From assembly GCA_965112735.1 (NCBI GenBank), contig OZ218962.1:1612001-1676000 (forward strand): a stretch of 64,000 bases of DNA, read 5' to 3'. Source of the stretch: Phaeosaccion multiseriatum (Eukaryota; Protista; Ochrophyta, other classes). Below are positions 1 to 64,000 of this stretch, piece after piece. The notes below the pieces were generated by a model that made no database searches, was not told the DNA's origin, and was given only the letters and a program-made list of their open reading frames with translations. How positions within the stretch are numbered: position 1 is the first letter of the stretch; each line of letters starts with the position of its first letter. The translations under genes were made by a program, and so were the position numbers.

Positions 1-3000
1 GAGCAGATCGGAGACCCCACTTGACATCGTTGAGGCAATGCAGTATTTTCACTGGCTCTGTTGTAGTGAGCAAATGCCCAGTGCGGTCCTGTTGTGGCCA
101 GCAAGCGCGTGGTTCAGGCTATGTGTGCCCACCAAGGCCGGCCTTGGGCCCTTTTGAGCCCAACAAAGGGCCATTTGAGCAGATCGGAGACCCCACTTGA
201 CATCGTTGAGGCAATGCAGTATTCTCACTGGCTCTGTTGTAGTGAGCCAATGCCCAGTGCGGTCCTGTTGTGGCCAGCAAGCGCGTGGTTCAGGCTGTGT
301 GTGCCCACCAAGGCCTTGCTTGGGCCCTCTTGAGCCCAACAAAGGGCCATTTGAGCAGATCGGAGACCCCACTTGGCATCGTTGAGGCAATGCAGTATTC
401 TCACTGGCTCTGTTGTAGTGAGCCAATGCCCAGTGCGGTCCTGTTGTGGCCAGCAAGCGCGTGGTTCAGGCTGTGTGTGCCGGCCTTGGGCCCTTTCGAG
501 CCCAACAAAGGGCCATTTGAGCAGATCGGAGACCCCACTTGACATCGTTGAGGCAATGCAGTATTCTCACTGGCTCTGTTGTAGTGAGCCAATGCCCAGT
601 GCGGTCCTGTTGTGGCCAGCAAGCGCGTGGTTCAGGCTGTGTGTGCCCACCAAGGCTTTGCTTGGGCCCTTTTGAGCCCAACAAAGGGCCATTTGAGCCG
701 ATCGGAGACCCCACTTGGCATCGTTGAGGCAATGCAGTATTCTCACTGGCTCTGTTGTAGTGAGCCAATGCCCAGTGCGGTCCTGTTGTGGCCAGCAAGC
801 GCGTGGTTCAGGCTGTGTGTGCCCACCAAGGCCTTGCTTGGGCCCTTTTGAGCCCAACAAAGGGCCATTTGAGCCGATCGGAGACCCCACTTGGCATCGT
901 TGAGGCAATGCAGTATTCTCACTGGCTCTGTTGTAGTGAGCCAATGCCCAGTGCGGTCCTGTTGTGGCCAGCAAGCGCGTGGTTCAGGCTGTGTGTGCCC
1001 ACCAAGGCTTTGCTTGGGCCCTTTTTAGCCCAACAAAGGGCCATTTGAGCCGATCGGAGACCCCACTTGGCATCGTTGAGGCAATGCAGTATTCTCACTG
1101 GCTCTGTTGTAGTGAGCCAATGCCCAGTGCGGTCCTGTTGTGGCCAGCAAGCGCGTGGTTCAGGCTGTGTGTGCGCACCAAGGCCTTGCTTGGGCCCTTT
1201 TGAGCCCAACAAAGGGCCATTTGAGCAGATCGGAGACCCCACTTGGCATCGTTGAGGCAATGCAGTATTTCCACTGGCTCTGTTGTAGTGAGCCAATGCC
1301 CAGTGCGGTCCTGTTGTGGCCAGCAAGCGCGTGGTTCAGGCTGTGTGTGCCCACCAAGGCCTTGCTTGGGCCCTTTTGAGCCCAACAAAGGGCCATTTGA
1401 GCCGATCGGAGACCCCACTTGGCATCGTTGAGGCAATGCAGTATTCTCACTGGCTCTGTTGTAGTGAGCCAATGCCCAGTGCGGTCCTGTTGTGGCCAGC
1501 AAGCGCGTGGTTCAGGCTGTGTGTGCCGGCCTTGGGCCCTTTCGAGCCCAACAAAGGGCCATTTGAGCCGATCGGAGACCCCACTTGACATCGTTGAGGC
1601 AATGCAGTATTCTCACTGGCTCTGTTGTAGTGAGCCAATGCCCAGTGCGGTCCTGTTGTGGCCAGCAAGCGCGTGGTTCAGGCTGTGTGTGCCCACCAAG
1701 GCTTTGCTCGGGCCCTTTTGAGCCCAACAAAGGGCCATTTGAGCCGATCGGAGACCCCACTTGGCATCGTTGAGGCAATGCAGTATTCTCACTGGCTCTG
1801 TTGTAGTGGGCCAATGCCCAGTGCGGTCCTGTTGTGGCCAGCAAGCGCGTGGTTCAGGCTGTGTGTGCCCACCAAGGCCTTGCTTGGGCCCTTTTGAGCC
1901 CAACAAAGGGCCATTTGAGCCGATCGGAGACCCCACTTGGCATCGTTGAGGCAATGCAGTATTCTCACTGGCTCTGTTGTAGTGAGCAAATGCCCAGTGC
2001 GGTCCTGTTGTGGCCAGCAAGCGCGTGGTTCAGGCTGTGTGTGCCGGCCTTGGGCCCTTTCGAGCCCAACAAAGGGCCATTTGAGCCGATCGGAGACCCC
2101 ACTTGACATCGTTGAGGCAATGCAGTATTCTCACTGGCTCTGTTGTAGTGAGCCAATGCCTAGTGCGGTCCTGTTGTGGCCAGCAAGCGCGTGGTTCAGG
2201 CTGTGTGTGCCCACCAAGGCTTTGCTTGGGCCCTTTTGAGCCCAACAAAGGGCCATTTGAGCCGATCGGAGACCCCACTTGGCATCGTTGAGGCAATGCA
2301 GTATTCTCACTGGCTCTGTTGTAGTGAGCCAATGCCCAGTGCGGTCCTGTTGTGGCCAGCAAGCGCGTGGTTCAGGCTGTGTGTGCCCACCAAGGCCTTG
2401 CTTGGGCCCTTTTGAGCCCAACAAAGGGCCATTTGAGCAGATCGGAGACCCCACTTGGCATCGTTGAGGCAATGCAGTATTCTCACTGGCTCTGTTGTAG
2501 TGGGCCAATGCCCAGTGCGGTCCTGTTGTGGCCAGCAAGCGCGTGGTTCAGGCTGTGTGTGCCCACCAAGGCCTTGCTTGGGCCCTTTTTAGCCCAACAA
2601 AGGGCCATTTGAGCCGATCGGAGACCCCACTTGGCATCGTTGAGGCAATGCAGTATTCTCACTGGCTCTGTTGTAGTGGGCCAATGCCCAGTGCGGTCCT
2701 GTTGTGGCCAGCAAGCGCGTGGTTCAGGCTGTGTGTGCCGGCCTTGGGCCCTTTTGAGCCCAACAAAGGGCCATTTGAGCAGATCGGAGACCCCACTTGG
2801 CATCGTTGAGGCAATGCAGTATTCTCACTGGCTCTGTTGTAGTGAGCCAATGCCCAGTGCGGTCCTGTTGTGGCCAGCAAGCGCGTGGTTCAGGCTGTGT
2901 GTGCCCACCAAGGCCTTGCTTGGGCCCTTTTGAGCCCAACAAAGGGCCATTTGAGCAGATCGGAGACCCCACTTGGCATCGTTGAGGCAATGCAGTATTT

Positions 3001-4221
3001 CCACTGGCTCTGTTGTAGTGAGCCAATGCCCAGTGCGGTCCTGTTGTGGCCAGCAAGCGCGTGGTTCAGGCTGTGTGTGCCCACCAAGGCTTTGCTTGGG
3101 CCCTTTTGAGCCCAACAAAGGGCCATTTGAGCCGATCGGAGACCCCACTTGGCATCGTTGAGGCAATGCAGTATTCTCACTGGCTCTGTTGTAGTGAGCC
3201 AATGCCCAGTGCGGTCCTGTTGTGGCCAGCAAGCGCGTGGTTCAGGCTGTGTGTGCCGGCCTTGGGCCCTTTTGAGCCCAACAAAGGGCCATTTGAGCCG
3301 ATCGGAGACCCCACTTGACATCGTCGAGGCAATGCAGTATTCTCACTGGCTCTGTTGTAGTGAGCCAATGCCCAGTGCGGTCCTGTTGTGGCCAGCAAGC
3401 GCGTGGTTCAGGCTGTGTGTGCCCACCAAGGCCGGCCTTGGGCCCTTTTGAGCCCAACAAAGGGCCATTTGAGCCGATCGGAGACCCCACTTGACATCGT
3501 TGAGGCAATGCAGTATTTCCACTGGCTCTGTTGTAGTGAGCCAATGCCCAGTGCGGTCCTGTTGTGGCCAGCAAGCGCGTGGTTCAGGCTGTGTGTGCCG
3601 GCCTTGGGCCCTTTTGAGCCCAACAAAGGGCCATTTGAGCAGATCGGAGACCCCACTTGGCATCGTTGAGGCAATGCAGTATTCTCACTGGCTCTGTTGT
3701 AGTGAGCCAATGCCCAGTGCGGTCCTGTTGTGGCCAGCAAGCGCGTGGTTCAGGCTGTGTGTGCCGGCCTTGGGCCCTTTTGAGCCCAACAAAGGGCCAT
3801 TTGAGCCGATCGGAGACCCCACTTGACATCGTTGAGGCAATGCAGTATTCTCACTGGCTCTGTTGTAGTGAGCCAATGCCCAGTGCGGTCCTGTTGTGGC
3901 CAGCAAGCGCGTGGTTCAGGCTGTGTGTGCCGGCCTTGGGCCCTTTTGAGCCCAACAAAGGGCCATTTGAGCCGATCGGAGACCCCACTTGACATCGTTG
4001 AGGCAATGCAGTATTTCCACTGGCTCTGTTGTAGTGAGCCAATGCCCAGTGCGGTCCTGTTGTGGCCAGCAAGCGCGTGGTTCAGGCTGTGTGTGCCCAC
4101 CAAGGCCGGCCTTGGGCCCTTTTGAGCCCAACAAAGGGCCATTTGAGCCGATCGGAGACCCCACTTGACATCGTTGAGGCAATGCAGTATTTCCACTGGC
4201 TCTGTTGTAGTGAGCCAATGC
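1..4221. repeat. Tandem satellite, left block (~24 monomers of 176/166 bp), runs off the window start
   Basis: Monomer GAGCAGATCGGAGACCCCACTTGACATCGTTGAGG...CCCAACAAAGGGCCATTT repeats head-to-tail. The 166-bp form lacks CACCAAGGCC. Near-identical ORFs recur at 176, 518 and 1046 bp spacings. Confidence 0.98.
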
Positions 4222-4840
4222 TGTTAGAAGTCGTGCTTTTGCTAGACTGGTACCTACCCTCTGAATTCAGACCGGGAGGTACCAGTCTAGCAAAAGCACG
4301 ACTTCTAACAAGGCCATTGCGAGTTCGAATCCTGGCTGTAGCTTGTGAAAAAAGTGTGTTTTTCGGCGAAAACTGGTACCGGCTGGCACCCATTAGTCTG
4401 ATTCCCAGACTGCGAGTTACTTCTCTCCACTATGTGCGGTGGGGGGGGGGGGGGGTTCGACTTCTAGCATTAGGGCTTTGTTAGAAGTCGTGCTTTTGCT
4501 AGACTGGTACCTCCCGATCTGACTGGTACCTCCCGGTCTGAATTCAGAGGGTAGGTACCAGTCTAGCAAAAGCACGACTTCTAACAAGGCCATTGCGAGT
4601 TCGAATCCTGGCTGTAGCTTGTGAAAAAAGTGTGTTTTTCGGCGAAAACTGGTACCGGCTGGCACCCATTAGTCTGATTCCCAGACTGCGAGTTACTTCT
4701 CTCCACTATGTGCGGTGGGGGGGGGGGGGTTCGACTTCTAGCATTAGGGCTTGTTAGAAGTCGTGCTTTTGCTAGACTGGTACCTACCCTCTGAATTCAG
4801 ACCGGGAGGTACCAGTCTAGCAAAAGCACGACTTCTAACA
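4222..4840. repeat. Left terminal array: H(flip)-B>-H(flop,+19 bp)-B>-H(flip)
   Basis: Hairpins at 4222-4310, 4479-4586 and 4752-4840, each with 34-bp arms TGTTAGAAGTCGTGCTTTTGCTAGACTGGTACCT. Spacer B lies at 4311-4478 and 4587-4751; a truncated B follows at 4841-4894. Confidence 0.95.
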
Positions 4841-5651
4841 AGGCCATTGCGAGTTCGAATCCTGGCTGTAGCTTGTGAAAAAAGTGTGTTTTTCCCGCTG
4901 TAAGGCACCGCTCCCGGCAAACTCAAAGCTACCGAGCTGCTGCCTGAGCCTCTTGGCCAAGGTCAGCTGCCTTCGGGATTCTTTGGGGTTGTAAAGAGTC
5001 ACGTTGCTCTCCACCTAGGATAGGAGTAGCCGCATGGACAAGGTAATAGCAACCCCAAAGCCAGCCTGGCAGCCAGCCTTGTCTCTATTAGCTTTATCCG
5101 TGAGCCATCCTAAACGACCAACCTGCTGGGAGGTGAGTGAGAAACGGGCCACGCACCGTTTCTCACCGTATTTGCCTGGGCCTGGGCCATTGACATAATA
5201 CTGACTTTCAACATCCCCGTCAGCCATCCCTGCACTTCTAACATCCCCCTGAACTAAACTATTGCGTGTCCCCACGCAACTCAAAGCGGGTTCGCCTACT
5301 AAAGCTCGACTTGTAGCAAAAGCCTCCATGTTGCTTCCAATAAAAACGGATGAGAAATATGCAAAACTCACCCAGGTGTGTGCGACCGCTCCTCCAACAC
5401 ACACCCTCCTGTATTGGTGAGAAAACCCCACGACTCAAACTCACCCACACAGGCTCACGGATGAGAACATCCCATGACTCAAACTCACCCGCGCAATTCT
5501 CTATCTCCACTCCTACTCGCCACCAGCGTTGCCAAAGCCTCGTTGCGCACCACTAATGCTGACTGCTCAAGTGTTTACTGGTGTGCCTACAAGGCACCCA
5601 GACAGTCCCTAAAGCAGCCTTGCGAGTATCCTTCTCTGTCTCCCGCCAAGC

Positions 5652-6316
5652 TCCGTGCAACAGCAACAGCCGCGCTGCTGCCACACTCGAAAGCCGTGCC
5701 CGCTGTAGGGCACCGCTCTCGGCAATTCTCTATCTCCACGGCCCACCAAGCTCCAGCAGCAATTTCCGTGCAACAGCAACATCCGTGCTGCTGCCACACT
5801 CGAAAGCCATGCCCGCTGACTAAGGCACCACTCCCGGCAATTCTCTATCTCCACGGCCCATCAAGCTCCAGCAGCAATTTCCGTGCAACAGCAACATCCG
5901 TGCTGCTGCCACACTCGAAAGCCGTGCCCGCTGTAAGGCACCGCTCCCGGCAATTCTCTATCTCCACGGCCCACCAAGCTCCAGCAGCAATTTCCGTGTA
6001 ACAGCAACATCCGTGCTGCTGCCACACTCGAAAGCCATGCCCGCTGTAAGGCACCGCTCCCGGCAATTCTCCATCTCCACTGCCCACCAAGCTCCAGCAG
6101 CAATTTCCGTGTAACAGCAACATCCGTGCTGCTGCCACACTCGAAAGCCGTGCCCGCTGTAAGGCACCGCTCCCGGCAATTCTCTATCTCCACGGCCCAC
6201 CAAGCTCCAGCAGCAATTTCCGTGTAACAGCAACATCCGTGCTGCTGCCACACTCGAAAGCCATGCCCGCTGTAAGGCACCGCTCCCGGCAATTCTCCAT
6301 CTCCACTGCCCACCAA
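5652..6316. repeat. 113-bp minisatellite (~6 copies) inside the hairpin element
   Basis: Unit ...CCGTGCAACAGCAACATCCGTGCTGCTGCCACACTCGAAAGCC...GGCAATTCTCTATCTCCAC... repeats every 113 bp. Partial copies occur at ~4895-4920 and ~5492-5510. Confidence 0.93.
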
Positions 6317-6318
6317 CA

Positions 6319-6928
6319 TGTTAGAAGTCGTGCTTTTGCTAGACTGGTACCTACCCTCTGAATTCAGACCGGGAGGGTACCAGTCTAGCAAAAGCACGAC
6401 TTCTAACAAGCCCTAATGCTAGAAGTCGAACCCCCCCCCCCCCACCGCACATAGTGGAGAGAAGTAACTCGCAGTCTGGGAATCAGACTAATGGGTGCCA
6501 GCCGGTACCAGTTTTCGCCGAAAAACACACTTTTTTCACAAGCTACAGCCAGGATTCGAACTCGCAATGGCCTTGTTAGAAGTCGTGCTTTTGCTAGACT
6601 GGTACCTCCCGGTCTGAATTCAGAGGGTAATTCAGAGGGTAGGTACCAGTCTAGCAAAAGCACGACTTCTAACAAGGCCATTGCGAGTTCGAATCCTGGC
6701 TGTAGCTTGTGAAAAAAGTGTGTTTTTCGGCGAAAACTGGTACCGGCTGGCACCCATTAGTCTGATTCCCAGACTGCGAGTTACTTCTCTCCACTATGTG
6801 CGGTGGGGGGGGGGGGGTTCGACTTCTAGCATTAGGGCTTGTTAGAAGTCGTGCTTTTGCTAGACTGGTACCTCCCGGTCTGAATTCAGAGGGTAGGTAC
6901 CAGTCTAGCAAAAGCACGACTTCTAACA
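6319..6928. repeat. Right terminal array forming a ~610-bp near-perfect palindrome: H(flip)-<B-H(flop,+12 bp)-B>-H(flop)
   Basis: Hairpins at 6319-6408, 6574-6674 and 6840-6928. B is reverse-complemented at 6409-6573 and forward at 6675-6839. Confidence 0.95.
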
Positions 6929-6991
6929 ATGCCCAGTGCGGTCCTGTTGTGGCCAGCAAGCGCGTGGTTCAGGCTGTGTGTGCCGGCCTTG
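6929..6991. repeat. 63-bp satellite fragment between two insertions
   Basis: ATGCCCAGTGCGG...GCCGGCCTTG continues the interrupted monomer in register. Confidence 0.95.
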
Positions 6992-9900
6992 CGCTGCTTC
7001 AGCAGCGAAGCCACGGAAGTTCTGTTCTCGCGGAGTGGAGTCGACGGAGAAACAGGGTATTGAGAGCCGAGGAGGGTAGAGCGTGAGCGCGTGTGTGGAC
7101 CCCGAGGGAGCTGGTAGGATAGAATATATTTATGGCAGCAGATGGAAAACAACGGATTGGGATTTTCCGCTGGAGCTCAGAAGAGGAGGAGCCCTGCTGT
7201 ACTCGCCACCCTACCGTGATTGAAGGAGATAGAGGGCAGGTGCGGGAGCGTGTACAAGCAGGGAGGAGAGTAGAGACCGATGGTGTAGGAAAGCAAGGAT
7301 CGCAGTAGGGCCCGACTGCTTCTCTTGTGAGGTTGAAGATGCTGTGTGCTTACTTGTGTCATGCTAACAGTTGCAAACACAAGATGTGCCCCCAATGCTA
7401 ACAGTTGCAAGGGCTTGCGCTACGCACACGCATCTAGTAGAAGTGAGAGACCCTTAGCCTGGTGTAGTATGGAGCTCTCGCCGGGCAAAAGGTTTTTTCT
7501 TTCTTCTCTCGCCGGTGACGGGGCTTCCACGTTAGCTCGTCGCCCTTTCCTCTCCATTAGTTTCGCGGGGTCCGTCCACCCCAGCCTCTCCGTCTCCTCC
7601 CTTCCCCACCCCGCCTGGTTGTGGCGTCGCTGCGACGGTGGCGGGATCTTTTAGGTTGGGGGGTGAAAGATCCTCCCGCCTTGGTCCTGCTGGTGATGAG
7701 AGCCCCGCGTATCGTACTGGACGGAGATGCCGCAGCTGAGAGCCCCACGTATCGACGATCGTATCGGACGGAGATGCAACAGGGCAGGTGGACTCAGGGG
7801 GGGCTTTCAGGGGGGGGGGTATTGTGTGGGCAGCAGCAGCGCGCAGTGGTGTCGCTGCAGCCGGAGGGCACGGGCGCACGGACAGTTGGTGTGTAGTATG
7901 GGAGTGAGTGCCGTGGTGGCGAAAAGATAGCTGGGAGGTGGCATTATTCTCCTCTTCCTCGCCTTTGGAGACGTTTTGCGTGTGGGAGAAGGGCGGCAGC
8001 AGAAGTGAGTGAAAAGGGGCTCTCAGCCAAGCAGCAAGAGCCTCAGGAGCCACGGCGAAGGAGTTCGTGAGTGTGGCAGCGCAGGCCGCATGGATACGGG
8101 GCAGGTGTGCGGGCTATGACAAGGAACCGGTGAGCTCTGCTTTGATGGTGATTGGCGCCTCGAGGTGGCGTGTGAAGCGGCGGTTCCACCTGTGGCCATA
8201 ACAGAAGCCCCGTACAACAGGAGGGGCGCAACGAGCAAGGAAGGCATGGGTCGTTGGCAGACGGCATTGCGAGTACACAGTGGTTTCATCTCGGACGACA
8301 CAGCAACATCTAGGGTGTTCATCTACGTGTTAAGTGTGGGGAAAGGGCACTTCGCTGGGGGGTTGCGGCAGAGATTGGGAATCGACCCAGGTCGCGACTT
8401 ATCTGCAATGGGCGGCGGCGGATTGGCGTTGGGTCGTCCACAACAGCTGTGGAGTGAGTGTTGGGGCCTGCCTGTGCCGCAGACGGCCGGATGAGGGGTT
8501 TTTGGGTGTGTGGGGCCCTTGAGCGGTGCGAACGAAGAAAATGGGCGAGAGAAGGCACTAGCTTTTGCTATGCTTGCGCGACTTACTTGGGGTAGTAGGG
8601 ATGGCATATCCTCGTGCCAGAGTGCCCGGCGGTCGATTCTTTGGGGCAGCAGGGCTTGAGATCTTGGGCTTGTTCGTTTTGCGGGACGACAGCAGCGAGG
8701 TGTTTTGCCCTCGGTGTTTTGTCGACCGGGTCAAGCGGAAGTCCGCAGCGGACGGTTGGGATAGCAGTGGAGGGGTCTCGGCACGGTGTATGCAGAAGGG
8801 CCGCGTCTACGAGTCGATGTTCTAGGAGCTTGGGGCGGAAAACATGTGTGCTCCTGTTGGGGCATTTTCGGTTTTTCTACCGGGGTTGGTTCTATGGGTC
8901 TTTTGGATCTGTGATTCCGAAATGAATTTCAATTTCGATCAATTGGCTAAGCGACCTTTGAACTGCGGCGATGGCGAATCTTTTAGATTGGGGGGTGAAA
9001 GATCCCTCCGTCTTGGTCCGTCATTGGAGCAGGTGATGAAGAGAGCGCCGACTATCGTATTCGGAGGACTCCGCGGGGGCTCCCGGTGATGGAGGAGGGA
9101 GTAGTCAGCTGTGCCGCGTCTCCCTCACTTTCACTGATGGCTCTGCGGGGTGGGAGCACAGCAGATTGGTAGCGACATAGCACGCATCTCCTCCCACTCA
9201 CGGCGGATCGATGAGGCTTCAGCATCGGTCCCAAGCGGCGGTGACTGGCGGCTCCTCCAGTCTTAGGTGGGCCTGGGTCACGGCATTTCAGTATACGCGT
9301 GCAGGAGGCTATGCATGATGGGCTGGGCAGGGCGCGGTAGGATACATGCAGACGCGGCTGCGCCCTGGGGACTTTGGGTGAATGGGGGATGAGCGGCTCC
9401 TCGGAACCGCTGCCCCCAAAGGCCCGTGCTCGCCCCGTCAGGGAAGCGACACCCCGGAGACACTGTGTGCCCCGAGGTGAGTCCCTCTCAGGACTGCACT
9501 CTTAATGAAAAGTTTATCCCCCAACAATGGCGACGACTGGATGAGGAGGAGCGAGGCCTCTCAATGGGTACCCAGTTTTGATTGAGCGCAACGACCGCGA
9601 GAACGCTGCTTCAGCAGCGAAGCCACGGAAGTTCTGTTCTCGCGGAGTGGAGTCGACGGAGAAACAGGGTATTGAGAGCCGAGGAGGGTAGAGCGTGAGC
9701 GCGTGTGTGGACCCCGAGGGAGCTGGTAGGATAGAATATATTTATGGCAGCAGATGGAAAACAACGGATTGGGATTTTCCGCTGGAGCTCAGAAGAGGAG
9801 GAGCCCTGCTGTACTCGCCACCCTACCGTGATTGAAGGAGATAGAGGGCAGGTGCGGGAGCGTGTACAAGCAGGGAGGAGAGTAGAGACCGATGGTGTAG

Positions 9901-10397
9901 GAAAGCAAGGATCGCAGTAGGGCCCGACTGCTTCTCTTGTGAGGTTGAAGATGCTGTGTGCTTACTTGTGTCATGCTAACAGTTGCAAACACAAGATGTG
10001 CCCCCAATGCTAACAGTTGCAAGGGCTTGCGCTACGCACACGCATCTAGTAGAAGTGAGAGACCCTTAGCCTGGTGTAGTATGGAGCTCTCGCCGGGCAA
10101 AAGGTTTTTTCTTTCTCCACCCACCCACCCATCTAGATTAGTTTAGTACATAGTAGTTAGATACTCAGTAGTTAAGGGGGGGATGAGCGGCTCCTCGGAA
10201 CCGCTGCCCCCAAAGGCCCGTGCTCGCCCCGTCAGGGAAGCGACACCCCGGAGACACTGTGTGCCCCGAGGTGAGTCCCTCTCAGGACTGCACTCTTAAT
10301 GAAAAGTTTATCCCCCAACAATGGCGACGACTGGATGAGGAGGAGCGAAGCCTCTCAATGGGTACCCAGTTTTGATTGAGCGCAACGACCGCGAGAA
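6992..10397 (+). mobile_element. Non-autonomous split-direct-repeat retroelement (Ngaro/PAT/TOC1-like architecture, tyrosine-recombinase class), no TSD
   Basis: A1 6992-7504 matches A2 9604-10116 (513 bp). B1 9384-9603 matches B2 10178-10397 (220 bp, one mismatch seen). Order is A1-internal-B1-A2-spacer-B2. The satellite rejoins exactly (CCTTG|GGCCC) with no duplication. No RT, RNaseH or recombinase ORF recognised. Confidence 0.85.
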
Positions 10398-13300
10398 GGC
10401 CCTTTTGAGCCCAACAAAGGGCCATTTGAGCAGATCGGAGACCCCACTTGGCATCGTTGAGGCAATGCAGTATTCTCACTGGCTCTGTTGTAGTGAGCCA
10501 ATGCCCAGTGCGGTCCTGTTGTGGCCAGCAAGCGCGTGGTTCAGGCTGTGTGTGCCGGCCTTGGGCCCTTTTGAGCCCAACAAAGGGCCATTTGAGCCGA
10601 TCGGAGACCCCACTTGACATCGTTGAGGCAATGCAGTATTCTCACTGGCTCTGTTGTAGTGAGCCAATGCCCAGTGCGGTCCTGTTGTGGCCAGCAAGCG
10701 CGTGGTTCAGGCTGTGTGTGCCCACCAAGGCCTTGCTTGGGCCCTTTTGAGCCCAACAAAGGGCCATTTGAGCCGATCGGAGACCCCACTTGACATCGTT
10801 GAGGCAATGCAGTATTCTCACTGGCTCTGTTGTAGTGAGCCAATGCCCAGTGCTGTCCTGTTGTGGCCAGCAAGCGCGTGGTTCAGGCTGTGTGTGCCCA
10901 CCAAGGCCTTGCTTGGGCCCTTTTGAGCCCAACAAAGGGCCATTTGAGCCGATCGGAGACCCCACTTGACATCGTTGAGGCAATGCAGTATTCTCACTGG
11001 CTCTGTTGTAGTGAGCCAATGCCCAGTGCTGTCCTGTTGTGGCCAGCAAGCGCGTGGTTCAGGCTGTGTGTGCCCACCAAGGCCTTGCTTGGGCCCTTTT
11101 GAGCCCAACAAAGGGCCATTTGAGCAGATCGGAGACCCCACTTGGCATCATTGAGGCAATGCAGTATTTCCACTGGCTCTGTTGTAGTGAGCCAATGCCC
11201 AGTCTGTTATGGCCAGCAAGCGCGTGGTTCAGGCTGTGTGTGCCCACCAAGGCCTTGCTTGGGCCCTTTTGAGCCCAACAAAGGGCCATTTGAGCAGATC
11301 GGAGACCCCACTTGGCATCGTTGAGGCAATGCAGTATTCTCACTGGCTCTGTTGTAGTGAGCCAATGCCCAGTGCGGTCCTGTTGTGGCCAGCAAGCGCG
11401 TGGTTCAGGCTGTGTGTGCCCACCAAGGCCGGCCTTGGGCCCTTTTGAGCCCAACAAAGGGCCATTTGAGCAGATCGGAGACCCCACTTGACATCGTTGA
11501 GGCAATGCAGTATTCTCACTGGCTCTGTTGTAGTGAGCCAATGCCCAGTGCGGTCCTGTTGTGGCCAGCAAGCGCGTGGTTCAGGCTGTGTGTGCCGGCC
11601 TTGGGCCCTTTTGAGCCCAACAAAGGGCCATTTGAGCAGATCGGAGACCCCACTTGGCATCGTTGAGGCAATGCAGTATTCTCACTGGCTCTGTTGTAGT
11701 GAGCCAATGCCCAGTGCGGTCCTGTTGTGGCCAGCAAGCGCGTGGTTCAGGCTGTGTGTGCCGGCCTTGGGCCCTTTCGAGCCCAACAAAGGGCCATTTG
11801 AGCCGATCGGAGACCCCACTTGACATCGTTGAGGCAATGCAGTATTCTCACTGGCTCTGTTGTAGTGAGCCAATGCCCAGTGCGGTCCTGTTGTGGCCAG
11901 CAAGCGCGTGGTTCAGGCTGTGTGTGCCCACCAAGGCCTTGCTTGGGCCCTTTTGAGCCCAACAAAGGGCCATTTGAGCCGATCGGAGACCCCACTTGAC
12001 ATCGTTGAGGCAATGCAGTATTCTCACTGGCTCTGTTGTAGTGAGCCAATGCCCAGTGCTGTCCTGTTGTGGCCAGCAAGCGCGTGGTTCAGGCTGTGTG
12101 TGCCCACCAAGGCCTTGCTTGGGCCCTTTTGAGCCCAACAAAGGGCCATTTGAGCAGATCGGAGACCCCACTTGGCATCATTGAGGCAATGCAGTATTTC
12201 CACTGGCTCTGTTGTAGTGAGCCAATGCCCAGTCTGTTATGGCCAGCAAGCGCGTGGTTCAGGCTGTGTGTGCCCACCAAGGCCTTGCTTGGGCCCTTTT
12301 GAGCCCAACAAAGGGCCATTTGAGCAGATCGGAGACCCCACTTGGCATCGTTGAGGCAATGCAGTATTCTCACTGGCTCTGTTGTAGTGAGCCAATGCCC
12401 AGTGCGGTCCTGTTGTGGCCAGCAAGCGCGTGGTTCAGGCTGTGTGTGCCCACCAAGGCCGGCCTTGGGCCCTTTTGAGCCCAACAAAGGGCCATTTGAG
12501 CAGATCGGAGACCCCACTTGACATCGTTGAGGCAATGCAGTATTCTCACTGGCTCTGTTGTAGTGAGCCAATGCCCAGTGCGGTCCTGTTGTGGCCAGCA
12601 AGCGCGTGGTTCAGGCTGTGTGTGCCGGCCTTGGGCCCTTTTGAGCCCAACAAAGGGCCATTTGAGCAGATCGGAGACCCCACTTGGCATCGTTGAGGCA
12701 ATGCAGTATTCTCACTGGCTCTGTTGTAGTGAGCCAATGCCCAGTGCGGTCCTGTTGTGGCCAGCAAGCGCGTGGTTCAGGCTGTGTGTGCCGGCCTTGG
12801 GCCCTTTCGAGCCCAACAAAGGGCCATTTGAGCCGATCGGAGACCCCACTTGACATCGTTGAGGCAATGCAGTATTCTCACTGGCTCTGTTGTAGTGAGC
12901 CAATGCCCAGTGCGGTCCTGTTGTGGCCAGCAAGCGCGTGGTTCAGGCTGTGTGTGCCCACCAAGGCCTTGCTTGGGCCCTTTTGAGCCCAACAAAGGGC
13001 CATTTGAGCAGATCGGAGACCCCACTTGACATCGTTGAGGCAATGCAGTATTCTCACTGGCTCTGTTGTAGTGAGCCAATGCCCAGTGCTGTCCTGTTGT
13101 GGCCAGCAAGCGCGTGGTTCAGGCTGTGTGTGCCCACCAAGGCCTTGCTTGGGCCCTTTTGAGCCCAACAAAGGGCCATTTGAGCAGATCGGAGACCCCA
13201 CTTGGCATCATTGAGGCAATGCAGTATTTCCACTGGCTCTGTTGTAGTGAGCCAATGCCCAGTCTGTTGTGGCCAGCAAGCGCGTGGTTCAGGCTGTGTG

Positions 13301-16300
13301 TGCCCACCAAGGCCTTGCTTGGGCCCTTTTGAGCCCAACAAAGGGCCATTTGAGCAGATCGGAGACCCCACTTGGCATCGTTGAGGCAATGCAGTATTCT
13401 CACTGGCTCTGTTGTAGTGAGCCAATGCCCAGTGCGGTCCTGTTGTGGCCAGCAAGCGCGTGGTTCAGGCTGTGTGTGCCCACCAAGGCCGGCCTTGGGC
13501 CCTTTTGAGCCCAACAAAGGGCCATTTGAGCAGATCGGAGACCCCACTTGACATCGTTGAGGCAATGCAGTATTCTCACTGGCTCTGTTGTAGTGAGCCA
13601 ATGCCCAGTGCGGTCCTGTTGTGGCCAGCAAGCGCGTGGTTCAGGCTGTGTGTGCCGGCCTTGGGCCCTTTTGAGCCCAACAAAGGGCCATTTGAGCAGA
13701 TCGGAGACCCCACTTGGCATCGTTGAGGCAATGCAGTATTCTCACTGGCTCTGTTGTAGTGAGCCAATGCCCAGTGCGGTCCTGTTGTGGCCAGCAAGCG
13801 CGTGGTTCAGGCTGTGTGTGCCGGCCTTGGGCCCTTTCGAGCCCAACAAAGGGCCATTTGAGCCGATCGGAGACCCCACTTGACATCGTTGAGGCAATGC
13901 AGTATTCTCACTGGCTCTGTTGTAGTGAGCCAATGCCCAGTGCGGTCCTGTTGTGGCCAGCAAGCGCGTGGTTCAGGCTGTGTGTGCCCACCAAGGCCTT
14001 GCTTGGGCCCTTTTGAGCCCAACAAAGGGCCATTTGAGCCGATCGGAGACCCCACTTGACATCGTTGAGGCAATGCAGTATTCTCACTGGCTCTGTTGTA
14101 GTGAGCCAATGCCCAGTGCTGTCCTGTTGTGGCCAGCAAGCGCGTGGTTCAGGCTGTGTGTGCCCACCAAGGCCTTGCTTGGGCCCTTTTGAGCCCAACA
14201 AAGGGCCATTTGAGCAGATCGGAGACCCCACTTGGCATCATTGAGGCAATGCAGTATTTCCACTGGCTCTGTTGTAGTGAGCCAATACCCAGTCTGTTGT
14301 GGCCAGCAAGCGCGTGGTTCAGGCTGTGTGTGCCCACCAAGGCCTTGCTTGGGCCCTTTTGAGCCCAACAAAGGGCCATTTGAGCAGATCGGAGACCCCA
14401 CTTGGCATCGTTGAGGCAATGCAGTATTCTCACTGGCTCTGTTGTAGTGAGCCAATGCCCAGTGCGGTCCTGTTGTGGCCAGCAAGCGCGTGGTTCAGGC
14501 TGTGTGTGCCCACCAAGGCCGGCCTTGGGCCCTTTTGAGCCCAACAAAGGGCCATTTGAGCCGATCGGAGACCCCACTTGACATCGTTGAGGCAATGCAG
14601 TATTCTCACTGGCTCTGTTGTAGTGAGCCAATGCCCAGTGCGGTCCTGTTGTGGCCAGCAAGCGCGTGGTTCAGGCTGTGTGTGCCGGCCTTGGGCCCTT
14701 TTGAGCCCAACAAAGGGCCATTTGAGCAGATCGGAGACCCCACTTGGCATCGTTGAGGCAATGCAGTATTCTCACTGGCTCTGTTGTAGTGAGCCAATGC
14801 CCAGTGCGGTCCTGTTGTGGCCAGCAAGCGCGTGGTTCAGGCTGTGTGTGCCGGCCTTGGGCCCTTTTGAGCCCAACAAAGGGCCATTTGAGCCGATCGG
14901 AGACCCCACTTGACATCGTTGAGGCAATGCAGTATTCTCACTGGCTCTGTTGTAGTGAGCCAATGCCCAGTGCGGTCCTGTTGTGGCCAGCAAGCGCGTG
15001 GTTCAGGCTGTGTGTGCCCACCAAGGCCTTGCTTGGGCCCTTTTGAGCCCAACAAAGGGCCATTTGAGCCGATCGGAGACCCCACTTGACATCGTTGAGG
15101 CAATGCAGTATTCTCACTGGCTCTGTTGTAGTGAGCCAATGCCCAGTGCTGTCCTGTTGTGGCCAGCAAGCGCGTGGTTCAGGCTGTGTGTGCCCACCAA
15201 GGCCTTGCTTGGGCCCTTTTGAGCCCAACAAAGGGCCATTTGAGCAGATCGGAGACCCCACTTGGCATCATTGAGGCAATGCAGTATTTCCACTGGCTCT
15301 GTTGTAGTGAGCCAATACCCAGTCTGTTGTGGCCAGCAAGCGCGTGGTTCAGGCTGTGTGTGCCCACCAAGGCCGGCCTTGGGCCCTTTTGAGCCCAACA
15401 AAGGGCCATTTGAGCAGATCGGAGACCCCACTTGGCATCGTTGAGGCAATGCAGTATTCTCACTGGCTCTGTTGTAGTGAGCCAATGCCCAGTGCGGTCC
15501 TGTTGTGGCCAGCAAGCGCGTGGTTCAGGCTGTGTGTGCCCACCAAGGCCGGCCTTGGGCCCTTTTGAGCCCAACAAAGGGCCATTTGAGCAGATCGGAG
15601 ACCCCACTTGACATCGTTGAGGCAATGCAGTATTCTCACTGGCTCTGTTGTAGTGAGCCAATGCCCAGTGCTGTCCTGTTGTGGCCAGCAAGCGCGTGGT
15701 TCAGGCTGTGTGTGCCCACCAAGGCCTTGCTTGGGCCCTTTTGAGCCCAACAAAGGGCCATTTGAGCAGATCGGAGACCCCACTTGGCATCATTGAGGCA
15801 ATGCAGTATTTCCACTGGCTCTGTTGTAGTGAGCCAATACCCAGTCTGTTGTGGCCAGCAAGCGCGTGGTTCAGGCTGTGTGTGCCCACCAAGGCCTTGC
15901 TTGGGCCCTTTTGAGCCCAACAAAGGGCCATTTGAGCAGATCGGAGACCCCACTTGGCATCGTTGAGGCAATGCAGTATTCTCACTGGCTCTGTTGTAGT
16001 GAGCCAATGCCCAGTGCGGTCCTGTTGTGGCCAGCAAGCGCGTGGTTCAGGCTGTGTGTGCCGGCCTTGGGCCCTTTCGAGCCCAACAAAGGGCCATTTG
16101 AGCCGATCGGAGACCCCACTTGACATCGTTGAGGCAATGCAGTATTCTCACTGGCTCTGTTGTAGTGAGCCAATGCCCAGTGCGGTCCTGTTGTGGCCAG
16201 CAAGCGCGTGGTTCAGGCTGTGTGTGCCCACCAAGGCCTTGCTTGGGCCCTTTTGAGCCCAACAAAGGGCCATTTGAGCCGATCGGAGACCCCACTTGAC

Positions 16301-19300
16301 ATCGTTGAGGCAATGCAGTATTCTCACTGGCTCTGTTGTAGTGAGCCAATGCCCAGTGCTGTCCTGTTGTGGCCAGCAAGCGCGTGGTTCAGGCTGTGTG
16401 TGCCCACCAAGGCCTTGCTTGGGCCCTTTTGAGCCCAACAAAGGGCCATTTGAGCAGATCGGAGACCCCACTTGGCATCATTGAGGCAATGCAGTATTTC
16501 CACTGGCTCTGTTGTAGTGAGCCAATACCCAGTCTGTTGTGGCCAGCAAGCGCGTGGTTCAGGCTGTGTGTGCCCACCAAGGCCTTGCTTGGGCCCTTTT
16601 GAGCCCAACAAAGGGCCATTTGAGCAGATCGGAGACCCCACTTGGCATCGTTGAGGCAATGCAGTATTCTCACTGGCTCTGTTGTAGTGAGCCAATGCCC
16701 AGTGCGGTCCTGTTGTGGCCAGCAAGCGCGTGGTTCAGGCTGTGTGTGCCCACCAAGGCCGGCCTTGGGCCCTTTTGAGCCCAACAAAGGGCCATTTGAG
16801 CCGATCGGAGACCCCACTTGACATCGTTGAGGCAATGCAGTATTCTCACTGGCTCTGTTGTAGTGAGCCAATGCCCAGTGCGGTCCTGTTGTGGCCAGCA
16901 AGCGCGTGGTTCAGGCTGTGTGTGCCGGCCTTGGGCCCTTTTGAGCCCAACAAAGGGCCATTTGAGCAGATCGGAGACCCCACTTGGCATCGTTGAGGCA
17001 ATGCAGTATTCTCACTGGCTCTGTTGTAGTGAGCCAATGCCCAGTGCGGTCCTGTTGTGGCCAGCAAGCGCGTGGTTCAGGCTGTGTGTGCCCACCAAGG
17101 CCTTGCTTGGGCCCTTTTGAGCCCAACAAAGGGCCATTTGAGCCGATCGGAGACCCCACTTGACATCGTTGAGGCAATGCAGTATTCTCACTGGCTCTGT
17201 TGTAGTGAGCCAATGCCCAGTGCTGTCCTGTTGTGGCCAGCAAGCGCGTGGTTCAGGCTGTGTGTGCCCACCAAGGCCTTGCTTGGGCCCTTTTGAGCCC
17301 AACAAAGGGCCATTTGAGCAGATCGGAGACCCCACTTGGCATCATTGAGGCAATGCAGTATTTCCACTGGCTCTGTTGTAGTGAGCCAATACCCAGTCTG
17401 TTGTGGCCAGCAAGCGCGTGGTTCAGGCTGTGTGTGCCCACCAAGGCCTTGCTTGGGCCCTTTTGAGCCCAACAAAGGGCCATTTGAGCAGATCGGAGAC
17501 CCCACTTGGCATCATTGAGGCAATGCAGTATTTCCACTGGCTCTGTTGTAGTGAGCCAATACCCAGTCTGTTGTGGCCAGCAAGCGCGTGGTTCAGGCTG
17601 TGTGTGCCCACCAAGGCCTTGCTTGGGCCCTTTTGAGCCCAACAAAGGGCCATTTGAGCAGATCGGAGACCCCACTTGGCATCGTTGAGGCAATGCAGTA
17701 TTCTCACTGGCTCTGTTGTAGTGAGCCAATGCCCAGTGCGGTCCTGTTGTGGCCAGCAAGCGCGTGGTTCAGGCTGTGTGTGCCCACCAAGGCCTTGCTT
17801 GGGCCCTTTTGAGCCCAACAAAGGGCCATTTGAGCAGATCGGAGACCCCACTTGACATCGTTGAGGCAATGCAGTATTCTCACTGGCTCTGTTGTAGTGA
17901 GCCAATGCCCAGTGCTGTCCTGTTGTGGCCAGCAAGCGCGTGGTTCAGGCTGTGTGTGCCCACCAAGGCCTTGCTTGGGCCCTTTTGAGCCCAACAAAGG
18001 GCCATTTGAGCAGATCGGAGACCCCACTTGGCATCATTGAGGCAATGCAGTATTTCCACTGGCTCTGTTGTAGTGAGCCAATACCCAGTCTGTTGTGGCC
18101 AGCAAGCGCGTGGTTCAGGCTGTGTGTGCCCACCAAGGCCTTGCTTGGGCCCTTTTGAGCCCAACAAAGGGCCATTTGAGCAGATCGGAGACCCCACTTG
18201 GCATCGTTGAGGCAATGCAGTATTCTCACTGGCTCTGTTGTAGTGAGCCAATGCCCAGTGCGGTCCTGTTGTGGCCAGCAAGCGCGTGGTTCAGGCTGTG
18301 TGTGCCCACCAAGGCCGGCCTTGGGCCCTTTTGAGCCCAACAAAGGGCCATTTGAGCCGATCGGAGACCCCACTTGACATCGTTGAGGCAATGCAGTATT
18401 CTCACTGGCTCTGTTGTAGTGAGCCAATGCCCAGTGCGGTCCTGTTGTGGCCAGCAAGCGCGTGGTTCAGGCTGTGTGTGCCGGCCTTGGGCCCTTTTGA
18501 GCCCAACAAAGGGCCATTTGAGCAGATCGGAGACCCCACTTGGCATCGTTGAGGCAATGCAGTATTCTCACTGGCTCTGTTGTAGTGAGCCAATGCCCAG
18601 TGCGGTCCTGTTGTGGCCAGCAAGCGCGTGGTTCAGGCTGTGTGTGCCGGCCTTGGGCCCTTTTGAGCCCAACAAAGGGCCATTTGAGCCGATCGGAGAC
18701 CCCACTTGACATCGTTGAGGCAATGCAGTATTCTCACTGGCTCTGTTGTAGTGAGCCAATGCCCAGTGCGGTCCTGTTGTGGCCAGCAAGCGCGTGGTTC
18801 AGGCTGTGTGTGCCCACCAAGGCCTTGCTTGGGCCCTTTTGAGCCCAACAAAGGGCCATTTGAGCCGATCGGAGACCCCACTTGACATCGTTGAGGCAAT
18901 GCAGTATTCTCACTGGCTCTGTTGTAGTGAGCCAATGCCCAGTGCTGTCCTGTTGTGGCCAGCAAGCGCGTGGTTCAGGCTGTGTGTGCCCACCAAGGCC
19001 TTGCTTGGGCCCTTTTGAGCCCAACAAAGGGCCATTTGAGCAGATCGGAGACCCCACTTGGCATCATTGAGGCAATGCAGTATTTCCACTGGCTCTGTTG
19101 TAGTGAGCCAATACCCAGTCTGTTGTGGCCAGCAAGCGCGTGGTTCAGGCTGTGTGTGCCCACCAAGGCCTTGCTTGGGCCCTTTTGAGCCCAACAAAGG
19201 GCCATTTGAGCAGATCGGAGACCCCACTTGGCATCGTTGAGGCAATGCAGTATTCTCACTGGCTCTGTTGTAGTGAGCCAATGCCCAGTGCGGTCCTGTT

Positions 19301-22300
19301 GTGGCCAGCAAGCGCGTGGTTCAGGCTGTGTGTGCCCACCAAGGCCGGCCTTGGGCCCTTTTGAGCCCAACAAAGGGCCATTTGAGCAGATCGGAGACCC
19401 CACTTGACATCGTTGAGGCAATGCAGTATTCTCACTGGCTCTGTTGTAGTGAGCCAATGCCCAGTGCGGTCCTGTTGTGGCCAGCAAGCGCGTGGTTCAG
19501 GCTGTGTGTGCCGGCCTTGGGCCCTTTTGAGCCCAACAAAGGGCCATTTGAGCAGATCGGAGACCCCACTTGGCATCGTTGAGGCAATGCAGTATTCTCA
19601 CTGGCTCTGTTGTAGTGAGCCAATGCCCAGTGCGGTCCTGTTGTGGCCAGCAAGCGCGTGGTTCAGGCTGTGTGTGCCGGCCTTGGGCCCTTTCGAGCCC
19701 AACAAAGGGCCATTTGAGCCGATCGGAGACCCCACTTGACATCGTTGAGGCAATGCAGTATTCTCACTGGCTCTGTTGTAGTGAGCCAATGCCCAGTGCG
19801 GTCCTGTTGTGGCCAGCAAGCGCGTGGTTCAGGCTGTGTGTGCCCACCAAGGCCGGCCTTGGGCCCTTTTGAGCCCAACAAAGGGCCATTTGAGCCGATC
19901 GGAGACCCCACTTGACATCGTTGAGGCAATGCAGTATTCTCACTGGCTCTGTTGTAGTGAGCCAATGCCCAGTGCTGTCCTGTTGTGGCCAGCAAGCGCG
20001 TGGTTCAGGCTGTGTGTGCCCACCAAGGCCTTGCTTGGGCCCTTTTGAGCCCAACAAAGGGCCATTTGAGCAGATCGGAGACCCCACTTGGCATCATTGA
20101 GGCAATGCAGTATTTCCACTGGCTCTGTTGTAGTGAGCCAATACCCAGTCTGTTGTGGCCAGCAAGCGCGTGGTTCAGGCTGTGTGTGCCCACCAAGGCC
20201 TTGCTTGGGCCCTTTTGAGCCCAACAAAGGGCCATTTGAGCAGATCGGAGACCCCACTTGGCATCGTTGAGGCAATGCAGTATTCTCACTGGCTCTGTTG
20301 TAGTGAGCCAATGCCCAGTGCGGTCCTGTTGTGGCCAGCAAGCGCGTGGTTCAGGCTGTGTGTGCCCACCAAGGCCGGCCTTGGGCCCTTTTGAGCCCAA
20401 CAAAGGGCCATTTGAGCAGATCGGAGACCCCACTTGACATCGTTGAGGCAATGCAGTATTCTCACTGGCTCTGTTGTAGTGAGCCAATGCCCAGTGCGGT
20501 CCTGTTGTGGCCAGCAAGCGCGTGGTTCAGGCTGTGTGTGCCGGCCTTGGGCCCTTTTGAGCCCAACAAAGGGCCATTTGAGCAGATCGGAGACCCCACT
20601 TGGCATCGTTGAGGCAATGCAGTATTCTCACTGGCTCTGTTGTAGTGAGCCAATGCCCAGTGCGGTCCTGTTGTGGCCAGCAAGCGCGTGGTTCAGGCTG
20701 TGTGTGCCGGCCTTGGGCCCTTTCGAGCCCAACAAAGGGCCATTTGAGCCGATCGGAGACCCCACTTGACATCGTTGAGGCAATGCAGTATTCTCACTGG
20801 CTCTGTTGTAGTGAGCCAATGCCCAGTGCGGTCCTGTTGTGGCCAGCAAGCGCGTGGTTCAGGCTGTGTGTGCCCACCAAGGCCGGCCTTGGGCCCTTTT
20901 GAGCCCAACAAAGGGCCATTTGAGCCGATCGGAGACCCCACTTGACATCGTTGAGGCAATGCAGTATTCTCACTGGCTCTGTTGTAGTGAGCCAATGCCC
21001 AGTGCTGTCCTGTTGTGGCCAGCAAGCGCGTGGTTCAGGCTGTGTGTGCCCACCAAGGCCTTGCTTGGGCCCTTTTGAGCCCAACAAAGGGCCATTTGAG
21101 CAGATCGGAGACCCCACTTGGCATCATTGAGGCAATGCAGTATTTCCACTGGCTCTGTTGTAGTGAGCCAATACCCAGTCTGTTGTGGCCAGCAAGCGCG
21201 TGGTTCAGGCTGTGTGTGCCCACCAAGGCCTTGCTTGGGCCCTTTTGAGCCCAACAAAGGGCCATTTGAGCAGATCGGAGACCCCACTTGGCATCGTTGA
21301 GGCAATGCAGTATTCTCACTGGCTCTGTTGTAGTGAGCCAATGCCCAGTGCGGTCCTGTTGTGGCCAGCAAGCGCGTGGTTCAGGCTGTGTGTGCCCACC
21401 AAGGCCGGCCTTGGGCCCTTTTGAGCCCAACAAAGGGCCATTTGAGCAGATCGGAGACCCCACTTGACATCGTTGAGGCAATGCAGTATTCTCACTGGCT
21501 CTGTTGTAGTGAGCCAATGCCCAGTGCGGTCCTGTTGTGGCCAGCAAGCGCGTGGTTCAGGCTGTGTGTGCCGGCCTTGGGCCCTTTTGAGCCCAACAAA
21601 GGGCCATTTGAGCAGATCGGAGACCCCACTTGGCATCGTTGAGGCAATGCAGTATTCTCACTGGCTCTGTTGTAGTGAGCCAATGCCCAGTGCGGTCCTG
21701 TTGTGGCCAGCAAGCGCGTGGTTCAGGCTGTGTGTGCCCACCAAGGCCTTGCTTGGGCCCTTTTGAGCCCAACAAAGGGCCATTTGAGCAGATCGGAGAC
21801 CCCACTTGGCATCGTTGAGGCAATGCAGTATTCTCACTGGCTCTGTTGTAGTGAGCCAATGCCCAGTGCGGTCCTGTTGTGGCCAGCAAGCGCGTGGTTC
21901 AGGCTGTGTGTGCCCACCAAGGCCGGCCTTGGGCCCTTTTGAGCCCAACAAAGGGCCATTTGAGCCGATCGGAGACCCCACTTGACATCGTTGAGGCAAT
22001 GCAGTATTCTCACTGGCTCTGTTGTAGTGAGCCAATGCCCAGTGCGGTCCTGTTGTGGCCAGCAAGCGCGTGGTTCAGGCTGTGTGTGCCCACCAAGGCC
22101 GGCCTTGGGCCCTTTTGAGCCCAACAAAGGGCCATTTGAGCCGATCGGAGACCCCACTTGACATCGTTGAGGCAATGCAGTATTTCCACTGGCTCTGTTG
22201 TAGTGAGCCAATGCCCAGTGCGGTCCTGTTGTGGCCAGCAAGCGCGTGGTTCAGGCTATGTGTGCCCACCAAGGCCTTGCTTGGGCCCTTTTGAGCCCAA

Positions 22301-25300
22301 CAACGGGCCATTTGAGCCGATCGGAGACCCCACTTGGCATCGTTGAGGCAATGCAGTATTTCCACTGGCTCTGTTGTAGTGAGCCAATGCCCAGTGCGGT
22401 CCTGTTGTGGCCAGCAAGCGCGTGGTTCAGGCTGTGTGTGCCGGCCTTGGGCCCTTTTGAGCCCAACAAAGGGCCATTTGAGCAGATCGGAGACCCCACT
22501 TGACATCGTTGAGGCAATGCAGTATTCTCACTGGCTCTGTTGTAGTGAGCCAATGCCCAGTGCGGTCCTGTTGTGGCCAGCAAGCGCGTGGTTCAGGCTG
22601 TGTGTGCCGGCCTTGGGCCCTTTCGAGCCCAACAAAGGGCCATTTGAGCCGATCGGAGACCCCACTTGACATCGTTGAGGCAATGCAGTATTCTCACTGG
22701 CTCTGTTGTAGTGAGCCAATGCCCAGTGCGGTCCTGTTGTGGCCAGCAAGCGCGTGGTTCAGGCTGTGTGTGCCCACCAAGGCCGGCCTTGGGCCCTTTT
22801 GAGCCCAACAAAGGGCCATTTGAGCCGATCGGAGACCCCACTTGACATCGTTGAGGCAATGCAGTATTCTCACTGGCTCTGTTGTAGTGAGCCAATGCCC
22901 AGTGCTGTCCTGTTGTGGCCAGCAAGCGCGTGGTTCAGGCTGTGTGTGCCCACCAAGGCCTTGCTTGGGCCCTTTTGAGCCCAACAAAGGGCCATTTGAG
23001 CAGATCGGAGACCCCACTTGGCATCATTGAGGCAATGCAGTATTTCCACTGGCTCTGTTGTAGTGAGCCAATACCCAGTCTGTTGTGGCCAGCAAGCGCG
23101 TGGTTCAGGCTGTGTGTGCCCACCAAGGCCTTGCTTGGGCCCTTTTGAGCCCAACAAAGGGCCATTTGAGCAGATCGGAGACCCCACTTGGCATCGTTGA
23201 GGCAATGCAGTATTCTCACTGGCTCTGTTGTAGTGAGCCAATGCCCAGTGCGGTCCTGTTGTGGCCAGCAAGCGCGTGGTTCAGGCTGTGTGTGCCCACC
23301 AAGGCCGGCCTTGGGCCCTTTTGAGCCCAACAAAGGGCCATTTGAGCAGATCGGAGACCCCACTTGACATCGTTGAGGCAATGCAGTATTCTCACTGGCT
23401 CTGTTGTAGTGAGCCAATGCCCAGTGCGGTCCTGTTGTGGCCAGCAAGCGCGTGGTTCAGGCTGTGTGTGCCGGCCTTGGGCCCTTTTGAGCCCAACAAA
23501 GGGCCATTTGAGCAGATCGGAGACCCCACTTGGCATCGTTGAGGCAATGCAGTATTCTCACTGGCTCTGTTGTAGTGAGCCAATACCCAGTCTGTTGTGG
23601 CCAGCAAGCGCGTGGTTCAGGCTGTGTGTGCCCACCAAGGCCGGCCTTGGGCCCTTTTGAGCCCAACAAAGGGCCATTTGAGCAGATCGGAGACCCCACT
23701 TGGCATCGTTGAGGCAATGCAGTATTCTCACTGGCTCTGTTGTAGTGAGCCAATGCCCAGTGCGGTCCTGTTGTGGCCAGCAAGCGCGTGGTTCAGGCTG
23801 TGTGTGCCCACCAAGGCCGGCCTTGGGCCCTTTTGAGCCCAACAAAGGGCCATTTGAGCCGATCGGAGACCCCACTTGACATCGTTGAGGCAATGCAGTA
23901 TTCTCACTGGCTCTGTTGTAGTGAGCCAATGCCCAGTGCGGTCCTGTTGTGGCCAGCAAGCGCGTGGTTCAGGCTGTGTGTGCCCACCAAGGCCGGCCTT
24001 GGGCCCTTTTGAGCCCAACAAAGGGCCATTTGAGCCGATCGGAGACCCCACTTGACATCGTTGAGGCAATGCAGTATTTCCACTGGCTCTGTTGTAGTGA
24101 GCCAATGCCCAGTGCGGTCCTGTTGTGGCCAGCAAGCGCGTGGTTCAGGCTATGTGTGCCCACCAAGGCCTTGCTTGGGCCCTTTTGAGCCCAACAACGG
24201 GCCATTTGAGCCGATCGGAGACCCCACTTGGCATCGTTGAGGCAATGCAGTATTTCCACTGGCTCTGTTGTAGTGAGCCAATGCCCAGTGCGGTCCTGTT
24301 GTGGCCAGCAAGCGCGTGGTTCAGGCTGTGTGTGCCGGCCTTGGGCCCTTTTGAGCCCAACAAAGGGCCATTTGAGCCGATCGGAGACCCCACTTGACAT
24401 CGTTGAGGCAATGCAGTATTCTCACTGGCTCTGTTGTAGTGAGCCAATGCCCAGTGCTGTCCTGTTGTGGCCAGCAAGCGCGTGGTTCAGGCTGTGTGTG
24501 CCCACCAAGGCCTTGCTTGGGCCCTTTTGAGCCCAACAAAGGGCCATTTGAGCAGATCGGAGACCCCACTTGGCATCATTGAGGCAATGCAGTATTTCCA
24601 CTGGCTCTGTTGTAGTGAGCCAATACCCAGTCTGTTGTGGCCAGCAAGCGCGTGGTTCAGGCTGTGTGTGCCCACCAAGGCCTTGCTTGGGCCCTTTTGA
24701 GCCCAACAAAGGGCCATTTGAGCAGATCGGAGACCCCACTTGGCATCGTTGAGGCAATGCAGTATTCTCACTGGCTCTGTTGTAGTGAGCCAATGCCCAG
24801 TGCGGTCCTGTTGTGGCCAGCAAGCGCGTGGTTCAGGCTGTGTGTGCCCACCAAGGCCGGCCTTGGGCCCTTTTGAGCCCAACAAAGGGCCATTTGAGCC
24901 GATCGGAGACCCCACTTGACATCGTTGAGGCAATGCAGTATTCTCACTGGCTCTGTTGTAGTGAGCCAATGCCCAGTGCGGTCCTGTTGTGGCCAGCAAG
25001 CGCGTGGTTCAGGCTGTGTGTGCCGGCCTTGGGCCCTTTTGAGCCCAACAAAGGGCCATTTGAGCAGATCGGAGACCCCACTTGGCATCGTTGAGGCAAT
25101 GCAGTATTCTCACTGGCTCTGTTGTAGTGAGCCAATGCCCAGTGCGGTCCTGTTGTGGCCAGCAAGCGCGTGGTTCAGGCTGTGTGTGCCTTGCTTGGGC
25201 CCTTTTGAGCCCAACAAAGGGCCATTTGAGCAGATCGGAGACCCCACTTGACATCGTTGAGGCAATGCAGTATTCTCACTGGCTCTGTTGTAGTGAGCCA

Positions 25301-27921
25301 ATGCCCAGTGCGGTCCTGTTGTGGCCAGCAAGCGCGTGGTTCAGGCTGTGTGTGCCCACCAAGGCCGGCCTTGGGCCCTTTTGAGCCCAACAAAGGGCCA
25401 TTTGAGCCGATCGGAGACCCCACTTGACATCGTTGAGGCAATGCAGTATTTCCACTGGCTCTGTTGTAGTGAGCCAATGCCCAGTGCGGTCCTGTTGTGG
25501 CCAGCAAGCGCGTGGTTCAGGCTATGTGTGCCCACCAAGGCCTTGCTTGGGCCCTTTTGAGCCCAACAACGGGCCATTTGAGCCGATCGGAGACCCCACT
25601 TGGCATCGTTGAGGCAATGCAGTATTTCCACTGGCTCTGTTGTAGTGAGCCAATGCCCAGTGCGGTCCTGTTGTGGCCAGCAAGCGCGTGGTTCAGGCTG
25701 TGTGTGCCGGCCTTGGGCCCTTTTGAGCCCAACAAAGGGCCATTTGAGCCGATCGGAGACCCCACTTGACATCGTTGAGGCAATGCAGTATTCTCACTGG
25801 CTCTGTTGTAGTGAGCCAATGCCCAGTGCGGTCCTGTTGTGGCCAGCAAGCGCGTTGTTCAGGCTGTGTGTGCCCACCAAGGCCTTGCTTGGGCCCTTTT
25901 GAGCCCAACAAAGGGCCATTTGAGCCGATCGGAGACCCCACTTGACATCGTTGAGGCAATGCAGTATTCTCACTGGCTCTGTTGTAGTGAGCCAATGCCC
26001 AGTGCGGTCCTGTTGTGGCCAGCAAGCGCGTGGTTCAGGCTGTGTGTGCCGGCCTTGGGCCCTTTTGAGCCCAACAAAGGGCCATTTGAGCCGATCGGAG
26101 ACCCCACTTGGCATCATTGAGGCAATGCAGTATTTCCACTGGCTCTGTTGTAGTGAGCCAATACCCAGTCTGTTGTGGCCAGCAAGCGCGTGGTTCAGGC
26201 TGTGTGTGCCCACCAAGGCCTTGCTTGGGCCCTTTTGAGCCCAACAAAGGGCCATTTGAGCAGATCGGAGACCCCACTTGACATCGTTGAGGCAATGCAG
26301 TATTCTCACTGGCTCTGTTGTAGTGAGCCAATGCCCAGTGCGGTCCTGTTGTGGCCAGCAAGCGCGTGGTTCAGGCTGTGTGTGCCCACCAAGGCCGGCC
26401 TTGGGCCCTTTTGAGCCCAACAAAGGGCCATTTGAGCCGATCGGAGACCCCACTTGACATCGTTGAGGCAATGCAGTATTCTCACTGGCTCTGTTGTAGT
26501 GAGCCAATGCCCAGTGCGGTCCTGTTGTGGCCAGCAAGCGCGTGGTTCAGGCTGTGTGTGCCGGCCTTGGGCCCTTTTGAGCCCAACAAAGGGCCATTTG
26601 AGCAGATCGGAGACCCCACTTGGCATCGTTGAGGCAATGCAGTATTCTCACTGGCTCTGTTGTAGTGAGCCAATGCCCAGTGCGGTCCTGTTGTGGCCAG
26701 CAAGCGCGTGGTTCAGGCTGTGTGTGCCGGCCTTGGGCCCTTTTGAGCCCAACAAAGGGCCATTTGAGCCGATCGGAGACCCCACTTGACATCGTCGAGG
26801 CAATGCAGTATTCTCACTGGCTCTGTTGTAGTGAGCCAATGCCCAGTGCGGTCCTGTTGTGGCCAGCAAGCGCGTGGTTCAGGCTGTGTGTGCCCACCAA
26901 GGCCGGCCTTGGGCCCTTTTGAGCCCAACAAAGGGCCATTTGAGCCGATCGGAGACCCCACTTGACATCGTTGAGGCAATGCAGTATTTCCACTGGCTCT
27001 GTTGTAGTGAGCCAATGCCCAGTGCGGTCCTGTTGTGGCCAGCAAGCGCGTGGTTCAGGCTATGTGTGCCCACCAAGGCCTTGCTTGGGCCCTTTTGAGC
27101 CCAACAAAGGGCCATTTGAGCCGATCGGAGACCCCACTTGGCATCGTTGAGGCAATGCAGTATTCTCACTGGCTCTGTTGTAGTGAGCCAATGCCCAGTG
27201 CGGTCCTGTTGTGGCCAGCAAGCGCGTGGTTCAGGCTGTGTGTGCCGGCCTTGGGCCCTTTTGAGCCCAACAAAGGGCCATTTGAGCCGATCGGAGACCC
27301 CACTTGACATCGTTGAGGCAATGCAGTATTCTCACTGGCTCTGTTGTAGTGAGCCAATGCCCAGTGCGGTCCTGTTGTGGCCAGCAAGCGCGTGGTTCAG
27401 ACTGTGTGTGCCCACCAAGGCCGGCCTTGGGCCCTTTTGAGCCCAACAAAGGGCCATTTGAGCCGATCAGAGACCCCACTTGACATCGTTGAGGCAATGC
27501 AGTATTCTCACTGGCTCTGTTGTAGTGAGCCAATGCCCAGTGCTGTCCTGTTGTGGCCAGCAAGCGCGTGGTTCAGGCTGTGTGTGCCCACCAAGGCCTT
27601 GCTTGGGCCCTTTTGAGCCCAACAAAGGGCCATTTGAGCAGATCGGAGACCCCACTTGGCATCATTGAGGCAATGCAGTATTTCCACTGGCTCTGTTGTA
27701 GTGAGCCAATACCCAGTCTGTTGTGGCCAGCAAGCGCGTGGTTCAGGCTGTGTGTGCCCACCAAGGCCTTGCTTGGGCCCTTTTGAGCCCAACAAAGGGC
27801 CATTTGAGCAGATCGGAGACCCCATTTGGCATCGTTGAGGCAATGCAGTATTCTCACTGGCTCTGTTGTAGTGAGCCAATGCCCAGTGCGGTCCTGTTGT
27901 GGCCAGCAAGCGCGTGGTTCA
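10398..27921. repeat. Main satellite block (~100 monomers of 176/170/166 bp) with 1030-bp six-monomer higher-order repeat
   Basis: Near-identical ORFs recur at 11059/12089/13119/14149/15179 and 17945/18975/20005/21035 (1030-bp period = 3x176+170+2x166). Confidence 0.98.
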
Positions 27922-28857
27922 GCCTGTTCAGCAGCGCAGCAACGGAACTTTGTTTCTCGCGGAACAGAGACGAGGAAGAGGTGGGAGACATGGGAGCCAG
28001 CAGGGCGAAGCGTCAGCGTAGGTGCTTGGTACCGCCCCAAGGGGGGGGGTCCCCTCTGGAGAGATGTACAGTATGTCAGTGAAGCAGGGAATTTAGATTT
28101 TTCAGAAGAGGAGAGACCTTGGCGTGTGCTGTCACTTACTGAGGCGGCGGAGACAGAGCCCAGGAAGAGTGGAGCACACTGTCAAGGAGGAGAGTAGATA
28201 CTGGTGTGGTGGAAAGCGAGCCTCTTGTCCTGGGCCCGGACAGAGCGCTTGTGTCGGCCAAGGGGACCCGCCTGGTGTTGAGTGCCGGGGTCCTCGTGGG
28301 CGAGGGAAGGAGAGATAGGGAGACTGTGTCTGGTGTTGAGTGCCGACAGTGTCCACGGTGTTGAGTGCCGGAACTCTTCTTTTCTTTCCCACCCACCCAC
28401 CCTCAGTCTTAGTTTTAGTTTTAGATACTCATACATTATGGGGGTGAAGCGGGACTTGGGGTGCTCACTGCGGTGGCACCCCAAGCTCCACTACATCCGA
28501 AACCCGGTGCCCGCCTCCCTCCATGGAGGCGGCCCCCTTGGAGGCGCTCTGCGCTCCCAAGGTGGGAGTCCCTCACGGGACTGCCCCCCCCTACTAATGA
28601 TGAGTCCTTCCCCCAACGTTAGCTACCCCTGGTCCACGACCTCTCCACCTGCGGAGCAGGTGGCCACTTGGGAGTCCAACCCTATTCCTCTTGGCCTCGA
28701 ACAGCCGGCTACGGCGTGGATGTGGATAGTCCTCAGCTTGCATACTGCGACGCCTTGGAGCGGGAGTCGGACATCTCCCGGGCCCTCGCCTACGACTGAA
28801 GGGAGGAGGCCTCTCACTGGCTTCCCACCTTCGCCCGAGCGCCGCGACGGCGCGAAA
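27922..28857 (+). mobile_element. Solo A-spacer-B remnant of a diverged split-direct-repeat element (relative of 6992-10397)
   Basis: Start GCCTGTTCAGCAGCGCAGCAACGGAACTTTGTTTCTCGCGGA resembles the A start. It shares the CCACCCACCCACCC...TTAGATACTCA spacer and ends GAGCGCCGCGACGGCGCGAAA, like the B end. The satellite rejoins TTCA|GGCTG; boundary ambiguous by 1-2 bp. Confidence 0.8.
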
Positions 28858-29380
28858 GGCTGTGTGTGCCCACCAAGGCCGGCCTTGGGCCCTTTTGAGC
28901 CCAACAAAGGGCCATTTGAGCAGATCGGAGACCCCACTTGACATCGTTGAGGCAATGCAGTATTCTCACTGGCTCTGTTGTAGTGAGCCAATGCCCAGTG
29001 CGGTCCTGTTGTGGCCAGCAAGCGCGTGGTTCAGGCTGTGTGTGCCGGCCTTGGGCCCTTTTGAGCCCAACAAAGGGCCATTTGAGCAGATCGGAGACCC
29101 CACTTGGCATCGTTGAGGCAATGCAGTATTCTCACTGGCTCTGTTGTAGTGAGCCAATGCCCAGTGCGGTCCTGTTGTGGCCAGCAAGCGCGTGGTTCAG
29201 GCTGTGTGTGCCGGCCTTGGGCCCTTTTGAGCCCAACAAAGGGCCATTTGAGCAGATCGGAGACCCCACTTGGCATCGTTGAGGCAATGCAGTATTCTCA
29301 CTGGCTCTGTTGTAGTGAGCCAATGCCCAGTGCGGTCCTGTTGTGGCCAGCAAGCGCGTGGTCAGGCTGTTTGTGGCCCA
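28858..29380. repeat. Terminal ~3 satellite monomers with degenerate right edge
   Basis: Monomer continues, then decays (GTCAGGCTGTTTGTGGCCCAC) near 29360-29380. Confidence 0.93.
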
Positions 29381-29399
29381 CAATAAGTGCCGGAGACTC

Positions 29400-32300
29400 T
29401 CTGCCTGACTCACTCCCGCCTCAGTAACTCACCCACTCACTCGTTCACCCACTCACTCCCTCACTCCCTCCAGGCTCTCACATTCAGTCTCCTATGGACG
29501 CGCCCTTATCTTTTGTACTTACTCCCTGACTCCCTCCCTCACTCTCTGCCCCACCCCCTCCCTCCCTCCCTCCCTCCCTCCCTCAGGGTCACTCACTCAC
29601 TCACTCACTCACTCACGCACTCCCTCCCTCACTCCTTCCACTCACTTCATCCCTCCCTCCTCTCACACCTTTCCTAAGCACGCATGCACTCACTCACTCA
29701 CTCACTCACCCCGCCCCTCCCTTCCTCTCTCCCCCTCTCCCTCCCTCTCTCCCTCCCCCTCCCTCACTCACGCCCTTACTCCCTCGCTCTCTCCCCCCCT
29801 CCCTTCCTCCCTCCTTCATGCACTGACTCACTGACCCACCGACTCCCTCCCTCACATACTCATGCACTCACTTACCCACTCACTCCCTCATCCCTCCCTG
29901 CCCTCACACTCACTCTCTTACGCACGCACGCACAAACGCACTCACTCCCTTCCTCCCTCCCTCCCTCCCTACCTACCTTCCTCCCTCCCTCCCTCCCTCC
30001 CTCCCTCCCTACCTTCCTCCCTCCCTCCCCCCCTCCGTCCCTCACTCACTCACTCACTCACTCACTCACTCACTCACTCACTCACTCACTCACGCACTCA
30101 CTCACACACTCACTCACTCACTCACCCACTCACACACACACTCCCTCACTCCCTCCACTTACTTCATCCCTCCCTCCTCTCAATCCTCTCCTAAGCACGC
30201 ACGCACGCACGCACTCACGCACTCACTCTCTACTCACTCCACCCTTCGCTTCCTATTGCCCTCTCTCCCTCCGTCCCTCCCTCCCTCTCTCTTACCCACT
30301 CCCTCCCTCCATCACTGACCCACTGACTCTCTGACTCACTCCCTCACTCACTCACAAACTCACCAACTCACCCACTCACTCCCTCACTCGCTCCCTGCTC
30401 TCCCTCCCCCGCCCCCTCTCTCACTCACGCCCTTCCTCCCTTATTCTCGCGGTCCCTTACTCTCTGCCCCCCTCCCTCTCTCGCTGATTAACTCACTCCC
30501 TCACCGACTCACTCATCCACCCGATCACCCACTCACTCCCTCACTCCCTCCCTGCTGTCACACTCACTCTCCCATAAACGCACGCACGCAGACACTCACT
30601 TTCACTCCCTCCCCCCCCTTCTCTCCCTCTCTCCCTCCGTCACTCCCTCCCCTCTTCTCACCCACTCCCTCACTTCATTCATCACTCCCTTCTTCCGTCC
30701 CTCCCTCCCTTCCTCACTGACTCACTTTCTCACTTCCTCACCCATTCCCTCACTCACTGACTTCCTCACTTCCTCACCCATTCCCTCACTCACTCACTCA
30801 CTCACTCACTCACTCTCACTCACTCACTCACTCACTCACTCACCCACTCACCCATTCACTCCCTCACTCCCTCAACTCACTTCATCCCTTCCTCCTCCTC
30901 ACGTATCTCTTAGGCACGTACGCACTGGCTCACTCACTCACTCACTCACTCACTCACTCACTCCATCCTTCACTCACTCCCTCTCTCGCTCCATTCCTCC
31001 CTCCCTCCCTCCCTCCCTCCCTTCCTCCCTCCCTCCCTCCCTCCCTCCCTCTCCCTCACTCACGCCCTTACTCCATTTCTCTCTCCCCCCCTCCCTCCTT
31101 CCCTCACTGACTGACTGACTCACTCACTCACTCACTCCCTCACTCCCTCACTCACTCTCCCACTCACCCTCTCACCCACTCACTCCCTCACTCCCTCCCA
31201 GCTCTCACACTAACTCTCTTACGCACGCACGCACGCACGCACTCACTCCTCCTTTCACTCCCTCCCTCCCTCCCTCCCTGCCTCCCTCCCTATCTCTCAC
31301 CCTCCCTCCCCCCCTTCCTCCCTCCCTCCCTCCCCCCCTTCCTCCCCCCCTTCCTCCCTCCCTCCCTCCCTCCCCCCCTCCTTCCCTCCCTCCCCTTCTC
31401 TCTCCCTCTCTCCCTCTCTCCCTCCCTCCCTCCCTCCGTCCCTCCCTCCCTCCGCCCCTATGTAAATAGTCAATTAGACTACTAGACAAGTGTGAGCTAC
31501 TGGCATGTGTATTACAACAGCTTAACCCGAGAGCAAGCCTGCTGGCTGCTCTATCCTTACAAAACCAGGCTCTGAGAGAGAAGCCCGAGCTCCTGCCATG
31601 CATCACCAGCTCGCGTGCCCACCGGGGACAGATCACAGATCACAAATAGAACCGACGTGCACTACCTACCCTCACTCACTCCACCCTTAACATCCTCCCT
31701 CCCTCCCTCCCTCCCTCTCTCTCACGCACGCCCTTACTCCCTAACTCTCTCCCCCTCCCTAGCTGATTCACTGACTTACTGACTCACTGACTCACTCCCT
31801 CACTGACTCACCCACTCATTCACTCACTCCCTGTCTGCTCTCACACTCATTCTCTTACGCACGCACGCACGTACTCACTTACTCCACCTTTCACTCCCTC
31901 CATCCCTCACTCCTTCAGTCACTGACTCACTCCTTCGTTCTCTCCCTCCCTCCCTGCCTCACTCACTGACTCCCGTACTCCCTCCCTTCCTCACTGACTC
32001 ACTGACTCACTGACTAACTATCTCACTCACCCACTCACTCACTCACTCACTCACTGACTCACTTCCTTCACTCCCTCCTAGCTCTCACACTCACTCTCTT
32101 ACGTACACACGCACGCATGCACACACTCACTCACTCCACCTTTCACTCCCTCCCTCCCTTCCTCCCTCCCCCCCCTCACTCACTCCGTCGCTTACTCCCT
32201 CACTCCCTTCCTCCCTCCCTCTCTCTCTCCCTCACTGACTCACCTACTCACTCCCTCACTCCCTCCCTCACTCCCTCCCTCCCTCCCTCCCTCCCTCCCT

Positions 32301-35300
32301 CCCTCCCTCCCTCCCTCACTCACTCACTCACTCACCCACTCACTCTCTCACCTATTCACTCCCCCACTCCCTCCACTCACTTCATCCCTTCTCTCCTCTC
32401 ACATCTCTCTTAAGCACGCACGCACGCACTCACTCACTCACTCACTCACTCACTCACTCACTCCACCCGTCACCCACTCCACCCTTCACCCCCTCCCCCC
32501 CTTCCTCCATCCATCCCTCCATTCCCTCTCTCATTCGCTCCCTCACTCCCTCCCTCCCTCACTCCCTCACCGACGCACTTATTCACTTTCTCACTCACAC
32601 CCTTCCTCACTCACTCACTCACTCACCCACTCATTCCCTCACTCCCTCCACTCACTTGATCCCTCCCTCTTCTCACACCTCTCTTCAGCACGCGCGCACG
32701 CCATGACTCACTCACGCACTCACTCACTCCACCCTTTACTCCGTCTCACCCTCTCTCTCTCCCTCCCTCCCTCCCTCTCTCCCTCCCTCCCTCCCTCCCT
32801 CCCTCTCTCTCACTCACTCCCTTACTCCCTCACTCTCTCGTCCCCTCCCTCCCTCCCTCCCTCCCTCACTGACTGTGAGACTTACTGACTCACTGACTCA
32901 GTCCCTCACTCACTCACCCACTCCCTCACTCACTCACTCCCTCCTCTAACACTCATTCTCTTACGCTCGCACGATGCACTCACTCCCCCTTTCACTCACT
33001 CACTCACTCACCCACTCACCCACTCATCCACTCATCCACTCACCCACTCACTCCCTCCCTGCTCTCATACTCTCTTACGCACGCACCCACGCAGGCACTC
33101 ACTCACTCCACCGTTCACTGCCTCCCTCCGTCCCTCCCTCTCTCCCTCTCTCCCCCTCTCCCCTCTCCCTCCCTCGCCCCCCTCTCTCACTCCCTCCCCT
33201 ACTTCCGCACTCCCTTCCTTCCTCCCTCCCTCCCTCCCTCCCTCACTGACTCACCTACTCACTACCTCACTCACTCACCCACTCACCCACTCACTTCCTC
33301 ACTCCCTCCACTTACTTCATCCCTCCCTCCTCTCACATCTGTCTTAATTAAGCACGCACGCACTCACTCACTCATTCACTCACTCCACCCTTTACTCCCT
33401 CTCTCTCTCCCTCTCTATATCCCCTCTCTCTCTCTTCATCACTCTATCACTTACTTCCTCCGTCACTCTCTCCCTCACTCACTGACTCACTGACTCCCTT
33501 TCTCACTCACGCCCTCCCTCCCTCGCTCACACACTCGCACACTCACTCCCCCATTTTTCCTCACTCCCTTCACTCGCTTCATCCCTCCCTCCTCACATCT
33601 CTCTAAGGCACGCACTCACTCACTCATTCACTCACTCACTCCACCCTTTTCTCCCTCTCACCCTCTCTCCCTCTCTCCCTCTCTCCCTCCGTCCTTCCCT
33701 CCCTCTCTCTCACTTCCTCCCCTATTCCCTGACTCTCTCTCTCCCTCCCCTCCTCCCTCCCTCCCTCCCTCCCTCACTGAATGTGAGAGTAACTGACTCA
33801 CTGCCTCACTGCCTCACTCACTCACCCACTCACTCACTCACTCACTCACTCACTCCCTCCTTGCTCTCACACTCACTCTCTTACCCATGCACGTATGCAC
33901 GCACGCACTCACTCACTCCACCTTTCACTCCCTTTACCTTATATATATGCACGCACGCACTCACTCGTTCCACCTTTGACTACCTCCATCCCTCCCTCTC
34001 CCTCATGCCACCTTTCACTTCCTCCCTCCATCCCTCCCTCGCTCCCCCCCTCACTCCCTCCCCTCTCTCATTCACTCCCTCACTCCCTCACTCCCTTCCT
34101 CTCTCCCTCCCTCCCTCCCTCCCTCATTGACTCACCTACTCACTTCCTCACTCACTCTCTCACTCACTCACTCACTGACCAACTCAGCCACTCACTCCCT
34201 CACTCCCTCCACTCACTTCATCCCTCTCTCCCCTCACACCTCTCTCAAGCACGCACGAACCTCACTCACTCACTCACTCCACCTTTCACTCGCTCTCTAC
34301 CTCCCTCTATCCCTCTCTCGCGCCCTCCATCCCCTCTCTCTCACTTACTCACTCACTCCCTTCCTCCGTCAGTCCCTCCCTCTCTCACTGACTCACTGAC
34401 TCACTCCCTCACTCACACCCTCCCTCCCTCACACACTCACTTACCCACTCACTCCCTCACTCCCTTACTCCCTCACTCTCTCCCGCCCTCCCTCCCTCCC
34501 TCCCTCCCTTTCTCACTCCCTCACCCACTTACTCTCTCACTCCTTCCACTCACTTGATCCCACCCTCCTCTCGCACCTCTCTTAAGCATGCACGCACGCA
34601 AGTACTCACTCACTCCACCCCTCACTCCCTCTCTCCGTCCCACCCTCCCTCCCTCCCTACCTACCTACCTGCCTCCTCTCTCTCAGTCACTCCTTCACTC
34701 CCTCACTCCCTTCTTTCCCCATCTCTTCCTCACTGTCTCATCTGCTCACTTCCTCACACTCTCCCTACCTCCTTTCCTCTCTCCCTCCCTCCGTACCTCC
34801 TCTCTCTCACTCACTCCCTCCCTCCCTCCCTCCCTCCCTCCCTCCCTCCCTCCCTCCCTCCCTCCCTCCCTCCCTCCCTCCCTCCCTCCCTCCCTCACTC
34901 ACTCACTTCCTTCCTCCGTCACTCACTCCCTCCCTCACTGACTCACTGACTCACTGACTCACTGACTCACTGACCCACTCACACCCTCCCTCACTCACTC
35001 ACCCACTCACTCCCTCACTCGCTCACTCCCTCCACTCACCTCATCCCTCCCTCCTCTCACCCCTCTCTTAAGCACACACGCACGCAATCACTCACTCACT
35101 CACTCACTCACTCACTCACTCCACGCTTTACTCCCTCTCACCCTCTCTCCCTCTCTCCCTGTCTCCCTCCCTCCCTCCCTCCCTCCCTCTCACTCACTCT
35201 CTTCCTCCCGCACTATCTCCCGCCCTTCCTCCCTCCCTGCCTTCCTCCCTCAATCCTCCCCCATTGACTGTGAGACTTACTCACTGATTGACTCACTCAC

Positions 35301-38300
35301 CTGACTCACTCACTCACTCACTCACCCATGCACTTACTCACTCCCTCCCTCCCTCCCTGCTCTCACACTCATGCTCTTATGCACGCACGCACGCACACAC
35401 GCACTCACTCCACCTTTCACTCCCTCCCTCTCTCCCTCCCTCCCTCCCTTCCTCCCTCCCTCCCTGCCCTCTCTCCCTCCCTCCCTCACTCCCTCACTCC
35501 CTCACTCCCTCACTCCCTCACTCCCTCACTCCCTCACACCCTCACTCCCTCACTCCCTCACTCCCTCACTCCCTCACTCCCTCAGTCCGTTAGTCCCTCC
35601 TCCCTCCCTTCTTTCCTCCCTCACTGACTCACTGACTCACTTCCTCAGTCCCTCAATCACTGACTCACCCACGCACCCACTCACCTACTCACTCACACTA
35701 CTCACTCACACATTCTCCCTCCACTCACTTTATCCCTCCCTCCCTCCCTCCCTCCCTCCCTCCCGCTCTCTCTCTCACTCACTCTCTCACTCCCCCACTC
35801 TCTCCCCCCATCCCTCCTTCCCTCTCTCCCTCCCTCCCTCCCTCACTGACTTACTGACTCACTGAATCTCTCCTTCCCGCACTCACTCACTCACTCACTC
35901 ACTCACTCACTCCCTCACTCCCTCACTCACCCACTCACTCCCTCACTCACTCACTCCCTCCCTCCCTCCCTCCCTCCCTCCCTCCCTCCCTCCCTCCCTC
36001 CCTCCCTCCCTCCCTCCCTCCCTCCCTCCCTCCCTCCCTCCCTCCCTCCCTCCCTCCCTCCCTCCCTCCCTCCCTCCCTCCCTCCCTCCCTCCCTCCCTC
36101 CCTCCCTCCCTCCCTCCCTCCCTCCCTCCCTCCCTCCCTCCCTCCCTCCCTCCCTCCCTCCCTCCCTCCCTCCCTCACTCACTCACTCCCTCCCTCCCTC
36201 CCTCCCTCCCTCCCTCCCTCCCTCCCTCCCTCCCTCCCTCTCTCTCTCTCCCTTCCTCTTTCCCTCCCTCCCTCCCTCACTCACTCACTCACTCACTCAC
36301 TCCCTCACTCACTCACTCACTCACCCGCTTACTCTCTCACTCCTTCCTTTCACTTGATTCCTCCCTCCTCTCGCACCTCTCTTAAGCACGCACATACTCA
36401 CGCACGCACGCACTCATTCACTCCACCCTTCACTCCCTCCCTCCGTCCCTCCCTCCATCCCCTTTCTCACTTACTCTCTCACTCACCCTCTCACTCACTC
36501 TCTCAGTCACTCTCTCACTCCCTCTCTCTCTCCCCCCTCCCTCTCTCCCTCCCTTCCCCCTTCCCTCATTCACGCACTTCCTCTCTCACTCACTCCCTCA
36601 ATCACTCACTCACTCACGCGCCCTCTCACCTACTCACCCGCCCGCCCACTCACTCACTCACTCACTCACTTCCTCACTCCCTCACTCCCCCAATCGCTCC
36701 TCCCTCCCTCCCTCCCTCCCTCACTGACTCACTGACTCACTGACTCACTGACTCACTCCCGCTCTAACTTACGCACGCACGCACGCACGCACACACCATT
36801 CACTCACCAACTAACTCACTCACTCACGCATGCACGCATACACGCACCAATCATCCCTCATTCAGTCATTCACTCACTCTCTCACCCACTCACTTGCTCC
36901 CGCCCTCACTCCCTCACCCACTCACTCACTGCTCACTCACTTACCCGTCACTCGCCATCCCTCCCTCCTTCACTCACTCACTCACTCACTCACTCACTCA
37001 CTCATCCACTCACCCACTCCCTCCCTCCCTCCCTCACTCACTCACTCACTCACTCTCGCTCACTCACTGACTCACTGACTCACTCACTCACTTCCTCTCT
37101 CACTCACTCACTTCACCCTTCGCTTCCGCCCTCACTCACTCTCTCCCTCACTCACTCACTCCACCCTTCACTGCCTCCCTCACTCACTTCATCCCTTCCT
37201 CCTCTCACACTCACTCGCTTACTTAATACTTACGCACGCACTAAATTCACCCACGCACCCACTCACCCCCTCATTCACTCCCTCACACGCGCGCACCAAT
37301 CACTCCCTCCCTCACCCACTCACCCACTCACCTACTTACACACCTACTTACTCATCCACTCACCTACTTACTCACCCACTCACCCAGCTACTTACACACT
37401 CACTCACCTACTTACTTACTTACTCACCTATTTGCTCACCCACTCATCCACTCACCCACTTACTGCCCCCCTCACTCACTTCATCTCTACCTCTTCTCAC
37501 ACTCACTCTCTTCTTCACGCACGTACGCACGTACTCACTCCCTGTACCCTTCACTCCCTCCCTCCCTCCTTCTCTCTCTCCCTGACTCCCTCCCTCCCTC
37601 CCTCCCTCCCTCACTGACTCACTGACTCACTGACTCACTGACTTACTCACGCACACACTCACCCACCCCCCCCAAATCCCTCGCTCACCACCGACGTGAC
37701 GCCGACCCAGCTCGCTCTGACATAACTCGCTCACTCACTCATCACTCAGCTACTCCCTCGCTCACTCACTCACTCACTCACTCACTCACTCACTCACTCA
37801 CTCACTCACTCACTCACTCACTCACTCACTTACTCACTCCCTCCCTCCCTGCTCTCACACTCATGCTCTTATGCACGCACACACGCACACACGCACACAC
37901 GCACTCACTCCACCTTTCACTCCCTCCCTCTCTCCCTCCCTCTCTCCCTTCCTCCCTCCCTCCCTGCCCTCTCTCCCTCCCTCCCTAACTCCCTCACTCC
38001 CTCACTCCCTCACTCCCTCACTCCCTCACTCCCTCACTCCCTCACTCCCTCACACCCTCACTCCCTCACTCCCTCACTCCCTCACTCCCTCACTCCCTCA
38101 GTCCGTTAGTCCCTCCTCCCTCCCTTCTTTCCTCCCTCACTGACTCACTGACTCACTTCCTCAGTCCCCCAATCACTGACTCACCCACGCACCCACTCAC
38201 CTACTCACTCACACATTCTCCCTCCACTAACTTTATCCCTCCCTCCCTCCCTCCCTCCCTCCCTCCCTCCCTCCCTCCCTCCCTCCCTCCCTCCCTCCCT

Positions 38301-41300
38301 CCCTCTCTCTCACTCACTCTCTCACTCCCCCACTCTCTCCCCCCATCCCTCCCTCCCTCCCTCCCTCCCTCCCTCACTGACTTACTGACTCACTGAATCT
38401 CTCCTTCCCGCACTCACTCACTCACTCCCTCACTCCCTCACTCCCTCACTCCCTCACTCCCTCCCTCCCTCCCTCCCTCCCTCCCTCCCTCCCTCCCTCC
38501 CTCCCTCCCTCCCTCCCTCCCTCCCTCCCTCCCTCCCTCCCTCCCTCCCTCCCTCCCTCCCTCCCTCCCTCCCTCCCTCCCTCCCTCCCTCTCTCTCTCT
38601 CTCCCTCCCTCCCTCCCTCCCTCCCTCCCTCACTCACTCACTCACTCACTCACTCACTCACTCACTCACTCACTCACTCACTCACTCACCCGCTTACTCT
38701 CTCACTCCTTCCTTTCACTTGATCCCTCCCTCCTCTCGCACCTCTCTTAAGCACGCACGTACTCACGCACGCACGCACTCACTCACTCCACCCTTCACTC
38801 CCTCCCTCCGTCCCTCCATCCATCCCCTCTCTCACTTACTCTCTCACTCACCCTCTCAGTCACTCCCTCACTCCCTCCCTCACTCCCTCACTCTCTCCCC
38901 CCTCCCTCTCTCCCTCCCTTCCCCCTTCCCTCATTCACGCACTTCCTCTCTCACTCACTCCCTCAATCACTCACTCACTCACGCGCCCTCTCACCTACTC
39001 ACCCGCCCGCCCACTCACTCACTCACTCACTCACTGACTCACTCACTCACTCACTCACTCACTCACTCACTCACTCACTCACTCACTCACTCACTCACTC
39101 ACTTGCCCACGCACACACTCATTCACTCACTCACTCACTCACTCACGCACTCACTCACTCACTCACCCAGCCACTCACCCAGCCACTCACCCACTCCCTC
39201 CCTCCCTTCCTCCTCTCTCACATACTCCCTCACTCCCTTACTCTCCTCTCCACTCCCTCCCTCCATTCCTCCCTCCCCCGCTGACTCACTTACTCACTCC
39301 CTCACTCACTCACTCACTCACTCACTTACTCACTCACTCACTCACTCACTCACTCACGCACGCATCTCTGACCTTCACACTCTCCCACTTACTCCCTCAC
39401 TCTCTCTCTCACTCAGACAACCACTTACTCCATCCCTCCCTCACTCACTCACTGACTCACTCATGCACCCTCTCACCCATTCACTCACCCACTCACTCAC
39501 TCCGTCACTCACTCCATCACTCACTTTGTCACTCACTCACTTACCCACTCACTCACCCACTCACTCACCCATTTACTCACTCACTCCCCTCACTCCCCAC
39601 CCACTCCCCCACTCACTCTCTCACTCAGTTCATCCCTCCCTCCTCTCACACTCACTCACTTGTGCACGCACGCACCCAAATCGCCCACCCACTCACCCAC
39701 TCTCCCATTTTAGCGAACGATCTAAATACGGCCGGAGCAAGCTCGCTCTACAATACACTCACTCACTCACATACTCAACTCAACTCTCTCACCCACTCAC
39801 TCACGCTTGCGCGCACGCACCACTCTCTTCCTCCATCACTCAACCACTCACTCACTCACTCACTCACTCACTCACTCCCTCCCTAACTCACTCACTCACT
39901 CACTTACTTACTTACTCACTCACTCACTCACTCACTTAGTTCTCCTCACTTGTTTTTAGTCTCTATCCTACCGAGCCAGTTCGCTCTTATTCCAACGCAC
40001 TCACCTACTCACTCGCCCACTAGCTACCGAGCAGGTTCGCTCTATAATACACTCATTCACTCACTCTCTCACTCCCTCCATCACTCACTTCATCCCTCCC
40101 TCCTCTCACACTTACTTACTTACTTACTTACTTACGCTCGCACGCACACACTCGTTCACATACTCTACCCTTCACTCCCTCCCTCCTTCTCTTCCTTCCA
40201 CCCCCCCTCCCTCCCCCCCTCTCTCACTCCCTCCCTAACTCCCTAACTCTCTCCCCCCTTCCCTCCTCCCTCCATCCCTCCCTCCCTCACTAACTCACTG
40301 ACTCACTGACTTGATCCCTCACTCACTCCCTACTCACAAACCCTCTCATCCACACACTCGCCCCCTCACTCACTCACTCACTCACGCACCCACTCAATCA
40401 CTCACTCACTCACTCACTCGCTCACGCCCTCACCCACCCACCCACGCACTCACTCACTCACTCACTCACCCACTCTCGCACTCACTCACTCACTCACTCA
40501 CTCACTCACTCACCCACCCACTCACTCCCCTCACTTCATCCCTCCCTCCTCTCACACACTCTCTTACGCACGCACACACGCCCATACTCACTCCCTCCCT
40601 CACTCCCTCCATCCCTCTCTCACTATCTCACTCCCTCACTCTCTCCCTCCCTCCTTCCCTCCCGCCCTCACTCACTCACTCACTCTCTCACTCACTCACT
40701 CCACCCCTTACTCCCTCCCTCACTTACTCCCATCCCTCCCTCCTCTCACACTCACCAACATACTCACACACGCACGTACGCGCCCAAACCATCCACTCAC
40801 CCACTTACACATGCACTCACTCACCCACTCACGCAGGCACCAATCACTCCCTCCCTCACCACTCACTCATTCACTCACTCACCATTCACTTCCACCCTCC
40901 CTCCCTCCCTCCCTCACTCGCTCACCCCCCCACCCTCTCACTCACTCACGCACTCACTTACTTACTCTCTCACTCCACCGTTCGTTTCCTCCCTCACTCG
41001 CTTTCTCCCTCGCTCAATCACTCCACCCATCATTCCCTCCCTTACTCACTTAATCCCTCCCTCCTCCCACACTCACTCGCTTACTTACTTACGCACGCAC
41101 CCAAATAATCCACTCACCCACTCCCTCCCTTACTTCCTCACTCATTCCCTCCCTCGCTCCCTCCCTCACTCATTCCCTCCCTCATGCACTTCATTCTTCC
41201 TCCTCTCACAATCATTCTCTTCCGTACGCAGGCATACAGACATGCACTCAGCCACTTACTCCACCCTTCCTCCCTTCCTTCCTTCTTTCCTTCCTTCCTT

Positions 41301-44300
41301 CCTTCCTTCCTTCCTTCCTTCCTTCCTTCCTTCCTTCCTTCCTTCCTTCCTTCCTTCCTTCCTTCCTTCCTTCCTTCCTTCCTTCCTTCCTTCCTTCCTT
41401 CCTTCCTTCCTTCCTTCCTTCCTTCCTTCCTTCCTTCCTTCCTTCCTTCCTTCCTTCCTTCCTTCCATCCTTCCTTCCTTCCTTCTTCCCACCCTTCTTT
41501 CCTTCCTTCCTCCCACCCTTCCTTCCTTCCTTCCTTCCTTCCTTCCTTCCTTCCTTCCTTCCTTCCTTCCTTCCTTCCATCCTTCCTTCCTTCCTTCCTC
41601 CCACCCTTCTTTCCTTCCTTCCTCCCACCCTTCCTTCCTTCCTTCCTTCCTTCCTTCCTTCCTTCCTTCCTTCCTTCTTCCCTCCCTCCCTCCCTCCCTC
41701 CCTCCTTCCCTCCCTCCCTTCCTTCCTTCCTTCCTTCCTTCCTTCCTTCCTTCCTTCCTTCCTTCCTTCCTTCCTTCCTTCCTTCCTCCCTCCCTCCCTC
41801 CCTCCCTCCCTCCCTCCCTTCCCCGCTCCTTCCCTCCCTCCCTCCTTCCCTCCCTCCCTCCCTCCCTCCCTCCCTCCCTCCCTCCCTACCTACCTACCTA
41901 CCTACCTCCCTCCCTCCCTCCCTCCCTCCCTCCCTCCCTCCCTCCCTCCCTCCCTCCCTCCCTCCCTCCCTCCCTCCCTCCCTCCCTCCCTCCCTCACTC
42001 GCTCCCTCCCTCACTCGCTCCCTCCCTCACTCACTCACTCACTCACTTACTCACTCACTCACTCACTCACTCACTCAATCACTCACCCACTCACCAACTC
42101 ACTCACTGCCTCCTTCACTCACTCCCTCCCTCCCTCCCTCCCTCCCTCCCTGCCACCCTCCCTCACTCACTCACTCACTCACTTACTCACTCACTCACTC
42201 ACTGCCACCCTCCCTCACTCACTCACTCACTCACTCACTCACTCACTCACTCACTCACTCACTCACTCATTCACTCACTCACTCACTCAATCACTCACTC
42301 ACTCACTCACTCACTCACTCACTCACTCACTCACCCACTCACCCACTCACTCACTGCCTCTCTCACTCCCTCCCTCCCTCCCTCCCTCCCTCCCTCCCTC
42401 CCTCATTCACTCACTCACTCACTCACTCACTCACTCACTCACTCACTCACTCACTCACTCACTCACTCACTCACTCACTCACTCACTCACTCAATCACTC
42501 ACTCACTCACTCACACACTCACACACTCACTCCCTCACTCCCCCCCTCCCTCCCTTACTCCCTCCCCCCCTCCCTCCCTCCCTTCCACCCTCCCTTTCAC
42601 CCGCCCTCGCTCCCTCCCTCCCTCCCTCCGTCCCTCCCTCCGTGCCTCACTCCTTCCCTCCGTCCCTCCCTCCCTCCCTCCCTCCCTCCCTCCCTCCCTC
42701 CCTCCCTCCCTCCCTCCCTCCCTCCCTCCCTCTCTCCTTACTCCCTCCCTCCCTCCCTCCCTCCCTCCCTCCCTCCCTCCCTCCCTCCCTCCCTCCCTCC
42801 CTCCCTCCCTCCCTCCCTCCCTCCCTCCCTCCCTCCCTCCCTCCCTCCCTCCCTCCCTCCCTCCCTCCCTCCCTCCCTCCCTCCCTCCCTCCCTCCCTCC
42901 CTCCCTCCCTCCCTCCCTCCCTCCCTCCCTCCCTCCCTCCCTCCCTCCCTCCCTCCCTCCCTCCCTCACTCACTCCCTCCCTCCCTCCCTCCGTCCGTCC
43001 GTCCCCTCCCTCCCTCCCTCCCTCCCTCCCTCCCTCCCTCCCTCACTCACTCACTCACTCACTTACTCACTCACTCATTTACTCACTCACTCACTTACTC
43101 ACTCACTCACTCAATCACTCACCCACTCACCAACTCACCTACTGCCTCCTTCACTCCCTCCCTCCCTCCCTCCCTCCCTCCCTCCCTCCCTCCCTCCCTC
43201 CCTCACTCACTCACTCACTCACTTACTCACTAACTCACTCACTCACTCATTCACTCACTCACTCACTCACTCACTCACTCACTCACACACTCACTCACTC
43301 ACTCACTCACTCACTCACTCACTCACTCACTCACTCACCCACTCACTCACTGCCTCTCTCACTCCCTCCCTCCCTCCCTGTCTCCCTCCCTCATTCACTC
43401 ACTCACTCACTCACTCACTCACTCACTCACTCACTCACTCACTCACTCACTCAATCACTCACTCACTCACACACACACTCACTCACTCACTCCCTACCTC
43501 CCTCCCTCCCTTACTCCCTGCCCCCCTCCCTCCCTCCCTTCTTCCCTCCCTTCCACCCTCCCTCCCTCCCTCCCTCCCTCCGTCCCTCCCTCCGTGCCTC
43601 CCTCCCTCCCTCCCTCTCTCCATCCCTCCCTCCCTCCCTCCCCCCCTCTCTCCCTCCCTCCCTTCCTCCCTCCCTCCTTCCCTCCCTCCCTCCCTCCCTC
43701 CCTCCCTCCCTCCCTCCCTCCCTCCCTCCCTCCCTCCCTCCCTCCCTCCCTCCCTCCCTCCCTCCCTCCCTCCCTCCCTCCCTCCCTCCCTCCCTCCCTC
43801 CCTCCCTCCCTCCCTCCCTCCCTCCCTCCCTCCCTCCCTCCCTCCCTCCCTCCCTCCCTCCCTCCCTCCCTCCCTCCCTCCCTCCCTCCCTCCCTCCCTC
43901 CCTCCCTCCCTCCCTCCCTCCCTCCCTCCCTCCCTCCCTCCCTCCCTCCCTCCCTCCCTCCCTCCCTCCCTCCCTCCCTCCCTCCCTCCCTCCCTCCCTC
44001 CCTCCCTCCCTCCCTCCCTCCCTCCCTCCCTCCCTCCCTCCCTCCCTCCCTCCCTCCCTCCCTCCCTCCCTCCCTCCCTCCCTCCCTCCCTCCCTCCCTC
44101 CCTCCCTCCCTCCCTCCCTCCCTCCCTCCCTCCCTCCCTCCCTCCCTCCCTCCCTCCCTCCCTCCCTCCCTCCCTCCCTCCCTCCCTCCCTCCCTCCCTC
44201 CCTCCCTCCCTCCCTCCCTCCCTCCCTCCCTCCCTCCCTCACTTATCCACTCACCTCCCTCCCTCCGAGCTCGGTCTCCCTGGAACGCACTTATCCACTC

Positions 44301-47300
44301 CCTCCCTCCCTCCCTCCCTCACTCTCCCTCCCTCCCTCCCTCACTCTGGCCCTCCCTCCCTCCCTCCCTCCCTCCCTCCCTCCCTCCCTCCCTCACTTGT
44401 GCACCTCCCTCCCTCACTCTCCCTCCCATCCCTCGCTCTCCCTCATACTCCCTCCCTCCCTCCCTCCCTCCCTCCCTCCCTCCCTCCCTCCCTCAACCTC
44501 GCACTCACGCAAACCCTCACCTCCCTCTCTCTCCCTCCCTCCCTCACCTCCCTCCATCGCCGAGCCAGCTCGCACTATAACACAGCTCACTCACTCACTC
44601 ACTCATCACTCACTCACTCACTCATCACTCACTCACTCATTCACTCACTCACTCGTTCACTCACTCACTCACTCACTCACTCCCATCCTCCTCGCCTCAT
44701 TCACTCCCTCATCCACTAACTCGCTTACCAACTCACTTACTCACATACTCCTTCACGTGCTCCCTCAATCCCTCTCTCCGTCACTCACTCCCTCCCTCAC
44801 TCGCTCCCTCACTCACTCACTCACTCACTCACTCACTCACTCACTCACTGACTCACTCACTCACTCAATCACTCCCTCACTCATTCACTCACTCACTCAC
44901 TCACTCACTCACTCACTCACTCACTCACTCACTCACTCACTCACTCACTCACTCCCTCACTCACTCACTCACTCACTCACTCACTCACTCACTCACTCAC
45001 TCACTCACTCACTCACTCACTCACTCACTCACTCACTCAATCCCTCACTCACTCACTCACACACTCACACACTCACTCACTCACTCCCCCCCTCCCTCCC
45101 TTACTCCCTCCCCCCCTCCCTCCCTCCCTTCCTCCCTCCCTTCCACCCTCCCTCCATCCCTCCCTCCCTCCGTCCCTCCCTCCCCTCCGTCCCTCCCTCC
45201 CTCCCTCACTCCCTCCCTCCCTCCCTCCCTCCCTCCCTCCCTCCCTCCCTCCCTCCCTCCCTCCCTCCCTCCCTCCCTCACTCCCTCCCTCCCTCCCTCC
45301 CTCCCTCCCTCACTCCCTCCCTCCCTCCCTCCCTCCCTCCCTCCCTCCCTCCCTCCCTCCCTCCCTCCCTCCCTCCCTCCCTCCCTCCCTCCCTCCCTCC
45401 CTCCCTCCCTCCCTCCCTCCCTCCCTCCCTCCCTCCCTCCCTCCCTCCCTCCCTCCCTCCCTCCCTCCCTCCCTCCCTCCCTCCCTCCCTCCCTCCCTCC
45501 CTCCCTCCCTCCCTCCCTCCCTCCCTCACTCCCTCACTCCCTCCCTCACTCCCTCCTCCCTCACTCACTCACTCACTCACTCACTCACTCACTCACTCAC
45601 TCACTCACTCACTCACTCACTCACTCACTCACTCACTCCCTCCCTCCCTCCCTCCCTCCCTCCCTCCCTCCCTCCCTCCCTCCCTCCCTCCCTCCCTCCC
45701 TCCCTCCCTCCCTCCCTCCCTCCCTCGCTCCCTCCCTCCCTCCCTCCCTCCCTCCCTCCCTCCCTCCCTCCCTCCCTCCCTCCCTCCCTCCCTCCCTCCC
45801 TCCCTCCCTCCCTCCCTCCCTCCCTCCCTCCCTCCCTCCCTCCCTCCCTCCCTCCCTCCCTCCCTCCCTCCCTCCCTCCCTCCCTCCCTCCCCCTCTCTC
45901 CCTCCCTCCCTTCCTCCCTCCCTCGCCCCCTCCCTCCCTCCCTCCCTCCCTCCCTCCCTCCCTCCCTCCCTCCCTCCCTCCCTCCTTCCCTCCCTCCCTC
46001 CCTCCCTCCCTCCGTCCCTCCCTCCCTCCCTCCCTCCCTCCCTCCCTCCCTCCCTCCCTCCCTCCCTCCCTCACTCGCTCCCTCCCTCACTCGCTCCCTC
46101 ACTCACTCACTCACTCACTCACTCACTCACTCACTCACTCACTCACTCACTCACTCACTCACTCACTTACTCACTCACTCACTCACTCACTCACTCACTC
46201 AATCACTCACCCACTCACCAACTCACCTACTGCCTCCTTCACTTACTCCCTCCCTCCTTCCCTCCCTCCCTCCCTCCCTCACTCACTCACTCACTTACTC
46301 ACTCACTCACTCACTCACTCACTCACTCACTCACTCACTCACTCACTCACTTACTCACTCACTCACTCACTCACCCACTCACACACTCACTCACTGCCTC
46401 TCTCACTCCCTCCCTCCCTCCCTCCCTCCCTCATTCACTCACTCACTCACTCACTCACTCACTCACTCACTCACTCACTCACTCACTCACTCACTCACTC
46501 ACTCACTGACTCACTCACTCACTCACTCACTCACTGACCCACGCACTCACGCACACACTCACCCACCCTCTCCCTCACTCCCTCGCTCACGATCGATGTA
46601 TCGCCGAGCCAGCTCGCACTATAACACAGCTCACTCACTCACTCACTCACTCACTCACTCACTCACTCACTCACTGCCTCCTTTACTCCCTCCCTTCCTC
46701 CCACCCTCCCTCCCTCACTCACTCCCTCCCTTCCTCCCTCCCTCCCTCCCTCCCACCCTCCCTCCCTCACTCACTCCCTCCCTCCGTCCCTCCCTCCCTC
46801 CCTCCCTCCCTCCCTCCCTCCCTCCCTCCCTCCCTCCCTCCCTCCCTCCCTCCCTCCCTCCCTCCCTCCCTCCCTCCCTCCCTCCCTCCCTCCCTCCCTC
46901 CCTCCCTCCCTCCCTCCCTCCCTCCCTCCCTCCCTCCCTCCCTCCCTCCCTCCCTCCCTCCCTCCCTCCCTCCCTCCCTCCCTCCCTCCCTCCCTCCCTC
47001 CCTCCCTCCCTCCCTCCCTCCCTCCCTCCCTATAACCCTCCCTCCCTCCCTCCCTCCCTCCCTCCCTCCCTCCCTCCCTCCCTCCCTCCCTCCCTCCCTC
47101 CCTCCCTCCCTCCCTCCCTCCCTCCCTCCCTCCCTCCCTCCCTCCCTCCCTCCCTCCCTCCCTCCCTCCCTCCCTCCCTCCCTCCCTCCCTCCCTCCCTC
47201 CCTCCCTCCCTCCCTCCCTCCCTCCCTCCCTCCCTCCCTCCCTCCCTCCCTCCCTCCCTCCCTCCCTCCCTCCCTCCCTCCCTCCCTCCCTCCCTCCCTC

Positions 47301-49700
47301 CCTCCCTCCCTCCCTCCCTCCCTCCCTCCCTCCCTCCCTCCCTCCCTCCCTCCCTCCCTCCCTCCCTCCCTCCCTCCCTCCCTCCCTCCCTCCCTCCCTC
47401 CCTCCCTCCCTCCCTCCCTCCCTCCCTCCCTCCCTCCCTCCCTCCCTCCCTCCCTCCCTCCCTCCCTCCCTCCCTCCCTCCCTCCCTCCCTCCGTCCCTC
47501 CCTCCCTCCCTCCCTCCCTCCCTCCCTCCCTCCCTCCCTCCCTCCCTCCCTCCCTCCCTCCCTCCCTCCCTCCGTCCCTCCCTCCCTCCCTCCCTCCCTC
47601 CCATCCTCACGCACTCGCTCACTCATCCACTCACCCACTATCCACCGAGCTTGCTCTATGATGGAACGCAAATATGCACGCGTTTGCTCATCAACTTGTT
47701 CACTCTCACTCATGGTCTCTGACTCCCTCTGTCACTCACACCCTTATTCCCTCCCTCCCTCACTCCCTCGCTCACTCACTTATGCGCCTCACTCACTCAC
47801 TCACCCGCCCATTCCTCGCTCACCCACATACTCCCTCCCTCCCGCACTCACTCACTCACTCACTCACTCACTCACTCACTCAATCACCCACGCACTCAGA
47901 CACACACTCACTCACCCTCTCCCTCACTCCCTCGCTCACGATCGATGTATCGCTGAGCCAGCTCGCACTATAACACAGCTCACTCACTCACTCATCACTC
48001 ACTCACTCATCACTCACTCATCACTCACTCGCTCACTCACTCACTCACTCCCATCCTCCTCGCCTCACTCACTCCCTCATTCACTAACTCGCTTACCCAA
48101 TCATTCACTCACCTACTCCTTCACGTGCTCCCTCAATCCCTCTCTCCGTCACTCACTCGCTCCCTCCCTCGCTCCCTCCCTCACTCACTCACTCACTCAT
48201 TCGCTCCCTCCCTCGCTCCCTCCCTCACTCACTCACTCACTCACTCACCCACTCACACGCTGCCTCCTTCACTCACTCCCTCCCTCCCTCCCTCCCTCCT
48301 TCCCTCCCTCCTTCCCTCCCCCCCTCCCTCACTCACTCGCGTTTCCTCTCACCCAATCACTCGCCCACTCACTCATTCACTCACTTACGCGCGAGCGCAC
48401 CACTCTCTCCCTCGTTCACTCACCCACTCCCTCACTCCCTCCATCTCTCCCTCCCTCTCTCCCTCTCTCGCTCACTCTCTCACCCCCTCACTTGCCCCCC
48501 CCTCTCTTCCCTCTCTTCCCTCCCTCCCTCACTGTGTCACTGACTCACTCACTTACTCACTCACTCACTCACTCACTCACTCACTCACTCACTCACTCAC
48601 TCACTCACTCACTCACTCACTCACTCACTCACTCACTCACTCACTCACTCACTCTCTCACCCACACACGCGCCCAATCACTCAGTCAGTCAGTCAGTCAC
48701 CCACCCAATTAACCACTCACTCACTCACTCACTCACTCACTACTCACTCACTTACTCACTCACTCACTCACTCACTCACTCACTCACTCACTCACTCACT
48801 CACTCACTCACTCACTCACTCACTCACTCACTCACTCACTCACTCACTCACTCACTCACTCACTCACTCACTCACTCACTCACTCACTTACTCACTCACT
48901 CACTTACTCACTCACTCACTCACTCACTCACTCACTCACTCACTCTCTCACCCACACACGCGCCCAATCACTCAGTCAGTCAGTCAGTCACCCACCCAAT
49001 TAACCACTCACTCACTCACTCACTCACTCACTCACTCACTACTCACTCACTCACTCACTCACTCACTCACTCACTCACTCACTCACTCACTCACTCACTC
49101 ACTCACTCACTCACTCACTCACTCACTCACTCACTCACTCACTCACTCACTCACTCACTCACTCACTCACTCACTCACTCACTCACTCACTCACTCACTC
49201 ACTCACTCACTCACTCACTCACTCACTCACTCACTCACTCACTCACTCACTCACTCACACACTCACTCACTCACTCACTCACTCACTCACTCACTCACTC
49301 ACTCACTCTCTCACCCACACACGCGCCCAATCACTCAGTCAGTCAGTCAGTCACCCACCCAATTAACCACTCACTCACTCACTCACTCACTCACTCACTC
49401 ACTCACTACTCACTCACTCACTCACTCACTCACTCACTCACTCACTCACTCACTCACTCACTCACTCACTCACTCACTCACTCACTCACTCACTCACTCA
49501 CTCACTCACTCACTCACTCACTCACTCACTCACTCACTCACTCACTCACTCACTCACTCACTCACTCACTCACTCACTCACTCACTCACTCACTCACTCA
49601 CTCACTCACTCACTCACTCACTCACTCACTCACTCACTCACTCACTCACTCACTCACTCACTCACTCACTCACTCACTCACCCATTCACTCACTCACTCT
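29400..49700. repeat. ~20-kb low-complexity (TCAC)n/(TCCC)n/(TTCC)n microsatellite mosaic
   Basis: Long pure tracts: (TCCC)n at ~43680-44240 and ~46790-47600, (TTCC)n at ~41270-41790, (TCAC)n at ~49040-49700. G is very scarce on the + strand. Confidence 0.97.
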
Positions 49701-50025
49701 GTGGTAGAGCTACCTCTCTCTGCCTGAAGAGTACCGAGACAACCCCCAAGCTGAGCACTACCGAGGGTAAGAGAGTTGCGAGAAGAGACCATAAATGCTA
49801 TTAGAGAGCAAGGGCGCCATCCTGACCCAGAGACCCTGGAATCTTCCTTGTGTAAAGGAAGCTTTCCAATTGGTCTATTGGCGATGTTGTGAGTGTAGCC
49901 TCTCCGTCGTCTCTCTCTCTCAGGAGGGGGAGAGAGAGCTTTAAGTTAACGAACATGGCAAAGTGGGGCCGGTGTGCTACAAGTAAAGTAGCAAAGTAGT
50001 GAAGCATGAAATTGATTAAGCCCCT

Positions 50026-50096
50026 TCACATACGTTGATTTGGGGGCGGGTGTCCCCCAAAGTTAGCGAACTGTGGTGCCTGTTGCTGCTGCTGCG

Positions 50097-50151
<55 letters not shown>

Positions 50152-50930
50152 AAATTGGGGCTGCTGGTGGCGCTGCGGGGAGGCCCCAGGCATCATTGTT
50201 TTCGGGGCAGCTGGTGGGGGGCTGAAGGCAGGCGAGTGAGTCGCTGCTGTAGCGGTGTTATCAAAAATGCCTAGCAAATCGTCTGGCTGTGACGGGGATT
50301 GCTGTTGCAGCCTCGCTCCACTGGTGCCGCCGCCCATCCCTAGCAGGTCTCCCGAAGAGGTCGGAGCGCTCCCAAAGCTGCTGCCGCTGCTGCTCCCGCT
50401 GCTGCCTGCGGGTCCTACTGCACTGACAGCTCCTGCTGCTGGTGCGGGTGCTGGTTGCTCCCGAGTGAGCAAACTGCCCCCACTCCTGTGCCCTTCCGCC
50501 AGTCTCGTCACTTTGGCGGAATACACGCCCTCGTAGTTGGGCACCGGTGCTTCTCCATCCTGCATATCCACCCACACTACCACCAACATACACGTACGAA
50601 TACAAGCATGCATGTTGAGAGGTTGGGGCTTGTTGCATCAGGAAAGGTAGCCCCCAAGCACCCAGCCCAGACTCGCCAAGACACGCCGAGACGCTGTGCT
50701 TCACAAAGGCAGGGAAACAAACAACGACTCTGTTCGCTCACTCACCGAAGCCATCCCGAAACTTCTTTTTGAAGCGGAAGTGGAAGTGCCCGGGAAGAGG
50801 GAAATGCCTCTGCACATCTCCGAATTTAACCGCCCCATTGTGCACTGTGGAGCTGGGAAGCTGGAACACGTTCGGCTTGTCAGCCTCGTCGCCGTCACTT
50901 GGAATGAAGTACCTGCCACGAAAAAGCATC

Positions 50931-50996
<66 letters not shown>

Positions 50997-51067
50997 AGGA
51001 GAAGCAGTGGAGCGGTGAGGCGAGTTTGCGCGCCATCACCTCGTCGGCTCCTCACCCACCTAATCAT
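50026..51067 (-). CDS. DIX-like domain protein with low-complexity/polyQ tail (~241 aa); exons 51067-51060, 50912-50746, 50576-50026
   Basis: GT-AG splicing gives an in-frame 726-nt CDS: MIRYFIPSDGDEADKPNVFQLP...VKFGDVQRHFPLPGHFHFRFKKKFRDGFVWVDMQDGEAPVPNYEGVYSAKVTRL. This fits the DIX pattern as recalled (F.FK...VW.D.....VP...G...AKV). Start codon not certain. Confidence 0.8.
50931..50997. repeat. (CAG)n/(CTG)n tract in intron 1 of the DIX-like gene
   Basis: About 22 mostly CAG triplets between the predicted donor (51059) and acceptor (50913). Confidence 0.9.
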
Positions 51068-52123
51068 TTCGCTCCAGGAGTTCTTTACCGCCCCGGCACG
51101 GCCATCCCAAAAGACTTTCTTATTTCCCCAGCGATGATGACACAATAGGTGCAATATACTTCTCGGGGGGGGGGGTTCATCATTACCTCATCAGTCGTCG
51201 AGCCTGTGAGCCGGGTCGTTTCAGTTTCAGTTTGATGAACACAATTGGGTTCCTCGGGCCCAAGGTCATCTAGGCAGCCTGCTAGTGACCGTGGGCGCGT
51301 GCGTGGTGCCGCCCAGCCAGTGGGTAGCAGCACACCTGTAGGCCTAAGCCTGCACTCCTCGTAGGGCCAGCGAGGCGGAAAGAGACAACCAAGTCCTCAC
51401 TTCCAATAAAAAAAAAAAAAAAAAAGTATTCTGGGCACTCCCACCGTCCGCCTAGTTGCGTGTTTTTTTTTGGTGATCTGCCCTAGGCCGCAGGCCTCCG
51501 GCCCGCCTAGTAGCTAGGCCGCCTAGGCGGCGGCATAGCTAAATAGGCCGAGGGCCTACGGCCCTCGCTAGGCCGGGCAATTTCCCCAAATAGGCCTAGG
51601 CCGCTAGGCGTGCATGGGGCTGACCAAGGAACTCAACTCGCTTCCTTCCCTCCACAGGGCGTTTGCCTTGGGAAGGTCCGGTCAGCGCAGAAGCTATTAC
51701 TCTCCTAATCTTTTACTGAAACTAAACTGAAACGCTTGCTACACCGCGCCAGCGGGCGACAGGGGTTAGCGAGAGCGCTTCAAAGGCGAGGGATCGCTCC
51801 ATCTCCGCAGGCATCTGCCCCCACCGCTCGCGCCAAGACCCAGTCCTCGTTTCGTGTGTTTGTGCCGAACCAATGCCTAACGTGACCATATCGCGGCCAG
51901 CAGGCCTCGTTCAGGCTGCTTGTGCCCCCGCAGGTGCGCTGTTTTAGCCCCGCAAAGGGCCAGATGGACTTGAGCCCATTCTACGCCCCACATGCTACCT
52001 TCATGGCCAGCGAGTGCCTCTGCGCAGAAGGCGAGCAGAGCACACACACCAGGTGTGCCTGAGCTGGAGCCGCCGCCGGCACGGGATGCGAGGGCGGGGC
52101 GGGCCTGAGGTTCTCTCTCTCTC

Positions 52124-55100
52124 TCACGTCGTCTTGTGCGAGCGCTTCGGGACGTCGGTGTCGCTATCCGGGTCAGCGAGCTTGAATTCACATTGCCCTT
52201 GAAGCAGAGCTTTCTCGTAGACGTGCGTGGTAATCTGGGGTGCATTGAGGGGCAAGTGGAGTTGCTTCGTTAGCTTCTGACGTCGGCCGGCCGTCCAGGA
52301 CGAGGCGCTGCGCTGCGCTACACCAACAACAAGAGTGGGGCTCCCTGTTCACCTGCTCTTGTGCCTCCTCTAACTCCTTCTCCATGCTCTCAATCTGCAG
52401 GGGCGGGGGGCGGGGGGGGAAGGGAGTGAGCCGAGCCGCACGGAGCCGCGGAGGGGGGTTCCTGCTCCAAATGGCGAGAGACCAACCCGCAAAATCAGAG
52501 CGGACATGTTGGAGGTTGCTCACCTCCTGCTCCCTCTGGGCAAGCTCTTCCTCCATAAGCCTCCTATCCTCCATCATCACGCGAAGGGCCGCTTCCGAGC
52601 CGTTCTCCTATTGGGAATGCACAACGAGCCAAAACAAAGGTCAGGGGATAGGGGGCGCCCCCTCCACAATCGCCTCTGTTTAGCCCCTCTTCGGTCTCCG
52701 TTACCTCTGTTTCGGACAGCCTTGCAAGAAGCGCCTCCTGCGTGGCCTCCAGCCCAGCGTGGTCAACGCCCATCTGCTGGATCCTCCTTTGCAACAAGTC
52801 CCTCTCCCGCATCAGCTCGGCCTTCTCGGCATCGGCAGCTTCCACGGTTCTACAGGCGTGCAACAAACAATGGTTTCAAAAAAAAAAGAATCAGACGACA
52901 AAAGACCCACGCCTCGCCGTCCCCCTGCGCAGCTTTGGAAAGCCGCTGCCTCCACTCACATGTGGGATTGTATGAGGTGTCCCTCCGTGGAGCCTTCTGG
53001 ACATTGAACGGCCTCTCGCGGGCCCTGCCCCTGCCCCTGCTCCTTCGCCGCTCTTGCTGCTTCGCCGCTCCCCACGAGGGGCTGCTGCGGACTGCCCTCC
53101 TGTCCCGGACCAAGGCTGGCTTCGTAGTCCTGCTCGATCTGCGCGCTTGCCGCCCCCACTGCTTGTAGCCTCCTCTGGAGCGCCTCTCTCGCCGCCTCTG
53201 CCTCCCCCATACGCGCCTCGGAATCGGCAAGCGCGGCACATGTGCTGCTCAGGCGGGTTTGCAAGTCCTGGGAACGCGCCTCCGTGGTCTGCAGCCGCTC
53301 CGTGATGTCCGCCTCTCTGGCTCGGCTCTCCCTGAGCTCCTCCTCCTTCTCCGCAACACTCTGGGTGGCCATGGCCAGAGCCCTCTCCGCTTCAGCCGTT
53401 TCGGCCAGCGCGACGGCATTCCTTTGCAGCTCTCGCTCAATCTCAAGCTTCTCTTGTTGAAGCCGCTCATTCGCCTCCTCTGCTACCCTCACCCTCTCTG
53501 CGAGCTCCTCCCTTTCTGCCGTTCGTTGCTCAGCAGCCGCAAGCTCTGAGGCCGACACCAGCCCCTGCCCATGCGCCTGCTCGAGTTGGGCGAGCTCCGA
53601 TCCTACTCCTTGCAGTCTCGCTCTGAGCGCCTCTCTCGCCGCCTCTGCCTCCCCCATACGCGCCTCGGATTCGGCAAGCGCGGCACATTTGCTGCTCAGG
53701 CGGGTTTGCAAGTCCTGGGAACGCGCCTCCGTGGTCTGGAGCCGCTCCGTGCTGTCCGCCTCTCTGGCTCGGCTCTCCCTGAGCTCCTCCTCCTTCTCCG
53801 CAACACTCTGGGTGGCCATGGCCAGAGCCCTCTCCGCTTCAGCCGTTTCGGCCAGCGCGACGGCATTCCTTTGCAGCTCTCGCTCAATGTCAAGCTTCTC
53901 TTGTTGAAGCCGCTCATTCGCCTCCTCTGCTACCCTCACTCTCTCTGCGAGCTCCTCCTCCCTTTCTGCCATTCGCAACCGCTCCGTGCTATCCACCTCT
54001 CTGGCTCGGCTCTCCCTGAGCTCCTCCTCCTTCTCCGCAACACTTTGGGTGGCCATGGCCAGAGCCCTCTCCGCTTCAGCCGTTTCGGCCAGCGCGACGG
54101 CATTCCTTTGCAGCTCTCGCTCAATCTCAAGCTTCTCTTGTCGAAGCCGCTCATTCGCCTCCTCTGCTACCCTCACCCTCTCGCAGATCTCTGCGAGCTC
54201 CTCCTCCCTTTCTGCCGTTCGTTGCTCAGCAGCCGCAAGCTCTGAGGCCGACACTAGCCCCTGCCCATGCGCCTGCTCGAGTTGGGCGAGCTCCGATCCT
54301 ACTCCTTGTAGCCTCGCTCTGAGCGCCTCTCTCGCCGCCTCTGCCTCCCCCATACGCGCCTCGGATTCGGCAAGCGCGGCACATGTGCTGCTCAGGCGGG
54401 TTTGCAAGTCCTGGGAACGCGCCTCCGTGGTCTGCAGCTGCTCCGTGATGTCCACCTCTCTGGCTCGGCTCTCCCTGAGCTCCTCCTCCTTCTCTGCCAA
54501 TATCTGCTGAAAGGAGGACAGCTCATTCGTAGCCGCGGCAAGGGAGAGTGCGTTCAGGGACACTTGCTGCTCCAGACTTTGCTTCTCCAGAAGCAGTGCC
54601 TCAGAATCGGCAACTTGAGAGCCCGCCGCTTCTAATCTCGCTTGCAGTGCCCCATTCTGCTCCTCCAGCTGCGCAACTTTCTGCTTGAAGTCGCTCTCTG
54701 TGGACTGCAAAGCCTGTAGTAGCTGCGCCTCCGTCTGTCGGCTATCCAAGAGCTCCTCTTCAACGGCACCCACGTGCTGCTCGACAAGCGAGAGCTCTAT
54801 GGTGGCCTCCGCTACCGCCCTCGTGCGCTCCTCCAGCTCCTCCTCCAGGGCCACTCTCTCTTGTCGAAGCCGCTCATTCGCCTGTTCAGCGGCTCTTATC
54901 CTCTCGTCGTTCTCTGCGAGCTCCTCCTCCCTTTCTGCCGTTCGTTGCTCAGCAGCCGCAAGCTCTGAGGCCGACACTAGCCCCTGTCCATGCGCCTGCT
55001 CGAGTTGGGCGAGCTCCGATCCTACTGCTTGTAGCCTCGCTCCGAGCGCCTCTCTCGCCGCCTCTGCCTCCCCCATACGTGCCTCGGAATCGGCAAGCGC

Positions 55101-57416
55101 GGCACATGTGCTGCTCAGGCGGGTTTGCAAGTCCTGGGAACGCGCCTCCGTGGTCTGGAGCCGCTCCGTGCTGTCCGCCTCTCTGGCTCGGCTCTCCCTG
55201 AGCTCCGCCTCCTTCTCCGCAACACTCTGGGTGGCCATGGCCAGAGCCCTCTCCGCTTCAGCCGTTTCGGCCAGCGCCGCCGCATTCCTTTGCAGCTCTC
55301 GCTCAATCTCAAGCTTCTCTTGTTGAAGCCGCTCATTCGCCTCCTCTGCTACCCTCACTCTCTCTGCGAGCTCCTCCTCCCTTTCTGCCATTCGCAACCG
55401 CTCCATGCTATCCACCTCTCTGGCTCGGCTCTCCCTGAGCTCCTCCTCCTTCTCCGCAACACTCTGGGTGGCCATGGCCAGAGCCCTCTCCGCTTCAGCC
55501 GTTTCGGCCAGCGCCGCGGCATTCCTTTGCAGCTCTCGCTCAATCTCAAGCTTCTCTTGTCGAAGCCGCTCATTCGCCTCCTCTGCTACCCTCACCCTCT
55601 CTGCGAGCTCCTCCTCCCTTTCTGCCGTTCGTTGCTCAGCAGCCGCAAGCTCTGAGGCCGACACTAGCCCCTGCCCATGCGCCTGCTCGAGTTGGGCGAG
55701 CTCAGACCCCACTGCTTGTAGCCTCCTCTGGAGCGCCTCTCTCGCCACCTCTGCCTCCCCCATACGCGCCTCGGATTCGGCAACTTGAGAGCTCACCGCT
55801 TGCATTCTCGCTTGCAGTGCCCCATTCTGCTCTTCCAGGTGCGCAACCTTGTCCTTGAACTCGCTCTCTGCGGACTGCAAAGCAGCGGTGGAAGCGGCGC
55901 ACGTGGCCTCGGCGGCTTCGCACCTTCTGACACTCTGCGCCAACTCCGCCTCCCCTGCGAGTATGCGCTGCTCGGCAAAGAGCAATTCTGTAGACAAGTC
56001 CTTGCATGTCTGTTGGAGTTCTCGAGAAACTGTTTCCGCGCGCTGCAGAGTCTCGACGTGTTGAGCTTCTGTCTGTCGGCTCTCCCTGAGCTCCTCCTCC
56101 TTCTCTGCCAACAGCTGCTGCACGGAGGAGAGCTCGTCCACAGCCGCTGCAAGGGAGAGTGCGTTTTGGGACACTTGCTGCTCCAGATTTTGCTTCTCCA
56201 GAAGCAGTGCGTCCTTCTCCGCTGCGGCTGCTGCAATCTCCTCTTCCGTGCGCTCACTATCCCTGCTAACCTCCGCCTCAAGGGCTATCCTCTCCCGCCG
56301 GAGCCCGTCATTCGCCTCCTCTGCTACCCTCACCCTCTCGCAGATCTCTGCGAGCTCTTCCTCCCTTTCTGCCGTTCGTTGCTCAGCAGCCGCAAGCTCT
56401 GAGGCCGACACCAGCCCCTGCCCATGCGCCTGCTCGAGTTGGGCGAGCTCCGATCCTACTGCTTGTAGCCTCGCTCCGAGCGCCTCTCTCGCCGCCTCTG
56501 CCTCCCCCATACGCGCCTCGGAATCGGCAAGCGCGGCACATGTGCTGCTCAGACGGGTTTGCAAGTCCTGGGAACGCGCCTCCGTGGTCTGGAGCCGCTC
56601 CGTGCTGTCCGCCTCTCTGGCTCGGCTCTCCCAGAGTTCCGCCTCCTTCTCCGCAACACTCTGGGTGGCCATGGCCAGAGCCCTCTCCGCTTCAGCCGTT
56701 TCGGCCAGCGCCGCGGCATTCCTTTGCAGCTCTCGCTCAATGTCAAGCTTCTCTTGTCGAAGCCGCTCATTTTCCTGTTCCGCAGTCCTCCTCCTCTCCC
56801 AGCTCTCTGTGAGCTCCTCCTCTTTCTCCAAGAGTATTTGCTGGGCAGCAGCCAGCTCGCCGGCTACCCTCCCTTCCACCTCTCGAGCAGTCGCAGCCGA
56901 AGCATTCAGTTTCCTCTTGAGCACCTGCACCTCGCTCTCCTTCAGCCTGAGCGTGTTGGCCTGCTCTGCTGCAGCCTTCCCGGTGGCGTCCATCACTGCG
57001 GCAGCCTGCATCGAGCCCAACAGCCGGACGCGCACCTCTTCCGCGATGCGGTCCAGGGCGTCGGCCGTAGACAATGAAACTATTTCTGGCTGTGAATCGC
57101 CCTGTACATGCCCCGCATGTTGTTGCTGCTGCTGTAGCGGTAAATCTGCTCTAGCCCGGGCCCTGGCGATGGCTGCCGCACGAGCACTTCCAATCCCCCT
57201 CGCTGCTGGCCTCAACAGCCCCCCAGAATTTCGTGGGCCAAACCTCGCCACAGGACGACCATAGGCCGTCAAGTGGGCTGCTGATGCCGATCTCTGCCTG
57301 CTCGGCGGTGAAGCGGTGGGGCCCAACGCACATGGTGGGCGTAGGACCAATCGCAGAGGTGCCGGCTTGTGCGTGGAGCTGCTCCCTCGAGTCCTTAGCT
57401 GCTGCTCTCTCCTCAT
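52124..57416 (-). CDS. Long repetitive coiled-coil protein (~1,612 aa); exons 57416-52960, 52849-52705, 52607-52524, 52394-52353, 52234-52124
   Basis: A 4.5-kb E/A/R/L-rich open exon plus four small exons join in frame at GT-AG sites (total 4839 nt). Start is assumed at MRREQQ, because the upstream ORF part translates a pyrimidine tract. Confidence 0.8.
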
Positions 57417-57644
57417 GTTCCTCCACTTGGAGTGAACACCAAAGAAAAGAGAGAGAGAGAAGAAGAAGAAGAAGAGGAGGGGGAGGTGAAAGAGGCGAAA
57501 AATCCAATGACCGACGTTACATCGGGATTTTTGCTGCCTTATGGTATGCTTTCTGTTTTTGAACATAAGATTCGATCCGCTATCCGCTATCGGCGCGCTA
57601 TCCGCTATCTGGGCGTAGTGCGTCAGGGGTAAAAAAAGAATGAC

Positions 57645-60380
57645 TCATTCCAGGAAACTCAGGAGCTTCTCCATGCGCAAGCCTCGGGCGTCTCTGCATG
57701 TGTCGACTAAGTAGGTCTGGTCCCGCTCGCTCAGCTCAACCCCGCTCCGCTCCATGGCAGCTCTGAGCTCGAAGGGGCGGAGAGTTCCGTCGCCTCCTCG
57801 TTCTCGTCCTCGTCCTCGCTCTCCCCGTCCGTGTCGCTGCCGCTGCTGATGTGAAGAGCCGCTGTGACGTCTCACCTCTCTCCGAAGCTCCTTCACGCCG
57901 TCCTTCTGGCGTGCCAGCTTATGGCGCAGAGTACTGTCTCGTGAAGGGGAACGGTGCTCGCTCTGGGACCCATTAGCACTACCGCGACGACGCTGACGCT
58001 GGGTATATCCACTGTCACAATGGTCACGGTAATGGTCCTTCCTGTGCGGGGCGCGTTGTGAGCGTTCAGGAGAGCTGCTGGAGTCTTCGAACAGGGCCGG
58101 GCCGAGGGCCAACACAAATTCCTCGTAGAATACGCCCCCCAGGGAGTCCTGTGCTTCGGCAGAGGCACTCCGCCATGCTGCGGGGGCGGTCACCCAGGGT
58201 TTCAGCCCCAGGTCGAACAGGACTGCCTTGAGCTGCGGCACGGACAACCGCCCTCGCTGTTCGAAGTCTTGGTGTCGGAGAGCAGCCAGCACTTTCCCAG
58301 AGCCCCTCTCTCCACTCTCTCCACCTTCCCGCCGTGGCGAGCCCTCGTCTTGGTATGCACGCAGCATGGCTACACGAGCCTGCTTTGCGGGAATGGCGTT
58401 GTAATGGTACTTGCCGGAGCTCTGGTTCCTTTGCCTGCCAGCCATGAATTCGGAGAAACGCTGGAAGTTCACTTGTTGCGCTGTGCTGCTGCGCCGGCCC
58501 TTGAAACCGCCCAAGGCCTCCATGAGCACATCCACATCCGCCCCATCGAGGCGACAGCCAATATCAGGCAGAGCCAAAACCAAATCTCCCCTGGAAAGGA
58601 AACCGTCTCCGTCCATATCGAGGTGTTGATCGAAAACCCTGCGCAGATCTTCGGAGCAGCCGCCGCCTCCGCTACCCCTCCTCGCGGTCCTGCCCGAGCC
58701 GAGGAGCTGCCACACCGCTTCTCGAAAGGCAAGCAGTGCACCCTCGGATGCCCCGCCGGAGGCCTGCCGGCCCTGCTCCCGCTCATCACCTCGAAGGAAC
58801 GACAAAACGGCGTTGTACGGGATTTTCCCATCGTTATGCGTGTCCAAAGCGAAAACTAAGTCCTCGAGTTGGGTGTCCTTAAGCCCCAAGCCAACGCTGC
58901 GAAGACAGCGCCCCATAGCTTGAGGCCCAAGGCGGCCCAAATTCATCTCGTCCGCAATCTCCAGGCGCCGCTCGAGGTTGGTAAGCGTGGAACGACGGCT
59001 GTACTCCCCCTGCTCCAAGTGGAAGAGCAAATCCGAGGCCACCTCGGGAATGCGCTGCTGCCACTTGCCGAGATGGTCCAAAACTAGGCCCAGCAGCTCC
59101 CTGTACGACACCTGCCCGTTGCCGTCCACGTCCAGCAACGTCATGAGCAGCTCCAGCTCCTCGGCGCGTAGCTTGTCCTTTTCGTCCGGCTGCGAGGCAG
59201 CTAGGCAGCTGTCCAGCACTCTGCGGAACTCCCGCCTGCTCAAGAAGCCGTTCTGGTCCCTGTCGGCCTCGTTAAAAAGCGCGCGAAGATTCCGCAGAGT
59301 GTTCTTTCCTTTGCCGTCCCTTCCTCCGCTGCCCTTGATGGCCCGCACCACGCGCTCCGCCAGCTCGGCTTCGGTGCGGTGCCAGGGGTTGGACTCATTC
59401 ACAAAACACAAAAAGTCCCCGTACGAAATCGACCCACTGTCCATTTGCAAAAGCAGTACGCAGGGGGCGAAATCGATTAGCAAGCAAACAAAGTCATGAT
59501 TCCCCTGCCTCCCTTTCTGCCTGGTGCTTACTTGAGGTCTGTGTCCAACTCTTCCATCATCAGAGCCAAGTCCTCGTCCCGCACCGAAGGGAACAGGCGG
59601 TGCATGGCCACCTTGAACTCGTCTTGTCCGACGACTCCATCGTTGTTAATGTCAAACTGTCGGAACACGCGGCGGACGTCTGCGGAGGTCTTGGCCTTGC
59701 TTCGAACGAGCTCCCTAAGCCTCCCAGCAAGATTGGGAAGAGCGGCCACCCACTTTCCCGCGTACAGCGCCAAGAACTTGAGCAGCTCGCCATACGACAC
59801 CCCCCCCTCGCTCTCCGTCTCCAGCGCGTCGAGCAACCTTGCCTCCTCGTCGTAGGAGAGATACACACCAGCCTCCCTCAGCGCCTCGAACAGATCCGAC
59901 GCCCCAATCCTCCCCGTTCGGAATGTGTCAATCCGGGAGAGGCTGCGTCTAAAGCGCGTGAGCCAGGCCCTCGATGCGGGCTCTCTGCCCATGGCCAGTC
60001 GTATCTTCTCTGCCAGGTCGGGCTCGGCCTTCCACCAGTCCCCTTGGTGCCGCTGGAAGAACGCTACCAACTCCTTGTACGAGACAGTGTCACTGTTGTC
60101 TGCGTCGAGGGCATTGAAGAGCGTGTCCAACTCCTCATGGCTGAAGCCAAATTTGAGATTCTTGATGCAGGTGCGGAACTCGACTCTGTCCAGCGTGCCG
60201 TTCCCGTCAGCGTCTGCCATGATGAAGCGGCGCTGTATTGGACAGGCACGTAGCAGGGACATGGGTTTGGAATGTGCGTACAAAGGCAGGTACACAGGCA
60301 GATGGATTTGGAATGTGAGTACGCAGGCAGGCACACAGGCAGGCCGGCCAGGCAGGCAGGCAGGCAGGCAGGCAGGCACG

Positions 60381-60428
<48 letters not shown>

Positions 60429-63400
60429 CGTATGAGTCAGTCAGTCAGACAGTCAGTCACACAGGCAGGCTGGCAGGCAGGCAGGCAGGCAGGCAGGCAG
60501 GCAAGTATACGGGTCAGTCAGTCAGTCAGTCAGTCAGTCAGTCAGTCAGTCAGTCAGTCAGTCAGTCAGTCAGTCAGTCAGTCAGTCAGTCAGTCAGTCA
60601 GTCAGTCAGTCAGTCAGTCAGTCAGTCAGTCAGTCGGTCAGCCAGTCAGTCAGTCAGTCAGTCAGTTAGTCGGTCAGCCAGCCAGTCAGTCAGACAGGCA
60701 GTCAGTCAGTCAGGCAGATAGACAGATAGGCAGGTAGGCAGGCAGGCAGGCAGGCAGGCAGGCAGACAGGCAGGCAGGCAGGCAGGCAGACAGGCAGGCA
60801 GGCAGGCAGACAGGCAGGCAGGCGGAGACATGCAGTCGACACCCCGCCAGACCCTCAAGTTAACCCCTCCCTCACCCAAGTCGACAACCCTCACCTTGAC
60901 CGTGTTGAGCCACGACCGCCTGTCCGCGACCCCCCCCTGCGCCTCCATGTGTCTGAGCAGCGCGTCCGCCAGCTCGCACTCCCTCACGTACCAGGGCTCG
61001 TGCACAGCCTCTCCGAAGCGCCCTGTGGCACCCTCCTTAGTGAAGAACTCGACGAATTCCTGTCCACGAAGCGAGAGAGCGGGAGGAAGAGAGAGAGAGA
61101 GAGCAAATGTGTTTGTATACGTGAGAAGTGAGAAGCGAGGGGACGCAGTGATCAGCGAGAGGTGCCCAGCTACTTCTGTCTCCCCTCCCCTTCCCAACTC
61201 TCACATTCCAGCTGATGTGCCCGTCCTTGTTTTCGTCCAAGTGCTCCAACAGAGCCTTCGCCTCCTGCTCGCTCAGCTCCAGGCCGCAGAGGTCGAGCAC
61301 GCGGATGAACTCTCTGCGGCCCAAGCTGCCGCTCCCGTCCATGTCAAAGTCGGCGAACTTCTGCTGCAAGCTCTTGACCCAGCCGCCCCTCTCCGTCTTT
61401 TTGGCCAGGACCTTCCTCAGGCGGTCTGCCAGCTCTGCGAGGCGCTCGTACCACTTGCCCTGGGGCCCGAGAGTGGCGTTTCCTCCCAGCGCCGGATCTA
61501 TACCCCGACTCTCCACCAGCCCCTCCACCAAACAGCGCACGAGGGCAGCGTAGTCCACCTCCTTCTCCTTCTCCGCCGCTTTCCTCTTGCCCTGGACCCC
61601 CTGGAGCCCGTGGGAGTTGCTGCTCTTACCACTCTCCACAAGTTTCGACGCCCCGAACTTGTGTGCAAGCAGACGTATCTCGTCCTCGTCCAGAGACACG
61701 CCCACGTCGTGCAGGGCGAGCGCTGTGTCGGGGGCGGAGAGCACGCCCGTGTCGAACACGTCTCTTCGTCGGAAAGGCGCGCTCATGCCCTCCGACAAGG
61801 TGCAGCCAAAGCCTCGAGACAGTCTTCTCAAGTCACACAGCGCCAGCTGCTCCTTAACCTCCGCCAGCACCCCGTCCAGAGTCTTGACGGGGGGGAGGAA
61901 GATGCAATGTCCGTACTCTGTACCGCCCAAGAAGCCCTGCTCTCCAGCGGGTTGGAAGCCCTCTATTGCACCAGCGCCTGCAGGTGAGCCTAGCTTGATG
62001 CTGCCCGTGACAAGGCCGTCTAAAGTCGATGAGGCAGGCTCCCACAGCTCAATATACCACTCATTCTCACGAGCAATATCGTTACACATTTGCAGGAACT
62101 CCTGCACATCAATTCGATCCTTTTCATCCGTGCCTAGTCCTAGCTTCAGCATTTCCACACCTCTCGCGTCCTGAAGAGTCCCGAATGACAGAGAGAGAGA
62201 CGGCAAGAGCAATTCACGATCAGCGCCAACAAGTCCGGTGCTCCACCCCCCCAAACTGTTACGTGTATAGCCCCCAGTGGACCTACCATGCTATATCCGG
62301 CCCCGTTTAGAGCGCTGTGCAGCTGCCCAGCGGCCAAGAAGCCATTGTGGTCGTGGCCAAGAAGCTCCACACGCGCTCGCAAGCTCTTGAGCCCCCCCAA
62401 GCCCCCGCTGGCAATCTCCCAGGCCAGCTTCCTTTCGTGCGCCCCGACTACACCACTGCCCCGCAGTTCTTTACGCTGCTGGTGCTGCTGCCGCCGTCGA
62501 GGACTCCATCCAGGCGACTGCTTCCCTGCGTCGCGGCCGGGAGACGCAGAGGGCGACTCCCAAGCCTGCGCAAGCCGATCCGCATGCGCCCCCTGCGGGA
62601 CGGGCCCACTCTCAGACCGCACCCCCCTCTCCACCGCTCGCTGCGCCACGTCGACGGAGCGGCCCCAAGTCTCCTCCCCCGCCGACGGCAAGACCGCCGC
62701 TATAGTGTCACTTGCTGGATGTGGCGAGTCCTTCGTGGGTCCAGTGGCGGCTCGGGCTCTCTTCAGGGAAGAGTAGCTGTGCTTCAAGTCCTCAATCTCG
62801 TCGAAGAAGCCCCGGTCAAACGTGGCGAGCTCTGCCCGCAGCCGCTCGTTCTCCTCCAACAGCCCTTTCTTCTTGCCCAGTACATGCTGGTCCACCAACT
62901 TGTGCACGTGTTGCGGGGAGGAGCTCTTGCTCGTTTGAGACGAGCCGTTCGTGTCCTCGCGCGAGTGACCTGCCGCACTGTTAGATCCTGTGACGGGCCG
63001 CTCTTCTGCTCCCCCCTCAGGCGCTGCCATGTCGGCCGTGGCTGGTGACGACGACAGAGGCTTCCTGAGCGCCGCCCCACTTTCCCTGGCAGACTTTCCT
63101 CTAGCCACTGCCTGCACCATTCTCGCCGCTGAATAGCGCCTCTCCTCTTGCAGTGACTCGCGTGCTGGTGGTCTGTCTCGCCAGTGGTCTGATGAGAAGC
63201 CATGGCTCTCCTCCTCCTCCTCCTTCTCCTCCCCCCCTTCCTCCTTCTCCATGGACAGAGGTCTAGCTCGCCGTCTCACGGGAGCAACCCCCAAGAGGTC
63301 GTCCAGCATGGCCGAGACATTGATCATGGCGTCTTCGTCGCCGTAGAGAGAAGCGAGCTCCGCGAGTTCGTGATTTGAAAGGTCGAGAAACAGATCCACT

Positions 63401-64000
63401 GCGAGCACCTTTTCCACCTCTGACAAGGGTATCGTTCTGGCGGCACTATTCCTGCTGGAGCTCACTTGAGGAAGAAGAAACTCACCCAGCGTTTCTCCGT
63501 CGATACCTGCAGACTCCATAGCTCCCTCCAATTTGGCCGCTATGGACGCCTTGCTAGAGCCAGGCGAAAACGCCACTCTGACGGCCTGGTCCTTGCTACT
63601 GACTACGGGCGACTGGATCCTCTCATGCCCACCATTCCCTCCACAATCATGGTCCGCGCGTGAGTGTCCATACACAAGGCGACTAGGATTGGAGCCGTCG
63701 AGACTGACAGTGTCGAACGCCCTCCCCTGGACGTAAAGGGCTGACCCTTGGACTTCCACTCCATCTGCATCGAGCAACCCTGTGCTTTGGCGGCTCTTGG
63801 GGGGGCTTCTACTCCTGCTGCCACCGCTTCTCGGCTCCAGCCTTGTCACGGTCGTCTGCAAGTCACTCTCCACCTCCTGCGAAATCCGGGGCGCACATGC
63901 TCAGAACATACACGCGTGTGGGAGGGACAAGTACACATCAAGCCCCCAGACTCACCTTGTGCGCATGCTGGAGCCACTCCTTCACCTGCTTGGCCTCCGC
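57645..64000 (-). CDS. 5'-partial giant protein: IQ motif, CEP290-like C-terminal motif, then a large EF-hand array; exons >64000-63956, 63876-62287, 62170-61205, 61059-60895, 60232-59532, 59436-57645
   Basis: Exons join in frame at GT-AG sites (5259 nt in window); the phase-2 splice rebuilds the EF loop DTDLNGSISYGD. Other loops include DMDGSGSLGRRE, DENKDGHISWNE, DADGNGTLDRVE, DINNDGVVGQDE, DRDQNGFLSRRE and DVDGNGQVSYRE. Also IQ-like AARMVQAVARGKSAR and ELATFDRGFFDEIEDLKHSY. Confidence 0.85.
60324..60822. repeat. Intronic (GCAG)n/(GTCA)n compound microsatellite
   Basis: Tetranucleotide tracts fill the predicted intron 60894-60233. Confidence 0.93.

Follow-up and report, generated by a model that had tools for sequence, protein, structure and literature searches.

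A passenger-carrying copy of a young foldback element family built of 89-bp hairpins in Phaeosaccion multiseriatum, probably mobilised in trans by a retroviral-type integrase

Positions 4222–6928 of the window, by which we mean the whole stretch of 64,000 nt that was analysed (C13:1612001–1676000, in a genome of 67 Mb on 22 contigs), hold a real, young, mobile and non-coding element. It probably belongs to a young, lineage-specific family of foldback DNA elements that are non-autonomous and are moved in trans by an integrase/transposase of the retroviral type; this copy is rearranged and carries a passenger. The basic module of the family, H, is an 89-bp hairpin that should represent a left and a right transposon end placed back to back, and the standard element is a 597-bp palindrome of the form H-B(inverted)-H-B-H, where B is a spacer. 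The TGT..ACA ends would be joined to a staggered cut of 4 bp by a trans-acting enzyme, most likely a DDE integrase/transposase of the retroviral type, and we infer that the movement takes place at the DNA level. Since the arms of H are identical and palindromic, homologous recombination between them is expected to invert spacers, build direct arrays and cause deletions that can leave a lone hairpin, and extrusion of the hairpins might lead to apex breaks, small duplications and insertions.

The element in the window was delimited by reading of the sequence, a repeat finder and BLAST annotation with the arm, the centre and the spacer as queries, and it contains six H, four full B of ~166 bp and a B stub of 54 bp. 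The order is H1(+) B(+) H2(-) B(+) H3(+) B-stub(+), a 1424-bp interior, and H4(+) B(-) H5(-) B(+) H6(-), where the sign of a hairpin gives the state of its 21-nt centre, either ACCCTCTGAATTCAGACCGGG ('+') or the reverse complement ('-'). All 12 arms are the same perfect 34-mer. The copy thus consists of three parts, a left direct array (H B+) x3 with the third spacer truncated, a passenger, and on the right one canonical foldback unit H-B(inv)-H-B-H at 6319–6928 (Table 1). The first-pass annotation had listed six 89-bp palindromes with perfect 34-bp arms, with one centre orientation in copies 1, 3 and 4 and the other in 2, 5 and 6, and all six were found with these centres, H2, H4 and H5 being longer. 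It had also counted three forward spacers and one inverted, which is correct for the full spacers but leaves out the forward stub, and it had reported a 4-bp target duplication and no transposase, in agreement with the ATGC found on both flanks and with the open reading frames of the element, of which the longest is ≤182 aa and which give no match to Pfam. The folding energy of H as single-stranded DNA is -44.8 kcal/mol (z = -16 against shuffles). An Rfam search with the hairpin gave microRNA-like matches only, all of them below threshold, as expected of any perfect hairpin.

Table 1. Features of the element in the window (window positions) and candidate integrase frames elsewhere in the genome (contig positions).
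Feature	Coordinates	Strand	Source
166-bp satellite, insertion target; left ATGC duplication at 4218–4221	3500..4221	.	repeat families
H1, end hairpin, 89 nt (34-nt arm, 21-nt centre '+', 34-nt arm)	4222..4310	+	
Spacer B, forward, 168 nt, G15 tract	4311..4478	+	
H2, internal hairpin, 108 nt, centre '-', 19-nt apex duplication	4479..4586	+	
Spacer B, forward	4587..4751	+	
H3, internal hairpin, centre '+'	4752..4840	+	
B stub, forward, bases 1–54 of B, fused to passenger	4841..4894	+	
Passenger, a permuted piece of X (LTR-type, non-coding)	4895..6318	+	
H4, 90 nt, centre '+', one extra G (same variant in the left hairpin of L046)	6319..6408	+	
Spacer B, inverted	6409..6573	-	
H5, middle hairpin of the right canonical unit, 101 nt, centre '-', 12-nt apex duplication	6574..6674	+	
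Spacer B, forward	6675..6839	+	
H6, end hairpin, centre '-'	6840..6928	+	
Right ATGC duplication at 6929–6932, then satellite again	6929..6991	.	
Candidate H2C2+rve frame, 1065 aa	C10:772260-772790 (C10:772260)		
Candidate H2C2+rve frame, 1035 aa	C12:1601095-1601625 (C12:1601323)		
Candidate H2C2+rve frame, 465 aa	C10:789660-790190 (C10:789888)		

The ATGC duplication lies within a 166-bp satellite, and when the element is removed the flanks rejoin as one satellite unit. In a second sample of this organism, one contig has the unit uninterrupted; the satellite is tandem, and the contig is therefore not to be read as an allelic empty site.

The passenger is composed of 27 nt of a 113-bp repeat, a pre-LTR segment (4921–4989), an LTR (4990–5213, TGTAAAGAG..TTTCAACA), an internal part, and an array of the 113-bp repeat (5593–6318), and 4990–6316 is 99.7% identical to C13:3204637–3205964. 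The source, X, is an element of ~1.7 kb with 224-bp direct terminal repeats (TGTAAAGAG...TTTCAACA) and an internal 113-bp tandem array, without coding capacity. X ends in TGT..ACA, and a clean copy (L067:1501–3209) is flanked by the 4-bp duplication CTGC, which shows that an integrase that makes 4-bp duplications at TGT..ACA ends is active in the same genome. From its composition the passenger is a captured X fragment and not an integration of X, as could be left by a composite move or by X in tandem. The sequence where the B stub meets the passenger occurs once genome-wide, so that no second copy of the composite exists. X is located within ~1 kb of H elements at 8 loci or more, which may be due to a preference in insertion or to both lying in repeat-rich regions.

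The first-pass annotation had suggested searching the genome with the arm and tabulating copy number, H/B order and target duplications. The 34-mer arm gave 290 genome matches at ≤2 mismatches and the reversed control gave 0; the matches correspond to ~145 hairpins, a number that includes a second subfamily with the arm substitutions G14A and G29A (94% identity in the arms, 85–88% in B). Among the ~25 loci annotated for H/B order, the recurrent form is H(+) B(-) H B(+) H(-), the 597-bp palindrome, which is present at independent loci and also in the diverged subfamily. At L041 it is a perfect palindrome with 288-bp arms flanking the 21-nt centre, a folding energy of -403 kcal/mol, and homopolymer tracts of equal length, 13 nt. 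Other loci hold an H-B-H monomer (L043), a direct array (L044), a chimera of both H subfamilies (L045), or single hairpins still flanked by their duplication (L049, L050 and L052). All copies have the ends TGTTA...TAACA. Perfect 4-bp duplications surround 15 elements with sizes from a lone 89-bp hairpin to 2.7 kb, namely ATGC, ACAT, CTTC, CGTG, CCAT, CGTA, AACG, GTCA, ACAG, ATCT, TGCG, ATGG, GGAG, CAAC and CGCG, with no consensus; as the chance of each is 1 in 256, the elements are true insertions. The copies are 98–100% identical, indicating that the family is young. In contig sets of two related organisms (runs X2 and X3) the interior of the window copy (X) is present and H and B are at zero depth, so the family looks lineage-specific. 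No description of nested-hairpin foldback elements with 4-bp duplications was found in the literature available as open-access text.

Eleven elements are intact, have several hairpins and carry duplications (the window copy, L033, L036a, L036b, L037, L038, L041, L042, L045, L046 and L061), and in these the left end hairpin is '+' and the right one '-' at 22 of 22 ends. The spacer next to the ends is B(-) on the left and B(+) on the right, with the left end of the window copy as the only exception, and inward reading from either end gives an identical sequence. This is the ordinary symmetry of an inverted repeat over at least 288 bp, not isomerism, and the earlier comparison of flip/flop ends with those of hairpin-ended replicons is not supported. 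The 'invertible spacer' is likewise explained otherwise, forward and inverted B being the two arms of a foldback. A flip:flop tabulation, as also suggested, gives two answers, one fixed orientation for end hairpins and both states for middle hairpins ('+' in L041, '-' in L038); since the remainder of the standard element is a perfect palindrome, the middle state reports the orientation of insertion only.

The variants are those that recombination between arms could produce, an option already considered in the first-pass annotation and one that fits the variant arrays. L053, H+ B- H+ with the duplication CAAC, departs from the orientation rule at the right end, and its structure is exactly the product that a deletion from the middle hairpin to the right one would leave. 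By analogy with solo LTRs, the lone hairpins may have arisen by the same deletion process. The junction of B(+) followed by H(+) is not found in standard elements and is present in the left half of the window copy, in L040 and in L032; such a junction would result if an end hairpin exchanged unequally with a middle one.

Element-specific variants are found in both arms of one element in L033, L042 and L037, which could mean that the arms are copied from each other. The extra G of H4 is located in the left end hairpin only, and is common to the right unit of the window copy and L046. Inheritance of this one-arm variant by two copies indicates that the whole duplex was propagated and not rebuilt from one arm at each move, and it weighs against an obligatory snap-back cycle.

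The apices are variable. At five junctions (L031 twice, L039, L058 and L059) foreign DNA adjoins half a hairpin whose break is at the apex or beside it, and the apex of the middle hairpin carries duplications (H2 and H5 of the window copy), AT-rich inserts of 2–18 nt (L033, L042, L045 and L054/L055) or larger inserts (222 bp in L047, a family 2 array in L037). These breaks, inserts and duplications are probable signs of hairpin extrusion in vivo. In L042, L045, L037 and L047 the two half-centres belong to the ACCCT type, and in L033 to the CCGGG type, i.e. the centre bubble has been made symmetric. Such centres fit repair of a centre break together with mismatch correction in an extruded hairpin, and equally well fold-back copying at the axis; where the two halves agree in type and flank an AT-rich apex insert, the pattern hints at fold-back copying or hairpin repair besides recombination. 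Room for fold-back or hairpin priming may thus remain at the axis, not at the ends.

Two further families have TGTNR ends in common with the H family. Family 2 has TGTTACGATATAAGG... ends (TGTTA) and arms of ~49 nt with 115 arm matches; the arms are identical and the hairpin loops vary. A family 2 foldback of the standard type with the 5-bp duplication GCTTG is contained in L045, and the array at the apex of the L037 middle hairpin is a direct array of five family 2 hairpins. Family 3 has TGTAGCCTTTCTGAAGGCAATA ends (TGTAG) with a duplication of 4 bp (ACTG), and at L048 it interrupts an H arm; it is built as an ordinary short inverted repeat, so of the two only family 2 has the foldback build. 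No homology among H/B, X, family 2 and family 3 was found past words of 10–16 nt.

The expectation of a mobile, non-coding element with the end signature of an rve integrase is supported by the 15 duplications, by LTR-type elements in the genome that share the signature, and by rve frames without reverse transcriptase. The genome has 71 rve matches, and most adjoin an RVT_1 reverse transcriptase. A class of three frames has no RVT_1 or RVT_2 nearby, and Integrase_H2C2 matches strongly (63 bits) a short way upstream of each (Table 1); these are candidates for a Ginger-like transposase. An autonomous copy with H ends was not found among the ~25 loci, nor was a gene for an integrase, transposase, Rep/HUH protein or resolvase inside any copy examined, and the suggested look for copies enclosing an integrase, Rep/HUH or recombinase frame accordingly gave no example among them. 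Other potential partners were considered and rejected. A presumed autonomous copy on C2, with arm sites 10.9 kb apart (L031/L032), encloses a 177-bp satellite and no genes, its hairpin halves being apex-broken fragments. The long ORFs beside elements belong to unrelated Gypsy and Copia polyproteins and to host genes. A search for an LTR family with H-like ends, using the first 12 nt of the arm, gave only the second H subfamily.

Ends of the TGTNR type are common to Gypsy LTRs and Ginger transposons, and Ginger elements make a 4-bp duplication, have inverted repeats of up to ~270 bp, and prefer CCGG/CCGT (Ginger1) or RTATAY (Ginger2) as targets (PMC2836005, Bao, Kapitonov & Jurka 2010). The H family resembles Ginger1/Ginger2 (TDD) in its TGTNR ends, its 4-bp duplication and an inverted repeat of 288 bp, and a Gypsy-like integrase without reverse transcriptase, of which this genome has frames, is a plausible mobiliser here. 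It differs in its targets, none of the 15 duplications being CCGG, CCGT/ACGG or TATA-like, which counts against filing the family under Ginger; in addition, no partner sharing the ends was found, and the tip of the repeat is a complete 89-bp hairpin. The parallel with Ginger drawn in the first-pass annotation therefore stands for the TGTNR ends and the 4-bp duplication, an rve-integrase signature that X also has, and fails for the target preferences.

Foldback families of the FB/Galileo type have duplications of 7–9 bp and belong to the MULE or P superfamilies. The H family is similar to the foldback elements of Drosophila (FB, Galileo), plants and nematodes in that a long inverted repeat of repeated sub-units makes up nearly the whole element (288-bp arms in 597 bp, with 254-bp H+B units repeated in the window copy), in its plasticity, in occasional passengers and in many non-coding copies. 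It is unlike them in the TGT..ACA ends and the 4-bp duplication, and no MULE or P transposase was present in the copies examined. Tips that consist of nested hairpins are not known from foldback families.

A different reading, which we consider unlikely, is that of a TRIM-like miniature LTR retroelement that uses the resident LTR-retrotransposon machinery, in which H would be the LTR (89 bp), B the internal domain, multi-hairpin copies tandems and lone hairpins solo LTRs. The TG..CA ends (TGT..ACA) with short, 4-bp duplications as in X, the tandem direct arrays (left half of the window copy, L044), the lone end modules that keep their duplication and the nearness to X are all as in such elements or as this reading would have them. 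The end hairpins and spacers of the standard element are however inverted and not direct, the module is palindromic, a primer-binding site and a polypurine tract were not recognised, and a perfectly self-complementary RNA of 597 nt would be a poor template. B has a tRNA-like stretch, TTCGAATCCTGGCTGTAGC, but it is misplaced, on the wrong strand and has no tRNA gene match in the genome; a tRNA origin was rejected, as ARAGORN reported no tRNA and no tRNA-like gene with that arm was found at ≤2 mismatches.

Excision of DNA is beyond the reach of an integrase alone, and an enzyme from an LTR retrotransposon would thus leave the copy-out step unaccounted for. In a rather improbable alternative, the H modules are a new kind of integrase parasite, copied out by snap-back synthesis (hairpin-primed or by reverse transcriptase) and then inserted by an LTR-retrotransposon integrase. 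Its traces would be the middle hairpins made symmetric around AT-rich loops, a layout like that of a dimer, as in family 2, and again the nearness to X, and if true it would form a bridge between retroelements and DNA transposons.

A hairpin-primed replicon, with rolling-hairpin or snap-back synthesis primed from the ends giving inverted dimers and flip/flop isomers that later integrate, is very improbable. It would account for H-B(inv)-H-B-H, which is the layout of an inverted H-B-H dimer joined via one hairpin and resembles a dimer replicative form, for the H-B-H monomer, for the same-type halves around a short AT-rich loop (L033, L042, L045, L037 and L047), and for the varying family 2 loops between identical arms; an asymmetric-centre hairpin in two orientations is also shared with parvovirus ITRs and poxvirus telomeres. 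Unlike true terminal flip/flop, the ends have one orientation only, and the inherited one-arm variant indicates that the arms are not regenerated each cycle. The symmetric centres can be explained by centre-break repair or mismatch correction as well, the copies are chromosomal insertions with 4-bp target duplications that indicate a DDE enzyme, and no Rep/HUH protein, nickase or resolvase was found in those examined. An assembly artefact is scarcely credible, for although palindromes are hard for long-read basecalling and assembly and short-read contigs break inside the repeats, the same modules with exact 4-bp duplications recur at 15 independent sites, the flanks of the window copy rejoin as one satellite unit, and independent runs contain 59–84% of the sampled words of the locus.

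A foldback DNA element moved in trans by an integrase/transposase is the reading we consider probable, and neither Ginger1/Ginger2 nor the FB/Galileo type of foldback family matched on all features. The H family fails one defining feature of each known system, namely target preference for Ginger, duplication length and enzyme for FB/Galileo, direct repeats for TRIMs and terminal flip/flop for hairpin replicons. In behaviour it is closest to non-autonomous inverted-repeat elements of the Ginger or integrase type, and in form to foldback transposons. If an integrase without reverse transcriptase is the partner, Ginger-like cut-and-paste elements would extend to an alga, and no Ginger element from an alga or stramenopile is listed in PMC2836005. 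The design would then be modular, with one 89-bp hairpin serving as both transposon ends, so that any two modules could mobilise the DNA between them, the window copy being an example.

In genome annotation, H elements risk being mistaken for microRNA-like hairpins or misassemblies. The family also offers natural perfect palindromes from 89 to 597 bp, which should be useful for the study of palindrome instability in vivo. One case of telomere addition at a palindrome was observed.

The passenger inside the window copy of the foldback element is a fragment of X, a non-coding element of LTR type. X is about 1.7 kb long, has LTRs of 224 bp (TGTAAAGAG..TTTCAACA) and an internal 113-bp tandem array, and inserts with a 4-bp duplication. 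Many copies of X are 99–100% identical to each other, tandem X arrangements occur as well, and the element is present also in related organisms.

Two sequence-unrelated families of small elements were found in the genome. Family 2 hairpins have TGTTACGATATAAGG.. ends, arms of about 49 nt and spacers of about 250 bp, with 115 arm matches genome-wide; the arms are identical while the hairpin loops vary among copies, and the copy in L045 has a 5-bp duplication, GCTTG. The third small element, family 3, is inserted into an arm of the hairpin module H; its inverted repeats are of the form TGTAGCCTTTCTGAAGGCAATA, and its 4-bp duplication is ACTG. Near one end it carries a GGTTCGA motif, which is held also by the H element spacer B and the family 2 spacer.

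Integrase frames with an H2C2 zinc finger and an rve core are found on contigs C10, C12 and C15, open up to 1065 aa, and no reverse-transcriptase match was found near them. They may represent Ginger-like transposases or else integrases that have been domesticated.

Coordinates of the features
Feature	Position in window or locus	Contig position
Element X	window 4895-6318; L067:1501-3209; L064-L068
Family 2 hairpins	L037:3482-4898; L045:4128-5050
Family 3 element	L048:3470-3900
Integrase frames		C10:772260-772790; C12:1601095-1601625; C10:789660-790190; C15:1687030-1687551
H arrays with inverted-repeat flanks	L043:3162-3503; L048:3180-4813
H array at contig end	L047:3075-7000	C13:3327075 to contig end
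Apex-broken fragment	L031:3412-3668; L032:5307-5352	C2:3.747 and 3.758 Mb
H copies with Rfam matches	window 4755-4837, 6581-6667, others
Strand composition bias	window 28000-48000
2847-aa open frame	window 41184-49727

The DNA flanking two H arrays forms an inverted repeat, of about 240 bp with 94% identity in L043 and about 100 bp with 92% identity in L048, and a direct 4-bp duplication is absent around both. Either a larger palindrome has the element at its centre, or the flank was copied by fold-back duplication. A further array, in L047, is broken off within the poly-G tract of B, and TTAGGG repeats directly adjoin the truncated spacer and continue for about 3 kb up to the contig end, which suggests that a telomere was added where the H element had broken; the middle hairpin of this array has a 222-bp insert at its apex. 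On C2, a fragment consisting of half-hairpin, B and half-hairpin, with both hairpin apexes broken, sits inside a 177-bp satellite, and its left junction is found again 10.9 kb away.

H copies give Rfam matches to microRNA precursors that are sub-threshold (at most 50 bits, where the threshold is 100), and false microRNA annotation is likely to arise from them. Elsewhere in the window, strand composition is extremely biased, with a GC skew of -0.86 to -0.94 across about 16 kb, and a long open frame is present.

Follow-up and report, generated by a model that had tools for sequence, protein, structure and literature searches.

The window analysed here, a stretch of 64,000 nucleotides from Phaeosaccion multiseriatum (GCA_965112735.1, OZ218962.1:1612001-1676000), carries on its minus strand a six-exon gene predicted to encode 1,787 aa, a length obtained by adding up those of the exons, which were searched singly, each by its own coordinates. 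The gene starts about 105 bp outside the window, back to back with a divergent CBF5/dyskerin-like gene some 240-300 bp away, and has the following features.

63956..64000 in the window and then beyond it, minus strand: exon 1, with the ATG at window-equivalent 64105 (L003:1105-956)
62287..63876, minus strand: exon 2, 530 aa, an open frame with checked splice sites
63292..63549, minus strand: helical EF-hand-pair-like domain (exon-2 residues 110-195), with no canonical Ca2+ loop
63120-63085, minus strand: IQ-like site MVQAVARGKSAR, upstream of the motif, fitting [IVL]QxxxRGxxxR by eye
62746..62910, minus strand: single long alpha-helix holding the motif (exon-2 residues 323-377; AlphaFold2 pLDDT 83-92)
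62856-62773, minus strand: CEP290 C-terminal-type motif EENERLRAELATFDRGFFDEIEDLKHSY, in exon 2
62286-62171, minus strand: intron 2, 116 nt, GT..AG, in frame, joining the halves of an EF-hand pair
61205..62170, minus strand: exon 3, 322 aa, which finishes the first EF pair
61345-61307, minus strand: canonical EF loop DMDGSGSLGRREF, in exon 3
60895..61059, minus strand: exon 4, 55 aa, opening with EFVEFF, which completes a split EF loop
60233..60894, minus strand: intron 4, 662 nt, mainly a (CTGC)n/(CTGA)n microsatellite, with the repeat at 60513-60635
59532..60232, minus strand: exon 5, 233 aa plus 2 nt, with three canonical EF loops, ending within the loop DTDL(N)
57645..59436, minus strand: exon 6, 596 aa ending in ...LLSFLE, plus the stop (57647-57645)

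Exon 1 encodes 50 aa (MVIGG...WLQHAHK) and ends in the donor AAG/GTGAGT; a TGA lies in frame 24 codons upstream of its ATG. Exon 2 encodes a small domain resembling an EF-hand pair, disordered linkers together with the IQ-like site and the CEP290-type helix, and also the first EF-hand loop. All five introns have GT..AG borders. Two interrupt EF-hand loops, and both loops are read through perfectly: DENKDGHISW/NEF at intron 3, as exon 3 ends within the loop DENKDGHISWN, and DTDL-N-GSISYGDF at intron 5, where GSISYGDF at the start of exon 6 completes the loop and is followed by three more canonical loops. The splice from 62287 to 62170 put forward in the original prediction holds at the level of sequence, being GT..AG, in frame and restoring an EF-hand pair. 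The gene is single copy. The only public runs with the locus are four, from one sample of genome-like contigs, colinear with the genome including the introns; no RNA run was found to contain it.

A model predicted from sequence could have joined two adjacent genes, the motif-bearing exon 2 belonging to one and the EF-hand exons to the other. We consider this very improbable, as exon 2 ends in half of an EF-hand pair which exon 3 finishes in frame, and in each of the orthologues P0009, P0033, P0048, P0020 and the intronless P0029 a single protein has both motif and EF-hand regions. In P0029, an uninterrupted ORF of 4,632 nt has the motif at residue 417, followed by EF-hand regions (weak precomputed Pfam matches). 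The combination of motif and EF-hand array in one gene, as originally proposed, is thus found in the orthologues as well.

The motif lies exactly where it had been reported and occupies residues 391-418 of 1,787, so that it is internal, with 1,369 aa behind it. An IQ-like motif had been described upstream of it, and MVQAVARGKSAR indeed fits the pattern. The motif is embedded in an isolated helix of about 55 residues, the flanking segments being of low confidence or disordered in the AlphaFold2 model, and the core of this helix reads ENxRLxxELxxFDxxFFxExEDLK. When the whole 67-Mb genome was searched in six frames with a profile built from CEP290 C-termini only (A3), the window was matched at 62761-62862 with E 6.8e-12 and 51 bits. 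The only other strong place was the end of a gene on contig 6 (E 7e-13), and the third-best place scored 20 bits. Comparison of A2 with A3 by hhalign gave a probability of 99.6% (E 8e-24), and the window motif, scaled to a database of Z = 5.77e9, scored 45.9 bits, E 1e-6. Reciprocal profiles gave 42-66 bits in one direction and 46-56 bits in the other, with one outlier of 30.5.

Searching 5.8 billion sequences with the motif region of the orthologue P0009 retrieved its own family and CEP290-type proteins, the latter either named CEP290 in the source or unnamed, 2,300-2,750 aa long and with the same C-terminal block; among the matches were Durusdinium (E 9e-5) and Diadema (E 3e-3), which carries PF16574. 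When the 60-aa motif region of the window itself was the query of a word-index search, 78 candidates came up and none reached E <= 1 in 5.8e9 sequences, a short single query having little power at this scale, at which the same search from P0009 succeeded. In every CEP290 protein recovered (from sea urchin, dinoflagellate, green alga, oomycetes and brown alga), the block lies 14-36 aa from the C-terminus.

Might the likeness arise by chance or from generic coiled-coil composition, implying neither common ancestry nor common function? With about 35 residues the block is short, its surroundings are helical and charged, and spurious CEP290 matches from coiled-coil proteins have been documented (PMC4092220). 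Nevertheless, this explanation is extremely improbable given the gap between 51 bits here and 20 bits at the third place in 67 Mb, and an E of 1e-6 even against 5.77e9 sequences. Moreover, the positions common to the motif and the CEP290 block are aromatic and acidic (F, D, FF, E.ED) and go beyond heptad leucines; a PDB sequence search with the motif and the profile returned weak matches to the leucine-zipper half and none to FD..FFEE.EDLK. The likeness to CEP290 noticed originally is, on these sequence comparisons, one of true homology with the CEP290 C-terminal block, and this homology together with the identity of the gene can be regarded as highly probable.

The next step of the original prediction, the fusion of a CEP290 transition-zone scaffold to a Ca2+-sensing module, failed the test that had been set for it, CEP290 coiled-coil homology in the upstream exons. 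Although the motif is truly of the CEP290 type, the notion that this gene is the organism's CEP290 with a large EF-hand module added behind its normal C-terminus has hardly any probability left. Upstream of exon 2, where CEP290 coiled-coil exons had been expected beyond the window end, we found a single exon of 50 aa and then the CBF5/dyskerin-like gene, and in the AlphaFold2 model the first 390 aa are either disordered or similar to EF-hands, with no coiled coil. In tblastn with five CEP290 proteins, the window was matched only at 62853-62758, that is, at the motif, whereas the contig-6 gene was matched colinearly. The latter (G000:C6:3367877-3381764) is the alga's own CEP290, a separate gene with the same block at its end, colinear over residues 1-2740 with P0038 of Undaria, a brown-alga CEP290-like protein of 2,740 aa. 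Pfam PF16574 (CEP209_CC5) is absent from the window exons and from the whole genome, which is a weak test here, as this animal-centred model misses the contig-6 CEP290 exons too. The window protein is not CEP290.

What it belongs to is indicated by its relatives. A search of 1.84 billion proteins with exon 2 gave 19 relatives, mostly anchored on the motif. Named members of the family are Pylaiella littoralis CAM9811657.1, Triparma laevis TrLO_g1871 and Tetraparma gracilis TeGR_g8823, from a brown alga and bolidophytes; these three are annotated as hypothetical or EF-hand proteins only. The orthologues align along their full length (alignment A1). A block KRLRETL..WLQHAHK/EVESDL, which bridges the junction of exons 1 and 2, is conserved in P0001, P0020, P0029 and P0011, and the order of blocks in A1 and A4 is the N-terminal block, a domain with FLP..EV..DL..DVKALL, the motif, a GVVGAHERKLAW block and the EF-hand array. 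The N-terminal half of the family alignment has 12 invariant columns, and every one falls inside the motif block. For the array of P0009, the best places in the genome are exons 5, 6 and 3 of the window gene (E 9e-32 to 2.5e-8), all others having E >= 1e-4. Judged by these alignments, the window gene is a member of an unnamed conserved family with stramenopile members. In the orthologues, motif and EF-hands occur together, as had been predicted; that these proteins start at the same N-terminal block speaks against a CEP290 scaffold.

AlphaFold2, run on exon 2 with 16 homologues, gave pLDDT of about 90 for residues 110-195, 83-92 for the helix at 323-377, and below 50 for most other residues (e.g. 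15-108 and 200-320). The first of these regions, the EF-hand-pair-like domain, contains the family-conserved block FLP..T.I...EV..V...DL......G....DVKALL. Foldseek with the exon-2 model found nothing at E <= 0.001; the top weak matches of this domain (E 0.05-0.3) are EF-hand pair domains, including crystal fragments of EFCAB6/DJBP and chains of doublet-microtubule structures. At the IQ-like site MVQAVARGKSAR the Pfam IQ model gave no match and the helix is modelled with low confidence. Among aligned relatives a clear IQ (IQALHRGRAQR) occurs only in P0001, the nearest one, and the site is, by this comparison, lineage-specific.

Behind the motif, an extension of about 1,370 aa had been foreseen, and the 1,369 aa down to the stop codon at 57647-57645 are rich in EF-hands. 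PF13499 (EF-hand_7) pairs are present in exon 3 (E 2e-12), exon 5 (E 1e-24) and exon 6 (E 6e-22). There are nine canonical PS00018-type loops, seven within exons and two split by introns 3 and 5, and about eight additional degenerate loops counted by eye, so that the earlier estimate of more than 12 EF-hand-like loops was a fair one. The protein has the paired helix-loop-helix units with canonical 12-residue loops of the EF-hand superfamily, and the array amounts to roughly nine EF-hand pairs. A search of the ESM Atlas returned generic EF-hand clusters alone (best score 0.86).

The best explanation of the whole, to which we would assign a probability of about 0.6, is a conserved EF-hand family that carries the CEP290-type helix as a portable docking element. 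From N- to C-terminus, the predicted protein consists of the short conserved block, the EF-hand-pair-like domain, long disordered linkers with the IQ-like site, the helix of about 55 residues and the EF-hand array. Conservation of the block from algae to sea urchin suggests that it is a discrete functional element rather than a coiled-coil tail, and so does its invariance inside an unrelated conserved protein, where it forms an isolated helix between disordered linkers. Such a helix may serve docking or oligomerisation, and would probably bind the partner of the CEP290 end. One candidate for this partner is CEP290 itself, as its C-terminal fragments self-associate; another is a Cep162-dependent site on axonemal doublets. 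Indeed, the Cep290 C-terminus is located at the axoneme in a Cep162/Cep131-dependent manner and is self-associating (PMC10914257). The large Ca2+-binding array, most like that of EFCAB6, would thereby be placed at the flagellar base or along the axoneme, and binding of Ca2+ would then alter its shape or contacts. This docking mechanism, read from sequence, is a tentative proposal. The binding partner could also differ, because the block is terminal in CEP290 and internal in the window protein.

Our literature search revealed no account of a helix common to CEP290 and the window protein, a search for the string FFEEIEDLK retrieved no paper, and the papers that could be searched assign no role to the extreme C-terminal block of CEP290. 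A search for stramenopile flagellar proteomes found nothing usable. A bolder idea, which we put forward as a rather unlikely one, is that the last helix of CEP290 is an autonomous docking module, and that stramenopiles employ its second copy to recruit a giant Ca2+-binding EF-hand array to the site used by CEP290, at the flagellar base or on the axonemal doublets. There it would either assemble together with CEP290 or compete with it. If so, the ciliary gate, flagellar shedding or control of the beat would be made Ca2+-dependent. The window protein is a candidate Ca2+-responsive flagellar protein of stramenopiles, and its helix of about 55 residues is a short, concrete reagent for a partner search. 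The joint motif profile offers a sharp marker of CEP290 in lineages in which ordinary searches fail because of coiled-coil noise (PMC4092220).

A separate problem is the relation to EFCAB6, an inner-junction protein of the doublet microtubule (PMC8595878). Against solved structures, the family profile matched EFCAB6 best (E 4e-50), followed by CFAP115 (E 2e-30), a ranking which comes from a four-sequence profile and summed repeat matches; with window exon 6 alone, radial spoke protein 7 (RSP7) and calmodulins rank above EFCAB6. It is possible, if improbable, that the window protein is the stramenopile counterpart of EFCAB6/CFAP115, residing in the lumen, and that the helix is an old structural segment whose partner is not that of CEP290, for example one lying on tubulin. 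Such a role would agree with the first two places in the ranking, with the presence of doublet-microtubule EF-hand chains among the best, though weak, structural matches to the N-terminal domain, and with a single-copy gene that no other gene nears in matching the family array. However, the profile matches to both proteins are repeat against repeat and not colinear, and the PDB chains of EFCAB6 and CFAP115 lack the CEP290-type motif, which is therefore not general to EF-hand arrays of this kind. That the block is strictly invariant in two architectures which are unrelated in all other respects speaks instead for a common specific interaction, as the docking explanation would have it.

Among known systems, CEP290 (NPHP6) is like the window protein in the block of about 35 residues, L..EN..L..EL..FD..FFEE.EDLK..Y, which in both lies in a helix. 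In CEP290, this block is near the C-terminus of a coiled coil of 2,000-2,750 aa, whereas in the window protein it is internal, with no long coiled coil, an EF-hand array behind it and no PF16574. The Pylaiella, Triparma and Tetraparma orthologues have the same block order along their full length, the same motif and an EF-hand array, without conservation of the IQ-like site. CFAP115 of Tetrahymena (PDB 8g2z/8g3d) is likewise an axonemal protein built of repeated EF-hand pairs, yet at 940 aa it is shorter, and it lacks a block of the CEP290 type. EFCAB6 (DJBP; PDB 7rro, 8i7o and 9fqr, from mammalian ciliary doublets) is similarly long, with many EF-hand pairs and helical spacers, and crystal fragments of it rank among the top fold matches, all of them weak, to the N-terminal domain of the window protein; it has neither the block of CEP290 type nor the window protein's N-terminal region, and is compared here as a similar protein rather than an established orthologue.

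In the genome that holds the window (67 Mb, 22 contigs, GC about 60%; the window is G000:C13:1612001-1676000), the gene under study was modelled as follows, with GT..AG introns of good consensus:

ATG at window-equivalent position 64105, minus strand: exon 1, 50 aa, with an in-frame stop 24 codons upstream
63876-62287, minus strand: open frame of exon 2
62170-61205, minus strand: open frame of exon 3
61059-60895, minus strand: open frame of exon 4
60232-59532, minus strand: open frame of exon 5
59436-57648, minus strand: open frame of exon 6

The product length of 1,787 aa is the sum of the exon lengths, and searches were made exon by exon. The junction 62287/62170, proposed in the original prediction, is in frame and joins ...DHNGFLAAGQLHSALNGAGYSM to DARGVEMLKLGLGTDEKDRIDVQEF, forming a complete EF-hand pair. 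Introns 3 and 5 interrupt EF-hand loops, and reading across both junctions is perfect (DENKDGHISWN/EFVEFF and ELDTDL-N-GSISYGDF). Four public runs contain the locus, all from one sample, as genome-like contigs with introns included. Intron 4 (60233-60894) is almost wholly a (CTGC)n/(CTGA)n microsatellite, and the GAG/GGA-rich stretch of exon 2 at 63199-63250, coding EGGEEKEEEEE, matches more than 200 simple repeats of its kind genome-wide.

The CEP290 C-terminal-type motif EENERLRAELATFDRGFFDEIEDLKHSY was confirmed at 62856-62773, with the IQ-like MVQAVARGKSAR upstream of it at 63120-63085. It is followed by 1,369 aa, in agreement with the length estimated before, and the anticipated excess over 12 EF-hand-like loops was borne out by a count of 9 canonical and roughly 8 degenerate ones; Pfam recognises EF-hand pairs in exons 3, 5 and 6.

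When exon 2 was used as a query among 1.84 billion representatives, 19 matches were obtained, mostly anchored on the motif. Full-length relatives are P0009 (2,013 aa), P0033 of Triparma laevis (1,955 aa), P0048 of Tetraparma gracilis (1,883 aa), P0020 of Pylaiella littoralis (2,296 aa) and P0029 (1,543 aa), and whole-length alignment was achieved for four of them (P0009, P0033, P0020 and P0029). The stramenopile orthologues agree with the stramenopile features noted for the host alga. P0029 is one uninterrupted ORF; its motif is at residue 417, and EF-hand regions (precomputed Pfam matches, weak) follow downstream, so the architecture is independent of the splicing inferred here. In an alignment of the N-terminal halves of 16 sequences, every invariant column (E, N, L, E, F, D, F, F, E, E, D, L) falls within the motif. 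Database labels describe family members as hypothetical or generic EF-hand proteins. As the P0009 array matches exons 5, 6 and 3 of the window gene at E 9e-32 to 2.5e-8, and the rest of the genome only at E of at least 1e-4, the window gene is the single orthologue in this genome. An EF-hand-array relative from an ENA metagenome, P0049 (1,796 aa; matching part of the query at E 1e-32), is devoid of the CEP290-type block (19 bits). It may represent a sister lineage, and if so, it would be useful to date gain or loss of the block.

Sequence comparison shows, on four lines of evidence, that the motif is indeed CEP290's block. The motif region of P0009 served as a query against proteins of 1,107-3,523 aa, with E-values for 5.8e9 sequences. 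Beyond the family, it returned source-named CEP290s or unnamed proteins of similar length with the same C-terminal block, namely from Durusdinium trenchii (E 9e-5), Diadema antillarum (with PF16574), Phytophthora and Chlamydomonas eustigma, a eukprot entry with PF16574, and a 2,740-aa Undaria protein. In every CEP290-type protein returned, 14-36 residues separate the block from the C-terminus. The motif profile of the EF-hand family and a profile of CEP290 C-termini, built separately, were aligned by hhalign with a probability of 99.6% (E 8e-24). The family profile devoid of the window sequence scored nine of ten CEP290 proteins at 46-56 bits, and the CEP290 profile gave 45.9 bits for the window, which corresponds to E 1e-6 at a scale of 5.77e9 sequences. 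The most telling test was a six-frame search of the whole genome with the CEP290 profile, which found only two strong places, G000:C6:3381663-3381758 on contig 6 (E 7e-13) and the window motif (E 7e-12); the next match in rank had E 0.04. Neither a Pfam model covering the motif nor a paper containing the motif string was found.

The first of these places belongs to the alga's own CEP290:

G000:C6:3367877-3381764 (loci L008-L010), plus strand: CEP290 orthologue, about 14 kb, many coiled-coil exons

The match is the last exon of this gene, ending ...ELGAFDASFFEEIEDLKFEYASAVKKLRQYEQRQQ*. Its colinearity with the Undaria protein extends over residues 1-2740 in 12 ordered HSPs, and dinoflagellate Cep290 is colinear with it too; the same CEP290 queries reach the window at the motif only, so the window gene is a distinct gene, the second to carry the block. 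PF16574 was not recognised by Pfam on the contig-6 CEP290. Its terminal block is interrupted by an intron after ...QQENAKLRE, and several of its exons pass through poly-G/poly-R-coding low-complexity stretches. Two earlier papers describe CEP290 as undetectable in several lineages, owing to coiled-coil noise (PMC4092220, PMC3454386).

The original prediction, a CEP290 scaffold fused to EF-hands, is unsupported as stated. Upstream of exon 2 there is neither space for a CEP290 coiled coil nor any sign of one, given the 50-aa exon 1, the upstream stop, a conserved N-terminal block and the adjacent gene (L003 being 10 kb fetched past the window end):

L003:~1340-3239, 340-2240 bp past the window end, plus strand: CBF5/dyskerin-type pseudouridine synthase gene, by translation motifs (...TGHSGTLDPKV...)

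The conserved block, KRLRETL..WLQHAHK/EVESDL..RLE, spans the exon 1/2 junction and is kept near the N-terminus of orthologues, one of which begins exactly there. The CBF5/dyskerin gene and the EF-hand gene are divergently transcribed, and as their coding starts lie about 240-300 bp apart, a common bidirectional promoter is likely. Just 3' of the CBF5 gene (L003:3545-4274) there is a perfect (GGGAGGGAAGGA)-type tandem array, which in several frames translates to (GREG)n / (SLPP)n. Immediately 3' of the EF-hand gene there is another open frame:

52956-57566, minus strand: alanine/glutamate-rich coiled-coil open frame, 1,536 aa

It contains long, near-identical internal repeats, with units such as ...AETAEAERALAMATQSVAEKEEELRESRARE..., and its true start is probably further in, because the first ~60 codons look non-coding. 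At ~28000-50000, strand asymmetry is extreme over about 20 kb, with a GC skew of -0.75 to -0.97; this stretch is evidently a long satellite or a block of low complexity.

In an AlphaFold2 model of exon 2, made with a 16-row alignment, residues 110-195 form a confident small helical domain and residues 323-377 a single confident helix holding the motif; most other residues, e.g. 15-108 and 200-320, are of low confidence. The motif is thus predicted to be an isolated helix within a disordered region. This is the usual appearance of partner-binding or oligomerising elements. Foldseek returned no significant match for the exon 2 model; the small domain's top matches, all weak, were EF-hand pairs, among them EFCAB6/DJBP fragments and chains from doublet-microtubule structures.

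In the transition zone, the C-terminal part of Cep290 is located on the axonemal side; it requires Cep162 and Cep131 and can self-associate (PMC10914257). The simplest reading would be that the helix common to CEP290 and the window family is the whole or part of the contact-making element. In the window family it might dock the EF-hand array at the CEP290 C-terminal site, where Ca2+ would then alter the docked array. We consider the occurrence of the CEP290 terminal helix in a conserved EF-hand-array family to be real and, as far as we found, undescribed in the literature.

Among solved proteins, the family profile best matched EFCAB6 (E 4e-50), which in mammalian doublets lies at the inner junction (PMC8595878), and CFAP115 (E 2e-30), whose loss in Tetrahymena affects ciliary beating (PMC10105768); calmodulins ranked below. 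Because these alignments are repeat-on-repeat and non-colinear, and exon 6 by itself finds radial spoke protein 7 and calmodulins as its best matches, we describe the array as EFCAB6-like and do not claim orthology. The EFCAB6 and CFAP115 chains both differ from the window family in being devoid of the motif.
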